DNA of 64,000 nt from contig CACJNS010000003.1 of the NCBI GenBank assembly GCA_902594855.1, forward strand, positions 1,289 to 65,288, read 5' to 3'. A program made the position numbers and the translations under genes. Positions 1 to 64,000 of this stretch are shown piece by piece; the stretch's first letter is position 1; each line of letters starts with the position of its first letter. Source of the DNA: an uncultured SAR86 cluster bacterium (GTDB lineage: Bacteria > Pseudomonadota > Gammaproteobacteria > Magnimaribacterales > AG-339-G14). The notes beneath the pieces were generated by a model. It ran no database searches. It was not told where the DNA came from and was given only the letters and a program-made list of their open reading frames with translations.

Positions 1-224
1 CGATTAAGAACATGAAACATTATTAAGCCAGTCACCATAAAGGCTAAGTTTGTAAGTGTATTAACAGGCTCTCTAAAAATACTATCGCTTACCCTTTCAC
101 ACCATCTTGATACACCGCCAATCTCCATTCCCGGTTCAAGTGAGAGACCAATACCAAATAAAGTAAAAATACTATAAAGAAATAGAAATAAAAAACTGAA
201 TAAATACGCAAGACGAATGGCCAT
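1..224 (-). CDS. Ceramidase/CREST-family membrane hydrolase (5' part only; runs off the window edge)
   Basis: Not in the ORF track. Manual translation from ATG at 224: MAIRLAYLFSFLFLFLYSIFTLFGIG...SRWCERVSDSIFREPVNTLTNLAFMVTGL. The WCE...EPxNTxTN motif is typical of alkaline ceramidase/CREST proteins. Confidence 0.75.
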   Translation of the reverse strand, partial: MAIRLAYLFSFLFLFLYSIFTLFGIGLSLEPGMEIGGVSRWCERVSDSIFREPVNTLTNLAFMVTGLIMFHVLN

Positions 225-266
225 AATTAATTATATAGCCATAAAGTCTTGAAAATTAGAATTTAT

Positions 267-743
267 TTATGGAGTTCTCATTACCTCAGGTGGAGTACAC
301 TTGAGGATAGAAGTTGTATTGAGCTCTTCTAGTACTAATTTAAGTTTTCTGAATTCAGCGACTTCTGGATTTAACCCAACTGAACTGACACCAATAAAGC
401 TAGTCCCAATCAAAGGATCGTGCTTTGTTAAGCCATAAGTAGAGTAGCTAGTGCTTCTATTTGAATTCTCGACAACTCTTTCAGATAGATTATTAATTAA
501 ATTAGAAATTCTGATTCTATTTGCTTGCATTTCAGAACAAGACAAAGTTTGAATATCTAAAGGATAATGAATTGTCTCGTCGTTAACTGCTCCTTTTCCT
601 CCATTTTGCTCAATAAAATCATCAAGCATTATTGACGCAGAAGAATAAGTAGTAACGTTAGTGCCAGCACAATTTGCTAATACAAATAGTAACAAAGGAA
701 GGATCAGTACTTTGTTAAATTTTTTCATGTTTATTGTCTTCAT
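267..743 (-). CDS. Hypothetical lipoprotein
   Basis: 158 aa; basic N-terminus, hydrophobic stretch and lipobox-like LANC; GGAG upstream. No family recognised. Confidence 0.6.
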   Translation of the reverse strand: MKTINMKKFNKVLILPLLLFVLANCAGTNVTTYSSASIMLDDFIEQNGGKGAVNDETIHYPLDIQTLSCSEMQANRIRISNLINNLSERVVENSNRSTSYSTYGLTKHDPLIGTSFIGVSSVGLNPEVAEFRKLKLVLEELNTTSILKCTPPEVMRTP

Positions 744-973
744 AAACCCACTCCATGAAGTTTTTCCCCTATATTTTTCTCATAATTAAGAAAAAAGAGA
801 ATTTTATTGTCAAAATGACACATAGTCAAACTAACAAAAACTTATTTGGTAATTAAATTTTACTATATTTAATGCTAAAAAGCCTTAATTTATCTATGAT
901 CAAAGAGATTTTATTTAAATCTAAATCGTTTCATGATATTCAATTCAACTTAATGTAAAGTAACTATTCTTTT

Positions 974-2746
974 ATGGATACCAATCAAATCATACTTTCA
1001 GCCATACTTTTAGTAATGGTGGGAATGTTTATATGGGGAAGATATCGCTATGATGCAGTTGCGCTTACAAGTTTAGCGGTTTTAGTGGTGCTTGGATTTG
1101 TGCCTGCAAAAGAAGCATTCGTTGGCTTTGGCCATCCAGCTGTTATAACTGTCGCACTTGTATTGTTGATAAGTAAGGGCTTAGAAGCTTCAGGATTGAT
1201 AGGAAAAATTGGCAGCCTTCTTCAAAAAATTGCCAGCAGCGAATTTCAATTTCTTGTGATCTTGATGGGAATAGCGGTTGTTCTGTCTTCATTCATGAAC
1301 AATATCGGAGCTATGGCGATGCTTCTACCGGTTACTTTAGGAATATGCCAAAAAATGAGCTGGTCCCCTTCTAAATTTTTGATGCCTCTTGCTTTTGCAT
1401 CTATTTTAGGCGGAATGAATACTAAAATAGGAACACCTCCAAACATTATTATTTCTGAATTTAGAGATCAATATTCCGATAAAGGCTTTGAATTCTTTGA
1501 TTTTGCCTATGCTGGATTACCTGTAAGCATTGGTGGTTTGGTTTTCATAGCATTATTAGGATTCATACTTGTAAAAAATAGATCTGGAGAAAATGACTCT
1601 TCCTCTTTAGTGGATATTAATGAATATTTAGTGGAATTAGTAATAGATAAAGATAGTGAACTTATTGGTAAAAGAACCCAAGAGTTTAGGAAAGAATTAG
1701 GATCTGACATTGTACTTATTGGGTCTGTTAATGAGTCCTCAGATGCTAGAGAAATATTAAGTAATTTTGATGAATTAAAAGAATCACAAATATTGCTTTT
1801 AAAAATTAATCCTGAAGAAGTATCTGGTCTCCAAGAAAAATATGGACTATCCCTTAGAACAGAAATTAAAGATCTAGATTCAGGAAGTTTTGGTGAAATT
1901 GAAACTATGATTTCTCCTGGCTCTAGATTGATAGGAAGAACTATAGACTATTTTTCTACAATGGCAGGAAGACAAATGGCTATTTTAGGGCTTTGGAGAA
2001 AAGGAACAAATTTTCAAGGAAGTTTATCAAACGAGCACTTTAAATCTGGAGATGTATTATTAATTGCAACGAGGGAAGAACAAAAAGATACTAGCGAAAA
2101 AATGCAGGATCTAGGCCTTATGCCTTTGTGGCAAAGAGAACTAGATGTAATAAAAGATGACTCTAAAATTCTTTTATCGCTAGGTTTATTTTCATTTAGT
2201 TTACTTCTTGTTATCACAAATTTTTTAAATGTTGTCATTGCTTTTTTGCTATGTGTTTTAGCTTTTGTAGCCTCTAAATTACTAAAGCCAAATATGCTTT
2301 ACAGGCATATTGAATGGCCTGTCATTGTATTACTTGGGGCTATGATCCCAATTGGCGATGCATTGTATGACAGCGGCCTTACCAATATTCTTGCAACTGC
2401 TATAGCCACTCAATCAATTCAATTTGGTTTAGTAGGCACTTTAATTATTTTAATGGTTGCAACCATGTGTTTATCAGATGTCATTAATAATGCAGCTACA
2501 GCTGTTATCATGGGACCAATATCAGTAACCATAGCTAATCAGTTAGGCCACCCTACTGAACCTTTCTTGATGTGTGTTGCCATAGGTGCAAGCTGCGCTT
2601 TTCTTTCTCCAATAGGTCATCAATGCAATACTTTAGTGATGGGGCCTGGTAATTATAAATTTGGAGATTATTGGAAACTTGGATTGCCTTTGGAGCTTCT
2701 GATCATTGCGATATCAACTCCTTTGCTACTTATTTTTTGGTTCTAG
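974..2746 (+). CDS. SLC13/DASS-family (CitMHS-like) permease with TrkA-C domains
   Basis: Two SNN-type motifs (SSFMNN, SDVINN), IGTPPN and SPIGHQCN...GNYKFGDY; soluble central TrkA-C repeats. Confidence 0.9.
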   Translation: MDTNQIILSAILLVMVGMFIWGRYRYDAVALTSLAVLVVLGFVPAKEAFVGFGHPAVITVALVLLISKGLEASGLIGKIGSLLQKIASSEFQFLVILMGIAVVLSSFMNNIGAMAMLLPVTLGICQKMSWSPSKFLMPLAFASILGGMNTKIGTPPNIIISEFRDQYSDKGFEFFDFAYAGLPVSIGGLVFIALLGFILVKNRSGENDSSSLVDINEYLVELVIDKDSELIGKRTQEFRKELGSDIVLIGSVNESSDAREILSNFDELKESQILLLKINPEEVSGLQEKYGLSLRTEIKDLDSGSFGEIETMISPGSRLIGRTIDYFSTMAGRQMAILGLWRKGTNFQGSLSNEHFKSGDVLLIATREEQKDTSEKMQDLGLMPLWQRELDVIKDDSKILLSLGLFSFSLLLVITNFLNVVIAFLLCVLAFVASKLLKPNMLYRHIEWPVIVLLGAMIPIGDALYDSGLTNILATAIATQSIQFGLVGTLIILMVATMCLSDVINNAATAVIMGPISVTIANQLGHPTEPFLMCVAIGASCAFLSPIGHQCNTLVMGPGNYKFGDYWKLGLPLELLIIAISTPLLLIFWF

Positions 2747-2985
2747 TAACCCTGAATTATTGTTCCTCTTACAAAGAGTTCATAGTAGCGAGAGCAATTA
2801 TATTTTCTCAGCTTTATAAGCATATCAAGGTATTTTTGTTTATCTGCTTCTAAAGACGATTTGTGATCTAAATAACAAGCATCAAACTCATCCAAATCAT
2901 ACATAGAGTTTTTTACAACTTTTTCGTAAGTGCAAGAAAGTAAAGTAAGAGATATTAAAAGAACCAAATAGTTATTGATTCTCAT
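2743..2985 (-). CDS. Small hypothetical lipoprotein
   Basis: 80 aa, lipobox LLSC, two further Cys; start overlaps the 3' end of the channel gene. Confidence 0.6.
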   Translation of the reverse strand: MRINNYLVLLISLTLLSCTYEKVVKNSMYDLDEFDACYLDHKSSLEADKQKYLDMLIKLRKYNCSRYYELFVRGTIIQGY

Positions 2986-3697
2986 CTGCGCTTAATTGAC
3001 CGCTACTTGATTTCTTTGACATTACATCGACAATAATTCCAATGACCATGTTTAACATTATGACAGCATTCAAAAGAATAAAACTTATAAAGTAAATCCA
3101 AACCCAAGGGAAAACTTCAATAATATCTTTCATTACTGCTGCCCAGTCATCGTAGGTGGCAACCTGTGCAAGAGTTAGCATTGCTAAACCAATATTACCC
3201 CAATGCTCTGGGTCAGTAGTTCCAAAAACTAACGTACCTATAGCAGCCCATATATATATGAAAATGAACATTAGAAGCGCAACAAAGCCAACTCTTGGAA
3301 GAGTCTCAAATAAAGCATCAACAATTTTCTTTAATGCAGGCACGACTGTGATAATTCTCAGTACTCTTACTATTCTAAGTAACCTTGCTACAAAGGCTGT
3401 TTCTCCACCAGTAATAGGAATTAAGCTGACTGTCACAATTATGAAATCAAATATGTTCCATCCACTTTGAAAAAATTTAATTAAGGATCTTTCAGCGACA
3501 ATTCTTATTATTATCTCTATCAAAAAGAAAACTGTGATCGCAGTATCTAAGAAGTTCAAAATTCCTACATAGTCATCTGAAAGATCATAAGAACTTACTC
3601 CTGCGTAGATAGCAGAACCAATTATTACAAAGATGACTATACCGTTAAAAAAACTGCTGTTTCTGATCTTTAAGAAAAATTGAACTATTTGATTCAT
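2972..3697 (-). CDS. Voltage-gated cation channel, BacNav/NaChBac family (Ion_trans)
   Basis: Six TM segments, WNIFDF in S3, S4 RLLRIVRVLR, pore TLAQVATYDDW, S6 LNMVIGIIVD. Confidence 0.9.
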   Translation of the reverse strand: MNQIVQFFLKIRNSSFFNGIVIFVIIGSAIYAGVSSYDLSDDYVGILNFLDTAITVFFLIEIIIRIVAERSLIKFFQSGWNIFDFIIVTVSLIPITGGETAFVARLLRIVRVLRIITVVPALKKIVDALFETLPRVGFVALLMFIFIYIWAAIGTLVFGTTDPEHWGNIGLAMLTLAQVATYDDWAAVMKDIIEVFPWVWIYFISFILLNAVIMLNMVIGIIVDVMSKKSSSGQLSADENQ

Positions 3698-3729
3698 GTG
3701 CGGATTATATACTCAACTTGAAATAAGAG

Positions 3730-5052
3730 TTAATTATTTAAACAAAGATAAGAAAGGTTCAAACCAACATCTGTATTACTTCTAGAAAAAATATCTATGC
3801 TACTTCTATTATCGAAAGGTTTAACGAATATATTCATTGATAAGCAGTTTATATAAAGTCTAGAAAAGGTTAAATCAGAAGATTCATTTATATCTTTTCT
3901 AACCCCTAACGGACCATTAGGCGCAAGGTAGTTTTTTGTCGACCAATCATAATTGGTTGCCATTACCCAAGAATCAGGCAATGGCATGCGATAACTAAAA
4001 CCGAATCCCCATTGCCTAAAGGACTCAAATTTTTCATTTGCTTCATATTTATCGCTAAAAACATTCAAAGTCCAACTTGAATTATTATTAGGTAAAAAGA
4101 ATGTATTATTTACAAAAGTTCCGTAACGATAACCACTTTTTGCTTCTAGACCTATAAAGTTCCTTTTGTCTATATTGAAACCATAATCAAAATTTGATCC
4201 ATTTTCTAAAGTGCCTGAATGACTAACGCTAAAAGCATTTGATTCTAAAAGTGCTTCACCCGATAGGTATACCTGAATTCTGGTAAAACTGGGAGTGACA
4301 CTTGGACTTTTAAGAATTCCTAATCTACCTTCTTCCACCTCAAGTTTACTGTTAATTCCAAAAACTAAACTTCTTTGATCAAATTGAGTGAATCTTGATT
4401 GATAAGTAGTAGCCAGCGCTAAAAAGTAATTTATTGAATCTCCTCGAGGATTATTTAAGTTTTGAGTAAGTGAAACGTTATAATTAAATGATAATTTTGA
4501 GTCAGACTGAGGTTTAGAATCAGGACTCACTTCTAAGGGAAATCCTGCTATTTCAATGATATCTGCATCTATCCCAGCATTAGCATTTGTTGAGCTTGAA
4601 AATCCAAATGTCATTAATTGATTTACCTTCAAAGGTTTTTCTTGCTCTTCTATAGCAGAAAGAAAAGACTCAACTTTTGTAACTACTTCTTCTGGAGGAT
4701 CGTAATCTTTGACACTATCTAAATATAGTTTTGCTGGAGCGTAAGCTTCTAATCTGAAATATAGTACTCCTAGCTCTAATCTAATCCTCGCAAGGGTCGG
4801 ATCGTATATAAGCATTTGCTCAAAGACTCCAATTGCTGCCTCTAAATCACCCAATATGATGGATAAATTGGCATATTTGAATAAATTGCTTTGATTGGTT
4901 GGTTCTTCTAATAATTGATCAAAGATTAGTTGTCTTTCTTTTCTGATAGTTTCTAATTGCTCAGGATCAGATATAGTTGGTGGAACATTTTGCGAAGAAG
5001 CAAAAAAGGTCAAACCAAAGACAAATAGTAATAAAATATACTTACTAGACAT
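3730..5052 (-). CDS. TPR + outer-membrane beta-barrel protein (Slam/DUF560-like)
   Basis: Signal peptide, TPR region (AIGVFEQMLIYDPTLARIRLELGVLYF), then STNANAG and amphipathic beta-strands to the C-terminus. Confidence 0.7.
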   Translation of the reverse strand: MSSKYILLLFVFGLTFFASSQNVPPTISDPEQLETIRKERQLIFDQLLEEPTNQSNLFKYANLSIILGDLEAAIGVFEQMLIYDPTLARIRLELGVLYFRLEAYAPAKLYLDSVKDYDPPEEVVTKVESFLSAIEEQEKPLKVNQLMTFGFSSSTNANAGIDADIIEIAGFPLEVSPDSKPQSDSKLSFNYNVSLTQNLNNPRGDSINYFLALATTYQSRFTQFDQRSLVFGINSKLEVEEGRLGILKSPSVTPSFTRIQVYLSGEALLESNAFSVSHSGTLENGSNFDYGFNIDKRNFIGLEAKSGYRYGTFVNNTFFLPNNNSSWTLNVFSDKYEANEKFESFRQWGFGFSYRMPLPDSWVMATNYDWSTKNYLAPNGPLGVRKDINESSDLTFSRLYINCLSMNIFVKPFDNRSSIDIFSRSNTDVGLNLSYLCLNN

Positions 5053-5089
5053 GACAAAGCGTCAATTATATAGCTTTTAATAAACAAAA

Positions 5090-7273
5090 ATGAAGAACAT
5101 TCAAAAAAAATTGTTATTGCCAATGGCAATTTTAATTGGATTAATTCCTCTAGCTAATCCTTTGAACATTTTCGATGAATTAAGATTATTTGCATTCGAT
5201 ACTTTGCAACAAATAAATCCAAGAGAACCATTGGAAGATGATCCTGTGGTTATTATAGATATTGATGATGAATCTCTTAATAATCTTGGTCAATGGCCAT
5301 GGTCTAGAGATTTATTATCTAAATTAGTCCAGCAAACAGAACAAGCTCTTACAACATCATTCGATATCGTTTTTGCAGAAAGAGATAGAACTGGGAGTGA
5401 TGTTCTCACTGAGCAATATTCAGATAACTCGGAGTTAGTTAATGAGCTGAAGAAAATTAAACCTAACGACTTAGTTTTTGCTGAATCTATGCAAGCTCAT
5501 ACAACCGTAGTACTTGGAAGCGCACCTAACAATAAATTAATCAGTCAATCTATCAAACCTAAATTTGGTTTAATTATTCAAGGTGATACACCTAATGAAT
5601 TTTTACCAAATTATTCTGGTATGCAAAATAATCTGCCTTCATTGATTTCTTCTGCAGCGGGAGTTGGATCTATGAGTATTGGCGGAGATTCAAGCATTGT
5701 TAGAAGCTTACCAACTTTTGAAATAGTTAGTGGGCAGATCGTTCCCTCTCTGATGCTAGAAACTTTGAGAGTAGCAATAGGAGCAAGTACTTATCAAATA
5801 AAATCTTCTAATGCTTCAGGAGAACTTGCTTTTGGAGAGAGCACCGGAATTAATAACATTAAATTAGGAAATGTGATTGTACCAACTAATGCAAATGGAA
5901 ATTTATGGTTACATTCAACTTATACAGAAAATTTAAATGTTATTCCCGCCTTTAAAGTACTTAACAATACTTTCGATAGAGAGTACTTTGCTGGAAAAAT
6001 TGTCCTAGTTGGAACGAGCGCATCTGGCTTACTTGATATTAGAAACACATCTTTAGAGAAAGATATTCCAGGTGTAACAGTCATAGCTCAAGGAATTCAA
6101 CAAATTATAAATGGCGAGTTTTTAGTTAGACCAGATTGGATGGAAGGAGGAGAATTTATATTTGGATTATTTTTTTCTATTTTAATATGTTTAATCATTC
6201 AATATTTTGGCCCTACTGGAGGATTGATCACATTTCTAGTTGCAAATATGTCAAGTCTCTACGGTTCTTACTACGGATTTAACAATTTAGATTATTTAAT
6301 TGATCCTATATCTCCATTGGTAATATGCTTAACAAGTTATCTAATAATTACATTTTTTAATTTTTTATTTACTGAACTAGAACGAAGTAAGGTTAGGACT
6401 GCGTTTTCTCAATATTTAGCACCAGAAATGGTTTCTAGACTTGCTGAATCAAGTGAATCGTTAAAGCTAGGTGGAGAGAAGAAAAATATGACCTTTCTGT
6501 TTTCTGATATCAGAGGTTTTACAGCAATATCAGAAAGTTATAAATCTAATCCTGAAGAGCTAACGGAACTTATAAATAACCTCCTTACAGTGCTATCAAA
6601 TGAAATTTTAGATAACGCTGGCACTATTGATAAATATATGGGAGATTGCATTATGGCTTTTTGGAATGCACCCACAGATCAAGAAAATCATACCGATTTA
6701 GCTTTAAAAGCGTCTTTTGATATGGAGAAAGCGTTAGAGCAATTTAATATTGAGTTCCAAAAGCAAAAAGGTATGGAGTTAAAAATTGGTATTGGAATCA
6801 ATACAGGAGAATGTATTGTTGGAAATATGGGTTCTGAAAAAAGGTTTGATTATACGGTCTTAGGTGACCCTGTAAACCTTGCTTCAAGATTAGAAGGTCA
6901 ATCTGGAACTTATGGATTTCAGAGGATTCTTGGTCAAGAAACAGTGAATGCTCTTAAATCAAATGCAAATCTTTTCGAATTAGATCTGATTCAAGTAAAA
7001 GGAAAAAGTGAACCCGTAAAAATTTATACTTCTTTTGATAAATTCTCATTGAAAGATGAAAAATTATCTGAGTTCAGTAAAGATCATGAAGAATTTCTTC
7101 ATAATTACAGAAATCAACAATGGGATTTAGCTTTAAACTTTATTAAGAAATGGGAGCAACAAGTTACAGAGTTTGATTTATACTACGCTATTTTTAAAGA
7201 CAGAATTAAAGATATGAAGCTTAATTTAGCTGATCCAAATTGGAATGGAGCGTACGTTGCAACAACTAAGTAA
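5090..7273 (+). CDS. CHASE2-domain class III adenylate cyclase
   Basis: CHASE2 (IIDIDDESL, GQWPWSR), three TM helices, cyclase motifs FSDIRGFT, KYMGDCIM and DYTVLGDPVNLASRLE. The K/D pair indicates ATP specificity. Confidence 0.95.
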   Translation: MKNIQKKLLLPMAILIGLIPLANPLNIFDELRLFAFDTLQQINPREPLEDDPVVIIDIDDESLNNLGQWPWSRDLLSKLVQQTEQALTTSFDIVFAERDRTGSDVLTEQYSDNSELVNELKKIKPNDLVFAESMQAHTTVVLGSAPNNKLISQSIKPKFGLIIQGDTPNEFLPNYSGMQNNLPSLISSAAGVGSMSIGGDSSIVRSLPTFEIVSGQIVPSLMLETLRVAIGASTYQIKSSNASGELAFGESTGINNIKLGNVIVPTNANGNLWLHSTYTENLNVIPAFKVLNNTFDREYFAGKIVLVGTSASGLLDIRNTSLEKDIPGVTVIAQGIQQIINGEFLVRPDWMEGGEFIFGLFFSILICLIIQYFGPTGGLITFLVANMSSLYGSYYGFNNLDYLIDPISPLVICLTSYLIITFFNFLFTELERSKVRTAFSQYLAPEMVSRLAESSESLKLGGEKKNMTFLFSDIRGFTAISESYKSNPEELTELINNLLTVLSNEILDNAGTIDKYMGDCIMAFWNAPTDQENHTDLALKASFDMEKALEQFNIEFQKQKGMELKIGIGINTGECIVGNMGSEKRFDYTVLGDPVNLASRLEGQSGTYGFQRILGQETVNALKSNANLFELDLIQVKGKSEPVKIYTSFDKFSLKDEKLSEFSKDHEEFLHNYRNQQWDLALNFIKKWEQQVTEFDLYYAIFKDRIKDMKLNLADPNWNGAYVATTK

Positions 7274-7997
7274 ACTCCTCTTTATTACATTATTTTTGCC
7301 GTCAATGGCTATTTCTCAGACTATTGTGAACATAGAAGAGTTAAGAAATGAAGGTAAAGAAGGTTTTTTTGCTGGTCTTGGTTTTTCTTTGAATGCTTCA
7401 AGGGGTAACAGAGATAGAGACTATTATTCATTTGATCTAAGATTTGACTACAATCTTGATGATGTCGAAAATTTCATGATTCTAAGAAAATCTGAAAGGA
7501 AAATAAATCAAAACGTCACGGATATATCGCAACTCATTCATATAAGATCTGTCTTTGAGACATACAATCAGTACCATACTGAATTCTTTATCCAGTCAGC
7601 TAAAAATCCTTTTAGATTATTTAGAGAAAGAAACTTATTTGGTACCGGTTTAAGAATGATCATAGATGATCAAATGAGATTTGGAGCAGGCGTTATTTAT
7701 GAAGAGGAAACTGATTTAGAAGATTCAGTCACTGATACAACAAGATTCTCTCTTTATTTCCATGATAATTTTGAAATTGCTGAAAACGTTAACTTCAATA
7801 CAACTATTTATTATCAGCCCGATATATTGGATTTTAACGATTACAAAACAAGCTTCTTAATGGCTTTTAATTTTAAAGTTAATGAAAAATTTAGTATCAG
7901 CCTTCAGTACGATATTGCTTACGATTCGGAACCTATATTGAATGCCGTTGAGGATGATCAAGGATTAAGTACTAAATTCTCTTATTCCTTTAATTAA
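7245..7997 (+). CDS. DUF481-family outer-membrane beta-barrel
   Basis: Signal peptide, ASRGN near the N-terminus, YYQP, YDSEP and terminal FSYSF. Start may be the TTG at 7257 behind GGAG. Confidence 0.75.
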   Translation: MERTLQQLSKLLFITLFLPSMAISQTIVNIEELRNEGKEGFFAGLGFSLNASRGNRDRDYYSFDLRFDYNLDDVENFMILRKSERKINQNVTDISQLIHIRSVFETYNQYHTEFFIQSAKNPFRLFRERNLFGTGLRMIIDDQMRFGAGVIYEEETDLEDSVTDTTRFSLYFHDNFEIAENVNFNTTIYYQPDILDFNDYKTSFLMAFNFKVNEKFSISLQYDIAYDSEPILNAVEDDQGLSTKFSYSFN

Positions 7998-9007
7998 CCG
8001 GTTCTATCTAAACTTACTTTTTCAAGCTCCTCAAAAAGATGAGGATACTCTTCCATTAATTCTTCAAGGTCTTCTTTTGATAAAGAGAGTAGTTTAACTT
8101 CTTCTAGAGAGCTAATCGACGCATTACGCACTTCCTTGGAAAGAATTCCTTTTTCACCGAAATAGTCGCCCTGCCCCAAGGTAACAGGAGATTCTATTTC
8201 AACTTGCACCGAACCAAACTCAATGATGTACATGCAATCCGCCTCATCACCTTTTTCAATAATTTTTCTTTTAGCAGGATAAATCTCTGCAACCAACTTA
8301 TCGTTTATTTTGCTTAATGCTCCAATAGGCAACATAGAAAATAATGGAATGCTGGAAATTGTTTCCATCGTGATAAGAAAGTTTCTCTTTTGAATTTCTT
8401 CATAATAAGCAGATGCTAATATTGCTGCAGGTAATGCAAACATCCCGATACCTAAAAACATAGTTAGAGAAGTTAAAACCTGACCTAAAGGAGAAGATGG
8501 AGTTACGTCTCCATAACCTACTGTCGTTAAGGTTGCTATTCCAAACCACATTGAGTTAAGAATAGATCCAAAATATTCAGGATTAATATCCCTCTCAATA
8601 AAGTGAATTAAAGTAGAGAAAATCAACAGAACAGAAAAAACCATTATCTGAGACCCTAATAACGCTAATCGTTGGTTATACACTGTTCTCAGTAAGGTGT
8701 TTGTTGGTAACAACATCTTATGGTTACTGTAAATTGAATAAGCTCTGAAAATTCTTAATATTCTTAAATCGTAAAAACCAAAGAAAACATAATTAGCAAG
8801 AACTACAAAATCAAAAACTAACAAGAAAGAAAATCTTCGTTCAATAACAATCCTTAAAATGAACTCTGTCCCAAAAAAAATATACGAAGCTATAACAAAA
8901 ATATCAAAATAAATGTTTTCTGGAATAATTTTGCTTGAAGATAAAATCTGATCAAAAATATTTAATAAAATTAAAATACCAGCAATATTATTAATATATT
9001 TGATCAT
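7994..9007 (-). CDS. Cyclic-nucleotide-gated K+ channel (MloK1-like)
   Basis: K+ filter TTVGYGD and a C-terminal cNMP-binding domain (GDYFGE...RNASI). Confidence 0.92.
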   Translation of the reverse strand: MIKYINNIAGILILLNIFDQILSSSKIIPENIYFDIFVIASYIFFGTEFILRIVIERRFSFLLVFDFVVLANYVFFGFYDLRILRIFRAYSIYSNHKMLLPTNTLLRTVYNQRLALLGSQIMVFSVLLIFSTLIHFIERDINPEYFGSILNSMWFGIATLTTVGYGDVTPSSPLGQVLTSLTMFLGIGMFALPAAILASAYYEEIQKRNFLITMETISSIPLFSMLPIGALSKINDKLVAEIYPAKRKIIEKGDEADCMYIIEFGSVQVEIESPVTLGQGDYFGEKGILSKEVRNASISSLEEVKLLSLSKEDLEELMEEYPHLFEELEKVSLDRTG

Positions 9008-9053
9008 TTGGGTAAAACCTTGATTTGTATTTTATAACAATAATGTCTTAATC

Positions 9054-9084
9054 AAAAAAAACCCTGCTAATGCAGGGTTTTTTT
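9054..9084. terminator. Intrinsic terminator after TBDR-1 (potentially bidirectional)
   Basis: A-tract, CCCTGC-taat-GCAGGG, T-tract. Confidence 0.85.
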
Positions 9085-9098
9085 AATAAAGAATTTAA

Positions 9099-12000
9099 TT
9101 AAAAATTCCACCCAGCTCTTACACCGTATCTAGCTCTTTCTCTAGCCATAATTCTTTGATAATTACCTACTGCAGTACTTTCTAAGTTTCTGTAATAGAT
9201 ACTTTCATTATCAGTAATGTTTTGACCATAGAATTGAACGAACCATGAATCATCACTATCTGAGACAGTAATTTGTGCTCCTAATTCATCCCATCCTTCA
9301 AGATAATCACTAGCTAAATTGTAAACCCTGTTATATCTTTGACCTTGAATATAATAATCAAGACGATAGTTAATTTTAATTTCTCCAACGTCCTGCAGAT
9401 ATCCTATACCAAGTGAAATTTGACTTTCAGGATGATACAAGCTGTTTCCTGACAAATCAGTTTCCAGACCTTCACTGATGTCTGTTCCTGCCACTAAATC
9501 AAATCCATGAAGCTGAGCCAATACTCTTAGTGGATCGAAATCAACATTATTTCTTAACCTGTTACCTAATGATGGTAAATGTCCATCTGCAGGCATTGCT
9601 CCAGTAAATGGATTGAAATAACTCACAGGCGTGGGTTCACCAAAAGTTCTATCACCATGGTGTTCTATTGGATTAAAGAAAACTGCTTGAACTAGACCTA
9701 GACCATCTAAAGCAGGATTCAATGCAGCAATACCATCTGCAGGAGTGGTAGCTGCACCAAGAGTAGTGACTTCTTGCAAATAAGTTTGCCACATAGCTGC
9801 TAAAGCTGTTTTCTTAACAATATAAGTCTCAGATTGTTCGTCTTTCATAAGATGCCATTCTGCTCCACCACCAGAAAGTTGGAGATCTCTATTGATGACA
9901 TCAATGGCTTTTTCACCATCAGCAATAGAAGAATTGGTCAAACTGATTGAAGCATTGAATGATAATCCTGGAACATCAGGTGGGACAACTAAAAGTTCCG
10001 CTTCTAAACCGCTTATATCAACATCAATTCCTTCATTAATTGTAGTTCTATTAATGATTTTACCTATATGATAATTTTTAACTTGCGAAGCATAAGCAGA
10101 AACGTTAAATCTAATTCCTTGATCAGGGAACTCATTCTTAAATCCAACTTCTACATTCCATACTTCTGAATCTGGAAAACCTGTGGGAACACCAGCAAAA
10201 GCGCCTGGATCAAATCCAGGGTTAATTCCACCACCTTTAAAACCTTTAGAAAGCGATACATACATCATCGAATCTGAGTTAATGAAGTAATCAACAACGA
10301 ATCTTCCAGTAAATTTACTTGTCTCAAGTGTTGTATCAAAACCGGCTGCTTTATAAGCTTCACCAGGAGCGCTTAAACCTTCTCTGCCTGGAATACCAGC
10401 TGGGCAAAATGCACCGCCTGGGGGACAGAAAAGAGCCTCCCATGCAGCGGCACTAGGCACTTGACCGCTTGTAAGCATTCCGGCTAAAACATCGGTCATA
10501 AATCCTTTTTGATATCCAAATACATTAATAAAAGGATTGCTTGGCAAAGCTTCTTTAAAATCATCTGTATATCGAAGACCGAAGGTAATTTTTACATCAT
10601 CATTGGCTTGGTAATAGTATTCTCCAAATACTGCAGAAGATTCAATGGTATCTAAGTTTGCCGTTCTAAAGTGTGGAGCATATAACTGAATACCCAGAGC
10701 ATTTAATTGCGCTCCTACCAAAGCTGCTGCAGGCGCTTTCGTTAAAGCATCCAATCCAGATGCAACAACATCAGTATTTGTGTCACCTACATTTTTATAA
10801 TAATTCATTCCAAAAAGAAAATTATGAGGCCCATCAAAACCCGAGACCAATTTTAATTCGACTGAATCAGTAATTTGTTCACTCATAATTGCAAAAGCAC
10901 CAACAGGATTATTGACAGTATCTAAGATACAGCCTCCGAACCAACCCGCAGTATAATCTTCTACAGAACAAGCTGGATTAAATACATCTGACATAGTTCC
11001 TAACCCGCCTGGAGTTGCTGGCGAATCTAAAAATCTAAGAGTATCTAACTCAGGAGACTCCCAAGCTTCTCTTCTGTTGAAAGCTCGATCTTTTCTACTC
11101 GCCGCAACAGAAAGAAATAATTCATCAGAAATATCGTGATCAATTAAAATCTGAGTGAGGTATTCATCAATGGTATACATTGGAGTACCTCTGAGATTAA
11201 CTTGCCAGAATTGCTGCGGTGCACCAGACATATCTGTTATAGGAGTAAAGTCTAAGACGCCTTGTGCTACAAGCAGATTTTCAACAAATGTAGACATAGG
11301 ATTAGCTATTTCAAATTTTTGATTTTCTGGAGCAACCTGAGTACAGCCAACCACAAGCGATGGATCTCTGTCACACCATGAACCGGCAGATACATTCCTA
11401 GTTGAGTCCTCTAAAGCTGCTGAATGAACTACATTGATCGTTGTATCGTCTGACGCATCAAAAGTAAGAGTCAATCTATAGGCTGATTGATTTCTATTAT
11501 CTATATCTTGACCTTGTGAATATATGTTCTCAATTAAGGGATCTTGCCTAAGAGTATAAGTAGCAATTCTTAAAGCTACTGAATCATCTAAAGGGATATT
11601 GAATACTGATTCAGTACCAAATCTTCCATAGTCACCTAGATCAACCTTAGATGAACCGTAAAAACCTGATGTATCAGCTTTTGCAGTTATAAAATTTATT
11701 GAGCCACCGATAGCATTACCCCCATACAGAGTTCCTGCAGGCCCTCTAATAACTTCTACTCTTTCCATGTCGAAAATACCACCAGAAGCCAAATCTGTAG
11801 TTCCTACAATCATATCGTTAATATGAACTGCGACACCAGGTTCAGTAGTTCCTGAGGTAGCGCCATTTATCATTCCTCTGATTTCAAATTGACCCCCACC
11901 AACACCAATGTTTCCACTAAATCTTAGACCTGGTATAAACATTTGAAGATCTTTAGCTTCTTCAATTTGTCTCGCTAAAATATCGTCAGTATCCAAAGAA

Positions 12001-12146
12001 CTAACTGCTAAAGGAACTGATTGAAGGCTTTGCTCTTGTCTTTGAGCAGTAACTGTTACTTCTTCTAATCCATCTGAATCTTGCACAAAAGCAAAAGAAG
12101 ACGAAAGAAAAGAAAAAATTAAAAATAATTTAGATGAAAATTTCAT
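9099..12146 (-). CDS. TonB-dependent receptor (TBDR-1)
   Basis: Signal peptide, TonB box EEVTVTAQR, plug ERVEVIRGPAGTLYG, terminal YGVRAGWNF. Confidence 0.95.
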   Translation of the reverse strand: MKFSSKLFLIFSFLSSSFAFVQDSDGLEEVTVTAQRQEQSLQSVPLAVSSLDTDDILARQIEEAKDLQMFIPGLRFSGNIGVGGGQFEIRGMINGATSGTTEPGVAVHINDMIVGTTDLASGGIFDMERVEVIRGPAGTLYGGNAIGGSINFITAKADTSGFYGSSKVDLGDYGRFGTESVFNIPLDDSVALRIATYTLRQDPLIENIYSQGQDIDNRNQSAYRLTLTFDASDDTTINVVHSAALEDSTRNVSAGSWCDRDPSLVVGCTQVAPENQKFEIANPMSTFVENLLVAQGVLDFTPITDMSGAPQQFWQVNLRGTPMYTIDEYLTQILIDHDISDELFLSVAASRKDRAFNRREAWESPELDTLRFLDSPATPGGLGTMSDVFNPACSVEDYTAGWFGGCILDTVNNPVGAFAIMSEQITDSVELKLVSGFDGPHNFLFGMNYYKNVGDTNTDVVASGLDALTKAPAAALVGAQLNALGIQLYAPHFRTANLDTIESSAVFGEYYYQANDDVKITFGLRYTDDFKEALPSNPFINVFGYQKGFMTDVLAGMLTSGQVPSAAAWEALFCPPGGAFCPAGIPGREGLSAPGEAYKAAGFDTTLETSKFTGRFVVDYFINSDSMMYVSLSKGFKGGGINPGFDPGAFAGVPTGFPDSEVWNVEVGFKNEFPDQGIRFNVSAYASQVKNYHIGKIINRTTINEGIDVDISGLEAELLVVPPDVPGLSFNASISLTNSSIADGEKAIDVINRDLQLSGGGAEWHLMKDEQSETYIVKKTALAAMWQTYLQEVTTLGAATTPADGIAALNPALDGLGLVQAVFFNPIEHHGDRTFGEPTPVSYFNPFTGAMPADGHLPSLGNRLRNNVDFDPLRVLAQLHGFDLVAGTDISEGLETDLSGNSLYHPESQISLGIGYLQDVGEIKINYRLDYYIQGQRYNRVYNLASDYLEGWDELGAQITVSDSDDSWFVQFYGQNITDNESIYYRNLESTAVGNYQRIMARERARYGVRAGWNF

Positions 12147-12250
12147 AACACTCCCTGTTTAAGTTTTCTTCCTTGATTTAATGTGTAATCTAACTTAAAT
12201 CAGTGAAAATTTAAATATTTTTATTTTTCGAAATTTATAATTCTATTTTG
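12147..12250 (-). promoter_or_regulatory. Promoter and leader of TBDR-1
   Basis: TTTAAA-N17-TAGATT on the minus strand; SD within the hairpin AACA-GGGAG-TGTT; homologous to the TBDR-2 upstream region. Confidence 0.55.
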
Positions 12251-12305
12251 AGTCAACCTTATTTTTTAAATTTAAATAAAATTAATATAAATAACTATTT
12301 ATTTA

Positions 12306-14021
12306 TTAGTTGGTTGAATTCCAGTAGTCGCTCATAAATTTATAGAAATTTTCATTCCATAAGCGAGAATTTTTAATTTTGGTTGAATAGATTTTTGCAG
12401 AAGGATTTTTGGAGCTAAATGGTACATAACCTTCTATGCGACCATATTTAGCAAACTCAATCCAATCACTACGCATTTCTTTTGCAATCATCCTATCTGT
12501 TTCGGTTATTGTTTCTTCAATTCCAAATAGTCCGCCTTCATTAAATAGATAGCCTAGTTCTAGAGCATGGGTGGCACCCAAATAATCACTTGGAACGTTT
12601 AAATCAACATTGAAATAATACAAGTAAGTATCTGCAAGCACACTATGATTTAATGCTGCGTGAAATGCGGGTGCACCAAAAAACATTTCACCCCATAGAT
12701 CAATTGCAGTTTTATAAGGATCTGCATTGGTATCTATAAGGTTTAAATATTCAGTAGGTGGTGGTGATAATTTAGAAGGATCAGTAAAAGCCATAAGAGC
12801 TGCTTCTGGATCAATGAATGACCAAATAACAGACGGCCATATATCACCAAAATATGAAAACATTTGTTTATCAATAATTAAAGGTAAGAGACTCGTCCCT
12901 TCGTTTGCATTAAATCCTATTAAATATGGAACTTTATGATTTTTTCCCTTTTTAAAAGATTGCAAACTATTAGTTGGAAATACATAACCATCAACTATTT
13001 GACCGCTTATATTTGCCATAATGGCGTTATCAAGCATAGGATCATTTATCTCAACGATTTCACTTGCCGGTAGCTTTCTAAAATCTTCAATTGATCCATT
13101 TTCACCGAGAAAAAAATTCACTGCATTTATACCAAAATTTTCAGCTGAGACACCAGACTCTGAAACTTTCAACGGTATTGATATATTGGGGATAGCTGAG
13201 CCACTTTGTGAAATAGCTTTATGAAATAGACCCTTCGATAAAGGAGACATTAGCAATGATGAAACAGCCTGTCCACCAGCAGACTCTCCAAAAATAGTTA
13301 CGTTGTTAGGATCACCACCAAAACTTGAAATATTATTTTGAACCCATTTTAGAGCAAGGATTTGATCTTGAGTGGCATAATTTCCAGACACACCATGGAT
13401 TGATTCGGCAGACAATTCAGGGTGTGCTAACCATCCAAATATCCCTAATCTATATTGAATTGTAACTACAATTACATCTCCTTGCGTAGGAAGATATCCG
13501 CTGGTGTAATTTCCTTCGTGACCAGAACCCCACCTTCCGGCTCCTCCATGTATCCAGACCATAACAGATTTTTTCTTTGCTCCTCCTTTGGGAACAATGA
13601 CATTTAGATATAAACAGTCTTCTGAAGTATTTTGTTGGGTAACTTCATCAAAACCTGATACTTTCCCAATTGAATTTAAATCTAATCCTGATTCTTTAAG
13701 AATTAGTTGGTAAAAAGCATTATTACCTGTCCTATCATTTATAGGCTGAGTGCATGCTTTGACATTCTCGATTGTTCTCTTTATCCCTTGCCAAGGTTCT
13801 TTTGCAATCGGTGCTTTCCACCTTAAGTTTTTTATCGGAGGTTCGGCATAAGGAATACCAAGAAATTTTATTGTTCCGTCATCTGCTTCATATCCCTCTA
13901 TCAGACCGGAATCTGTAGCAACAATTTCGCTTAATTGCTCGCTGCATGATAGAAAACAAAAAACCCCACATAAAAGCAGGGTTTTTTGTAAATGAAGTTT
14001 TACCTTAGAAATTATATCCAG
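12306..14021 (-). CDS. Type-B carboxylesterase/lipase, probable lipoprotein; start uncertain and non-canonical
   Basis: GESAG, WIHGG, catalytic E and H. The frame stays open upstream of the track start (13562) through SEDCLYLNV, FLGIPYAEPP..LRWKAP and a signal peptide ending FLSC, up to an in-frame TAA at 14025-14027. Confidence 0.85.
   Translation of the reverse strand: MDIISKVKLHLQKTLLLCGVFCFLSCSEQLSEIVATDSGLIEGYEADDGTIKFLGIPYAEPPIKNLRWKAPIAKEPWQGIKRTIENVKACTQPINDRTGNNAFYQLILKESGLDLNSIGKVSGFDEVTQQNTSEDCLYLNVIVPKGGAKKKSVMVWIHGGAGRWGSGHEGNYTSGYLPTQGDVIVVTIQYRLGIFGWLAHPELSAESIHGVSGNYATQDQILALKWVQNNISSFGGDPNNVTIFGESAGGQAVSSLLMSPLSKGLFHKAISQSGSAIPNISIPLKVSESGVSAENFGINAVNFFLGENGSIEDFRKLPASEIVEINDPMLDNAIMANISGQIVDGYVFPTNSLQSFKKGKNHKVPYLIGFNANEGTSLLPLIIDKQMFSYFGDIWPSVIWSFIDPEAALMAFTDPSKLSPPPTEYLNLIDTNADPYKTAIDLWGEMFFGAPAFHAALNHSVLADTYLYYFNVDLNVPSDYLGATHALELGYLFNEGGLFGIEETITETDRMIAKEMRSDWIEFAKYGRIEGYVPFSSKNPSAKIYSTKIKNSRLWNENFYKFMSDYWNSTN
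13958..13987 (-). terminator. Intrinsic terminator after TBDR-2, overlapping the esterase signal-peptide codons
   Basis: mRNA AAAAAACCCUGC-UUUUAU-GUGGGGUUUUUU; same 5' arm as the TBDR-1 terminator. Confidence 0.7.
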
Positions 14022-17000
14022 CTCTTACTCCGTAACGTGCTCTTTCTCTGGCAATAATCCCTCTTGTGTTTCCTACAGCTGAACTACCAAGAGCCATAAA
14101 GTCAATATTCTCTTCATCGGTAATGTTTTGACCGTAGAAAGAAACAAACCAAGCTTTGTCAGACGGCGTTACCGTGATTTGAGCTGATAGTTCATTCCAA
14201 GGCTCTAATTTATCACTTGGAAGATTGAAGATACGTACGTATCTAGAACCTTGATAGTAATAATCTAACCTGAAATTAACCATTACTGGTCCTGTATCAA
14301 GTTCGTAACCTATACCAACGTTAGCCATAACATCTGGATGAACTAATTGGTTGCCTGATAGATCTGAGTTAAGACCATCTTGAATGTCAGGAGCCGCAGG
14401 ATTTAAATTAAATCCGTGCAGTTGTGCCATTGTATCAAGAGCAGATCTATCTGCTAAAGAAGGTAAATGACCTTCTGCAGGCGTAAGCCCTAATGCAGGC
14501 ACTAGATAACTTACTGGAGTTGATTGACCTAAAGTTCTGTCCCCGTGAAATTCAGCAGGAATTAAACCAGCCATTAAATCTTCAGTGCTAACTGTCCCTT
14601 GGCTTACAGCAACAATACCATCTAATGGTGTAGTTGCAGCTCCACCTGTGGCTGATTCTGTTAACCATGAATTCGTGATAGCTGCGAGAGCTGCTTTCTT
14701 AATTATAAAGAATTCAGACTCTACATCTTTCATTAAATGCCAGTCTTTTCCGCCACCGGTTAATTGAAGATCGTGGTTGTGCGGGTCAAGAGCAGATTCG
14801 CCATCAGCAATAGTTGATTGCGTAAAACTTAAGCTAGCATTTACGCTTAAACCAGGAACTGAAGGTGGAACATACAATAAATCAAACTCAGCACCCATAA
14901 TATCTACGTCAACACCTTCGTTAAGAGATGTTTTCTTGATTACTTTTGTGACGTGATACCCATCGAACTGCGATGCATAAACTGCGGCATTAAATCTTAC
15001 ACCAGCATCAGGGAATTCGTTTTTGAATCCAATTTCTACATTCCATACATTAGTTTCAGGAAATGCTAAAGGAACGTTTGGAAAAAGTACCGGATCAACT
15101 GCAGGGTTAATACCACCACCTTTGAATCCTTTTGAAATAGATGCGTACATCATAGAGTCGTCGTTAATAAAGTAATCAACAACGAATCTTCCTGTCGTTG
15201 AGCTGAATTCCATTTCGGGGTCAAAACCAGTAACGTCTCTGTACACCTCACCGTAGTCAGGAATTGAACCTGCTAAAGCACAGAATCCTCCGTTAGCAGG
15301 ACAAAATACGCTTTCCCATAGAGCGGCAGCGGCACCAGCAGGAAGAAGTCCTGCTTGTTGTCCTGCAACAGTTTGTGCCATACCGGCAATCAAAGGATCT
15401 GTTTGAGGTGAAGACGGCAATTCGGCAACAATTGCAGCTGCTGCTCCGTCAGTAACTTGACCAGGTGCATATCCAGCTACGTTTACAAATGCTTGTCTTG
15501 AAAGACTTTCTTTGTAATCTTCGTTATACCTTAGACCGAAAGTTAGCCTAAGATCCTCTCTTGCTTGGAAGTAATACTCACCAAATACAGAAGAAGATGT
15601 AATAGTGTTTAATGAATCCGTTCTGTATAGAGAAGGATAAAGTTGAATACCCAATGCTGCATTAGTAGCACCTACATACAATGCGGGCGGTTTATATGCT
15701 AAGGCATCAAGACCGGTAGCACCTACATCGTAGTGATTGTCAGAAAAAGTATCAGTGTAATTTAAACCTACTAAGAAATTGTGATTCCCATCGTAATCAG
15801 ATGAAATTTTTAATTCAACACTGTCTGTATTAGAGAGCGCATTAGAATGATCGAATCCTGTTGGATAATTAATTGTATCGAGAACACACCCACCGTAAGC
15901 ACCATACAAACCAGCAGTTACATCGTCACAACCAGCAGGATTAGAGGCAAAACCACCATCTCTACCAGGGCTGTACCCTGACATAACAACTAAGCCACCA
16001 GGAGAAGCAGCAGTATCTTTAAATCTAAGAGCCTGTAGGGTTGGGGAAGCGTAAGAGCTTTGTCTTAGAAATTTTCTATCTTTTCTTGATGCGGCAGCTG
16101 ATAAACTGAGGTCGTCATTAATTTGATGTTCAATAATTAACTGTGTGAGGTACTCGTCTACTTGGTAAAGAGGGGCTCCTCTCTGATTAACCTTCCAGAA
16201 TTCCTGTGGAGCACCGCTCATGTCAGTTACTGGAGTAAAATCAAGCACTCCCATAGCCACTAATAGATTCTCAACAAAAGTACCCATTGGATGAGTCAGT
16301 TCAAATTTTTGGTTCTCAACTAGCGTTGGCGTACAACCTACAACTAAAGAAGGATCTCGGTCACACCATACGCCGGCAAATAAGTTCCTGTTTGAATCCT
16401 CAAGAGAGCCTTGATGAACTAGGTTTATTGTTGTGTTATCGGTAGCTTCAACTGTTAATGTCGCACGGTAAGCAGACTGATTTCTGTTATCAGTATTTTG
16501 GAAACCACCAGAACCTTTGTAAGTATTTTCAATTAATCCGTCTTGAACCAACGTATTAGTTGCAATTCTCAAAGCAACTCTCTCGTCTAATGGAATATTG
16601 AAAACCGCAGTGGTTCCTAATCGACCGTAATCACCAACATCGGCTTTAACGTTCCCATAAAATCCTGAAGTGTCCCCTTTTGCAGTTATAAAGTTCAAGG
16701 CTCCACCAACAGAGTTTTGACCGAACAAAGTACCAGCCGGTCCTCTAATGATCTCAATTCTTTGCATATCAAAGAAGTTACCATCTTGGAGTGTTGTTGA
16801 ACCGACAGCTAAATCATTAATATGTGTAGCCACTCCGGCATCAGCAGTTGCAGAAACAGCAAGGTTAGTAACACCTCTAATTTCAAAACCACCACCACCA
16901 GAGAATTGATCGGAACCAAATCTCAAACTGGGAACAGTTAATTGAAGATCGCTAGCGCCTTCAATTTGTTGTTCAAATAAATCGTCTTCTGAAAGAGCTG

Positions 17001-17148
17001 AAACCGCTAACGGTATGTCTTGAAGACTTTGCTCTTGTCTTTGCGCAGTTACCGTAACTTCTTCAAGACCACTGTCTTGTGAAAAAGCAATACCAGTAAA
17101 TACTAACGTCAGGACAAGAAACGACGAAGATAAATTTTTTATACTCAT
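14005..17148 (-). CDS. TonB-dependent receptor (TBDR-2), paralog of TBDR-1
   Basis: TonB box, plug, terminal YGVRAGYNF; many blocks identical to TBDR-1 (WCDRDPSLVVGCT, GFKNEFPD, ARERARYGVRAG). Confidence 0.95.
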   Translation of the reverse strand: MSIKNLSSSFLVLTLVFTGIAFSQDSGLEEVTVTAQRQEQSLQDIPLAVSALSEDDLFEQQIEGASDLQLTVPSLRFGSDQFSGGGGFEIRGVTNLAVSATADAGVATHINDLAVGSTTLQDGNFFDMQRIEIIRGPAGTLFGQNSVGGALNFITAKGDTSGFYGNVKADVGDYGRLGTTAVFNIPLDERVALRIATNTLVQDGLIENTYKGSGGFQNTDNRNQSAYRATLTVEATDNTTINLVHQGSLEDSNRNLFAGVWCDRDPSLVVGCTPTLVENQKFELTHPMGTFVENLLVAMGVLDFTPVTDMSGAPQEFWKVNQRGAPLYQVDEYLTQLIIEHQINDDLSLSAAASRKDRKFLRQSSYASPTLQALRFKDTAASPGGLVVMSGYSPGRDGGFASNPAGCDDVTAGLYGAYGGCVLDTINYPTGFDHSNALSNTDSVELKISSDYDGNHNFLVGLNYTDTFSDNHYDVGATGLDALAYKPPALYVGATNAALGIQLYPSLYRTDSLNTITSSSVFGEYYFQAREDLRLTFGLRYNEDYKESLSRQAFVNVAGYAPGQVTDGAAAAIVAELPSSPQTDPLIAGMAQTVAGQQAGLLPAGAAAALWESVFCPANGGFCALAGSIPDYGEVYRDVTGFDPEMEFSSTTGRFVVDYFINDDSMMYASISKGFKGGGINPAVDPVLFPNVPLAFPETNVWNVEIGFKNEFPDAGVRFNAAVYASQFDGYHVTKVIKKTSLNEGVDVDIMGAEFDLLYVPPSVPGLSVNASLSFTQSTIADGESALDPHNHDLQLTGGGKDWHLMKDVESEFFIIKKAALAAITNSWLTESATGGAATTPLDGIVAVSQGTVSTEDLMAGLIPAEFHGDRTLGQSTPVSYLVPALGLTPAEGHLPSLADRSALDTMAQLHGFNLNPAAPDIQDGLNSDLSGNQLVHPDVMANVGIGYELDTGPVMVNFRLDYYYQGSRYVRIFNLPSDKLEPWNELSAQITVTPSDKAWFVSFYGQNITDEENIDFMALGSSAVGNTRGIIARERARYGVRAGYNF

Positions 17149-17293
17149 AACATTCCCCTTTTTTGTTTTGAGTTAAACATCCATGTATAAATAACCTAAA
17201 AAACTCCTTTTTTTAGGTATTTAACCTCTAATCTATCTTAAATTTAGCAAAAATTAAACGATTTTATTTATTTTTGAAATTTAGCTATTCTAT
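17149..17293 (-). promoter_or_regulatory. Promoter and structured leader of TBDR-2 with CsrA/RsmA-type GGA sites
   Basis: TTTAAT-N17-TAGATT; hairpin ACCUAAAAAA-AGGAG-UUUUUUAGGU; AUACAUGGAUGU. Confidence 0.6.
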
Positions 17294-17326
17294 AAAAAAA
17301 GCCCCTTTATGTATAAAAGGGGCTTT
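17294..17326 (-). terminator. Intrinsic terminator after TBDR-3
   Basis: GCCCCTTT...AAAGGGGC stem followed by a T-tract on the minus strand. Confidence 0.85.
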
Positions 17327-17344
17327 CTTAATATAAATATAATT

Positions 17345-20300
17345 TTAGAATCTATATCTGTACTCTATCCCAGTTACTCTTGGGTCTCTTAAGAAGTAAC
17401 TTTGGAAGTTTCCTGTCACATCAGTAGAGTTATATTTCCAAGTAATATTATCTTCATCGAGAGCATTTCTTGAGAAAAATCTGAAATACCATTGGTTTTC
17501 AATGTCTCCAACAGTTAAACCAATATTAAGTTCATCCCAAGCATCAACTTTTCCGTAAAGATCATTATTGAATTCATTTACATACATATCACTTTGATAG
17601 TAGTAATAAATGTTTGGAACTACAGAAATACCGTTGCCTACCTCAAAGTTATAAGAAAGACCTAGAGAAGTAGTTAATTCAGGAGTGTTAGGAAGTCTAT
17701 TGCCATCAATACTTTGTTTAACTCCAGTCGTAGTAGGTATTCCAAGAGCTGATAATGCTACCCTGGACATGTAGATCGGATGACCATCAGCTTGAGTAGT
17801 TCCGGGAACCGGCAACCAAGCATCCAAACTAGCTAAGACTGCTTGCGCAGCGTTTACAAGATCTTTATCAGCGATAAATGTATTTGCAACACAACCTTCA
17901 CCTTCGTAAAACAAATCGATGCATTTGTAGACAGTATTTTTAGCATCAAAATATTTGGTGCCTTCGGCAGCAATATTAAATGGATCAATCGTTAACGCAT
18001 CATCCATGATCTTAGTTTTGATATATGCAAACATAAAATCTAATCTTAAATTAGGAGCGGAGGCTGGAACGTAATCCATTTCAATTTCAGCACCGTAATT
18101 TTCTGAATCGATATTAAAGTTAAAAGTTGTAGTAGCTAGAATTCTTGATATTTGCATATCGGTATATTTGTTATAGAACAAAGAAGTGTTAAGTCTCATT
18201 TGTCCACCAAGCAAAATTGACTTGATACCAATCTCGTACGAATCAACTTTCTCTTCAACTGTGTTAGCAGGAATCAATCCTTTTTCATAAATCCTAGGAT
18301 TAATCGGAGGATTAATACCAGCTGGTTTTGTACCTCTTGAATAAGATGCATACAGAAGAGAATCATCACCGAATGCGTAATCAACGATTAATCTTCCTGC
18401 GGTAGTTGTGTAATCAAGTTTATTTTTTTGATACGACTCCCATCCAGGCTTATTGTAATCTTCACTTCTGTCGTAAAGCGCTGGAACTAAGTCTTTTACT
18501 GACATGAAATAAGTTGCATAAGCTGTTCCGGTAGCAAGAGCTTGTTGTTGAGGATCAGCAATTTGGCCAGCAGCAGCAATACCACCAGCTAATGCTGCTG
18601 AAGCAGCATTTACTTGCGCAGACACTCCATATAGATCCACTGTTTCCTGCTCGCCTACCCCACAACCGTTACTTGCTTGACCAGTTAATATTTGACCGAT
18701 GACTGCTTGATCTGGAGCTTGTCCAAATGCGCCGGCAATGCCTTCAAAACAATTATACAAATCACCGTCCACCAATAACCAAGGAACCCCAGCAAATGCT
18801 CCAACATTTCTTGCTTGTCCGTAGGTAGTGGTAACGATGTCATTAATTTTCTTTTCTTCACCGTAACGTAATCCAAGAGTAATTCTTAAGTTATCTTGAA
18901 CGTCGAAATAAAGCTCTCCAAATAAACCGCTTGCTTCTAGTGCATACTCATTTGTATTACCAAATGTGGTTGGTACAAAGAATTGAGCATCCCCTAACAA
19001 TGTTAGAGGCGAAGAAGTAGTTAAGTAACTGTCGTCTTCGTAATGACCGTAATGATTTATACCCACGATGTAGTTAAAAATTCCGTCTAAATCAGAACTG
19101 TATTTAAGCTCTAAATACTCGGTAAGTTGTTCGTTACTGGATCCATCAATGAAAGAATTTCTGTTGGTAGTTTGTAAAACGTATTTACCTGATTGACCGC
19201 TTAATCTTTCTGCTTGAGTTGGTCCTTTTATTCCACACTGATCGGCTACACAATGATCCAACATGTCTACACTTATAAGGCCTCCAACGTAAGTGAGAGG
19301 ATCATCAGATACTTTCACTCCGAGCAAAGGTTCAACAGCCAGAGTTGTATCCATTCTTGTGTAAGAAGAAGACTCTCTATTCATCATATTTAGAGATAAC
19401 CTTCCTTTATCAAGGTCGTGGGAAATAGTTAATTGATGAGTTCCAGATTGGCGATCAAAAATTGGAACAAAATCACTGTGCGTTTGTCGCAAAGTCATAT
19501 TGTCAGGCCTTGGGGCATCGTTTAATCCAAAAGCTGTATAAGTTGCCGTATTGGCTCCTAATGGAGCAGATTCTAAAAAGACCGCAGCTAGAATTCCGTT
19601 GTAAGTAGCAGCAGGATTGGCTATTCCAATACCCTCTCCATCCAAAGTACAACCTCTAGCAATGTTAGCGCTTGGCGTACAAACGTAATTAGTTCTCAAA
19701 GTTCTGGTGCTTTCTTCTTCGTGTTCTTGATACATGTAGTCGATCACAGTGTTTCCTGTGTCGTATCGTAAAGAAATTCTTCCTACGTAATGTTCTCTTC
19801 CATCAAAGGTGCCGCCTACAGGAGTGTATAAATTTTCGGTAAATCCATCCCTCTCAGTTTGAGTATAAGCAGCTCTAACTGCAAAATTATCATCTAAAGG
19901 AATGTTTACGGCACCTTCAAAAACCTGAAGATCGTACTCTCCAGTTGTAAAGCCTGCATAGCCTTCAACGCCAGAGTCTACGGAAGGTCGCTTAGTAACA
20001 AGATTAACTAGTCCTGCAGTAGTCCCTCTTCCAAATAATGTTCCTTGAGGTCCTCTAAGTACTTCCACTCTGTCCATATCAAACATAGTTGCTACGTTGG
20101 TATTTTCTCCCCAAGGAGATTCATTTATATGTGTTGTCACTGATTGATCAAAAGAAATTCCTGTGGCAAGTCTTCCAATACCTCTGATAGACACCGAGCT
20201 ACCACCGAAGTTAGTCTCTGAATAACTGAGGTTAGGAACATTAAGTTGCAAATCTGTAAATCTCACTGCCTGCCTTAAAGCTAAGTCATTAGCAGATAAA

Positions 20301-20455
20301 GCTGAGACAGCAATAGGAACATCTTGAAGAGATTTTTCTGTTTTTTGAGCGGTTACAATTATCTCCTCGAGCGTATAATCTTCATTGTCAGATTGAGCAA
20401 AAAAGTTTGAGGAAAATAAGAATAAAGCAATTAAGAGGTGATGGAAAAATTTCAT
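17345..20455 (-). CDS. TonB-dependent receptor (TBDR-3)
   Basis: EEIIVTAQK, DRVEVLRGPQGTLFG, terminal YRYRF; more distant paralog of TBDR-1 and TBDR-2. Confidence 0.95.
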   Translation of the reverse strand: MKFFHHLLIALFLFSSNFFAQSDNEDYTLEEIIVTAQKTEKSLQDVPIAVSALSANDLALRQAVRFTDLQLNVPNLSYSETNFGGSSVSIRGIGRLATGISFDQSVTTHINESPWGENTNVATMFDMDRVEVLRGPQGTLFGRGTTAGLVNLVTKRPSVDSGVEGYAGFTTGEYDLQVFEGAVNIPLDDNFAVRAAYTQTERDGFTENLYTPVGGTFDGREHYVGRISLRYDTGNTVIDYMYQEHEEESTRTLRTNYVCTPSANIARGCTLDGEGIGIANPAATYNGILAAVFLESAPLGANTATYTAFGLNDAPRPDNMTLRQTHSDFVPIFDRQSGTHQLTISHDLDKGRLSLNMMNRESSSYTRMDTTLAVEPLLGVKVSDDPLTYVGGLISVDMLDHCVADQCGIKGPTQAERLSGQSGKYVLQTTNRNSFIDGSSNEQLTEYLELKYSSDLDGIFNYIVGINHYGHYEDDSYLTTSSPLTLLGDAQFFVPTTFGNTNEYALEASGLFGELYFDVQDNLRITLGLRYGEEKKINDIVTTTYGQARNVGAFAGVPWLLVDGDLYNCFEGIAGAFGQAPDQAVIGQILTGQASNGCGVGEQETVDLYGVSAQVNAASAALAGGIAAAGQIADPQQQALATGTAYATYFMSVKDLVPALYDRSEDYNKPGWESYQKNKLDYTTTAGRLIVDYAFGDDSLLYASYSRGTKPAGINPPINPRIYEKGLIPANTVEEKVDSYEIGIKSILLGGQMRLNTSLFYNKYTDMQISRILATTTFNFNIDSENYGAEIEMDYVPASAPNLRLDFMFAYIKTKIMDDALTIDPFNIAAEGTKYFDAKNTVYKCIDLFYEGEGCVANTFIADKDLVNAAQAVLASLDAWLPVPGTTQADGHPIYMSRVALSALGIPTTTGVKQSIDGNRLPNTPELTTSLGLSYNFEVGNGISVVPNIYYYYQSDMYVNEFNNDLYGKVDAWDELNIGLTVGDIENQWYFRFFSRNALDEDNITWKYNSTDVTGNFQSYFLRDPRVTGIEYRYRF

Positions 20456-20549
20456 ATAGAGCTCCTAAGAAAGTGAAAGTTTTTTTAAAATAATCATCCT
20501 TAATGGTTGCGAATTATAAAGATCAAAGAATAAAAAACAATTAAATATT

Positions 20550-22589
20550 ATGAAGGCATTACCTAAAGCTAAAAAAGTCAAGAAGGTTTTAAAAAAACAT
20601 AACGACTCAAGAATTGATAACTATTATTGGCTCAGAGATGACACTAGAAAAAGTAAGACAGTTCTCGAATATTTAAAAACTGAGCGTGCTTACCATGATG
20701 ATTGGATCAAAACCCAATCAAGTATTTCTAAAAATTACTTCAAAAAACTAAATGGCTACATTCCTGCTAAAGATGAGTCTTTAAAGATAAAAAGAAATGG
20801 ATTTTTTTATTTTTCGGAATCCCTAAAAAAAAATGATTATAGAAAATACTATCGATCAAAGAAAAAGAATTCAAAGAAAGAATTGATTTTAGATATCAAT
20901 AAATTAGCTAAAAATAAAAAATTCTATCAAGTTTCAGGAGTCTCGCCATCCGAAGATAATCAATTATTGGCATACGCTGAAGATATAAATGGGCGCAGAG
21001 AATACACAATCAAAGTTAAAGATATAAAAACAGGAGAAAACCTATCAGATAAAATTTCCGGAACGGACGGACAATTTATATGGTCTAAAAACTCAAAGAA
21101 TATTATTTACATTAAAAGAGATGAAACGACATTAACGAGTAATCAAGTCTTTCTTCATACAATTGGAACCTCTCAGAAAAATGACATACTTTTATTTGAA
21201 GAAACCGACCCACAATTTCATTGCAGTTTAGGAGTTTCAAGAGATAAAAATTATGGGTTTATTTACTCCAGCCAGACTAATGCAAATGAAGTTCAATTCT
21301 TCTCATTAAATAATCCAACCAAATTGAAATTAATTCTTAAGAGAAAGAAAAAACATAAATATTACGTAGATATTTTTAATAATACATTTTATGTCATGAC
21401 AAACATGGACGGTCAGGACAACTTTTCTCTCAAATATTCTGATTTATCCGTTTGTCATCAATTTAAAAAATGGAAAACAGTTCTTAAAGAAAGTAAAAAA
21501 AGATATTTATTGGATTTCGAAATATTTAAAAATCATATTCTTCTTGATGTAAGAGAAAACGGTCTTCCTCAGATATTAAAAATTAATACCAAAAACAGGA
21601 CTCATGAATACATTAAATTTGATGAGCCGTGTTATGACGTTTCTCTAGCAGGCAATCATGATCCAAAAGCTGATTATTTTTGTTTTGCGTATTCATCGCT
21701 CAATAAACCAGAGACTGTTTATAAGGAGTCTTTAATTTCTGGTAAAAGGTCCGTTATTTGGAAATCAAAAATTAAATGCGAGACAAAAAGCTTAAAAGTC
21801 GAAAGGCTTTCATTAAAATCTAGAGATAACATAAAAATACCAGCGTCTCTTGTTTACAAGGATAACGGGACCCCTTTACATAAAAAACCCATACTCTTTT
21901 ACGGATACGGTTCTTACGGCCATATTATTGATGCAAATTTCCGTTCCAGTATTGTGCCCTTATTAGAAGAAAACTTTATATTTGTTTTGGCGCATATTCG
22001 TGGCGGATCAGAAATGGGTAAACATTGGTATGAGAACGGACGCATGTACAAGAAGAAAAATACCTTTTATGACTTTATCGATGTAACTCAAGGATGTTTG
22101 AAAAAGGGTTTTGGAGATAAAGATAATGTTTTCGCTATGGGAGGAAGTGCCGGTGGTTTATTAATGGGTGCTATAGCAAACGAAGCACCGGAACTATATA
22201 AAGGTATTTTAGCTGCGGTCCCTTTCATGGATGTTGTGACAACTATGCTTGATGAATCTATTCCATTAACAACTTTCGAATACGATGAATGGGGCAATCC
22301 AAATAATAAAAAAGATTACGACTATATGAAGAGTTATTCACCCTACGATAATTTATCCAATCTTCCATATCCGAATATTCTGGTGACTTCTTCGCTATTC
22401 GATTCACAAGTTCAATACTACGAGCCTGCGAAATACGTTGCTAAATTAAGAGATCTTTCAACTTCAAATAACAAAGTTCTCTTTAGAATAAACTTAATTG
22501 GCGGTCATGGAGGCTTAAGCGGAAAGACAGCAGTATTAAAGGAGACTTCGGAAGATTTTACCTTCTTTATAAGCTTAGTGGATTCCTAA
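20550..22589 (+). CDS. ptrB: Oligopeptidase B (S9A)
   Basis: DNYYWLRD, YGYGSYG, GGSAGG nucleophile, EYDEWGNP, DSQV, GH. Confidence 0.92.
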   Translation: MKALPKAKKVKKVLKKHNDSRIDNYYWLRDDTRKSKTVLEYLKTERAYHDDWIKTQSSISKNYFKKLNGYIPAKDESLKIKRNGFFYFSESLKKNDYRKYYRSKKKNSKKELILDINKLAKNKKFYQVSGVSPSEDNQLLAYAEDINGRREYTIKVKDIKTGENLSDKISGTDGQFIWSKNSKNIIYIKRDETTLTSNQVFLHTIGTSQKNDILLFEETDPQFHCSLGVSRDKNYGFIYSSQTNANEVQFFSLNNPTKLKLILKRKKKHKYYVDIFNNTFYVMTNMDGQDNFSLKYSDLSVCHQFKKWKTVLKESKKRYLLDFEIFKNHILLDVRENGLPQILKINTKNRTHEYIKFDEPCYDVSLAGNHDPKADYFCFAYSSLNKPETVYKESLISGKRSVIWKSKIKCETKSLKVERLSLKSRDNIKIPASLVYKDNGTPLHKKPILFYGYGSYGHIIDANFRSSIVPLLEENFIFVLAHIRGGSEMGKHWYENGRMYKKKNTFYDFIDVTQGCLKKGFGDKDNVFAMGGSAGGLLMGAIANEAPELYKGILAAVPFMDVVTTMLDESIPLTTFEYDEWGNPNNKKDYDYMKSYSPYDNLSNLPYPNILVTSSLFDSQVQYYEPAKYVAKLRDLSTSNNKVLFRINLIGGHGGLSGKTAVLKETSEDFTFFISLVDS

Positions 22590-23672
22590 TTTGCTAATTA
22601 CCTCATCAGCGATTGATAGAGAACTGGTTAAACCTGGACTATCGATACCTTGTAAATGAATCAAATTTTCAAGTCCGTGATCACTTGCATTAAGAATTTC
22701 AAAATCCTGACTACCCTCGCCTTCAGCTACTGTCTTGGATCGGATTCCTGTGTAATCTGGTGTTAAACAAGAGGGATCAAAATTTATCCAATAAGATTTA
22801 ATTGAATTACAAAACTCATCCAAAGTATTTTCATCAAAAGAATACTCGATGGAATCCACCCATTTTGCATTTGGTCCAAAGCGAAGATTATTTTCAATAT
22901 CCATTCCAGCATGGATACCGTGTCCATTTGAATTAGGAAGCGGATAGATTAGGTGCTTAAAAGGATTTTTCTTTTTATAAAGATAGTAATGACCTTTTGC
23001 ATACATCACTGTTTTAATTTTTGGTAAGTTTATTTCTTCGATTCTATTGGCGACGTCTTCGGTATGAAGACCCGAGGCATTAACCAAATATTTACATTGA
23101 ATTTTATCGCTTGAATTAAGGGTTAATTCAAAATGTCCATTAACTTTTTTGGCATGTTTTAACTCGGAGGCTAAAACTACATATCCTGTTTTTTTTATGT
23201 CCTCCTCTAAGGCGCTCAAATATTCTGGCACACTTATTATTCCAGACTCGCTTGAAAAAATTGCTCTTTCACACTTTATCTCATCTTCAAGAACTTTAAC
23301 CTTTTCTTTTGAGAGCATTTTTAATGGAACTCCATTGGAATTTCCATTTTTATATAATGACTCAAGCTGATCTAGCTGGTTTTTTTCAGTCGCTACTATA
23401 AGCTTCCCAGTTTTTTTAAACGGAATATTTTTTGTAGCTACATATTGATAAAGCTTTTGTCTGCCGTCACAACATACTTTAGCTTTAAGAGATTTTGGCG
23501 AGTAATACAGACCAGCATGGATAACGCCAGAATTTCTTGTACTAGCACCTTCGCCTATTCTATTTTCTTTCTCAATGACAGCTACTTCAATGCCTTTATC
23601 TGCTAAGGATTTTCCAACAGCTAAACCAACGACTCCAGCGCCGATAACAACAGCCTCTATTTTTATCTCAAT
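22575..23672 (-). CDS. FAD-dependent oxidoreductase, L-2-hydroxyglutarate oxidase (LhgO)-like; non-canonical start
   Basis: The frame extends upstream of the track start (23318) through VVIGAGVVG and STRNSGVIHAGLYY; C-terminal GIDSPGLTSS. Only ATT (23672) or ATA (23666) fit as starts. Confidence 0.85.
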   Translation of the reverse strand: MEIKIEAVVIGAGVVGLAVGKSLADKGIEVAVIEKENRIGEGASTRNSGVIHAGLYYSPKSLKAKVCCDGRQKLYQYVATKNIPFKKTGKLIVATEKNQLDQLESLYKNGNSNGVPLKMLSKEKVKVLEDEIKCERAIFSSESGIISVPEYLSALEEDIKKTGYVVLASELKHAKKVNGHFELTLNSSDKIQCKYLVNASGLHTEDVANRIEEINLPKIKTVMYAKGHYYLYKKKNPFKHLIYPLPNSNGHGIHAGMDIENNLRFGPNAKWVDSIEYSFDENTLDEFCNSIKSYWINFDPSCLTPDYTGIRSKTVAEGEGSQDFEILNASDHGLENLIHLQGIDSPGLTSSLSIADEVISKLGIH

Positions 23673-25311
23673 TCTCCCTTTCTTGAGTGTAATTATCTTG
23701 AAGAGTTCTCATTTCTTTAGAAAGAAGAAAAATGGCAATTAGGTTTGGTAACGCAGCCGCAGCTACAGTTATCAGCGCAAAATTCCATATGATTTCTGTA
23801 TCAATCCAACCTGTACCAACAATAAAAAAAGCTGACATATAGACGATCCTATAAAGAAAAACGTATTTTTTACCGAACAAATAAATTGTGCATCGATCTC
23901 CGTAGTAAGACCATGACACCACCGTGCTGAACGCAAACAACAAAAGACCTAAAGTGACAATGTATTCCCCATAATCGCCAAAAAAACCTTTATTAAATGC
24001 TTTACTGGTCAGCACAGCAGATTTAACTAAAGATTTTCCAAAGATATCCACATTAGATGAAACTAGGCCATCCTTTACAATAATTTCACCGTTAAATGGA
24101 TTTTCATTTTCGTAGATAAGGATATCTTCTGCGAACGATCTGTTGTTTATAAAAGTATAATTACCCTCAACCCTTCCTGACTTAATATTTATTTCTCCTG
24201 AATGAAGGTTGATGGAATTATTATTTCCTTGAAAGAAATCTATTAGTTCTTCCGAGTCAGTTTCATCAAAACTTCCCTCTAGAATAAAAAAAGTTGTTCT
24301 TTCGAATTTGTTTTCATATTTTTCTATCCATGCGCCTGAAGAAAGGATAACCAGCCCGGTGAGAGTACAGATTACAATTGTGTCAATAAAAGGCTCAAGT
24401 ATAGATACAAAACCTTCCTCAATAGATTCTTTCGTTTTTGAAGTAGCATGTGCAATAGGCGCTGAACCTTGTCCCGCCTCGTTTGAATATAGTCCTCTCG
24501 CAACTCCATAATTGAAAGCAGTCGCTATGCTTGCACCTAAAAATCCACCAACTACCGAAGTTCCGGTAAAGATATCGCTAAATATCATTTGAAAAGTAGG
24601 AAGGATATTTTCATAGTTGTAAAAAATCACGCTCAGTGCACCAATAAAATAAATTGCAGCCATTGTCGGTACAATGGAAGCGGCAACCGAGGCTATTCTT
24701 TTTAGACCTCCAATTATTACGAGTCCAACTAAGATAGTCATGACAATAGACGTCGTAAGATTGGGTATGGAAAAACTGGAAAATAACGTACTGCTGATAT
24801 TGTCTATTTGGGGCATCATCCCTGAGCCAAATGTAGTAACTAATAAACAAAACGCAAAGATAATTCCCAACCATTTAGACTTTAAGCCATTTTGCATGTA
24901 ATACATCGGTCCGCCAGCAATAGATCCGTCATCTAACGAGATCCTGTATTTGTGGGCTAAAGATACTTCGACATATTTAGTTGTCATTCCCAGGAATGCA
25001 GTAATCCACATCCAAAAAAGTGCCGCAGGTCCACCGATAAAGATTGCCATTGCCACTCCTCCAATATTTCCGGTTCCAACTGTGCCGGATAAAGCAGTGC
25101 TTAAAGCTTGGAAAGGTGTGGTTTCTCCTTTGTTATCTTTATATTTATTTCCAGAAAAAAGAATTTTCCAAGCTCTGTTAAAAAAAATTATTTGTGGGAA
25201 TTTAAGATAGATAGTAAAAAAAATACCTGTTCCCAAAAGTAAAGCTGGAAACCACGGAGAGCTACCAAAGTAACTATCTATCAGCAGAATTGCTGAATTT
25301 ATCGAATCCAC
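23668..25311 (-). CDS. Na+/alanine-glycine symporter (AGCS family)
   Basis: GTVGTGNIGGVA, GGPAALFWMW, GGPMYY, SNEAGQGSAPIAH. Confidence 0.93.
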   Translation of the reverse strand: MDSINSAILLIDSYFGSSPWFPALLLGTGIFFTIYLKFPQIIFFNRAWKILFSGNKYKDNKGETTPFQALSTALSGTVGTGNIGGVAMAIFIGGPAALFWMWITAFLGMTTKYVEVSLAHKYRISLDDGSIAGGPMYYMQNGLKSKWLGIIFAFCLLVTTFGSGMMPQIDNISSTLFSSFSIPNLTTSIVMTILVGLVIIGGLKRIASVAASIVPTMAAIYFIGALSVIFYNYENILPTFQMIFSDIFTGTSVVGGFLGASIATAFNYGVARGLYSNEAGQGSAPIAHATSKTKESIEEGFVSILEPFIDTIVICTLTGLVILSSGAWIEKYENKFERTTFFILEGSFDETDSEELIDFFQGNNNSINLHSGEINIKSGRVEGNYTFINNRSFAEDILIYENENPFNGEIIVKDGLVSSNVDIFGKSLVKSAVLTSKAFNKGFFGDYGEYIVTLGLLLFAFSTVVSWSYYGDRCTIYLFGKKYVFLYRIVYMSAFFIVGTGWIDTEIIWNFALITVAAAALPNLIAIFLLSKEMRTLQDNYTQEREN

Positions 25312-25313
25312 TG

Positions 25314-25544
25314 CTAAATAGATTTAGTCTGGACGTATTGATTAAATTCTTGATAGCCGCCAACTAACTCTCCATCAACAATAATTTGAGGAAAGGTTCT
25401 GGCGTTTGGAAATTTTTCTGTGAATTCTTCTCGATTGAAATCTTCATCAAGCATGTATTTTTTAAATTCTAAATCCTTTGTTTCGCATATTTGAACGGCT
25501 GCATCGCAGAATGGGCATTGTGGTTTTGACCAAATTTCTATCAT
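25314..25544 (-). CDS. Dithiol glutaredoxin
   Basis: CPFC, TFPQI, VGGY. Confidence 0.9.
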   Translation of the reverse strand: MIEIWSKPQCPFCDAAVQICETKDLEFKKYMLDEDFNREEFTEKFPNARTFPQIIVDGELVGGYQEFNQYVQTKSI

Positions 25545-25568
25545 AATGTCTCCTACATTTATTTTTCT

Positions 25569-26255
25569 ATGATTTTAAACGCTATCACATCAGGCTTCAC
25601 ATTATATTTTAATAATTTTTTAGCTTTTTCTAAGATATTTTTATTTCCAATCCTATTTATTGGTCTACTTTCTACTGCTGCAGATTATTTATTCTCTTTA
25701 GGAGAAGATTACTTTGTTGTTGCCGCATTGATTCTAGTTTTTCAAGTTATTTTCTTGACTCCTCTATACACCGGCATGGCAATCTTAATAGGTAGAGATT
25801 TAAGAATTGGATCTCTAAATAAACTCATAGGCTATGTGATAGTTGCAGCCCAACTAGCTTTAAAGATTTTCATTCTTCAAGTGATCATTGGAATTATGAC
25901 AATCATAGGTTTAGTTTTATTTATTGTTCCTGGTCTTTATATTCAATTTAGATTTACTTACTCGGTCTATTACTTAGTCTTAGAAGGAAACTCTATCTTA
26001 GGTTCTTTAGACAATTTATGGAATGAATCCAGAGAAGTACACTGGTCTTTATTCAACGCAGGAGTTTTATTAACTCTTATAACAATTTCTTTTGTTTTGA
26101 TTCTTTATGCAGTTTTAGGAATATCGTCTCAAGATGAAATGTCAGTGGTTTTAAGTTTTATTGGTAATTGCATCACTATCTACTTACAAATGATTCTAGT
26201 AGCTTTCCCTGTATATTCAATTTATCAATTAATTCTTAAAAAAATCAGTAGCTAA
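25569..26255 (+). CDS. Integral membrane protein (YciC-like)
   Basis: Multiple TM helices with the GLVLFIVPGLY motif. Confidence 0.6.
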   Translation: MILNAITSGFTLYFNNFLAFSKIFLFPILFIGLLSTAADYLFSLGEDYFVVAALILVFQVIFLTPLYTGMAILIGRDLRIGSLNKLIGYVIVAAQLALKIFILQVIIGIMTIIGLVLFIVPGLYIQFRFTYSVYYLVLEGNSILGSLDNLWNESREVHWSLFNAGVLLTLITISFVLILYAVLGISSQDEMSVVLSFIGNCITIYLQMILVAFPVYSIYQLILKKISS

Positions 26256-27135
26256 TTGCAGCAGTTTGAAAATCATAGTTAAGATTTTCATTTGACTGTA
26301 AGGAATTTATCAAAGGCAAAATTTCATCATAAAGATAGATCAATGTATCTGCATCTAAAGTATTTTTAACTTCTTTGGAAATTTGAGCAAATGGAGTATC
26401 ACTTAAAGTTTCTGTGAAATGAATGAGAATGCTTTCTTCAATTATTTTTGATAACCAATTAAGCTTTATAAGTAAGTTATCCTTATCTTTATCTTTGATT
26501 AAGTAGTTGATTATCTCCCTCCCTTTTAATGAAACCAAATCATCAAACAATCCCATGATTTTTTCTTCTTTGTTCCAGCATTCTTCTGGATAATCATTTT
26601 TATTGATGTCGATAAATCCATCATTATTTGATTCAGAATTCAGACTATGAATTTCAGGATTAAGTTTGTAGTGCGTCAATCTGCTTAAAACTGTTGGCTT
26701 AAGTCTGTAAGGTAAAGAAGTGGTTAAAATAAACTTTAAATTTTCCGGCGGCTCTTCTAATGACTTCAATAAAGTGTCTTGCGCAAAAAAATTCAACTCA
26801 TCGGCTCTGAGGATCAATACAATTTTTTTATCGGCAATTAATGGAGTCGAATATATAAAATCTGATGCATCTCTAATCTGTTTAATTTGAATTTGAGTCC
26901 TGTCTTTTGAACGCTCAATTACTTTAATATCGGGATGAGAATTAGCAGAAAATAGATTACAAGAATGACAATCATTGCAGAACAAATTATTTTTTTTGAT
27001 ATCTTTGCACAAAAATGATTGAGCAATATGCAATGCAATTTTTTCTGGTTGTGAAATTAAATTTCCAGACAGAAGAAATGAGGAAGCGCTGCTCATAAAA
27101 ATCAAATTAATCAGATTCTCTAAATCCTTAGTCAT
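26245..27135 (-). CDS. holB: DNA polymerase III delta' subunit
   Basis: C..C..C..C Zn module, HPD, LLKSLEEPP, PTVLSR; follows tmk. Confidence 0.88.
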   Translation of the reverse strand: MTKDLENLINLIFMSSASSFLLSGNLISQPEKIALHIAQSFLCKDIKKNNLFCNDCHSCNLFSANSHPDIKVIERSKDRTQIQIKQIRDASDFIYSTPLIADKKIVLILRADELNFFAQDTLLKSLEEPPENLKFILTTSLPYRLKPTVLSRLTHYKLNPEIHSLNSESNNDGFIDINKNDYPEECWNKEEKIMGLFDDLVSLKGREIINYLIKDKDKDNLLIKLNWLSKIIEESILIHFTETLSDTPFAQISKEVKNTLDADTLIYLYDEILPLINSLQSNENLNYDFQTAAISY

Positions 27136-27136
27136 T

Positions 27137-27730
27137 TCAAAAAAGTTTATTGATAACTAATTGAAGAATTTTGTCAGGCTCTTGTTCAGCATCTACGGTT
27201 ATGAACCTATCAGGATTATCGCCTGCCGCATCTAAGAAACTTTTCCTTAACCTTTCATGGAAATCTATATTCTCTGATTCAAATCTATCAAGTTCATTTC
27301 TCGTAGAGGCTCTTTTCAAACCTACTTCCGGACTAAGATCTAACAGAATAGTTCTGTCAGGTAACATTATTTCTGTTTGACTGACTAAATTATCAATGAT
27401 GCTTTTGGAGATACCTCTGCCAGCACCTTGGTAGGCATAAGTTGAATCAATATAGCGATCTGTAATGACAATTTTTCCTTCTTCTAGAGATGGCTTTATT
27501 ACCTTATCTAGATGGTCCAATCTATCAGAGAACATTAGTAAAAGTTCTGTTAAAGGACTAATTTGTTGCTTTTTATCTAGAAGGATTGAGCGAAGAATTT
27601 TCCCTATTGAGGTACTGCCTGGCTCCTTAGTGATTACGTAGTCAATATTTCTTTCATGAAGGTGCTGACCTAGACCATTTACTAGAGTTGATTTTCCACA
27701 TCCTTCAATACCTTCTACGCTAATAAACAT
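27137..27730 (-). CDS. tmk: Thymidylate kinase
   Basis: EGIEGCGKST, DRYIDSTYAYQG. Confidence 0.96.
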   Translation of the reverse strand: MFISVEGIEGCGKSTLVNGLGQHLHERNIDYVITKEPGSTSIGKILRSILLDKKQQISPLTELLLMFSDRLDHLDKVIKPSLEEGKIVITDRYIDSTYAYQGAGRGISKSIIDNLVSQTEIMLPDRTILLDLSPEVGLKRASTRNELDRFESENIDFHERLRKSFLDAAGDNPDRFITVDAEQEPDKILQLVINKLF

Positions 27731-27761
27731 TCAGTAAAGTTTATCAAACTAGATGATGTTT

Positions 27762-28691
27762 CTATTGATATTTTTTTATAGCTTCTTTGTGCTCATCGTA
27801 TGTTTCAGAAAAATGATGAGTACATCTATCTTTTGCCACGAAGTATAGAAAGCTATGAATATCGGGGTTTGATGCTGCCCTTATAGCTGATTCAGATGGA
27901 TTTGATATCGGCATGGGAGGTAATCCTTTATTTGTATATGTATTGAAAGGAGTATCTTTTCTTAAATGATGCTTTTTAATATCTCCATCAAAGTCCTCAA
28001 TGCCATAAATAACCGAAGAATCAATTTGCAAAGGCATATTTAAACGCAGCCTGTTATAAATAACGCCTGCTACTTTTTTATGTTCATTAGGACATGCCTC
28101 TTTTTCTAATAAAGATGCTAGAACTAAAAGTTCCTGAGGTTCTTGCAAAGAAACGTAAGGAGTTCTTGAATTCCAGTATTTTTCTAGAAGACCGTCTTGA
28201 GTAAGAATCGCTTCTAAAAAGACATCTTCACTATTTTCAACGCTTGAGTAGTAGTAGGTATTTGGATGGAATCTCCCTTCAAGAGCGTGGATGTTTGTTC
28301 TATCAAATTTAATTCCATTGATTTTCAAGGAAACTGGTAAGTTCGATCTATCAAGTATTGAACTAATAGTGGATCCTTCAGGGATTCTATATTTTCGATA
28401 ATGGGTATCTGATGAAATTATTTTTGTTAAAACAGAGAGAAGATTCTCATGTTTTCTAATTAAATAATCTCCGTAAGTGATATTTTTGTCTAACGATGTG
28501 TATTTAAGGATAACCGAAACAAATGAGGGAATGGTTATATCTATATTTTCTAAGTTATCAACAATCCTAGGGTAAGAATCTCCTCTTTTAATTTCAAAAA
28601 TTAAATCCTCTTTGATTTCAGACGGTTTTATAAATAGAAATAGGCTGAATAAAATATTTATGAAGCAAACTGTAAGTAAAAGTCTTATCAC
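27762..28691 (-). CDS. mltG: Endolytic transglycosylase
   Basis: LEG.FHPNTY, LASLLEKE, NRL...MPLQID, FNTY...GLPPMPI. Confidence 0.92.
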   Translation of the reverse strand: MIRLLLTVCFINILFSLFLFIKPSEIKEDLIFEIKRGDSYPRIVDNLENIDITIPSFVSVILKYTSLDKNITYGDYLIRKHENLLSVLTKIISSDTHYRKYRIPEGSTISSILDRSNLPVSLKINGIKFDRTNIHALEGRFHPNTYYYSSVENSEDVFLEAILTQDGLLEKYWNSRTPYVSLQEPQELLVLASLLEKEACPNEHKKVAGVIYNRLRLNMPLQIDSSVIYGIEDFDGDIKKHHLRKDTPFNTYTNKGLPPMPISNPSESAIRAASNPDIHSFLYFVAKDRCTHHFSETYDEHKEAIKKYQ

Positions 28692-29936
28692 CTAGATTTT
28701 TGAGAACACCAAAGATGCGTTCGTTCCACCAAAACCAAATGAATTGTTTAGAACACAGTTAATTTCTTTTTCTTGAGATTCATTAGCAACATAGTTAAGT
28801 TTTGGAGCATCTCCATCAAGATTATCAAGATTTATGGTTGGAGGGAGACGATTATCTCTGAGACTTAGAATGGAAAAAATTGATTCAATTGCACCCGCTG
28901 CTCCTAAAAGATGACCAGTCATGGACTTTGTAGATGAAACAGCTATATGTTCTTGAGAAGTAGAAAAAATATCAGCTATCGCGTTTGCTTCAATGATATC
29001 TCCTAAGGGTGTAGATGTTCCATGAGCATTGATATAGTCAATTTTAGAGCTATCTAGATCTGCATCCTTTAATGCGGAGATCATTGCCTGTTTGGCACCC
29101 TTCCCGTCTTCAGCAGGCGCTGTCATATGAAAAGCATCAGAACTCATTCCAAATCCTGTTACTTCTGCAAAGATATTTGCAGATCTTGCTTTAGCATGCT
29201 CGTATTCTTCCAATACTAAAATACCTGCTCCATCACCTAAAACAAAACCATCCCTATCTTTATCCCACGGTCTGCTAGCTTTAGTAGGATTTTCATTGTT
29301 AGTAGATAATGCTGTTACTGCAGAAAACCCTCCTAAACCTAGAGGGGTTATAGCCATCTCTGATCCGCCGGTAATCATGACATCGCAATCTCCGTGTGAA
29401 ATCGACCTTGCTGAAAATCCAATGCTGTGATTTCCACTGGAACAAGCTGTAACAATCGACAAATTAGGGCCATGCAATCCATATTCGATGGAGACTAGGC
29501 CAGAAACCATGTTTACGATTGCTCCTGGAACAAAAAATGGTGAAATCTTTCTAGGACCTCTCTTATCTAAAGTCAGAGCATTTTTTTCAATGGTATCTAA
29601 ACCACCGATGCCAGATCCTATCGAGACTCCTATTCTCGAAGAATCGATGGAATTTAGCTCCAAGCCAGAATTTTCAATTGCATGTTTGGAAGCAACCAGT
29701 CCATATTGAACGAATTCATCAACTCTTCGTTTAGTCTTTACATCCAGATAATTTACATCATCAAAGTTTTCTACTGGAGCAGCAAATTTGGTTGGGTATT
29801 CTGTTACATCGAATGCAGTAACAGTTTTAGCGCCGCTTTTACCGGCTAAAATATTTTGCCAAGTTGTCTCTAATTCATTTCCCAACGGGGAAATGATACC
29901 CATGCCTGTAACTACAACTCTACGAGATGCGGCCAT
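28692..29936 (-). CDS. fabF: 3-oxoacyl-ACP synthase II
   Basis: TACSSG, NAHGTST, KSMTGHLLGAAG, NSFGFGG. Confidence 0.97.
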   Translation of the reverse strand: MAASRRVVVTGMGIISPLGNELETTWQNILAGKSGAKTVTAFDVTEYPTKFAAPVENFDDVNYLDVKTKRRVDEFVQYGLVASKHAIENSGLELNSIDSSRIGVSIGSGIGGLDTIEKNALTLDKRGPRKISPFFVPGAIVNMVSGLVSIEYGLHGPNLSIVTACSSGNHSIGFSARSISHGDCDVMITGGSEMAITPLGLGGFSAVTALSTNNENPTKASRPWDKDRDGFVLGDGAGILVLEEYEHAKARSANIFAEVTGFGMSSDAFHMTAPAEDGKGAKQAMISALKDADLDSSKIDYINAHGTSTPLGDIIEANAIADIFSTSQEHIAVSSTKSMTGHLLGAAGAIESIFSILSLRDNRLPPTINLDNLDGDAPKLNYVANESQEKEINCVLNNSFGFGGTNASLVFSKI

Positions 29937-29954
29937 GAGAGTATGTGAATGGAA

Positions 29955-30188
29955 TTAAGATGCAGATTCTATGTAATTGATAGCATCTTGAACAGTTGCT
30001 ATTTTCTCAGCTTCTTCATCAGGAATCTCAATTTCAAATTCCTCTTCAAAAGCCATTACAAGTTCAACAGTATCAAGTGAGTCTGCTCCCAAATCGTCTA
30101 TAAACGAAGCTGTTGTAGTAACTTCTTCTTCACTTACGCCTAATTGTTCGCAAACAATTCTCTGTACTCTTTCTTGTGTGCTGCTCAT
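29955..30188 (-). CDS. acpP: Acyl carrier protein
   Basis: [19 protein letters not shown]. Confidence 0.98.
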
Positions 30189-30265
30189 AAATACCTCGTT
30201 AAGGTTAAAAAGTTGTCGAATTATATACCTAGAAGATAAGTTTTTTAATTTTTTTTATACATAAC

Positions 30266-31000
30266 CTACATATAAAGTCCACCATTTATATGAATGGTCT
30301 GACCAGTAATGTAATTAGCTTCTTCTGAAGATAGAAAATAAATTAAATCAGCTACATCTTCGGGAGAACCAAGCCTTCCCAGAGGAATTTGGTCTGACAT
30401 AAACTTTAAAGTATCTTCATCCATACCTTTGATCATATCTGTCTCTATGAAACCTGGTGCAACGCAATTAACAGTTATATTCCTCGGTGCCAGTTCCCTG
30501 GCTAAAGACCTTGAAAATGCTTCTAAACCTGATTTTGCAGCTGCGTAATTAGCTTGCCCCTTATTTCCAATGGCAGCCGAAGTAGATGAGATATTAATAA
30601 TTCTTCCAGATTTATTTTTCACCATTTTTTTGGAAAAAAATTTAAGTAATGAGAAAACAGAACTAAGATGAACCTGAATTACCTCATCCCACTCTGCATC
30701 TTTCATCCTCAGAAAAATATTATCTCTTGTTATCCCGGCATTATTAACGACAATCTCTGGATTGATATCTTTCTCCTTCAAAGTATCAAATAAATTTTCA
30801 ATTGATTGCTTATCAGAGAGATCAAGTTTAATTCCAAAGCCTTCTCCAGATAATTCGGATAAAAATCCATCTATAACATTAACGCCTTCCTCAGAAGTAG
30901 CCGTTCCGATCACAGGAAACCCTTTGGAAGAAAATAACTTTAGTATGCTTTGACCAATGCCTCTCGAAGCACCAGATACAAAAACATATTGAGAATTCAA
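30266..31000 (-). CDS. fabG: 3-oxoacyl-ACP reductase
   Basis: GASRGIG, NNAGITRD, YAAAK, PGFIETDM. Confidence 0.96.
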   Translation of the reverse strand: MNSQYVFVSGASRGIGQSILKLFSSKGFPVIGTATSEEGVNVIDGFLSELSGEGFGIKLDLSDKQSIENLFDTLKEKDINPEIVVNNAGITRDNIFLRMKDAEWDEVIQVHLSSVFSLLKFFSKKMVKNKSGRIINISSTSAAIGNKGQANYAAAKSGLEAFSRSLARELAPRNITVNCVAPGFIETDMIKGMDEDTLKFMSDQIPLGRLGSPEDVADLIYFLSSEEANYITGQTIHINGGLYM

Positions 31001-31007
31001 AACTTAA

Positions 31008-31217
31008 TTATTCTGGAGTATTTTGTTCTTCAGTGTCTTCTTTGATTTTTACTTCCATTACCTTCTTGCCTTTGTAAAAACCATCTGAAGTCATGACATG
31101 ACGCTGATGACGCTCTCCTGTAACCTGATCGGTAGATAAGGTTGTGTTTTTTAGAGCATTATGGGACCTACGTGCTCCTCTTCTTGCTCTAGATACTTTA
31201 CTTTTTTGTACTGCCAT
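31008..31217 (-). CDS. rpmF: 50S ribosomal protein L32
   Basis: MAVQKSKVSRARRGARRSH...GFYKG. Confidence 0.96.
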   Translation of the reverse strand: MAVQKSKVSRARRGARRSHNALKNTTLSTDQVTGERHQRHVMTSDGFYKGKKVMEVKIKEDTEEQNTPE

Positions 31218-31257
31218 AATTAAAAGAATGCGATTCTAGATGAAATTTCGTTTCTCA

Positions 31258-32169
31258 TCAAACTTCAAAAGGTTGAAAAAAAGAATTTGGTACTTTGCTG
31301 GTGATTTTCAGATCCTTCTCTAAAATCTCCAAGCTTGAACAATGTAGATACATTCTTTTCTCCATGTCACTGTTTAAGGTCATTGAAGAATATTTTAAAT
31401 CTCCTACTATAGGAAAACCACTGGCACTAGTATGCACTCTAATTTGATGAGTTCTACCTGTCTCTAAGGAGCATTCTAGTAAAGAAAAGTATTGATTAGA
31501 TTTAATCAATTTAAAGTTTGTTGCTGAATATTTTCCATCTTCAGAAACAATGGTCTTTTTTAAATTTTCGTTCTTATTGACTTTCAATGGCAGTCTTATG
31601 TTATTAAGTTTCTTTGGCCAAGAGCCATGAATTAAGCAATGATATTTTTTAATTATTTGATTGGATCTAATAAACGAATTGTAAAGACGAGTGCTTTGTT
31701 TATTCTTAGCTACTATGATGCAGCCGGATGTTGCTTTATCTAACCTGTGAACAAGTTGAGCGTCTCTATAATCCTTTCCAAAATTTCTGACAATTTCAAT
31801 TAATCCAATACTTACTCTCGAGCCTCCGTGAACGGCTAAATTATGCTTTTTGTTAATTGCTAATATTTCTCCATCCTCATATATTACTTGTCCCTTAATT
31901 TCCTCTATAAGTCCTTTTTCCGGAGAACTTTGATTAAATTTTGTATTCAAAAATAAGGGGGGAATTCTTATTTTATCGCCTAAGGAAAGTTTAAAATGAG
32001 GTTTTACTCTGGAGCCGTTTATTCTGACCTCTCCTTTTCTAATAATTGAATAAATTTTTGATTTAGGTAAATCTTTGAATTTTCCTAACAAAAAATTATC
32101 TACTCTTTGATTTAATGAATTTGTGCCAATTTCTTCAATGGAAACTTTTGTATAGCTATCTTCTGTCAA
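31258..32169 (-). CDS. rluC: 23S rRNA pseudouridine synthase (RluA family)
   Basis: S4 domain, HRLDKATSG, TGRTHQIRVH; divergent from rne. Confidence 0.9.
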   Translation of the reverse strand: MTEDSYTKVSIEEIGTNSLNQRVDNFLLGKFKDLPKSKIYSIIRKGEVRINGSRVKPHFKLSLGDKIRIPPLFLNTKFNQSSPEKGLIEEIKGQVIYEDGEILAINKKHNLAVHGGSRVSIGLIEIVRNFGKDYRDAQLVHRLDKATSGCIIVAKNKQSTRLYNSFIRSNQIIKKYHCLIHGSWPKKLNNIRLPLKVNKNENLKKTIVSEDGKYSATNFKLIKSNQYFSLLECSLETGRTHQIRVHTSASGFPIVGDLKYSSMTLNSDMEKRMYLHCSSLEILEKDLKITSKVPNSFFQPFEV

Positions 32170-32225
32170 TTTCTTAAGCGGAATTGTTTTTAAATATCCT
32201 ATTAATGTGGTAGTTTAGCTTCTTT

Positions 32226-32430
32226 TTTAGGAGATAAAACATAGCAATTTTGCTCTTTATCTTTATTTTTAATCTCCTAAACGTATAAATTATTCAAAGA
32301 TAAAGAATTATTTGCATGTTAAATAATAGAGTTTTATAAGAACAATTAATATTTTTTCAGGTCAGTAGGCGTAAATCCTGAAAATCTCACATTTTTGAAG
32401 TCATTACTGACTCTTAATTACTTATAAAAC
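32226..32430 (+). promoter_or_regulatory. Structured rne 5' leader
   Basis: Stems TTTAGGAGAT/ATCTCCTAAA, GTTTTATAAG/CTTATAAAAC, TTTTCAGG/CCTGAAAA and AGTCA/TGACT in an unusually long intergenic region. Confidence 0.6.
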
Positions 32431-32448
32431 ATTTTTTTCGAGGTACTT

Positions 32449-34506
32449 ATGAAAAGAATGTTAATTAATGCTACTCAACCGGAAGAGCTTCGCGTTGCTA
32501 TGACTAGAGGAGATTCCCTCTATGATTTAGATATTGAAAACATCAATGAAGTAAGAAGGAAGGGAAATATCTACAAAGGTATTGTTACCAGAGTGGAACC
32601 AAGTTTAGGGGCTGCATTTATCAATTTTGGTGCTGATAGACACGGTTTTCTGCCTTTTAAGGAGGTTGCACCCCAATTTTATCCAAAAGACAAAAAAGGA
32701 AGATTATCCATAACCGATTGTCTATCTAAAAATCAAGAAATTATCGTTCAAGTTGAAAAAGAAGAACGCGGAAACAAAGGTGCTGCATTAACTACTTTTG
32801 TCAGTTTGGCAGGAAGATTTTTAGTTTTAATGCCGAACAACCCAAAAGCTCAAGGCATCTCTAGAAGATTAAACCCTTCTGAGAGAGATACTTTGAAACA
32901 AAAAGTTTCTGCTCTGAACATTCCTGAAGAAATGGGGATAATTGTAAGGACTGCTGGGGAAGGAAAAGAATTGACTGAATTAGAATGGGACTTAGATTAT
33001 TTATTGAAAGTCTGGGATGCAATTTTAGAAGCAAATCTTCAAAAAAATGGTCCTTTCTTAATTTACAAAGAAAGTGATGTAATCATTAGATCTCTCCGAG
33101 ATTATGTTAGGGAAGACGTTGATGAAGTTTGGATAGATACTCAAGAAGCATATGACCAAGCCATAGAGTTTGTAGACAGAGTTATGCCAGAACAATCAAA
33201 TATCATAAAAAGATATGAAAACAGTCTGCCTCTTTTCACTCGATATCAAATTGAATCTCAAATAGAGACTGCTTATCAAAGAGAAGTAAAACTTGAGTCA
33301 GGTGGATCAATAGTCATTGATGATGCAGAAGCCTTAGTAGCGATAGACATAAATTCATCAAAAGCAACTTCAGGCAAAGATATTGAAGAAACTGCTACGC
33401 ATACAAATCTTGAAGCAGCAAGAGAAATATCCAGGCAGTTGAGACTTAGAGATATTGGCGGTCTGGTAGTTATTGATTTTATTGACATGATGAATCTCGA
33501 AAATAAAAGAAAAGTGGAAGATGAAATGCGAAATTCTCTCTCAGCGGATAGAGCGAGAGTACAAATCGGCAGAATTTCAAGATTTGGTCTTCTTGAACTC
33601 TCTAGACAAAGACTGAGATCTTCTTTGAAGGAAAGATGGACACAAGATATTAATACCCTCTCAACCGCTGTATTAAGATTAATCGAAGAGGAAAGTAGTA
33701 AAGAAAATACAGGAGAAGTGAGAGCGATCGTATCGCCATCAATGTCTGCTCTTCTTTTGAATGAGAGAAGAATCAGACTTAACGATATCGAAGCTAGAGC
33801 TAACTTAAAAGTAACTGTTATAGCTGACCCCATTCGTCCAGATACAAGATTTGAAGTTGTAAGATTAAAAGATGGGGAAATAATTGAAGAGGAAACAAGT
33901 TCTCACATACAAGAACAATTAGAGAAAGATTCAATCAGTTCTCCTGTTGCAAGAAAGGAGGAAAAAGCTGCTGTTAATCTGATGCCATCCTCTAGACCTA
34001 AAACTGGTTTGATATCTAAATTGATGAATCTGTTTAAAAGTAGCAAACCTAAAGGAAAGAAAAAACCAAAAAATATAAGAAAACGAAATCCTAGAAAAGC
34101 TCAAAATAAAAAACATCAGCCTAAACAGGATGCTAGAAGGAATTCTAATCAAAAGAGAAAACCGTCTAATCAAAAAAGGGATCAAGTTAAATCTAAGACA
34201 ACCGCAAAAAAAGATTCAGTAAATGAAGCACCAAAGAAAAAAATCTCAAAACCAAAAAAAGATAATAAACCCGTTGCAAAAAAAGATTCTGAGGCAAAAC
34301 TTCAAGCTGGTGCTGCTGTAGGTAAAGTTAAAGAAACTAACAAGGAATCAAAATCTGAAATTAGTAAAAAAGCTACTAAACCAGTGAAATTATCTAGACC
34401 TAAGAAAGTTGAAGAACCCAAAAAGGTTGAAAAAGAGGAATCAGTTTTAGATCAGAAACAACATGCCGGCGATATTAGAGCCTCTAACGATCCAAGAAAT
34501 AAATAA
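32449..34506 (+). CDS. rne: Ribonuclease E
   Basis: MKRMLINATQ, S1 domain, AIDINS, IDFIDM; membrane-targeting helix GLISKLMNLF; basic disordered tail ending RASNDPR. Confidence 0.96.
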   Translation: MKRMLINATQPEELRVAMTRGDSLYDLDIENINEVRRKGNIYKGIVTRVEPSLGAAFINFGADRHGFLPFKEVAPQFYPKDKKGRLSITDCLSKNQEIIVQVEKEERGNKGAALTTFVSLAGRFLVLMPNNPKAQGISRRLNPSERDTLKQKVSALNIPEEMGIIVRTAGEGKELTELEWDLDYLLKVWDAILEANLQKNGPFLIYKESDVIIRSLRDYVREDVDEVWIDTQEAYDQAIEFVDRVMPEQSNIIKRYENSLPLFTRYQIESQIETAYQREVKLESGGSIVIDDAEALVAIDINSSKATSGKDIEETATHTNLEAAREISRQLRLRDIGGLVVIDFIDMMNLENKRKVEDEMRNSLSADRARVQIGRISRFGLLELSRQRLRSSLKERWTQDINTLSTAVLRLIEEESSKENTGEVRAIVSPSMSALLLNERRIRLNDIEARANLKVTVIADPIRPDTRFEVVRLKDGEIIEEETSSHIQEQLEKDSISSPVARKEEKAAVNLMPSSRPKTGLISKLMNLFKSSKPKGKKKPKNIRKRNPRKAQNKKHQPKQDARRNSNQKRKPSNQKRDQVKSKTTAKKDSVNEAPKKKISKPKKDNKPVAKKDSEAKLQAGAAVGKVKETNKESKSEISKKATKPVKLSRPKKVEEPKKVEKEESVLDQKQHAGDIRASNDPRNK

Positions 34507-34507
34507 T

Positions 34508-35329
34508 CTATTTAAGACTATTCAAGTAATGTTGAATTAAATCTCCTGAAATAGATACGCCTGGTGGAGGTGTATTAGGTAAATTATCAACTTCAAACCA
34601 TTGAGCATCATCTATCTCATCGTTGTCTGGGGTTATTTCTCCAGATTTGTATTCAGCAAAATATCCAAGCATTAATTGACCTGGGAAAGGCCAAGACTGA
34701 CTTTGAAAATATTTAATATTGTGAACCTCTATTCCAACTTCTTCTTTTACTTCTCTCATTAAACAAGCTTCGGCACTTTCTCCAGCCTCAATAAAACCAG
34801 CAATAGTGCTGTAAAGATTCACTGGAAAATTTTTATTGTGAGCCAATAAGATGCTTTTATCTTTATGAATTAAGGTAATTATGCATGGAGAAATTTTTGG
34901 ATAAACTAAAGGCGCATGACAATTATGACATTTCATAGCCCTTTCTCTTTCATCATGATGTAATTCTGATCCGCAAAAGCCGCAATATTTATTTGAATCT
35001 GACCAGTTAACTATCTGAAATGCTCTAGAAATGGCTTCGAATAGACGCATATTCATCACAGGAAATAAAGCTCTTAAATCGGTAAAAGTTGTATCTGGAA
35101 TCAATGTTTGTTCATTTGACACAGACACAGCATAAAGGGGTGAATCATCTAAATATCCAATAAAGTGTCTACTTTTTTCTTCTAGGCCTGACCATTTCAT
35201 TTCATCCTCAGTAGCTGGTCGGACCGAAGATTCTTTTAAAAAGTGTAATAACTTTGAATTATATACAGGAAAGTACTTTGACTCTTTGGACGTATCATCT
35301 ATAAAATTAGCCGGCGTAAAGATATTCAT
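34508..35329 (-). CDS. nudC: NADH pyrophosphatase
   Basis: CGFC/CHNC, Nudix box [29 protein letters not shown]. Confidence 0.94.
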
Positions 35330-35339
35330 ACAAAAAACT

Positions 35340-36848
35340 ATGTCCTCAGCAATTTTTAAGAACTTTCTTGGTCATGCTCCTGATTGGTATAAGCAGACCA
35401 TTCTAGCCTTTTTAGTTATAAATCCAATTCTTTACTTCATTTGTATTGCAACGTCCTTGCCTGCTGGGACCATTTTAGGCTGGGTTATTCTTGCGGAATT
35501 TATTTTTACACTTGCCATGACTTTTAAATGTCACCCTCTTCCTCCTGGAGGACTGATTGCACTGCAGGCAGTTATTTTAGGGCTCACTTCAACCAGTCAA
35601 GTTTATTACGAAATTTCTCTAAACCTTAAAGTAATTCTATTGCTTATGTTCATGGTTGCTGGAATATTTTTTATGAAGGACTTGCTTCTTTTTATTTTTA
35701 CTAAGCTTTTATTGAAAGTAAAAAACAAGACAACTGTATCTCTTCTTTTTGTCTTCGCTGCCGCTTTTTTATCAGCTTTTCTTGATGCCTTAACTGTAAC
35801 AGCAGTTTTAATATCCGTCGCCGTTGGTTTTTATACTGTTTATCACCAAGCGGCATCTGGAAAAGATTATTTAGATGAACATGACTTAAACGATGATTCT
35901 CATCTAGACGATAATGAATCAATTAATTTAGAAAAATTTAAACTCTTTCTTTGTAACCTACTAATGCATGGAGCCGTGGGAACAGCTCTTGGTGGCGTTT
36001 GTACTATTGTAGGAGAGCCACAAAATCTTCTTATTGCATCCATCGCCGAATGGGACTTTATAGAATTTTTTATGAGGATGGCTCCAATTTCAATGCCTGT
36101 TTTAATCGCTGGCTTGTTCACTACATTATTTTTAGAAAGATTTAAGGTTTTTGGATACGGCGCTCAACTCCCAGAAAGAGTCAGAGATATACTTCAAGCA
36201 TTTGATGATGATCAAACAGCTAACTTAACAGATCAAGTTAAAGCCAAACTTCTCGTTCAACTAATCGTTGGATTAATCCTTATGTTCTCTTTGGCATTTA
36301 GTATTGCTGCTGTTGGTCTTATAGGTTTGATGATTATTATACTTTTGACTTCATTTACAGGGATCATTGAAGAAAAAGAATTAGGAAAAGCCTTCGAGGA
36401 AGCTCTTCCTTTCACAGCCCTGCTGGTTGTTTTTTTTGCTGTGGTTGCAGTTATACACGATCAACATTTATTTAAGCCTGTTATTGATTATGTGTTTCTT
36501 CAAGCTGTGGAACTTCAAGCGCCTCTGTTTTTTATAGCAAATGGAATTTTATCCATGATTAGTGACAATGTTTTTGTTGCTACTATTTATATCAACGAAA
36601 TTAAAGCTGCATTAGATTCTGGAGAAATCAGCAGAAATCAATTTGATGCGTTAGCTGTTGCGATAAATACCGGTACAAACTTACCAAGTGTTGCTACTCC
36701 AAACGGACAAGCAGCTTTTCTCTTCTTGCTAACATCATCAGTGGCTCCTCTAATTGGTCTGTCTTATTTAAGAATGGTCAAGCTGGCTCTTCCTTATACA
36801 ATCGTATTGAGCTCTGTTGGATTGACAGCAATTTTTTATTACTTTTAA
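35340..36848 (+). CDS. nhaB: Na+/H+ antiporter NhaB
   Basis: [44 protein letters not shown] 35340 preferred over the track start at 35286, which overlaps nudC. Confidence 0.95.
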
Positions 36849-37807
36849 TGGATAGAACCTTTTGTATCGCCCCAATGATGGGAAGAACTGATACGCATTT
36901 TAGAAATCTTTGTAGGTTTGCTTCAAAACATGCTGTTTTATTCACAGAAATGGTGCATTCCAATGCCCTTTTGAAAAACAAACGAATAGATAAATATATA
37001 CAAAGAACTGATATAGAAAATCCAGTTGTCTTCCAGCTTGGCGGTTGTGAACCAAGGGATCTCGCAGAAGCAACTAAAATAATTAATGAAAACAAATACG
37101 ATGAAATTAATTTGAATGTTGGTTGTCCTAGCCCAAGGGTGAAATCAGGAGGTTTTGGAGCATTTCTCATGTACGAACCAACTAAAGTGAAAGATTGTCT
37201 TTCTGCTATGACTGCATCTTCTGATATACCAATAACTGCAAAAATTAGATTGGGAGTAGATAATCAAGATATTGAAGAAACTTTAGATAATTTCATTGAA
37301 ATCATTTTGCAATCTGGAATAAAAACTCTATATGTGCATGCCAGAAAAGGAATGCTTGAAGGATTAAATCCAAAAGAAAATAGAAATATTCCACCTCTTA
37401 ACTACGAAAGAGTCTATCGATTAAAAGAAGATTTTCCAGATATTGAAATAATACTCAACGGAGGTTTATCTAACTTTCAAGAAGATAAAGATAAATTAAA
37501 AATGATTGATGGTTTGATGTACGGAAGGTATATCTGTGAAAAACCTTATGAATTAACTAAAGTAGATAAAATTTTTTATCAATCAACAAATGAAACTGAA
37601 ATTGAATCTCTTGTAATGATGATGGAAAAATATTTGATAGAAAATCAAGATTTAGGATTCTCAGGCTACTTAATTAAAAGGCATATGGTAAATTTTTTTA
37701 AAGGTTTTAGTTATTCAAAAAAGATAAGACAAATAATTATGTCGGATAACCTAAACGTAGATGAGATAATAAAAATACTGAAGAAAAAACATTTATTAGT
37801 CGCATGA
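36848..37807 (+). CDS. dusA: tRNA-dihydrouridine synthase A
   Basis: APMM, QLGG, NLNVGCPSPRV, HARK...GLNPKENR.IPPL.Y. Confidence 0.9.
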   Translation: MDRTFCIAPMMGRTDTHFRNLCRFASKHAVLFTEMVHSNALLKNKRIDKYIQRTDIENPVVFQLGGCEPRDLAEATKIINENKYDEINLNVGCPSPRVKSGGFGAFLMYEPTKVKDCLSAMTASSDIPITAKIRLGVDNQDIEETLDNFIEIILQSGIKTLYVHARKGMLEGLNPKENRNIPPLNYERVYRLKEDFPDIEIILNGGLSNFQEDKDKLKMIDGLMYGRYICEKPYELTKVDKIFYQSTNETEIESLVMMMEKYLIENQDLGFSGYLIKRHMVNFFKGFSYSKKIRQIIMSDNLNVDEIIKILKKKHLLVA

Positions 37808-38250
37808 AATTTTTCAAAAATTTATTTAAAACTAAAGAAAGTGAAGATGAGAGCAAAGATAACAGTATTCAAAAATCCATTTGCTCTTTAATGATAGAAG
37901 TTGCTTATGCCGATAATCAATTAGATGAATCTGAATTGAAAGCTATGGCTAATTCCCTCAATAAATTAGATATTGAAGAAGAAGAGATACAAGAAATCGT
38001 TGATGCAACTCTTGCAAAGTCTAAAGAATCAATTTCTTTTTATGAACACACGAGAATACTTAATGATCAACTTGACTACGATCAGAAAAAAGAAGTCCTG
38101 AATTCTGTTTGGGCAATAGCTTTTGCAGATGGAGAGATGGATAAGCATGAAGAGCATCTGATAAGAAGAATTGCTGATCTTTTATACCTCAATCATAAAG
38201 ATTTTATTAATGCCAAATTAATTCAAAAAGAAACTAATGAAGATAGTTAA
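37804..38250 (+). CDS. TerB-family protein
   Basis: EVAYAD..LDESE and AFADGEMDKHEEHLIRRIADLL. Confidence 0.8.
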   Translation: MKFFKNLFKTKESEDESKDNSIQKSICSLMIEVAYADNQLDESELKAMANSLNKLDIEEEEIQEIVDATLAKSKESISFYEHTRILNDQLDYDQKKEVLNSVWAIAFADGEMDKHEEHLIRRIADLLYLNHKDFINAKLIQKETNEDS

Positions 38251-39478
38251 TCCAAGCAAGCATCATTTATCAAAGGAAAAACTCCAATTCATGGATGAAC
38301 TTTTCATGGATAGATACATATCACCAGGAAAAATATCTGGAACACAAACCTTGGTGGCAAGGAATGGAGAAATTGTTCATTGTCATTCTCAGGGTTTAAG
38401 AGATATTGAACAAAATCTAAAGATGGAAGATGACTCGATTTTTAGAATCTATTCAATGACAAAACCTGTAACCGGAGTAGCCTTAATGCAGTTATATGAA
38501 AAAGGTTATTTTCATCTGGCAGACCCGGTGAGCAAATTTCTCCCTGAATTTAAAAATCAAACAGTTTACATAAGTGGAATCTATCCGGCATTTGATACCA
38601 GACCTGTAAACAGAGAAATGACAATTCGAGATTTATTAACTCATACCTCTGGTCTCAGCTATTCAATTAATTTTGAAAATCACTTAGATAGTGCCTATAG
38701 ACATGTATTTGATGAATTACTACCAGACAGGGAAAGACGTTCTCTGGATTTAAAAGATGTATGCGAGACTTTAGCTACCCTTCCCCTTCAATTTTCCCCT
38801 GGCGAAGGCTGGCTCTATAGTGTTTCTATAGATGTGTGCGCAAGAATTGTTGAAGTTATATCAGGAGAGAAAATAGATGATTACTTTAAAGAAAACATAT
38901 TTGATCCCTTAGGTATGAAAGATACAGGATTTATAGTGCCTCAAAAGGATGCAGATAGATTGACAGCTTTGTATTGGAGAACGCCCGAAAAAAAATTAGT
39001 CCTAGAAGATCCATCTGGAAAAGAAAGTAACATGTTGATAGATAAAAAATTCAAAGGAGGCGGTAGTGGTCTCGCATCTACTATTGAAGACTATTTCAAG
39101 TTTAGTCAGATGCTCTTAAATGGTGGCGAATTAAATGGGAAAAGAATACTCTCAAGAAAAACTGTTGAGTTAATGACAATGAATCACCTTCCTAATAACA
39201 ATACTTTGATAGATATGAATGCTGGAGGAGGTTTTTCTGAGGTACGTTATCAGGGGATGGGTTATGGTCTGAGCATGGCTGTAACTGTAGATCAAGCTGC
39301 TACACAAATCTCTGGAACTGCGGGCTCCTATAACTGGGGCGGTATGGCAAGTACTTTTTTCTGGATAGATCCAATAGAAAATTTATTAGGGATCTTCATG
39401 ACTCAATTGAGGCCTTCGACTACCTTTCCATTTAGAGGGCAAATGCAAGCTATGGTGTACGGATCATTTGAGGACTAA
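38237..39478 (+). CDS. Serine hydrolase (class C beta-lactamase-like esterase)
   Basis: SMTK, LLTHTSG, PGEGWLYS, WGG. Confidence 0.9.
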   Translation: MKIVNPSKHHLSKEKLQFMDELFMDRYISPGKISGTQTLVARNGEIVHCHSQGLRDIEQNLKMEDDSIFRIYSMTKPVTGVALMQLYEKGYFHLADPVSKFLPEFKNQTVYISGIYPAFDTRPVNREMTIRDLLTHTSGLSYSINFENHLDSAYRHVFDELLPDRERRSLDLKDVCETLATLPLQFSPGEGWLYSVSIDVCARIVEVISGEKIDDYFKENIFDPLGMKDTGFIVPQKDADRLTALYWRTPEKKLVLEDPSGKESNMLIDKKFKGGGSGLASTIEDYFKFSQMLLNGGELNGKRILSRKTVELMTMNHLPNNNTLIDMNAGGGFSEVRYQGMGYGLSMAVTVDQAATQISGTAGSYNWGGMASTFFWIDPIENLLGIFMTQLRPSTTFPFRGQMQAMVYGSFED

Positions 39479-40200
39479 AAATCTTCAAATTCATCGACAA
39501 AATCATCAGCATCAATTTCTCCGTCACTGATTTCGTATTTTCTACGTTGCAAATATGCATCTCTAAAAAATATATATTTGTCTCCGCTAACGAAATTATC
39601 AAGCTCGAGTAATACAGTTGTTTGATTCAAGACATTTATTCCAGTCAGTAATCCTGATGTAGTTGGATGATCATCTGCTACAGCCAAAGGAGATATTACT
39701 GAATCAATTCCCCTTGATAAACCATCCCTCACAGTTGTGGGACCTAAAAAGGGCAAGACAATGTATGGTCCTTGATCTACACCCCATTTACCGAGTGTCT
39801 GACCAAAATCTTCATTGTTCTTATCAAATCCCATTGGGGTAGCAACGTCAAAGAGACCAAAAAGACCAAACATTGTATTAAAAATAAACCTTCCAAAATC
39901 ATTTATGGCTTTAATAAAATTTTCTTGCAGAATATTATTAATTCCTGATTTCACATCACTAATGTTTTCAAAAAAATCTGTTACTCGATCTCTTATAAAT
40001 GGAGGCGTTGCTTTTACATACGCTCCAGTGACAGGCTCAACTAGATTTTCAATAACTTTTTCATTGAATTCATGGACTTTTCTATTTTGTTCTTCATAAG
40101 GGTCTATTGGATCTCTTAATTCCAAGGAACTAGCACAACCTATAAACAAGAAGAAAAATGTTAAAATAGATGCAAACCTTTTAAAGAAAAGAATATTCAT
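39475..40200 (-). CDS. mlaA: VacJ/MlaA lipoprotein
   Basis: Lipobox FIGC, DPYEEQNR, EDFGQTLG.WG, PFLGP, RDAYLQRR. Confidence 0.93.
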   Translation of the reverse strand: MNILFFKRFASILTFFFLFIGCASSLELRDPIDPYEEQNRKVHEFNEKVIENLVEPVTGAYVKATPPFIRDRVTDFFENISDVKSGINNILQENFIKAINDFGRFIFNTMFGLFGLFDVATPMGFDKNNEDFGQTLGKWGVDQGPYIVLPFLGPTTVRDGLSRGIDSVISPLAVADDHPTTSGLLTGINVLNQTTVLLELDNFVSGDKYIFFRDAYLQRRKYEISDGEIDADDFVDEFEDF

Positions 40201-40211
40201 TTCGTAAGCAT

Positions 40212-41864
40212 ATGCCTCTTCCTAAAAAAAACAACAGTGTAATTGTAACTTCTGCTTTGCCTTATGCTAACGGTGATTTACACATTGGGCATCTTTTAGA
40301 GCATGTGCAAACAGATATCTGGGTAAGGTTGCTTAGAGCAAACAACATTACTTGTCACTATGTTTGTGCAAGCGATGCTCATGGTACTCCTATTATGCTA
40401 AGAGCTAAGGAGTTGGAGACCGAACCTGAAAAAATGGTTGAAGAATTCAGATCCTCTCATATGAAAGACTTAGGATCATTCAATATTTCTCACGATAATT
40501 TTTATACAACTCATAGTGAAGAAAATAAATACTTCAGTGAATTGATTTATAACAAAGCAAAAGAATCTGGATTCATTGAAAGTAAACAGATCGAACAACT
40601 ATTTGACGAAAGTGCAGGCTTATTTCTCTCAGATAGATATGTTAAAGGTTCTTGTCCAAAATGTTCTGCTGAAGATCAGTATGGAGATAATTGTGAAATC
40701 TGTGGTGCGAAATATGAAGCAGCTGAATTAATCAATCCAGTATCAACAATCAGCGGTCAAAAGCCAGTAGTGAAAACTAGTGAGCATGTTTTTTTTAAAT
40801 TATCAAAGTTAGAAACTAATGTGGCAAATTGGATGAAAGCTACACCTCTTCAGGAAGCAGTTAAAAATAAACTTGAAGAATGGTTTCAGCAAGGTCTAAA
40901 AGATTGGGATATTAGTAGAGATTCGCCTTATTTTGGATTTGAAATTCCTGATATGCCAGGGAAGTACTTTTATGTCTGGCTTGATGCCCCTATTGGGTAC
41001 ATAGCCAGTCTTGAAAAACATCTAAGAGCAAAAAGTGATGTGTCTGCAGAAGAAATTTGGTCGGAAACTGCCAATACAGAAATTTATCATTTTATTGGAA
41101 AAGATATCATGAATTTCCACGCCTTATTTTGGCCAGCTTTACTAGAAACTTCTAAATTTAAAAAACCATCCAATGTTTTTGTTCATGGTTTCTTAGGCTT
41201 GAACGGGGCAAAAATGTCTAAGTCAAAAGGTAATTTTTTAAGTATGAGAGATTACTTAGATATTCTTGATGCTGACTATATAAGATATTACTTGGCATCA
41301 AAGTTATCTCCTTCCATTGATGATATTGATCTCAACTATGATGACTTCCAAAAAAAAGTTAACTCTGATTTGGTCGGAAAATTTGTGAATATTGCCAGTA
41401 GATCCGCAGGATTTTTAAAAAAGAATGATAATCAGATAGGAAATAGTATCGATCATGAATTTTATGAAAATTTTATTTCATCAAAAAATGAAATTACTAA
41501 TCTTTTTGCAGATCTTGAATACTCAAAGGCAATTAAAGAAATCATGAAATTAGCTGATTCTGCAAATGCTTATGTGGATGAGAAAAAACCTTGGATTTTA
41601 GCTAAAGATGAAAAAAACAGGGATGAGGTTATCAAGATTGCGAGCACCACAATAAATCTATTTAGAGTTATAAACACTTATCTCAAGATAGTGATTCCAG
41701 ACACATGCTCTAAAGGAGAAAGTTTTCTAAACGAGATAATCGGCTCGATTGATGATATTGACACTCCTTTAACAAATCATAAATTAGATTCTTTTTCTCC
41801 TATCCTTAATAGATTAGAAGATGAGAAATTAGAAGCACTTATTCAAAGAGGTTCAAATGGATGA
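40212..41864 (+). CDS. metG: Methionyl-tRNA synthetase (catalytic and anticodon-binding part)
   Basis: PYANG.LHIGH, Zn knuckle, [15 protein letters not shown]. Confidence 0.97.
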
Positions 41865-42189
41865 AATTTCTATAGAAGATTTTATAAAAATAGATCTGAG
41901 AGTTGCTGAGATCAAAAACGCTGAAAACGTGGAAGAAGCAGATAAACTCCTAAAAATAATTCTAGACCTTGGAAATTTAGGAGAAAGAACGGTATTTGCA
42001 GGTATTAAAAAATTTTATGATCCAGAAAAATTAATAGGTCTAAAAATTATATGTGTAGCTAATTTAAAGCCTAGGAAGATGCGATTTGGAGTATCTGAGG
42101 GTATGATTCTTGCTGCAAGTAACGATGAAGATGGCGTATTTATATTGCATCCTGATCAGGGTGCAAAACCAGGGATGAGAGTGAGTTAA
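41857..42189 (+). CDS. Stand-alone MetRS C-terminal / Trbp111-type tRNA-binding protein
   Basis: [35 protein letters not shown]. Confidence 0.92.
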
Positions 42190-43223
42190 TGACTAAAAGC
42201 ATTGAAACAGATATTTTAATTATTGGAGCTGGTCCGGTAGGACTATTTACAGTATTTGAGGCAGGATTACTGGGTCTCAAATGTCATCTTGTAGACAATC
42301 TAGATAAAATTGGCGGTCAATGCATTGAACTTTATCCAGAAAAACCTATTTACGACATACCCGGTGTACCAAATCAAACTGGTAAGGAGCATATAGATTC
42401 ACTTTTAAAACAAATCGAGCCCTTTGATTACGAAGTTCATCTAAATCAACGAGTGGATAAAATTGAAGAGTCAGGAGATTATTGGATTGCCGAAACGACT
42501 GATGGAATTTCTTTTAAGACGCTAAATATTTTTATAGCGGCTGGTGCTGGGTCTTTTGAACCTAGAAAACCCCCCGTTGAGTCTCCGGATAAATTTTTAG
42601 GCAAAGGAATAGATTATGCAGTCAGAAGTGTAGACAAATACAAAGGTAAGGATATTGTTATTTTTGGTGGCGGAGATAGTGCACTAGATTGGTCAGTAGA
42701 ATTAGCAAATAAAGCGAAATCAATAAAACTTGTTCACAGAAGAGATGATTTTAGAGGTGCAGAACATACCGAAAACAAAATGCGAAGTTTTGTTGCAAGT
42801 GGTGAAATAGAGTTAAAAATTCCTTTTGTCATAAAATCTATTGTTGGTGGTAAGTCTTTTGAGGGAGTAGAAATCATGAATTTTGAAACCAAAGAGACAG
42901 AAGTTATTAACTGCGATGAGGCGTTATTTTTCTTTGGTTTAAGTAAGCAACTTGGGCCAATAAATGATTGGGAGATTGATTTAAACGAAAGAAAAGTTCA
43001 AGTAGATACAGAAAAATTTGAAACGAATCAAAAAGGCATCTTTGCTGTTGGCGATATCAATACTTATCCTGGAAAATTAGACCTAATCCTTTGCGGGTTT
43101 CATGAAACTACCCTTGCTGTACAAGAAGCCTTTAAAAGAATAAATCCAGGTGAGAGAGTTCCTTTCGGTTACACAACCTCGAATAAAGGTTTGCAAGAAA
43201 AACTTAAAGTTTCTGGATCATGA
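42189..43223 (+). CDS. Ferredoxin-NADP+ reductase (TrxR-like, YumC type)
   Basis: GAGPVG, GGQC..LYPEKPIYDIPG, GGGDSALDW, VHRR, YPGKL.LI; no CxxC. Confidence 0.88.
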   Translation: MTKSIETDILIIGAGPVGLFTVFEAGLLGLKCHLVDNLDKIGGQCIELYPEKPIYDIPGVPNQTGKEHIDSLLKQIEPFDYEVHLNQRVDKIEESGDYWIAETTDGISFKTLNIFIAAGAGSFEPRKPPVESPDKFLGKGIDYAVRSVDKYKGKDIVIFGGGDSALDWSVELANKAKSIKLVHRRDDFRGAEHTENKMRSFVASGEIELKIPFVIKSIVGGKSFEGVEIMNFETKETEVINCDEALFFFGLSKQLGPINDWEIDLNERKVQVDTEKFETNQKGIFAVGDINTYPGKLDLILCGFHETTLAVQEAFKRINPGERVPFGYTTSNKGLQEKLKVSGS

Positions 43224-44116
43224 ATGCTATTTTGTTCCCTGGTCAGGGAGTTCAAACTGTAGGCATGATGGATAGCCTTTTCAGTTCAAGCGAAAAAGCA
43301 AAAGATTTATTCATCAAAGCTTCTGATGCTATTGATATTGATCTTGTTGAGTTAGTTTCAGATGATTCAAATAATTTGATCGATTTAACAGAATATTCTC
43401 AACCAATTATTTTGGCTTCAAGCATTGCCTTTGCTGAACACTTCACAGATAAAGCCAATTATAATTTCTGTGCAGGTCTATCTCTCGGTGAATATTCTGC
43501 GCTAGTTTATTCAGGATGCTTAGATTTTTTAGATGCAATAAAGTTAGTTCATATTAGAGGAAAGCTAATGCAGAATTCAGTTGCACCCGGTGAAGCTAAA
43601 ATGCTGGTTGTCATGGGAATGAATCATGATGATATTCAATCCTTAATAAAAGAACTTTCTGATGATGGATGCACAGTAAATTTGTCCACAGATACTGCTG
43701 ATGGAATGGGTGTGCTTGCGGGCGAAACTGCAAATATTGAAAAGTGTAAAACTTTGCTTGAAAGCAAAGAATTAAGAAGAGTTAAAACGCAATACGTAAA
43801 TATGTCTGTGCCATCGCATTGTTATTTATTAAAAGATGCTCAAGAGAAATTAGCCTCTGAGTTAGAAAAAATAGAATTCAGAGATCCAAGAGTTCCGATA
43901 ATATCTAATTTTACTGCGCTTCCAACTTCTGATATCGATGAAATAAAAGATAATTTGATCAATCAACTTTGTGAAACTGTAAGGTGGAGAGAAACTTTAG
44001 ATTTTCTTGATAAAAGCAAAGTTTTAAGCATTACGGACTCTGGTCCCGGAAAAACAATAATAGGAATGGCTAGGAAGTTTAAAGAAATGGAGAAACTAGC
44101 TTTAATTGATTCTTAA
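43220..44116 (+). CDS. fabD: Malonyl-CoA:ACP transacylase
   Basis: FPGQG, QP.I, GLSLGEYSAL, RG.LMQ, VPSH. Confidence 0.92.
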   Translation: MNAILFPGQGVQTVGMMDSLFSSSEKAKDLFIKASDAIDIDLVELVSDDSNNLIDLTEYSQPIILASSIAFAEHFTDKANYNFCAGLSLGEYSALVYSGCLDFLDAIKLVHIRGKLMQNSVAPGEAKMLVVMGMNHDDIQSLIKELSDDGCTVNLSTDTADGMGVLAGETANIEKCKTLLESKELRRVKTQYVNMSVPSHCYLLKDAQEKLASELEKIEFRDPRVPIISNFTALPTSDIDEIKDNLINQLCETVRWRETLDFLDKSKVLSITDSGPGKTIIGMARKFKEMEKLALIDS

Positions 44117-45300
44117 TTATCTCTATTTTTTAATCTTAACGATTTGATCTTAATATAACCCTCGGCATCTTTCTGATCAAAATCACCTTTCTCATCAAAA
44201 CTCGCTAAATCTGCTTTATATAAAGATTTATCACTTCGTCTGCTTAAAATGATTACATTACCTTTCTTGGCTAATATTTTTATTTGTCCTTGAACATTTT
44301 TTGAAAAATTATCGACAAGACTTTGTATTGCAAATCTTTCAGGTGCCCACCACAAACCATCATAAATTAAACCGGAATATTTACTTATAAGTTCGTCTTT
44401 AGTTTTTATTGATTCTCCATCCATACAGATTGATTCTATTGATCTTCTTGCTTTGAGTAAGATCGAACCACCAGGCGTCTCGTAGCAACCTCTTGACTTC
44501 ATTCCGGTAGATCTCGATTCAACAATATCCAATCTGCCTATGCCGTTTCTTGAGCCAATGTCATTTAACTTTGTTAATAATTCTGCAGGAGAAAGCTTTT
44601 CATCATTAACTGCAATAGGATCTCCGTTTTCAAACTCTATGGAAAATTCTTCTCCTGAATCAGGCGCATCATCAATTGATTTAGTATTGCGCCACATACT
44701 TTCTGGAGGTACCGAGGTTATATCTTCTAAGATTCCACCTTCATAAGAAATATGTAATAAATTTTCATCAGTTGAAAAAGGAGGTTCGTTTTCACTACCC
44801 TCTTCAACTGGCAATTGATTTTCAATGCAGTATTTAACTAAATCCTTCCTCGATGCTAGATCCCACTCACGCCAAGGGCTAATAATTTTCAATTCAGGAG
44901 CAAGTCCATAAACTCCTAATTCAAATCTAATCTGATCGTTTCCTTTACCTGTAGCCCCATGAGATATGAACTGAGCTCCCTCCTCTTTTGCAATTTCAAC
45001 GAGCCTTTTGGCGATTAAAGGTCTTGCAATTGAAGTACCTAAAAGATATTCACCTTCGTAAATAGCATTCCCTCTGAACATAGGAAAAACGTAATTTTTT
45101 ACAAAATCATCTTTTAGATCTTCAACTATTGAATGAGATGCACCAGCTTGTGAAGCTCTATCTTCCACGTCATCTCTTAAGTCTTTTTGCCCTAAATCTG
45201 CGGTATACGTAATAACTTCAGCATCATAGTTTTCTTGCAACCATTTAAGGATAACAGTTGTATCTAGTCCGCCTGAGTAAGCTAGTATTATCTTATTCAT
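44113..45300 (-). CDS. argG: Argininosuccinate synthase
   Basis: AYSGGLDT, HGATGKGNDQ.RFE, SRGCYETP. Confidence 0.97.
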   Translation of the reverse strand: MNKIILAYSGGLDTTVILKWLQENYDAEVITYTADLGQKDLRDDVEDRASQAGASHSIVEDLKDDFVKNYVFPMFRGNAIYEGEYLLGTSIARPLIAKRLVEIAKEEGAQFISHGATGKGNDQIRFELGVYGLAPELKIISPWREWDLASRKDLVKYCIENQLPVEEGSENEPPFSTDENLLHISYEGGILEDITSVPPESMWRNTKSIDDAPDSGEEFSIEFENGDPIAVNDEKLSPAELLTKLNDIGSRNGIGRLDIVESRSTGMKSRGCYETPGGSILLKARRSIESICMDGESIKTKDELISKYSGLIYDGLWWAPERFAIQSLVDNFSKNVQGQIKILAKKGNVIILSRRSDKSLYKADLASFDEKGDFDQKDAEGYIKIKSLRLKNRDN

Positions 45301-45409
45301 ATAAAAAATTTTTGAGGATTATATCTTTAAACTTCTAGCCTATGTAAATCAATATGAAAAACATTCCGTATCCAAAATTTCTTCTTCGTTGCTAAGTTAA
45401 ATGCTTAAT

Positions 45410-45428
45410 AAAAATGATTATCAATTCC
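45410..45428 (+). promoter_or_regulatory. Putative Fur box
   Basis: AAAAATGATTATCAATTCC, 13/19 matches to GATAATGATAATCATTATC by eye, upstream of the ferritin-like gene. Confidence 0.5.
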
Positions 45429-45488
45429 CATCTATTTCTCATCAAGAATTTTCTATGATTTAACTGCTATAGTTTCCAAAATTTTGAG

Positions 45489-45938
45489 GTGATAAAAATG
45501 GAAAATGAAAATTTTGATACAAGCGAGGTATGTGGAATATTAAATGAAATCATGGAATATGAACTATCAGGAGTTGTGAGATATACCCATTCGTCTTTGA
45601 TGGTTACTGGTCCTCATAGATTACCCATAGTAGATTTTTTAAAAGAACAGGCAAGTGAGTCATTACAGCATGCTCAACAAGCTGGGGAATTATTAACGGG
45701 TTTAGATGGCCATCCAAGTCAGAAAATAGCTAATATCGTTGAAACAAATAACCACTCAATTAAAGATATTTTAGAAGAAAGTCTTGAGCATGAAATGCAT
45801 GCATTGAATCTCTACAAAAAACTTCTCACTAAAGTTGAAGGTGAATCAGTATATCTTGAAGAATATACAAGAGATTTAATTGGGCAAGAAGAACAGCATC
45901 AACTCGAACTCCGCAAGATGTTAAAAGACTTTAGTTAA
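45489..45938 (+). CDS. Bacterioferritin/ferritin-like diiron protein
   Basis: EYEL, ESLQHA, EHE and EEQH carboxylate/His pattern; start may be ATG 45498. Confidence 0.85.
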   Translation: MIKMENENFDTSEVCGILNEIMEYELSGVVRYTHSSLMVTGPHRLPIVDFLKEQASESLQHAQQAGELLTGLDGHPSQKIANIVETNNHSIKDILEESLEHEMHALNLYKKLLTKVEGESVYLEEYTRDLIGQEEQHQLELRKMLKDFS

Positions 45939-46068
45939 TTGCTTATCTCTAAAAGTTCAGTTTAGGATTTTAAATATATAAATTAGCTATAATGAAAATG
46001 CGTGATTTGGCCCTATTGCTGCGTTAATGCTAAGAAGGATCAATTCTGATTTACTTTCCGGAGTTGTT

Positions 46069-46968
46069 ATGAAAATTTTTATACCTATTCTAATTCTTGT
46101 TCTCTATTCTTGTGGTGGAGGCGGTGGCTCCATGTATGGAAGCTCTGAAGAAACTGGTACAGGTTCTTCTGGTGATTATGGGAGTTCATCAAGCTATGGA
46201 TCGAGCTCGTCAAGCAGCAGCCAATCCTCCTCACCTACTCTTGCCGCATCGACAACTACAATAAATGGTCTTGAAATAATTCAGATAATGGGTGCTAACA
46301 GTGAGTCAAATATGGGGGGATCTGCAACTAGTTCAAAAAGATCTGTTTACGCATACGTTAATGATGATGATTCAGTTGCAACCTACGAAGGTAATGCATG
46401 GCCGAGGGTGAGATTTTCTGGAACCGAGATCAGTAAATCTGATTCTGTTACCGCACAAGTTACAAAGCTTTCCAACACAACAAATAGTAACGATATTGTA
46501 GGAATAAATTTTCGTCCTAGCTATCAATGCTCTGCTGATGCATATGACTACAATGCAGGTTGTGAAGATGCAAACTGGAGACTTTTTCTTCCAAATGGTT
46601 CAGTAAATCTAGAAGATACAGAATCTGTTCCTGAAACTACTCAATCTTTTACCGTAACCGTCCAGAGCACAGATTCAGGAAATAAATTTTATATTGATGG
46701 TGAGTTAGCAAAAGACCTTACCTTAGAAAGAGGTAAGACATACGCTTTTGTTCAAACAGATTCTTATACTTCTCACCCGCTAAGATTCTCAATAGAAAAA
46801 AATGGATTACATGCTTCTAAACCGGAATTCATTAGAGGTGTGAAAACTTCTAAAACAAACAATACAATTTATATTACCGTACCTAGCGATGCTCCCGATC
46901 AGCTGTATTATTTCTGTTTTATACATTCTGGTATGGCTAATGATGCTGTTATAACCATTACTGACTAG
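46069..46968 (+). CDS. Lipoprotein with Ser/Gly linker, COG4315-like repeats and a C-terminal cupredoxin-like domain
   Basis: GGAG before ATG 46069, lipobox LYSC-GGGGG; VYAY..D...WP and PSYQ..D...W repeats; HP...YYFCFIHSGM. Confidence 0.65.
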   Translation: MKIFIPILILVLYSCGGGGGSMYGSSEETGTGSSGDYGSSSSYGSSSSSSSQSSSPTLAASTTTINGLEIIQIMGANSESNMGGSATSSKRSVYAYVNDDDSVATYEGNAWPRVRFSGTEISKSDSVTAQVTKLSNTTNSNDIVGINFRPSYQCSADAYDYNAGCEDANWRLFLPNGSVNLEDTESVPETTQSFTVTVQSTDSGNKFYIDGELAKDLTLERGKTYAFVQTDSYTSHPLRFSIEKNGLHASKPEFIRGVKTSKTNNTIYITVPSDAPDQLYYFCFIHSGMANDAVITITD

Positions 46969-46971
46969 CAA

Positions 46972-47355
46972 ATGATTTTTATAGAACTTCTTTCTGGAGT
47001 AATTTCAGGAATGATTCTTTTTCAAACTGCTATTGTTGCTCCTGTAGTTTTTACTACACTTGATGCAGAAAATGCCTCAAAGTTTTTAAGAAAAATCTTT
47101 CCTAGATTTTTTATGGTAATTTTTATCTTAGGTATTAGCGCTTTAATCGTTTCATCAGTATTTTTGAGCATCCAGGGGATCGTTATCGCTGCAGTTACTG
47201 CGATTTCAATGATTATTTCTTACCTAGTAGTGCCAGCAACTAACAAAGCTCGAGATGAAGACAGGTCTACAGCTTTTAGAAGATTGCATACCCTAACTGT
47301 AGTTTTAACCTTTTTTACCTTATTAGCTAACTTAAGTTGGATTCTTCCAATTTAG
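46972..47355 (+). CDS. DUF4149-family membrane protein
   Basis: VAPVVF..L......FLR.IFPRFF and FRRLH; four TM helices. Confidence 0.8.
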   Translation: MIFIELLSGVISGMILFQTAIVAPVVFTTLDAENASKFLRKIFPRFFMVIFILGISALIVSSVFLSIQGIVIAAVTAISMIISYLVVPATNKARDEDRSTAFRRLHTLTVVLTFFTLLANLSWILPI

Positions 47356-47666
47356 ATTTCAACTGAATCTATCAATTCTTTGAGTTCGCCGTTTTGGTAC
47401 ATCTCCATCATGATGTCACTACCACCGACTAGTTCACCATTGATAAATAATTGAGGAAAAGTTGGCCATTCCGAAACAGAAGGAAGTTCCTGTCTGATTT
47501 CTGGATTACTTAAAATATCTACAAAAGAGAATTCCTTTCCACATGCCATTAGTATTTGTGATGCACGTTGAGAAAAACCGCATTCTGGTTTATCAGGAGA
47601 TCCTTTCATGTACAAAAGAATTTTGTTGTCAGCAATTTGATTATTAATCTTTTCAATAATATCCAT
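47352..47666 (-). CDS. grxD: Monothiol glutaredoxin
   Basis: MKG...CGFS, WPTFPQL, GELVGG. Confidence 0.95.
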   Translation of the reverse strand: MDIIEKINNQIADNKILLYMKGSPDKPECGFSQRASQILMACGKEFSFVDILSNPEIRQELPSVSEWPTFPQLFINGELVGGSDIMMEMYQNGELKELIDSVEI

Positions 47667-47671
47667 AATTT

Positions 47672-48403
47672 TTATTTTAACACTTCAAGATATTTCTTAG
47701 TGGTTTCTTTGATTCCATAGATCAAACAATCAGATACATATGCCTGTCCAATAGATACTTCTTTTATCTCACCACAATCCATAAGAAATGGAAGATTCTT
47801 GAGATTTAAATCATGACCGGCATTGAGATCCAAATTTATCTCATTAGCAAATTCAATAACAGAACGATAAGTATCTTTTGTTGATTGGCTGTTGTAGAGA
47901 GCTGCGTAAGGTCCTGTGTAGAGTTCTACCCTATCCACTCCTAAATCTTTAGCACGTTTTAGCTGTTCAATATCCGGATCGATAAAAATGCTTGATCTTA
48001 TATTGAAAGATTTTAATGTTTTAATTATTTTTTCTAATTCCAGATTTGGTTTGTTTAAATCAAACCCATGATCAGAAGTTTTTTGCATCGTATCGTCTGG
48101 TACTAAAGTTGCCTGATCAGGCTGATAGAAGTTAATCAGTTCCATATAACCGGGATATTCATCGTTTGGCTGTTCAAATGGATTTCCTTCAATGTTAAAT
48201 TCTATATTGCTCGGTATGATCTTTTTTATTTCTGCAACGTCTTTTGGCGTTATGTGTCTTAAATCTGGTCTCGGATGAACTGTTATTCCATGACAACCCG
48301 AATCTATAATATTCATAGTCATATCCACCAAGTTTGGAATATCTCCATCTCTTGCATTCCTTAACCAAGCTATCTTATTTATATTGATACTTAAATTTGT
48401 CAT
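47672..48403 (-). CDS. pdxJ: Pyridoxine 5'-phosphate synthase
   Basis: NINKIA.LRNAR, ITVHPRPD.RH, TLVPD, ELYTG, NAGHDL. Confidence 0.95.
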   Translation of the reverse strand: MTNLSININKIAWLRNARDGDIPNLVDMTMNIIDSGCHGITVHPRPDLRHITPKDVAEIKKIIPSNIEFNIEGNPFEQPNDEYPGYMELINFYQPDQATLVPDDTMQKTSDHGFDLNKPNLELEKIIKTLKSFNIRSSIFIDPDIEQLKRAKDLGVDRVELYTGPYAALYNSQSTKDTYRSVIEFANEINLDLNAGHDLNLKNLPFLMDCGEIKEVSIGQAYVSDCLIYGIKETTKKYLEVLK

Positions 48404-49164
48404 AAAAAAAGCTTTATGGATCCATCATAAAATAGCTTGCAACCTGCGAGCAAAGTACAAAAGTATCCAATTTTATAAAACCAATCTTGCCCTATTTTAT
48501 CAACAAGATAAGCTCCAAAATAAACACCAAGAGGAGCTAAAGGAAGTAATAAGAGAGAAGTATATATATTTTCAAAATTCATTTCGCCTAGATAAGCATA
48601 GGGAAAAATTTTAAATAAATTTATCAATAGATAAAAAAGACCGGCGGTTGCAACGTACATAGTTCTATCTAGCCTCATCGGAAGAAGATAAAAACTCAAT
48701 GGCAATCCACCAGCATGAATTGAAAAACTAGTAAAACCTGAAAGACTTGGCCAAAAGTATGAGGCAAATTTAGATGGCTTCTTAGGTTTATCTGAATCTT
48801 TACGAAAGTAATAATCCAAACAGAAAATAATAGCCATTAGTCCAATGATCATTCTTATATGGTCATTGGTCAGATAGCTAAATGTAAAAGTCCCAATTAA
48901 TACTCCGACGAAAGCAAGAGGAATTATAAATTTGATAATTTCAATGTTCCATTTATGCCTATATCTCCAAACTGTAACGCAATCCATAAAAATCAAAGGT
49001 ATAAGAAGAATTGCTACAGCCTGAAAAGGTGGAACAAAAAAAGACATAACGGGAATTGCCAAGAGAGAACCAAAGGATCCTGCTCCAATGAATCCTCCTT
49101 TTCCCATTCCATGAAGGAAAACAGAAATGATTGCTACCACATAAAATAATGGATCCAGAATCAT
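48400..49164 (-). CDS. TauE/SafE (TSUP) family permease
   Basis: GMGKGGF, SGFTSF..HAGG.P; multiple TM helices. Confidence 0.85.
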   Translation of the reverse strand: MILDPLFYVVAIISVFLHGMGKGGFIGAGSFGSLLAIPVMSFFVPPFQAVAILLIPLIFMDCVTVWRYRHKWNIEIIKFIIPLAFVGVLIGTFTFSYLTNDHIRMIIGLMAIIFCLDYYFRKDSDKPKKPSKFASYFWPSLSGFTSFSIHAGGLPLSFYLLPMRLDRTMYVATAGLFYLLINLFKIFPYAYLGEMNFENIYTSLLLLPLAPLGVYFGAYLVDKIGQDWFYKIGYFCTLLAGCKLFYDGSIKLFL

Positions 49165-49170
49165 TTTCTT

Positions 49171-50373
49171 TTAAATTAATTTATAGAGAATATCGGATAA
49201 TTCGTTGGAGGATTGATAAAGTTTTAAGCCCTTATGAATTTTGTTATTGATATAAGAAAAACCAATTTTTTTATCTGTATCACCATAAGCGCAGGCTCCA
49301 CCGATGCCTGCATGCCCAAAAGCACTTTCAGATCTTCCAATCGGAGAAAGCTGCGTATTGAGCAAATATCCTAGTCCAAATTTAATATCTCCAAAAAAGA
49401 GAACTGTATCCGGTCCAGAAGTATGGGGAGTTAAAGCCTGATTGATCGATTCCCTTGACATGATTGTCTTGCCATCTCTTGATCCACCATTAGATAAGAT
49501 GCCATAAAACTTTGCTAAAGCATTTGAATTACCGTGTCCGTTTCCAGCCGGAATTTCTGCCATCCTCCAATCTGTAGAATTCATATAGTTCTGATCATCG
49601 TTAGCTGCAGTACTGTCAAAAGCAACCTTAAAATCTCCCTTTCTGAACCATCTCTTTATGTTTTTAAGTGGCTGAGGAAGAAATAACTCTGGGATCAAAG
49701 ATATAAATATCTGAAATCCTTTTGAGGGCCCCATAGCATCAGAAATAGAAATTGTATCTGCACAATTTGGCAAATCCTCTTCATCTAAACCAATCTTAAA
49801 ATTTAGGTCAAATGGATCAGCAATATGTTCTTTAAAATAAGATCCTATTGTTTGGCCTGTAACCTTTCTGAAGAGTTCGCCGTTTAGAAAACCATAAGTC
49901 AATGCATGGTAACCTTGACTTGTGCCAGGTTCATGAAATGGTTCTTGAGTTTCAAGAGCTTTGATAAAAGAAGACCAATCCTGCCATCTTGGATTTTCGA
50001 GTCTTTCTCTAAAACCAAACATTCCCGCTCTGTGTGTTAAAAAATGTTTGATTAAGGTATTTTCTTTACCGTTAGTTCCGTATTCTGGCCAATATTTACT
50101 TACTTTGTCATCCAATGATATTTTTCCTTGTTCAACTAAGTGCATCATGCAAGGGACAATAATTCCTTTTGTGACAGAGAAGACATTGCAAATAGTATCT
50201 TTATCCCAAGGTATAGTTTTTTCCTTATCCTTAAATCCACCCCATAAATCCACTATCATTTCACCATCTTTTTCCACAGCAAATGACGCACCAGTTTCAT
50301 AACCAGAATCTATTAAAGATCGGAAGTGATTCTCTAACTCTTTAAAATCTGGGTGACAATATCCATCTATCAT
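49171..50373 (-). CDS. Serine hydrolase (EstA-like, beta-lactamase fold)
   Basis: FSVTK, THRAG, PGT..GYHALTYG, FGHAG.GG. Confidence 0.9.
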   Translation of the reverse strand: MIDGYCHPDFKELENHFRSLIDSGYETGASFAVEKDGEMIVDLWGGFKDKEKTIPWDKDTICNVFSVTKGIIVPCMMHLVEQGKISLDDKVSKYWPEYGTNGKENTLIKHFLTHRAGMFGFRERLENPRWQDWSSFIKALETQEPFHEPGTSQGYHALTYGFLNGELFRKVTGQTIGSYFKEHIADPFDLNFKIGLDEEDLPNCADTISISDAMGPSKGFQIFISLIPELFLPQPLKNIKRWFRKGDFKVAFDSTAANDDQNYMNSTDWRMAEIPAGNGHGNSNALAKFYGILSNGGSRDGKTIMSRESINQALTPHTSGPDTVLFFGDIKFGLGYLLNTQLSPIGRSESAFGHAGIGGACAYGDTDKKIGFSYINNKIHKGLKLYQSSNELSDILYKLI

Positions 50374-51251
50374 GATGCTAGAACTTGTTTTAATGAATCG
50401 ACAAATTCTTTAGGTTTATCTAAGAATAAATGATGCATTGCACCAGGAATCATATGTAACCTATCATCAGATAAACCACTTACGTACTTGAAATAATCTA
50501 AAGTTTCTTGGGTCATGAGTTGACTAAGCTGACCGTAGATAAGAGAAAGTTTGCAGTTAAGGTTGGTTAAATTCTCATGTTGATCTAAATACGAATAAGT
50601 TTTCATGATTGTAGGGTCTGATTTCAATTTCCACCCTTCCTCAGTTTCTCTATAAGAAGTTTCGGCAACATATTTCAGGACAAAATCCAGCTCACAAGGT
50701 TGAGGAGGCATAAGCCTAAATCTTTCAATTGCATCCTCTTTAGTAGGAGATGCCACTCCTAATCTAACAGTTGGCCGACGAGATGACATTTCTTTTGCTT
50801 TTTCAGGCGGAAGAACAATGGTTGAATCCACAAGGATTATTTCATCGCAGAGGTCTTTATATTTATTGCCAAAGATAATGGAAACATGACCTCCCATACT
50901 GTGAGCAACTATGATTGGTTTATCTAATTTTAAACCTTCTATAACGTCTTTAACTTCATCTGCGTATGTTTCCTGCGAATAAGCTTCTCTGTGTTCACTA
51001 TCTCCCATACCGCTAAAATCCATGGCGACAACAAAATAATCATTTGCAAATTCTGGAATGACATGGTCCCACCAATGCGTATGCGCATTAAAGCCATGTA
51101 AAAATAGAAGGCACTTTTTTTCATTTGAACCCCAAGTCCTAACATTTATTTTTACCCCAGATGAATCTATCGATAATTGTTCTGAAGGATATTCAATATT
51201 ATTTATGAACCATTCTGGTGCTAGACCCAGAGGATTTTTTCCAATTAACAT
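50370..51251 (-). CDS. Alpha/beta-fold hydrolase
   Basis: FLHG, DFSGMGDS, AHSMGG, C-terminal HH. Confidence 0.9.
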   Translation of the reverse strand: MLIGKNPLGLAPEWFINNIEYPSEQLSIDSSGVKINVRTWGSNEKKCLLFLHGFNAHTHWWDHVIPEFANDYFVVAMDFSGMGDSEHREAYSQETYADEVKDVIEGLKLDKPIIVAHSMGGHVSIIFGNKYKDLCDEIILVDSTIVLPPEKAKEMSSRRPTVRLGVASPTKEDAIERFRLMPPQPCELDFVLKYVAETSYRETEEGWKLKSDPTIMKTYSYLDQHENLTNLNCKLSLIYGQLSQLMTQETLDYFKYVSGLSDDRLHMIPGAMHHLFLDKPKEFVDSLKQVLAS

Positions 51252-51274
51252 GGCGCGATTATACGGAATATTAG

Positions 51275-51988
51275 TTATCTAAGTAAGGAATGAATATTTC
51301 CTTGAAACTCTATGGACGGGTTGACATTAACTCCAGCGGTAAGAGATTGCTCTAATACTTTTTCCAACATTCTAGAGGAGCCGAATATTTCATAATTTAG
51401 TTCATTATCTATAACTATATTGCCTGACAAGAGATCGGCATTTGGAAAAGTTATAAAATTAGCAATTAATTTATTATTTTCGCAATTTATATTTGCTTCA
51501 ACCGAAGTTTCGTAAACTTCACCAAATAATTCAAGATCATTGACCATAGCGTTAATTCTTCCCGAAGAGGAAATGCATCTATCTTTATCAAAACCTAAAG
51601 TTAAGTTATCCGATGAAAGAAGGATTTTCATAGGCAATTTTGAGCCAAACTTGTCACTATCAAATATAAATTTTATGGAGCTAAGACTAATTACTTCATT
51701 CATGATTAGCTCTGCTATTGAAATATCTCCTGTTAGATCAAGCCTTCCACGATCAATTTTTATATGAAGTTTATTCAATCCAACAGAGGTATTAAGATTC
51801 CCAATCAGAGTATCGCCATAAAAAACTTCCTCAAATGTGCCACTCCAAATTGTTCCGTTAATGTCTCTATAAGAGATTTCTGGAAAAAGATCATCAACAG
51901 TTGAATAAGCAATCCTTAAGGGTAAAAATAAAAAAAGAAGTACAAAGAAGAGAGAAACTACCGAGATAAAAAAATATCGAAGACTCAT
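51275..51988 (-). CDS. gspN: Type II secretion protein N
   Basis: N-terminal TM helix, GTIWSG motif, last gene of the gsp cluster. Confidence 0.75.
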   Translation of the reverse strand: MSLRYFFISVVSLFFVLLFLFLPLRIAYSTVDDLFPEISYRDINGTIWSGTFEEVFYGDTLIGNLNTSVGLNKLHIKIDRGRLDLTGDISIAELIMNEVISLSSIKFIFDSDKFGSKLPMKILLSSDNLTLGFDKDRCISSSGRINAMVNDLELFGEVYETSVEANINCENNKLIANFITFPNADLLSGNIVIDNELNYEIFGSSRMLEKVLEQSLTAGVNVNPSIEFQGNIHSLLR

Positions 51989-52434
51989 TAGATTTTAGAT
52001 AGATTTAATTGAGCAGACACTCTCCCGCCTGAAGACTTTGTGAGGCTAGTTTTATCTAAAGAAACTCGATCTTGAATTGAGAAAAGCCAGTCATAAAGTC
52101 TCATAAAATCTGCATCATTTATCCAGACAATAATTGACTCTTCGTCTATGACCTGAGTTCTGTCGATGGAAATTTTAAAATCGCCAGAAGTATTGGTAAT
52201 TAAGGAGGATATTGAAACATTATCTTGATTGACAAACCCTGGGAAAAAATTAATTTTATTTATTAATCTTTCTTCTGTAAGTATTTTATTTCTTTCGATT
52301 TCAAGATTGTTTGCTGTCTTTTGAATAAAATTTAAAAAGAAACTAAGAACGATTAGAACAAGTAAAGACAACGTCAAAATAAATATTATTTGTTGTTGTC
52401 GAGTTAAGGAATTTAGATAACTAAAAACTTTCAA
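51988..52434 (-). CDS. gspM: Type II secretion protein M
   Basis: Single TM helix, VWI...F..L..WL; position in cluster. Confidence 0.75.
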   Translation of the reverse strand: MKVFSYLNSLTRQQQIIFILTLSLLVLIVLSFFLNFIQKTANNLEIERNKILTEERLINKINFFPGFVNQDNVSISSLITNTSGDFKISIDRTQVIDEESIIVWINDADFMRLYDWLFSIQDRVSLDKTSLTKSSGGRVSAQLNLSKI

Positions 52435-53542
52435 TTATGATTTCTCCTATGATGAAATTATTACTTCTATTGGATGTGCCTATTTGAGCGTAAATCCCCT
52501 CTCCTTCCAATTTAGCTATTATTCTTTCTAAATCGGCGAATGAATTTGCCTCAACTTCGAAAGCAGTTCTTTGTTGTGACAACACAAATGAATTTAAATT
52601 AGTTGAATTTAGAGAAGTAACAGCATTACTGACTGTAGAAATTAATTTTAATTGATCTTGATCGTTATTCTGTCTCATCAAGCGGTATTTAATTTCATTG
52701 AAATCGGTCTCGTAATTCAGACTTGGGAATTTTTGGTTAAAAACTTGTTTTGACTTTTCTAACGAATTATCAATTTGAAAAGAATAGGAAATAATTTCAA
52801 TCAAGCTCAAACTAATAAAAAATAAATAAATTGAAGCTAAAGCAATTAGGGGTTTTTTGCTTTGCTTGAATAACTTGTCTATATCTAGACGTTTTTCATA
52901 TTTTCCCTGCATGAGGTTGAAATATGAAAAGTCTATTGATTTGAGAGAATGGATCATAAGATCCTCATAAGAATCAAAGACTTTTGATTGAATTTTTAAA
53001 TCCTTATCGAGAGATATTTCTTCGACGCTAAAGACTTCAAGTGGATCAGCTTTAAATTGATTAATAATATTTTCTTTACTTAATTTGAAGGTTGCCAAAG
53101 ACATCATCAATCTTATTTTGTTTCTCTTAGAGTGAACGTAAACAAAATTTTCAAAGAAAATTAAAGTATTTACTTCGGAATCGTAAGCGTGAAATGGTGT
53201 CAAAAAATCTAGATTTTCTTGAAAAGCTAAATCTCTAACTGAATTAAGATATTCACTTGATGCAGCAAGAATCTCTTTTGAGTCTTTTGATTGTATCCAT
53301 TCATCTTCAGAATCATCGTCAATAAGCTCATCTTTTATCATGAAAGGAATAGCTTTCTTAAGCTGTGCATCTGATACATCGGGAAGATTAAGATCAATAT
53401 TATGGAACTCATTAGTCAGCAATATTCTTCCTGATACTTTGTGACTTTCGGAATCAAATTTTACTGATTTAAAAGTGTCATTTTCTTGGAGAAAATAATG
53501 ACTTTTATCTTGTTCTATAAGCTCTATTACTTTTTGTATCAT
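52421..53542 (-). CDS. gspL: Type II secretion protein L
   Basis: AIPFMIKDELIDD, NLMQGKY, TM helix, periplasmic ferredoxin-like C-terminus. Confidence 0.8.
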   Translation of the reverse strand: MIQKVIELIEQDKSHYFLQENDTFKSVKFDSESHKVSGRILLTNEFHNIDLNLPDVSDAQLKKAIPFMIKDELIDDDSEDEWIQSKDSKEILAASSEYLNSVRDLAFQENLDFLTPFHAYDSEVNTLIFFENFVYVHSKRNKIRLMMSLATFKLSKENIINQFKADPLEVFSVEEISLDKDLKIQSKVFDSYEDLMIHSLKSIDFSYFNLMQGKYEKRLDIDKLFKQSKKPLIALASIYLFFISLSLIEIISYSFQIDNSLEKSKQVFNQKFPSLNYETDFNEIKYRLMRQNNDQDQLKLISTVSNAVTSLNSTNLNSFVLSQQRTAFEVEANSFADLERIIAKLEGEGIYAQIGTSNRSNNFIIGEIIIESF

Positions 53543-54522
53543 AGATATTTTCCAATCTTTCGCATGTAAACTTTTGGTCCTGTTGAGGTTATTTCGATTT
53601 TTGAAATTAAATCGTAAGTGTTCGATCCATTAGTAATTTCTACATCTATTTCATAATAATTACTTTGAGTTGATAACGACTCTCTTATAGATCCTGATAA
53701 AGCCAATCCATCAAATTCTGGCATATCAAAGAATTCCTTAGTTGATTTGTAGCCTCCAAAAGGTTTTGATAACAGCACATTTTGAGCCGAATAAAAATCT
53801 AATTGATTTTCCGTAATAGCAATTATTAGATGAGGATATTTAGGAGACAAAGCATTTATATTGATGTTTAACTCCCTCGAAGGATGAACACATAGATAAG
53901 GTTTAAGTTGTTTGTAAATCTCATCATTCATCCCATTAATGTTTCTAATTTCAGGCAAGTCAGCAATTAATTGATTAGTTGGAAGATAAGGATTCTTTTT
54001 GGCAGTGTAGTTAACATCTTCCGCGCCAAGAGTATCCTGTGGAGTGGAATTGGTATCAATCCAATCAATTAAAGAGGACACAATTATATCCATGTCATAT
54101 TCAGGAATTTCTAGACTCATTCCAAGATTTTTCAATAACTGCGAATTGATCCTACTAACCCTATCTTGAGAATTATTGATCTTTGAAACCAAAGAATTAA
54201 CATTAAAGCAATTATTCCTGTCATAAAAATTTCCAAAAACTCGACCGTTTTCAGTTTCAAAACTTAATGAGTTTTCAATGGACTCTGATGAGCTGGCTAA
54301 AGCAATTTGAAGTCTATTTTGTTCCGGTTTTAAATATTCTTTTCCAATTACTTCGAGACTTAATAGATCAAGATATGCTTGAGAGAAAAAATTTTCATAA
54401 ATATGAAACTTTACCTTTTGCTGTGTCTCATTACTCATCATTACTCCGATCGAAGAAACGATCGTTATAATAAATAAGGATAATATGAGCGCTATTCCAG
54501 GCAGACTTTCTCTCTTATCCAT
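53539..54522 (-). CDS. gspK: Minor pseudopilin K
   Basis: G-IAL prepilin, FNVNSL, LIDWID, GAED..Y, ININ. Confidence 0.9.
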   Translation of the reverse strand: MDKRESLPGIALILSLFIITIVSSIGVMMSNETQQKVKFHIYENFFSQAYLDLLSLEVIGKEYLKPEQNRLQIALASSSESIENSLSFETENGRVFGNFYDRNNCFNVNSLVSKINNSQDRVSRINSQLLKNLGMSLEIPEYDMDIIVSSLIDWIDTNSTPQDTLGAEDVNYTAKKNPYLPTNQLIADLPEIRNINGMNDEIYKQLKPYLCVHPSRELNININALSPKYPHLIIAITENQLDFYSAQNVLLSKPFGGYKSTKEFFDMPEFDGLALSGSIRESLSTQSNYYEIDVEITNGSNTYDLISKIEITSTGPKVYMRKIGKYL

Positions 54523-55105
54523 AATTCACCAATAAAATCTTATTGAATATTAAAAGGTCATAAAATCCTATTTTGACTTCAACTGCATCTGGAAGACTGC
54601 TATCAAAAAATATTTCTTCTGATATAGGCCATGCTTCATAAGAGACATTTTCAAAAAATATTTCAAGATCCACATAATCCACATCATCAAGAAGGATTTC
54701 ACTTTGTAAAGGATCCTCGTTATCTATATATCTGTAGGATTCTCTGATCAGTTCTCCGTTATCTAATTTATAAATTATCTTTCTTAGAGCACCGGTATCA
54801 TCCAATCCATCTGTGTCCGAGAGTTTTATTAACCTTAATAAGATTTCGTCAGAATCTGAGGAATTTAATTCCATAGTTGATAATTCATAAGCACCCATTT
54901 GGTCTCTTGGGATTGTATTTACGGATTGCGTAAAATCTTGTCTCAAATATTTATTCAAAAGAACCAATTTATCTAACCTATCATTTTTTTCTTGAATGGA
55001 AAGATTCGAAGAAACAGATATATTCAATAAGGATGAGCCTAATAATGCCAAAAGAGCGAATAAAGATATTGCAATGAGCATTTCTATTAAAGATAAGCCT
55101 TTCAT
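54515..55105 (-). CDS. gspJ: Minor pseudopilin J
   Basis: KG-LSLIEMLIA, LRQDFTQ, LPDAVEV. Confidence 0.85.
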   Translation of the reverse strand: MKGLSLIEMLIAISLFALLALLGSSLLNISVSSNLSIQEKNDRLDKLVLLNKYLRQDFTQSVNTIPRDQMGAYELSTMELNSSDSDEILLRLIKLSDTDGLDDTGALRKIIYKLDNGELIRESYRYIDNEDPLQSEILLDDVDYVDLEIFFENVSYEAWPISEEIFFDSSLPDAVEVKIGFYDLLIFNKILLVNYG

Positions 55106-55518
55106 TGGGCCAAAACCTCTTTAAAAACCTTTGATTTTCCTAATAAATCTCCATCTTCAGAAAAAACTTTTATTTCAATTTCAATTCTATTTCTCTCAAC
55201 TGAAGTTGCTAACTCTCTTTCCCAAATGAACGGCATGCCTAGAAATGTTTCCTCTCCTTCGTCGTATTGCGAAGAAGTAAGATAATCATCCTTGACTAAG
55301 TTTTTCAAAGCTAAGTTTTCTGCAATATTATTTGCCAAGAATCTTTCTTCAATTAAGTTAATGGATTTTGAAGAATCAGTGATTAAAGAAGAGAAAGCCA
55401 GTGCAGCAATAGCAAGAATAAAGAAAGCAACTAAGATTTCTATTATTGTGAAACCAGATAATGTTTTATTCCCAGTTGCCAATATCTTTATCCGATCCTT
55501 CTCCACCTTCCTCACCAT
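55102..55518 (-). CDS. gspI: Minor pseudopilin I (exact start uncertain; overlaps the gspG 3' end)
   Basis: G-FTIIEILVAF, EERFLA..IAEN, G..F.W. Confidence 0.8.
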   Translation of the reverse strand: MVRKVEKDRIKILATGNKTLSGFTIIEILVAFFILAIAALAFSSLITDSSKSINLIEERFLANNIAENLALKNLVKDDYLTSSQYDEGEETFLGMPFIWERELATSVERNRIEIEIKVFSEDGDLLGKSKVFKEVLAQ

Positions 55519-55897
55519 CAGCTCCTAGAGAATATAAATCAAAAGTTCCAAATCTTCCGGGTCTTCTGTATTTGTAATCATTACCCCAGGGATCTTTTTC
55601 TAATCTTCTTACGTACCCTCCTGATCTGTATCTTTCTTTAAATCTGTGATTTTCAGGAACTGTCACAAGAGCTTGAAGACCCTCTCTGGAATTTGGGTAA
55701 GAGATCATATCAAGACGATAGAGCTCAAGTGCTTGTTCTAAGAGTCTAATGTCGGCTTTAGCTTTATCTTCTCTAGCCCTTTCCTGACTCGGTAAAACAT
55801 TGATTGCAATCACGGCAGTCAATAAGCCTAAAATCATTAAAACAACTAAGATTTCAATAAGTGTAAAGCCTTTTAATTTTATTTTTTTCATCATCAT
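55466..55897 (-). CDS. gspG: Major pseudopilin G
   Basis: G-FTLIEILVV, ALELYRLD, DPWGN.Y, SLGADG..GGEG..DIGNW. Confidence 0.96.
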   Translation of the reverse strand: MMMKKIKLKGFTLIEILVVLMILGLLTAVIAINVLPSQERAREDKAKADIRLLEQALELYRLDMISYPNSREGLQALVTVPENHRFKERYRSGGYVRRLEKDPWGNDYKYRRPGRFGTFDLYSLGADGEEGGEGSDKDIGNWE

Positions 55898-55910
55898 ATT
55901 TTACTCCTCG

Positions 55911-57119
55911 TTATAGGCTGAATGTATTTAACTGAATCAACGGTAATAAAATTGCCAAAACAATCAAAGAAACAAATCCACCCATAAAAATAATAACCGC
56001 GGGTTCCAAAAGATTTAAAGTTATCTTAGTAGAATGATTAAATCTATCCTGAAGGTATTTTGAAACCTTAATTAACATGTTTTCTAACTCTCCACTTGCT
56101 TCACCGCTAGATATCATTTCAATGATTAGTGAAGGTATGTATTTTGATTTACTTAATGATCTTGCAAGAGAATTTCCTTCAGAAACTTCAACGGATGCAA
56201 AATTAATATCTTTTTTTAAAATTCTGTTGCTGACAGTATTTGCAGAGATATCCAGTGACCTAATTATGGGGACATTGCTTGATCTGAGAATGGATAGAGA
56301 ATTAGTGAATCTTGATAAGTTTGAATCGATAATAAATTTATTAATTATCGGAAGTTTTAATAGGACTTTATCAACATAAAGAAAAAAATTATTAATGCCA
56401 ATGAATCTGATTCCAATAAAAGCAATTAAAGCTAAAAAAACAATAAGCAATCCGAACCAGAGGCTTGTAAAAAAATTTGAAATTCCTAACATTGCCATTG
56501 TTAAGAATGGTAATTGCTGATTAGAGTTAGCAAATTGAGAGACGACATTTGGAACAACAAAGATTAGCAGTAAACTTATTATCACCAGGGAAGTTGCAAA
56601 TAAAACCATTGGATATATTGTTGCTCCAAGGATCTCTTGATTAAGGGTTGCTCTTTTTTCTAGATAATCAGCTGTCTCCTCCATAACATTTCCCAATTCT
56701 CCAGAAGATTCCCCTGCTTCGATTAGTGATACATATAAACTATCGAAAGATTCAGGGAATTCCTTTAAAGCTTCAGAGAACTTATACCCTTCTTTAACTC
56801 GCATGGATATTTCCTTGAGTTTGTTGGCACTAGATTTATCTGAAAGCTGTTCAGCTACCGAATCTAGTGACCTATCAACAGGTATGCCTGCATTTATAAG
56901 AGTGGACATTTGACGAGTAATTAATGCTAAATCACTTGATTTAATTTTATGGGACAAAAAACTTAAAAAAGATCCTGAAGCTTTTCTTTCTTTTACATCT
57001 ATAGGAATTAAACTCCTACTTTTTAATTCTTGAGAGGCTAAATTGACATCATCTGCAATTAAGCTGCCTTTTATTTTTTTTCCATCTGACGATAAAGCTT
57101 CGTAATTAAAAGCAGGCAT
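55911..57119 (-). CDS. gspF: T2SS inner-membrane platform protein F
   Basis: RQMSTLINAG.P, AGESSGEL, YP, GEASGEL, LLEP. Confidence 0.95.
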   Translation of the reverse strand: MPAFNYEALSSDGKKIKGSLIADDVNLASQELKSRSLIPIDVKERKASGSFLSFLSHKIKSSDLALITRQMSTLINAGIPVDRSLDSVAEQLSDKSSANKLKEISMRVKEGYKFSEALKEFPESFDSLYVSLIEAGESSGELGNVMEETADYLEKRATLNQEILGATIYPMVLFATSLVIISLLLIFVVPNVVSQFANSNQQLPFLTMAMLGISNFFTSLWFGLLIVFLALIAFIGIRFIGINNFFLYVDKVLLKLPIINKFIIDSNLSRFTNSLSILRSSNVPIIRSLDISANTVSNRILKKDINFASVEVSEGNSLARSLSKSKYIPSLIIEMISSGEASGELENMLIKVSKYLQDRFNHSTKITLNLLEPAVIIFMGGFVSLIVLAILLPLIQLNTFSL

Positions 57120-58501
57120 CAGGCCTCCATAAGAACTCTTCTGACTTCTTCAAGGGTTGTGACACCCTCTTGAATAAGTTTTTGACCTGATTCTTCAAGA
57201 AAATCATGCTGTGGATCGATAATATCCCTGACTTTCTTTTCAGAAAAATCATCGTTAATAAGTTCTTTAACGTTTTGATCGACATCTAAAATTTCAAAAA
57301 TACCTTGCCTCCCAGAATAAGTTTCTCCATCTGATGAAAGTTTTCTTACCAGTCGTTGTGAAATTATTGTTCTTAACGATGAAGCTAATAAATAAGGTTC
57401 AACGCCCATGTCTATCAATCTAGTAATTGCACCCAAGGTATCATTGGTGTGAATCGTTGATAAAACCAAGTGACCAGTTAGAGAAGCCTGAATTGCAATC
57501 TCAGCTGTTTCTTTGTCCCTTATTTCACCAACCATTACCACATCTGGATCCTGTCTTAGAATTGCTCGCAGTCCAGCAGCAAAAGTCATTCCAACTTTAT
57601 TATTAACTTGTGTTTGCCCAATACCGTCTACGGCATATTCAATAGGATCCTCAACCGTTAAAATGTTTCTACTCTGATCATTCAATAGGTTTAATCCAGC
57701 ATATAAAGTTGTAGTTTTACCGGAACCAGTTGGCCCTGTTACTAATATAATTCCATTATTTTGAGAAAGGGACTTAGTGAATACTTCTTTTTGCCCTGCA
57801 GGCATTCCTAGATCGTCTAAATTAAATTTTGCTTCAGACTTATCGAGAAGTCTGAGAACAATTCTTTCACCGTAATTAGAAGGTAAAGTTGATACTCTTA
57901 AATCTACCCATTTTTCCCCAAGCTTTAATGAGATTCTGCCGTCTTGAGGAATTCGTTTTTCAGCAATATCAAGGTTAGCCATGACTTTTATTCTGGCATT
58001 TAAAAGAGAGGCTATTCTGCTACTTGGAGAAAGTATTTCTTTTAATATACCGTCTACTCTAAACCTTATAGAGAGATTTTTTTCGTAAGGCTCTATGTGT
58101 ATATCAGATGCATTCGATTTAATTGCTTCCGATAAAACAGCATTAATTAGTCTGATTACGGGAGCTTCTGTTGAGTCATCCAGCAGATCTTCTGTTTTTG
58201 GTAAATCGGAAGCCAATTGTTCCAAATTAATTTGATCTCCAAGGCCATCAACAATATCTTCTGATTTATCGGTATTTTCTGAATAAAAAGATGAAATATG
58301 TTTGAAAAAATCTGCTCCAGATAATGATTTTATAACCAAAGGCATCTTAAATTTTGCCTCTAATTGAGATAATTTATTTAATTTAACATCGTCGGAAGTT
58401 AACACTTCCAAGTTATTTTCATTTATACCCGAAATAAAAATTCCATTTTCTCGTGCAAATTTATAGCTCAGTTGAAAATTTTGTGTATTTTTATTCTCCA
58501 T
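57119..58501 (-). CDS. gspE: T2SS ATPase E
   Basis: ASDIHIEP, GPTGSGKTT, EDPIE, LRQDPD..MVGEIRD, TGHLVLST.H. Confidence 0.96.
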   Translation of the reverse strand: MENKNTQNFQLSYKFARENGIFISGINENNLEVLTSDDVKLNKLSQLEAKFKMPLVIKSLSGADFFKHISSFYSENTDKSEDIVDGLGDQINLEQLASDLPKTEDLLDDSTEAPVIRLINAVLSEAIKSNASDIHIEPYEKNLSIRFRVDGILKEILSPSSRIASLLNARIKVMANLDIAEKRIPQDGRISLKLGEKWVDLRVSTLPSNYGERIVLRLLDKSEAKFNLDDLGMPAGQKEVFTKSLSQNNGIILVTGPTGSGKTTTLYAGLNLLNDQSRNILTVEDPIEYAVDGIGQTQVNNKVGMTFAAGLRAILRQDPDVVMVGEIRDKETAEIAIQASLTGHLVLSTIHTNDTLGAITRLIDMGVEPYLLASSLRTIISQRLVRKLSSDGETYSGRQGIFEILDVDQNVKELINDDFSEKKVRDIIDPQHDFLEESGQKLIQEGVTTLEEVRRVLMEA

Positions 58502-58504
58502 AAT

Positions 58505-60409
58505 CTATTGTTCGTCCAAAAACGTTTCGATGAGGCTCAGATCTACGACTGGTATACCTCTTTTCTCTAATAACATTTGTTCTGCTTTCAAATAGTTGTA
58601 CTTTTCAGTGCTAATAGTTTGCATATCAGCAGCATTTTTAATTATTGTTGGTTTAAGGAACACGACAAGGTTTCTTTTCACCTTAGATTTTGACGTTGAT
58701 TTAAAGAGATTCCCAAATACTGGAATATCTCCTAGTCCCGGAACTTTTCTTTCAACCTCTTGAATATCTTCATCGATCAAACCCCCAAGCACAACGGTCT
58801 GTCTATCCTCAACCATGACTTTAGTTTGAATCTCTCTTTTATTTGTAATTATCTCTGACGCACTTTCTGTAATTGGCCCAAATAAACTGGAAACTTCTTG
58901 TTCGATATCAAGCCTAATTGAATCGCCGTCATTGATTTGCGGAGTTACCAAAAGTTTAATTCCTATTTCTTGACGATTGATAGTTCTGAAAGGATTCGCA
59001 TTGTTTGCCCCTAGTGATTCTCCAGTGGTGATAGGAATTTCTTGTCCAACTAAAATAGAAGAGGTTTCATTATCCATGGTTAAGATAGAAGGTGTAGATA
59101 GGACATTTGAATCAGAGTCTTTTGCAATAGCATTTAAAATAGATGCAAAGCTACTTTGACCCGCAACAATTTTTCCAATCCCAACCGCTATACCCTCAAT
59201 TCCAAGTAATGAGGATGCTGCAACTGACTTAACTGTTCCTGCTAATCCCTCTTCTGCCAAGAGACTTGAGCTAGAAGCAGCAAAAGCACTTAAATCAGGA
59301 TTTGGGCTTCCAAATCTTGTGCCAAATGCTGGTTGTTCAACACCATCGCCTTGAAAAAGAATCTGCACACCAAGATCTTTTGTAAGTTGTTCTGAGATTT
59401 CCACAATAATTGCTTCGACTAAGACCTGAGCTCTTCTGATATCAATTTTATCTATGACATCTTCTAATTGCCCTAGGATATCTGGATCTGCATTAATGAT
59501 TAAAGAGTTTGTCTCTTTATGAGCTGATATCGATGTCTTAATTTTCCCGCCAGAATTTCCTTGAGGACTCTTATCTATATTTTCTGCAACATTGGTCAGA
59601 ATATCCTTTATCTCCTCTGCGGATGCATATTTTAAATATCTGACTTTTAAACTTTTTGACTCACTAACTTCGTTATCTAAATCAAATGCTATGGATTTCA
59701 TTTTTGTCGTAACTTCTTGATTTCCAACCAACAAGACGGCATTAATACGATCAATTCCAAAAGCATTAAATTGTGCAGTTGTTCGGTTAGACGCACTCTT
59801 CAAATGCAGATCATTCAGAATCTTAGCCATTTCTTTAGAAGAAGAATTTTTAAGAGAAATTAATTCAACGAGATCTTGATCAAGTCGATCTAACTCATTT
59901 GCAATATTCATGATTTTTGTAATGTTCGATGCCTTATCTGCTATTAAAACTGCGTTTGCATCGACAAAAGCTTCAATATGACCTGACCTATTAGTAATAG
60001 GTTTCAATAAAGCTACTAAAGGCTTTGCAGAAATATTTTTTGGTCTAAAAACATTGATGGCCAATCCATCGGACAAGCTATTTTCAGAATAGTTAGCTTG
60101 AAATTCGGTTCTACCAACGACTTCGGGAACTATTTTGGCAAGATTCCCATAATCAACTACAGAATAAGCGTGGGCAGCCATGACAGATTTAAATACTTCG
60201 TAAGCCTCATCAATGCTTAAATCAATCTCAGATGCGACCGTTACCGAGCCTTTTACCCTGGGATCGACTACAAAGGTTTTATTGGTCACGCCGGCCATAT
60301 CTGATATAAAAACCTTGATGTCGGCATCACGTAAATTTATTTTTGCAGACGCCAATGACAAAGACGCACAGGCGAGCGCAAGGAGTAATATCCCTCTCGT
60401 AAAAATCAT
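58505..60409 (-). CDS. gspD: T2SS secretin D
   Basis: N0 domain (VDPRVKG), DIRRAQVLVEAIIVE, LSTPSILT.DN, VPGLGDIP..G.LF. Confidence 0.96.
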   Translation of the reverse strand: MIFTRGILLLALACASLSLASAKINLRDADIKVFISDMAGVTNKTFVVDPRVKGSVTVASEIDLSIDEAYEVFKSVMAAHAYSVVDYGNLAKIVPEVVGRTEFQANYSENSLSDGLAINVFRPKNISAKPLVALLKPITNRSGHIEAFVDANAVLIADKASNITKIMNIANELDRLDQDLVELISLKNSSSKEMAKILNDLHLKSASNRTTAQFNAFGIDRINAVLLVGNQEVTTKMKSIAFDLDNEVSESKSLKVRYLKYASAEEIKDILTNVAENIDKSPQGNSGGKIKTSISAHKETNSLIINADPDILGQLEDVIDKIDIRRAQVLVEAIIVEISEQLTKDLGVQILFQGDGVEQPAFGTRFGSPNPDLSAFAASSSSLLAEEGLAGTVKSVAASSLLGIEGIAVGIGKIVAGQSSFASILNAIAKDSDSNVLSTPSILTMDNETSSILVGQEIPITTGESLGANNANPFRTINRQEIGIKLLVTPQINDGDSIRLDIEQEVSSLFGPITESASEIITNKREIQTKVMVEDRQTVVLGGLIDEDIQEVERKVPGLGDIPVFGNLFKSTSKSKVKRNLVVFLKPTIIKNAADMQTISTEKYNYLKAEQMLLEKRGIPVVDLSLIETFLDEQ

Positions 60410-60412
60410 ATT

Positions 60413-61240
60413 TTAATTTAGGTTAATTGTAAGGGTGATTGGGATACCGTCTCTGATAACACCAACCTCTATATTTCTAACTTTTTGGTTTAGTTCTCGT
60501 TCTAGATCAACAGTCGTTACCTTTTGACCGTTGAAGGATGTAAGGATGTCTCCGGGTTCTAAATTATCATCTTGAAAAAATGGTGAAGATTTCACCGGAT
60601 TAACTCTTATTCCTAAAACTTCCCCATCTCTAATGACGGGATTGAATGAAATAAGCTCTTTGATTTCAAGATTTTCTAACCAATCTTTTGTTGCCACTTT
60701 GGATGGATCTATGGATTGTTTAAAACCTTTATTTTTTATAACCTCGGCAAAAGATAAGCTTTCAAGTTTTCCGTTTCTTCTCAGATTAACAAATGTGTCA
60801 TCTATAGATTCCACTACAAGATTACCTGAAATTTTATCTCCAATTTTATAGCTCCTCTGTTTTTCATTTGGAAGACCAATAATGGCAACATTTTCTTCTT
60901 TAGATTTTACAATTCCATACAATTTTATATTCAGATCAGTTTCAGGGCCTTTTTTATTGCTTTCAGAAGAATTAGCTATGGATTGATTGATAGCGCTTGC
61001 CTTAGCTGAAGAAAAAGGGTCCGAATTAAGCGCAACGTACTGTTGAGAAGTATTTACAACAGTAGAAGCTTTAAAATCTATGTCTGGAAACAATATGCTG
61101 TTGACAGAAGAATAAAGTTGAACGGAAATAAAAATAGCAAAAACAGAAGCAAAAACTAGACGGAATTTAAGAGCAAATTCAGTTGCGTGATTAAAAAAGC
61201 TCTGAAAATCGAGTTTAATGCCAAAAATCATAAATCTCAT
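60413..61240 (-). CDS. gspC: T2SS protein C with PDZ-like domain (start may be ATG 61231)
   Basis: TM helix, ETDLNIKLYG, LRRNGKLESL, LEPGDILTSFNG. Confidence 0.85.
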   Translation of the reverse strand: MRFMIFGIKLDFQSFFNHATEFALKFRLVFASVFAIFISVQLYSSVNSILFPDIDFKASTVVNTSQQYVALNSDPFSSAKASAINQSIANSSESNKKGPETDLNIKLYGIVKSKEENVAIIGLPNEKQRSYKIGDKISGNLVVESIDDTFVNLRRNGKLESLSFAEVIKNKGFKQSIDPSKVATKDWLENLEIKELISFNPVIRDGEVLGIRVNPVKSSPFFQDDNLEPGDILTSFNGQKVTTVDLERELNQKVRNIEVGVIRDGIPITLTINLN

Positions 61241-61271
61241 TATATATGTTTACTTAAAAACATAGTAATTT

Positions 61272-63773
61272 TTAGAAATTAACTTTAATACTGAATGAAT
61301 ATGATGTTGGATATTCGTATTGTTCTACCATTTCATCCAATTGAAAAACTTCATATTTTTCACCGGTTAAATTACCAAGCTTAAACCCTATTTCAAGATC
61401 ATTGTTTCCATTATAAATATAAGCAGTGTAATTAAAATCTAAAATTCCTGTACCTTGCTCAAAATAAGCAGGTGCGCCCTTAATTGGAGCTAATTCAGAT
61501 ATACGTTCTCCTGTGTAGTTATATGCAAGAATAACTTTGTGTGCATCCGTTTCATAGCCGAAAGTAAAGTTACCCAAAAAGTCTGACTGACCTTGCAGGC
61601 TTCTTTCTTCTTGAACAAACTGAGACGTTGTATCAACCTCTGAATTCATAAAGGTTAGATTGCTTCTTATGAAGAATGGGAAAAAATCATAAAAAATTTC
61701 AAATTCTGCACCGGTCATTTGACCTTCATCTACGTTTAAAAACTCTCTATAAAAAGTCCCTGGTTGAATTCCTTGTTCAATAGGATTTTTAAGATCTTTT
61801 GCAAACAATCCTGCAGAAAAATACTGACCACCATCACCAAAATACCATTCGTATCTAAAATCTAAATTGGTAATTTCGGTAATTTTTAGGTCAGGATTTC
61901 CCACGAAAGATCTGTTAGTGGCGGGATTAAAGAAAACAGACTGAGCTAATTCTCTAAAATTAGGCCTCACCACAGTCTCACTCACACCCAATCTTATTTG
62001 CATATTATTATCTAAGGTTTGAGTAAGAGTTATCGCAGGCAAAACTTTATCTAGCGCTAGATCGCTTCTGTCATTTTCAACTTTAGAGTATTTATTAAAG
62101 TTTGAAACATTGATATCAGAATCTTCATACCTAAATCCGATTGACAATCTTAGAGAATCTGTAAATTGACCATCGATACCAGTGTAAAAAGCTAGTATTT
62201 CTGAATCTGCTTCGTAGTAATCAGCTGCTCCAGTAATCTCGTTTATTTCCCATGTGTCTGGACCGATATTTTGTTCTGCAAAAAGCTCCGTTAAAGGCTG
62301 AGTAAGAAATGTCTCATCAAATACGGTCGTAGCAGTTGGAGAGCGATCAAATTCAAAATTAGAAATTTGATTATCTCTTTCTTTGAAATAATAGGAAGCT
62401 CCAGCTTTAAAATCCATGCTGACATTGCCAGCGATAATAAAGTATTTGATATCTGCCCCTATATCAACAACAGAGTCCTGAAGATCAAAAAACTTTAATC
62501 TAAATTTATCATTCCTGTTGCCAAAATATCTCGTTCCATCTTCGTAGACTTCATATTGTGTATCAAGGTTATTAGGGGATTCTCTGGTGCTGTCTGCAAA
62601 GGATGTACGCCAATTGAATTGCAAATCTCCCCAAAAGTGTTCTCCGGAAGCTTGGTTGGTCCAGACTTGTCTTTCAACCCACTCAACATAAGTTTTCTCC
62701 ATTGGAAAATTAGAAAGAGCTAAATCGCTGTAAATAAAAGATACTGTATCTGATGATTTTCGAGTTAAAAAACTGGTTAATTTTATTGTATGATCGTTAT
62801 CTATATTGAATCCCAGACCCAAAAGAGAAGATAGATTTATTGTGTTGGTTGAATTGGTAAACGTTTCTCTATCAAGAACTATTAAAACGTCCTCAGGATC
62901 TTCAGCATCTGAATTCCAAGAGTTTGAGTTACGCATTTTTTCTTGAGATTCCCATGCGTTTGAATAATTTAACGCAAAGATTAAGCCCATATCTCCTCTA
63001 TCGATATCAAACGAATCGCCAGTCGACAAAGACAAAGAAAAATTAGGATCTAAGGAAGAAGATTTTGTTCTTGTAGGCATGTTAGCTGCAAGTGCGACAC
63101 CAATTTCTTGAAGTTCTACTGGAGATAAGCCGCCTGAGAAGAAATTATTATTTCTTCTGATTATTTTACCTTCCGATTGTGCTTTTAAATATGCATTGGG
63201 TATCGCTCTATCTTCCGAACCAATGCCAAAAATATCTAAATCATAATTTGGAGCTGTTAAGAAACTTTTACCAGTGGTTAGGTTGTCACCGCCTAACGAG
63301 AAAGAGAAATCAGTAAAAGCTTGTTCGGGCACTGCAACCGTTCTTAGATTCACCACGCCTCCCCCAAAATTTCCAGGGTACTCAGGAGAAAAGGTTTTTT
63401 GAACTAAGACGCTTTCTAAGATATTAGTTGGAAATAAATCTAAAGGAACAACTCGACTTAGTGGTTCCGGTGATGCTATCGAAGAACCATCAAGCAAAGC
63501 AGTTGAATATCTATCGCCCAAACCCCTGACGTAAACGTATTTTCCTTCAACCAAACTAAGACCGGTTACTCTTTTCAAAGAGTCAGCTATATTGCTATCG
63601 CCTGCCTCAGACATTTGAGTCGAATCAATGACATTTGAAATTTCAGAAGTTGTTCGTTTTTCGTCTGGGATAAAAATTCCCGAAACTACTAATTCTTCAA
63701 AGTCGCCAGTATCTTGTGTAAAAGAGAGAGCAGAGTGGAAAATAAATAAAGATATCAGAGACAGTTGTTTCAT
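61272..63773 (-). CDS. TonB-dependent receptor (TBDR-4)
   Basis: [45 protein letters not shown], terminal F. Confidence 0.93.
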
Positions 63774-63785
63774 TTTTTTAGCTCC

Positions 63786-63826
63786 AAAAAAAATTGAGCT
63801 ACCATTTTAAGGTGGTAGCTCAATTT
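63786..63826 (-). terminator. Intrinsic terminator between the ElpS-like gene and TBDR-4
   Basis: 14-bp stem AAATTGAGCTACCA/TGGTAGCTCAATTT followed by a T-tract, directly abutting the GGAG of TBDR-4. Confidence 0.85.
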
Positions 63827-63842
63827 ATCAATTGTTTTAGTC

Positions 63843-64000
63843 TTAAATATCAGACCAACCAGTAGTCCAGTCAGTTCCAGTAGATGGAACTGCACCGATC
63901 TCCGTTGGTACATCAAAGAAAGACCCTAATAACGCAGTATTAACTGTCACTGATGCCTCTGTAGCACCGTTTTTATATCCAGTTAACGAATTAGTACCTT
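63843..64000 (-). CDS. 3' end of a secreted/surface protein (ElpS-like)
   Basis: Manual translation: ...ALLGSFFDVPTEIGAVPSTGTDWTTGWSDI*. FF...IGA...DWTxGW is the C-terminal motif I associate with this lipoprotein family. Confidence 0.6.
   Translation of the reverse strand, partial: GTNSLTGYKNGATEASVTVNTALLGSFFDVPTEIGAVPSTGTDWTTGWSDI

Follow-up and report, generated by a model that had tools for sequence, protein, structure and literature searches.

In the window, a stretch of 64,000 nucleotides from an uncultured SAR86 cluster bacterium, all six open reading frames proposed for positions 2743..9007 were confirmed in the ORF list (Table 1), and Pfam matches as well as a reading of the sequences agree with the domains that the original prediction had given to them. 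Four of these genes form the core of a cassette, i.e. those for a Slam-like protein, a CHASE2 cyclase, a DUF481 protein and a cNMP-gated K+ channel. The BacNav-family channel and the 80-aa lipoprotein are peripheral, genus-specific neighbours. A DASS/CitMHS-type transporter is a frequent neighbour and at most a candidate member of the cassette: it adjoins the K+ channel side in the sister genus g3 and at loci L023, L024, L032, L033, L035-L038 and L040, and was not seen at L030, L031, L034, L039 and L020. No mobile or defence genes were seen adjoining the window's cassette.

Table 1. Genes at the locus, with their positions in the window and the features on which each assignment is based
Gene product	Position	Strand	Features
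Lipoprotein, predicted, 80 aa	2743-2985	-	signal peptide ending in lipobox-like LLSC; no Pfam match
BacNav-family voltage-gated cation channel, 241 aa	2972-3697	-	Pfam Ion_trans E 4.5e-43
Slam-like TPR/barrel outer-membrane protein, 440 aa	3730-5052	-	Pfam TPR_19 E 6.6e-6
CHASE2 class III adenylate cyclase, 727 aa	5090-7273	+	CHASE2 E 8.4e-42; Guanylate_cyc E 2.3e-22
DUF481 outer-membrane barrel, 250 aa	7245-7997	+	Pfam DUF481 E 2.3e-14
MloK1-type cNMP-gated K+ channel, 337 aa	7994-9007	-	cNMP_binding E 1.4e-15; Ion_trans_2 E 1.8e-15; Ion_trans E 1.5e-13
DASS/CitMHS-type transporter with TrkA_C domains	974..2746	+	Pfam CitMHS E 3.7e-75; TrkA_C E 1e-6

The cyclase is predicted to consist of an N-terminal membrane helix, a periplasmic CHASE2 domain (residues ~25-350), three more membrane helices and a catalytic domain (~460-650); its C-terminal extension is conserved. 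Residues D473, K515, D519, N571, T/S572, N596 and R600, which represent both metal aspartates, the substrate lysine, the Thr/Ser and the Asn/Arg pair, are kept in 15/15 orthologues. We take the substrate-specifying Lys and Thr/Ser to be those of ATP-using class III enzymes. With catalytic and substrate-specifying residues intact, the enzyme would thus produce cAMP from ATP. The K+ channel has six transmembrane segments (6TM), a TTVGYGDV filter and a C-terminal cNMP-binding domain. This domain had been called intact, and its phosphate-binding cassette is indeed invariant in 5/5 channel orthologues, as is the filter. The best PDB match is MloK1 (E 6.3e-44, residues 105-337 versus 118-350 of MloK1), and this homology, together with the conserved binding residues, suggests that the channel binds cAMP and is gated by it.

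AlphaFold2 models upheld the assignment of both the 440-aa TPR protein and the DUF481 protein as barrels. The former, transcribed divergently from the cyclase, comprises a signal peptide, a periplasmic TPR region and a 14-strand beta-barrel; in the model (pLDDT 85.3), TPR helices at residues 30-137 are followed by 14 long strands. Its top Foldseek match is BcsC, with PelBC and PgaA among the listed matches, and VIA-align gave CymA (Z 22.1) and OmpG (Z 19.5). Although neither the window's protein nor its 11 orthologues match PF04575 (SlipAM), this model is matched by 13 of 30 distant full-length relatives tested, 11 of them above the cut-off, and TPR_Slam matches 6 of the 12 sequences weakly (best E 0.0079). 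By these profile comparisons the protein is placed in the Slam/TXISS (DUF560) superfamily, which the original prediction had missed, and it may export a cargo rather than sense. The DUF481 model has 12 strands (pLDDT 79.8), and Foldseek matched it to NanC (E 3.2e-8) and further to OmpG, FapF, PcoB and KdgM. Since the start of the DUF481 gene overlaps the 3' end of the cyclase gene by 29 nt, the two are probably co-transcribed; RNA-library contigs bridging the junction add weak evidence.

The window's genome (1.23 Mb, 94% complete) has one match to PF00211, the CHASE2 cyclase, and one each to PF00027 and Ion_trans_2 (PF07885), both of which are the K+ channel. Models for class I and CYTH cyclases had no match in this genome. 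The cyclase is therefore the sole cyclase found, and the K+ channel the sole cNMP-binding protein and the sole K+-channel pore found; the recommended search for other cNMP-binding proteins, made with PF00027, returned the channel alone. DUF481 likewise has a single copy. The earlier remark that the locus holds no CRP-type regulator or phosphodiesterase is correct and extends to the whole genome for the models searched, i.e. HTH_Crp_2, GAF_2 and the CpdA-type model, the latter covering the one phosphodiesterase family searched. Thus the genome's sole cyclase, its sole cNMP-binding domain and both Ion_trans proteins lie within 6.3 kb of 1.23 Mb. By our own arithmetic the chance of finding three unique genes in such an interval is 3 x (6265/1232511)^2, or about 8e-5, and the clustering exceeds chance.

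When 41 genomes of the order, 14 of which are under 90% complete, were profiled, cyclase and K+ channel turned up in the same set of 17, in every case on one contig and within ~2 kb. PF00211 occurs in exactly these genomes, once in each and always as the cassette cyclase, and PF00027 has exactly one match in each, the channel. In the remaining 24 genomes neither was found alone. DUF481 is found in 18 genomes, the 17 with the cassette and G026, and the Slam-like gene in 17, namely 16 of the 17 cyclase genomes plus a contig-end fragment in G014. It is important to note that the 17 positive genomes come from three genera only; as kin are not independent, the profile counts few events. Beyond the order, cyclase and DUF481 lie within 6 kb in 12 of 18 loci whose K-channel orthologue is at least 52% identical. 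The gene order differs in three of these 12 (L030, L031, L034); the cluster stays together through rearrangement. Distance matrices point to a shared history, those of the channel, the cyclase and DUF481 being correlated across 15 loci (Spearman r 0.59-0.79, Mantel p 5e-4 each). In G034, whose flanks are as in its congener G031, one deletion starts within the BacNav gene and reaches the end of the K+ channel gene, so that in this genome the cassette was lost as a block. Co-occurrence and linkage support the view that cyclase and cNMP-gated K+ channel are a dedicated pair, and the models support both putative outer-membrane proteins as barrels that travel with it.

Very unlikely, in our judgement, is the explanation that these genes share only an envelope, ion or osmotic theme, with the target of the cyclase elsewhere and the nucleotide domain of the channel constitutively occupied, vestigial or specific for another ligand. 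Such a theme, which would include the K+ channel and the porin-like barrels, is consistent with the recurrence of a mechanosensitive MscS channel, the TrkA_C-bearing DASS transporter and BacNav around the locus. MscS, missed in the original prediction, is encoded in most cassette versions outside the window's genus, and in the cyclase-free genomes G026 and G039 DUF481 and MscS adjoin Nav-like channels. Moreover, the K+ channel orthologues of five Paracoccaceae/Rhodobacteraceae loci (L025-L029) have no CHASE2 cyclase within 10 kb, and four of these loci hold no cyclase of any kind; thus the channel can exist apart from the CHASE2 cyclase, which also counts against the cAMP circuit proposed below. 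On the other hand, cyclase and cNMP domain correspond one-to-one in 17/17 genomes and neither stands alone in the other 24. The extra PF00027 proteins of G025 and G039 are different proteins from genomes lacking PF00211, the phosphate-binding cassette is invariant, and a genome of 1.2 Mb would hardly retain a cyclase that has no receptor.

Pairing of a cyclase with an adjacent effector is not confined to this cassette. Of 20 further CHASE2 cyclases from the class, three have a cNMP-binding effector and one a GAF-HD protein as neighbour. In G044 a transferred copy of the K+ channel lies 1.3 kb from a class III cyclase of another type, the only class III enzyme in that genome. From these neighbourhoods and G044 we call the cyclase-beside-effector design common. 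The same two-part logic, a cyclase and a cNMP-binding membrane effector, characterizes Pycsar-like anti-phage systems. If the cassette were such a system, the envelope-facing cyclase would detect phage attack, and its cyclic nucleotide would open the membrane effector and so bring down the membrane potential in an abortive infection. Among PADLOC models, those for PycC hit the cyclase domain (best E 2.6e-31) and those for PycC and PycTIR the cNMP domain of the channel (E 6.5e-9 to 2.5e-6), and the patchy distribution with block loss would fit as well. However, the matched domains occur in class III cyclases and cNMP-binding proteins generally. The Lys and Thr/Ser of the cyclase are presumably ATP-type residues, and in place of a PycTM or TIR protein the effector is a K+-selective channel of canonical 6TM type, with 39% similarity to MloK1 in alignment. 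Furthermore, synteny with housekeeping neighbours is stable across the genus (84-91% cyclase identity) and no mobile or defence genes were seen beside the cassette. An anti-phage role is therefore extremely improbable.

The original prediction went one step further and placed the BacNav-family channel at the end of a cascade, in which a cue raises cAMP, the K+ channel shifts the voltage and BacNav is then gated. In the full form of this cascade, BacNav would let in Ca2+ (or Na+) as a second signal, much as happens in sensory cells or sperm of animals. Several features of BacNav would suit such a role. In this genus its gene follows the Slam-like gene at a distance of 32 nt and in the same orientation, the protein has four S4 arginines and a TYDDWAA filter, and its best single-domain PDB match is 4dxw (E 3e-61), while Cav3 domain II pairs TQEDW with TYDDW. 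This filter is kept in 8/8 aligned orthologues (63-98% identity) and in 116 of the best 120 homologue clusters, and a TYDDW-type BacNav is encoded somewhere in the genome of all 17 cassette genomes. In G031 it is 7 kb away from the cassette, and the deletion in G034 also truncated it. The acidic filter residues are Asp at positions 3 and 4. According to the available text of PMC7041947 and PMC10120453, Asp at position 4 goes along with Ca2+ selectivity in canonical BacNavs and with Ca2+ block in NavPp, so that an identical filter rule gave opposite outcomes across backbones. Linkage also argues against the cascade: BacNav adjoins the cassette only in the window's genus, whereas in g3 it lies 168 kb off (G017) or on another contig (G020, G023), and it is absent within 10 kb at all 65 loci around K-channel relatives. 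G028 has an intact BacNav and lacks the cassette, including cyclase and K+ channel, and in most lineages the channel gene within the cassette is MscS, not BacNav. Hence, of the synteny of the cyclase with both channels, which had been proposed as a check, only the part concerning the K+ channel stood (17/17). The comparative evidence supports the pairing of cyclase and K+ channel but lends no support to a further step towards a Ca2+ channel, and we regard the full cascade as unlikely. The 80-aa lipoprotein, whose gene overlaps the BacNav 3' end by 14 nt, gave tblastn matches only in two loci of the same genus (L113, L114) and none in the g3 or G031 loci.

We consider it probable that the cassette encodes a self-contained cAMP circuit that ends at an ion channel and not at a transcription factor. 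The inner-membrane CHASE2 cyclase would respond to some condition in the periplasm or outer membrane, and both co-inherited barrels, Slam-like and DUF481, probably take part in this sensing; judging from the cyclase-free G026, where it lies beside a Nav-like channel, DUF481 may alternatively serve channels. From its intact residues the cyclase would convert ATP to cAMP, which in turn would bind the C-terminal domain of the MloK1-like channel and open its K+-selective pore, so that K+ flux and membrane potential would change rapidly. This points to signalling whose target is ion flow and membrane voltage and not gene expression. Against such a circuit, no CpdA-type phosphodiesterase was found that could switch the signal off, and further cAMP receptors of unknown fold may exist. 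Because most cassette versions also encode MscS, the circuit most likely helps to keep the envelope in ionic, osmotic or energetic balance. Taken together, the Slam/TXISS membership, MscS in the cassettes and DUF481 beside Nav-like channels favour ion or osmotic homeostasis at least as much as the animal-like sensory logic proposed originally. A literature search found no paper describing the cyclase/K+-channel cassette.

Among solved structures, MloK1 of Mesorhizobium loti (PDB 2zd9/3beh/6eo1) is the closest relative of the K+ channel, with residues aligned end to end. Both share 6TM, a GYGD filter, a short S6-to-CNBD link, the phosphate-binding cassette FGE...R.A and a C-terminal Arg at the position of MloK1 R348, whereas the filter reads TTVGYGD instead of a TSTTGYGD-like sequence. 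For MloK1 and SthK the available text of PMC5987880 names no natural upstream cyclase or physiological role, whereas the window's channel has a genetic tie to a single cyclase. In Sinorhizobium meliloti, the CHASE2 class III cyclases CyaD1, CyaD2 and CyaK are activated via the outer-membrane beta-barrel NsrA, which raises cAMP (as far as PMC13001267 and PMC7529298 describe it). The combination of cyclase and barrel is alike, but in S. meliloti the signal goes to the CRP-type regulator Clr, while here the sole receptor is a K+ channel and no CRP-type HTH was found. As described there, NsrA, with ~1200 aa and a barrel at 600-1200, is also set apart from barrel proteins of 440 and 250 aa.

Slam/type XI secretion proteins (DUF560, PF04575) combine a periplasmic TPR region of ~110-140 aa with a 14-strand barrel, according to the available text of PMC8406197, and the family profile of the window's protein reaches PF04575-matching proteins (13/30, 11 above cut-off). 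The window's protein differs in that its partner is a cyclase and that no lipoprotein cargo is conserved beside it, since the 80-aa lipoprotein is genus-specific. With the BacNav family, i.e. engineered CavAb (TLDDWSD), native CavMr (TLEGWVD) and NavPp (TLEDWTD), the window's channel shares the one-domain 6TM voltage-gated architecture and acidic filter positions 3 and 4. Its native TYDDW(A/G)(A/N/M) lacks the position-7 Asp of CavAb and was not seen among the filters discussed in the accessible parts of PMC7041947 and PMC10120453. Pycsar shares a class III-like PycC cyclase beside a cNMP-binding membrane effector, as reflected in the PADLOC domain matches, and is distinguished from the cassette by the CHASE2 sensor, ATP-type residues, selective K+ channel effector and stable chromosomal context of the latter.

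Cyclase-to-channel signalling is found in eukaryotes in the guanylate cyclase/CNGK/CatSper cascade of sea-urchin sperm and in the RhGC/CNG cascade of Blastocladiella. The PAC-K silencer (bPAC and SthK) follows the same sequence from cyclase via cyclic nucleotide and K+-selective CNG channel to voltage change; as PMC6218482 reports in its available text, co-expression of a bacterial cyclase and a bacterial CNG K+ channel yields a stimulus-gated K+ current. By analogy, the sufficiency of these two bacterial parts would support the feasibility of a cyclase-to-K+-channel circuit. In contrast to these engineered or eukaryotic systems, the locus described here is a natural bacterial cassette with outer-membrane components.

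All six open reading frames that had been assigned to the locus were recovered in the window, between a transporter gene on the left and a receptor gene on the right. The only one among them without a family match in the Pfam scan is the 80-aa predicted lipoprotein. The G+C content of the locus (~31-35%) is similar to that of the surrounding DNA. The Slam-like and cyclase genes diverge from start codons only 37 nt apart (5053-5089), so that the promoters of both genes must overlap or sit within coding sequence. A scan of positions 2500-9300 for promoters and terminators gave 26 promoter-like sites as compared with 30.6 +/- 6.1 in shuffled sequences and is uninformative on operon structure. A TATAAT immediately 5' of the BacNav start was discounted as promoter evidence. 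Contigs from RNA libraries (four runs of one study) covered 25-29 of 30 bins with 92-99% likeness, and they span both the junction of cyclase and DUF481 and the gap between the divergent Slam-like and cyclase genes. They are a weak hint that the locus is expressed, as such contigs reveal neither strand nor level, cannot prove a single transcript, and may stem from DNA.

Genes of the locus and its flanks, with Pfam matches
Feature	Position	Strand	Length (aa)	Matches and characteristics
DASS/CitMHS transporter (left flank)	974-2746			TrkA_C domains
Predicted lipoprotein	2743-2985	(-)	80	predicted signal peptide with terminal lipobox-like LLSC
BacNav-family channel	2972-3697	(-)	241	Ion_trans (E 4.5e-43)
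Slam-like protein	3730-5052	(-)	440	TPR_19 (E 6.6e-6)
CHASE2 cyclase	5090-7273	(+)	727	CHASE2 (PF05226, E 8.4e-42), Guanylate_cyc (E 2.3e-22)
DUF481 protein	7245-7997	(+)	250	DUF481 (PF04338, E 2.3e-14)
K+ channel	7994-9007	(-)	337	Ion_trans (E 1.5e-13), Ion_trans_2 (E 1.8e-15), cNMP_binding (PF00027, E 1.4e-15)
TonB-dependent receptor (right flank)	9099-12146			

An alignment of 15 cyclase orthologues (55-60% identity) revealed that D473, D519, K515, N596 and R600 are invariant and that position 572 is either T or S. According to the class III rule, we take D473 and D519 to be the metal-binding residues, K515 and Thr/Ser572 the substrate-specifying pair, and N596 and R600 the transition-state residues. 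The catalytic set of two Asp, Asn plus Arg, and Lys plus the Thr/Asp position is present. Lys and Thr constitute the ATP-type substrate pair of class IIIb cyclases. The CHASE2 domain extends over residues 24-364 and is flanked on both sides by stretches that, judged by eye, are hydrophobic, as in an extracytoplasmic sensor; its periplasmic part is strongly conserved among the 15 orthologues. From its sequence, the enzyme is predicted to be a class III adenylate cyclase with a CHASE2 sensor that synthesizes cAMP.

The K+ channel combines a six-transmembrane Ion_trans fold with a K+ filter of the T(V/T)GYGD type and carries its cNMP-binding domain at the C-terminus. In five of five orthologues (55-62% identity) the filter TTVGYGDV is unchanged, as are residues G284, E285, R294 and A296 of the phosphate-binding cassette (Gly-Glu ... 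Arg-x-Ala). Among solved structures, MloK1 is the closest relative (E 6.3e-44); its residues 118-350 align colinearly with 105-337 of the K+ channel, up to the extreme C-terminus and with no large gap, and the S6-CNBD junction of the latter has no long C-linker. It is reasonable to propose that this is an MloK1-type cyclic-nucleotide-gated K+ channel, for which cAMP binding and gating are predicted.

Six-frame profile searches of the whole genome (1,232,511 bases in 15 contigs, 94% complete) detected one class III cyclase domain and one cNMP-binding domain, those of the cassette cyclase and the K+ channel. Thus, the sole detectable maker of cAMP and its sole detectable reader are neighbours. 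The original prediction had named further cNMP-binding proteins as something to look for, and none turned up besides the K+ channel. This channel also provides the only Ion_trans_2 pore; the genome has two Ion_trans proteins, both within the locus, and a single DUF481 copy, which is the cassette gene. Genome-wide, there was no match to HTH_Crp_2, GAF_2, class I cyclase or CYTH, and none to the CpdA-type model, the one phosphodiesterase family covered. A TrkH K+ uptake protein is encoded elsewhere.

To place the cassette in a wider context we compared 41 genomes of the order: the window's own, 15 others of its genus (g1), nine more of the same family and 16 of other families. The cyclase is present in 17 and the K+ channel in the identical 17, invariably on one contig and no more than ~2 kb apart, which bears out the synteny anticipated for this pair. 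These genomes are the window's own, 12 of the other 15 of g1, all three of the sister genus g3 and one of three in g10 (the genus of G031 and G034); being kin from three genera, they represent few independent events. The cyclase family PF00211 occurs once in each of the 17 genomes, every time as the cassette cyclase, and each likewise has one PF00027 protein, the K+ channel. PF00027 matches two more genomes, G025 (242 aa) and G039 (963 aa), both of which lack PF00211. Class I cyclases are absent from all 41. DUF481 is found in 18 genomes, namely the 17 with the cassette and G026. The Slam-like profile also matches 17 genomes, i.e. 16 with the cassette and a contig-end fragment in G014; it misses G004, which is 60% complete. 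The three cassette-less g1 genomes are 71-87% complete, and since the contig of G014 begins within the Slam-like gene, at least in this case the absence of the cassette is an assembly break.

A natural deletion was found in g10. The flanking genes are common to G034 and its congener G031 (83-90% identity), but in G034 a TauD-like gene directly abuts a BacNav remnant comprising residues 59-244 (L112:3894-5283). Relative to the G031 locus L020, a single event of ~12 kb took out BacNav codons 1-58, a gene for a 2311-aa cadherin-repeat protein, and the Slam-like, cyclase, DUF481 and K+ channel genes. Therefore, the cassette is dispensable and can be lost in one step.

A scan of the K+ channel alignment against one genome per species yielded 65 loci beyond the order. 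Among the 18 in which the channel has at least 52% identity, 12 (L023, L024, L030-L039) encode a cyclase and DUF481 within 6 kb, and 11 of these also have the Slam-like gene, which runs off the contig in L035. Three loci (L030, L031, L034) have an altered order, DUF481-MscS-channel followed by Slam-like gene and cyclase, with unchanged membership. One of the 18, L040, is just 2.6 kb long. In the remaining five, L025-L029, from records titled Paracoccaceae or Rhodobacteraceae, a CHASE2 cyclase was not found within 10 kb. The channels of these five are 62-63% identical orthologues, and in the channel tree the Paracoccaceae-titled copies nest inside the window-family clade (support 99/99), which suggests that the channel gene alone was transferred into these genomes, as far as titles go; that these are not wholly reliable is evident from L035 (titled Marinovum), which hardly differs from L036 (titled Gammaproteobacteria). 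The Paracoccaceae-titled genomes encode one to five other class III cyclases each; G044 has just one, a cyclase-TPR protein (L028:6957-8699) 1.3 kb from the K+ channel. The 47 more distant loci (L041-L087) have a cyclase only in L071 (three cyclase-domain ORFs) and L075, according to a local cyclase HMM that is narrow, may overlook divergent cyclases and reached L028 only at E 1e-5. The L075 cassette (10001-14153) consists of fragments of K+ channel, DUF481, cyclase (residues 570-727) and Slam-like genes devoid of full ORFs, and may be decaying. Distance matrices of channel, cyclase and DUF481 from 15 loci are correlated (Spearman r 0.59, 0.79 and 0.63; Mantel p 5e-4 each). Two loci have a ~210-aa ORF with no Pfam match between cyclase and Slam-like gene (L036:15067-15705, L039:13952-14578).

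The second ion channel behaves differently. It has the BacNav architecture of six transmembrane segments, an S4 arginine repeat with four arginines (RLLRIVRVLR) and a T-x-(E/D)-x-W filter. This filter, TYDDWAA, departs in sequence from the Na+ type (TLESW-like, neutral at position 4) by Asp at positions 3 and 4. TYDDW is kept in eight of eight aligned orthologues (63-98% identity; g1, g3, G031 and the cassette-less G028) and in 116 of the best 120 of 2719 homologue clusters (P0269-P0388), the other four lying outside the search pattern. Within these best 120, TYDDW(A/G)(A/N/M) is the signature of a large clade of voltage-gated channels with one domain, most of them marine. According to PMC7041947 and PMC10120453, Asp at position 4 confers Ca2+ selectivity on NavAb or NaChBac, whereas in NavPp it gives a Ca2+-blocked Na+ channel. 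Because the outcome is opposite in different backbones, the TYDDW channel can be called only possibly Ca2+-permeable.

Two observations favour a link between the BacNav gene and the cassette: it is present somewhere in all 17 cassette genomes, and the G034 deletion cut into it. It adjoins the cassette in g1 only. In G031 it is 7 kb off, in g3 it lies at a distance of 168 kb or on a separate contig, and G028, which has no cassette, keeps it whole. All 65 K+ channel loci lack it within 10 kb, so the synteny expected of both channels breaks down on this side, and we regard a functional coupling of BacNav to the cassette as unlikely. The 80-aa lipoprotein is restricted to g1 among the loci compared. 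A giant ORF lies beside the BacNav gene in two genera: in G031 (L020:3273-10208) it encodes 2311 aa with eight cadherin repeats and separates BacNav from the cassette, and in G017 (L022:172-7347) it encodes 2391 aa.

Other genes travel with the cassette more loosely. Outside g1, the majority of cassettes have an MscS-family gene (365 aa, Pfam) between DUF481 and K+ channel, namely those of g3 (e.g. L017:10800-11897 (+), with equivalents in L018 and L019) and of L023, L024, L030 and L032-L037. In L031 (8813-9897) this gene falls into two overlapping frames (tblastn segments 1-221 and 211-363), which could be due to a frameshift or an assembly error, and in L038 it is relocated next to the DASS gene. 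The cassettes of g1 and of G031/L039 lack it; in the window's genome, an orthologue (63% identity) is retained amid unrelated genes at G000:C1:10894-11970. Two genomes without cyclase and K+ channel have Nav-like genes with the filter TMSSWE or TLSSWE. In G026 such a gene (40% identity, TMSSWE) is directly followed by DUF481 (E 6.5e-16; L110:4061-5520), and in G039 it is one gene away from MscS (L111:4672-7243). Since DUF481, MscS and tetrameric cation channels recur without the cyclase, we read the common theme as ion, osmotic and voltage homeostasis, and DUF481 may partner cation channels rather than the sensor. The DASS/CitMHS transporter with TrkA_C (RCK-C) adjoins the cassette, on varying sides, in g1, g3 and nine other loci, and none was found near it in L030, L031, L034, L039 and L020.

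Both envelope proteins of the cassette are putative barrels. An AF2 model of the Slam-like protein from a 12-sequence alignment (pLDDT 85.3) has TPR helices at residues 30-137 followed by 14 long strands, the predicted equivalent of the TPR plus 14-strand barrel of Slam/TXISS proteins. Foldseek ranked BcsC first (E 4.7e-9) and 14-strand porins next, with PelBC and PgaA among the list; a structural search against representatives gave the 14-strand CymA (Z 22.1, rmsd 3.4, 273 aligned) and OmpG (Z 19.5). None of 12 orthologues matches PF04575 (SlipAM) at E<=1, and six match TPR_Slam weakly. The family profile retrieved 2963 representative proteins at E<=1e-3, and among 30 distant near-full-length relatives, picked from 150 listed, PF04575 occurs in 13 (11 over its 22-bit cut-off) and TPR_Slam in eight. 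By modelled architecture and transitive homology, the protein is probably a divergent branch of the Slam/TXISS (DUF560) superfamily, a candidate rather than a proven member. In a homologue search with the alignment, the best 120 of 623 matches are all close marine orthologues, and their family names go no further than 'TPR repeat protein' and 'porin family protein'. The locus has no conserved candidate for an adjacent Slam cargo gene (lipoprotein or soluble protein with C-terminal 8-strand barrel); the 80-aa lipoprotein was rejected as cargo, being genus-restricted and too short for that architecture.

The DUF481 protein was modelled as a 12-strand barrel (pLDDT 79.8), in agreement with TC 1.B.75; a table in PMC4827864 lists this family as a putative 12-strand pore protein. 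The closest structures are NanC, OmpG, FapF, PcoB and KdgM, and a DUF481 profile gave no match among PDB sequences at E<=1. Each barrel has a strongly conserved mature N-terminus, a short QNVPP..DP right after the signal peptide of the Slam-like protein and IVNIE..R.EG..GF in DUF481, where model confidence is low; the G026 protein retains a similar motif. These peptides may be interaction segments. A complex prediction for the CHASE2 periplasmic domain (25-350) and the TPR domain (23-140) scored 0.01 against a mark of 0.32 and decides neither way.

According to the original prediction, an external cue raises cAMP, which opens the K+ channel, and the resulting voltage shift gates the second channel. 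Co-occurrence, linkage and exclusivity strongly support the link from cyclase to K+ channel, whereas the onward link to the voltage-gated channel, the gene of which is unlinked from the cassette in g3, was not supported. In the retained part, CHASE2 would read the state of the envelope or periplasm, the cyclase would produce cAMP, and cAMP would open the K+ channel. If external K+ is taken as ~10 mM and cytoplasmic K+ as a few hundred mM, E_K comes to about -80 to -95 mV, less negative than the usual bacterial membrane potential. Consequently, channel opening could admit K+ and depolarize the cell instead of hyperpolarizing it. A more far-reaching model, which we consider improbable, is a transcription-free trans-envelope device in which the Slam-like and DUF481 barrels of the outer membrane relay a surface or envelope event to CHASE2, cAMP serves purely as ligand of the channel, and voltage and ion content are set by the K+ current acting with MscS or with a native Ca2+-permeable TYDDW BacNav. 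If it were true, electrical signalling would be the chief rapid response of these non-motile marine bacteria, which are very abundant and have small genomes, and the TYDDW clade would add a second type of Ca2+ channel native to prokaryotes.

The cyclase-channel link has implications of its own. Across the order, cAMP signalling, where present, amounts to one cyclase and one receptor, the receptor being a channel, which would give a cell with almost no regulators a transcription-free way to respond. CHASE2 sensing is also tied to two uncharacterised outer-membrane families, the divergent Slam/DUF560 branch and DUF481. MloK1, SthK and LliK are well-studied structural models of bacterial cyclic-nucleotide-gated K+ channels; in the parts of that literature available to us, we found no upstream cyclase or physiological role assigned to them. 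Comparative genomics now supplies candidates for both, and the long-open question of what prokaryotic CNG channels are for becomes directly testable with two small genes. Our literature search, which covered the main text of open-access papers, revealed no paper linking CHASE2 or any other cyclase to such a channel by genomic context, and nothing on SAR86 with adenylate cyclase or CHASE2 with potassium channel.

CHASE2 itself is widespread: of 301 genomes drawn from the class, 160 have it, a tally that counts four genomes flagged unpublished (G303, G313, G159, G082), on which nothing else here depends. We inspected the two nearest neighbours per side of 20 other full-length CHASE2 cyclases (28-33% identity), and no K+ channel, BacNav or DUF481 turned up among them. 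A cNMP-binding effector, with rhodanese, patatin or GGDEF-EAL, adjoins three of them. Further neighbours are FecR-domain proteins (4/20), a CHASE2 Ser/Thr kinase with PP2C and FHA (3/20), a GAF-HD protein (1/20) and a ShlB/POTRA barrel (1/20). To have a cNMP effector next to the cyclase is thus a usual design, of which the channel effector with these barrels is the unusual variant. An envelope-facing cyclase paired with a cNMP-binding membrane effector could also be read as a Pycsar-like defence against phage, and the PADLOC PycC models do match the cyclase (E 2.6e-31). These matches, however, are at the domain level only, and the effector is a K+ channel in conserved housekeeping synteny instead of a defence-island setting, which makes this reading highly improbable next to that of a cAMP-operated K+ channel. 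Whereas Pycsar systems consist of a pyrimidine-specific cyclase and a cNMP-binding TM or TIR effector in a defence-island context, the cassette pairs a cyclase with predicted ATP-type substrate residues with a K+ channel.
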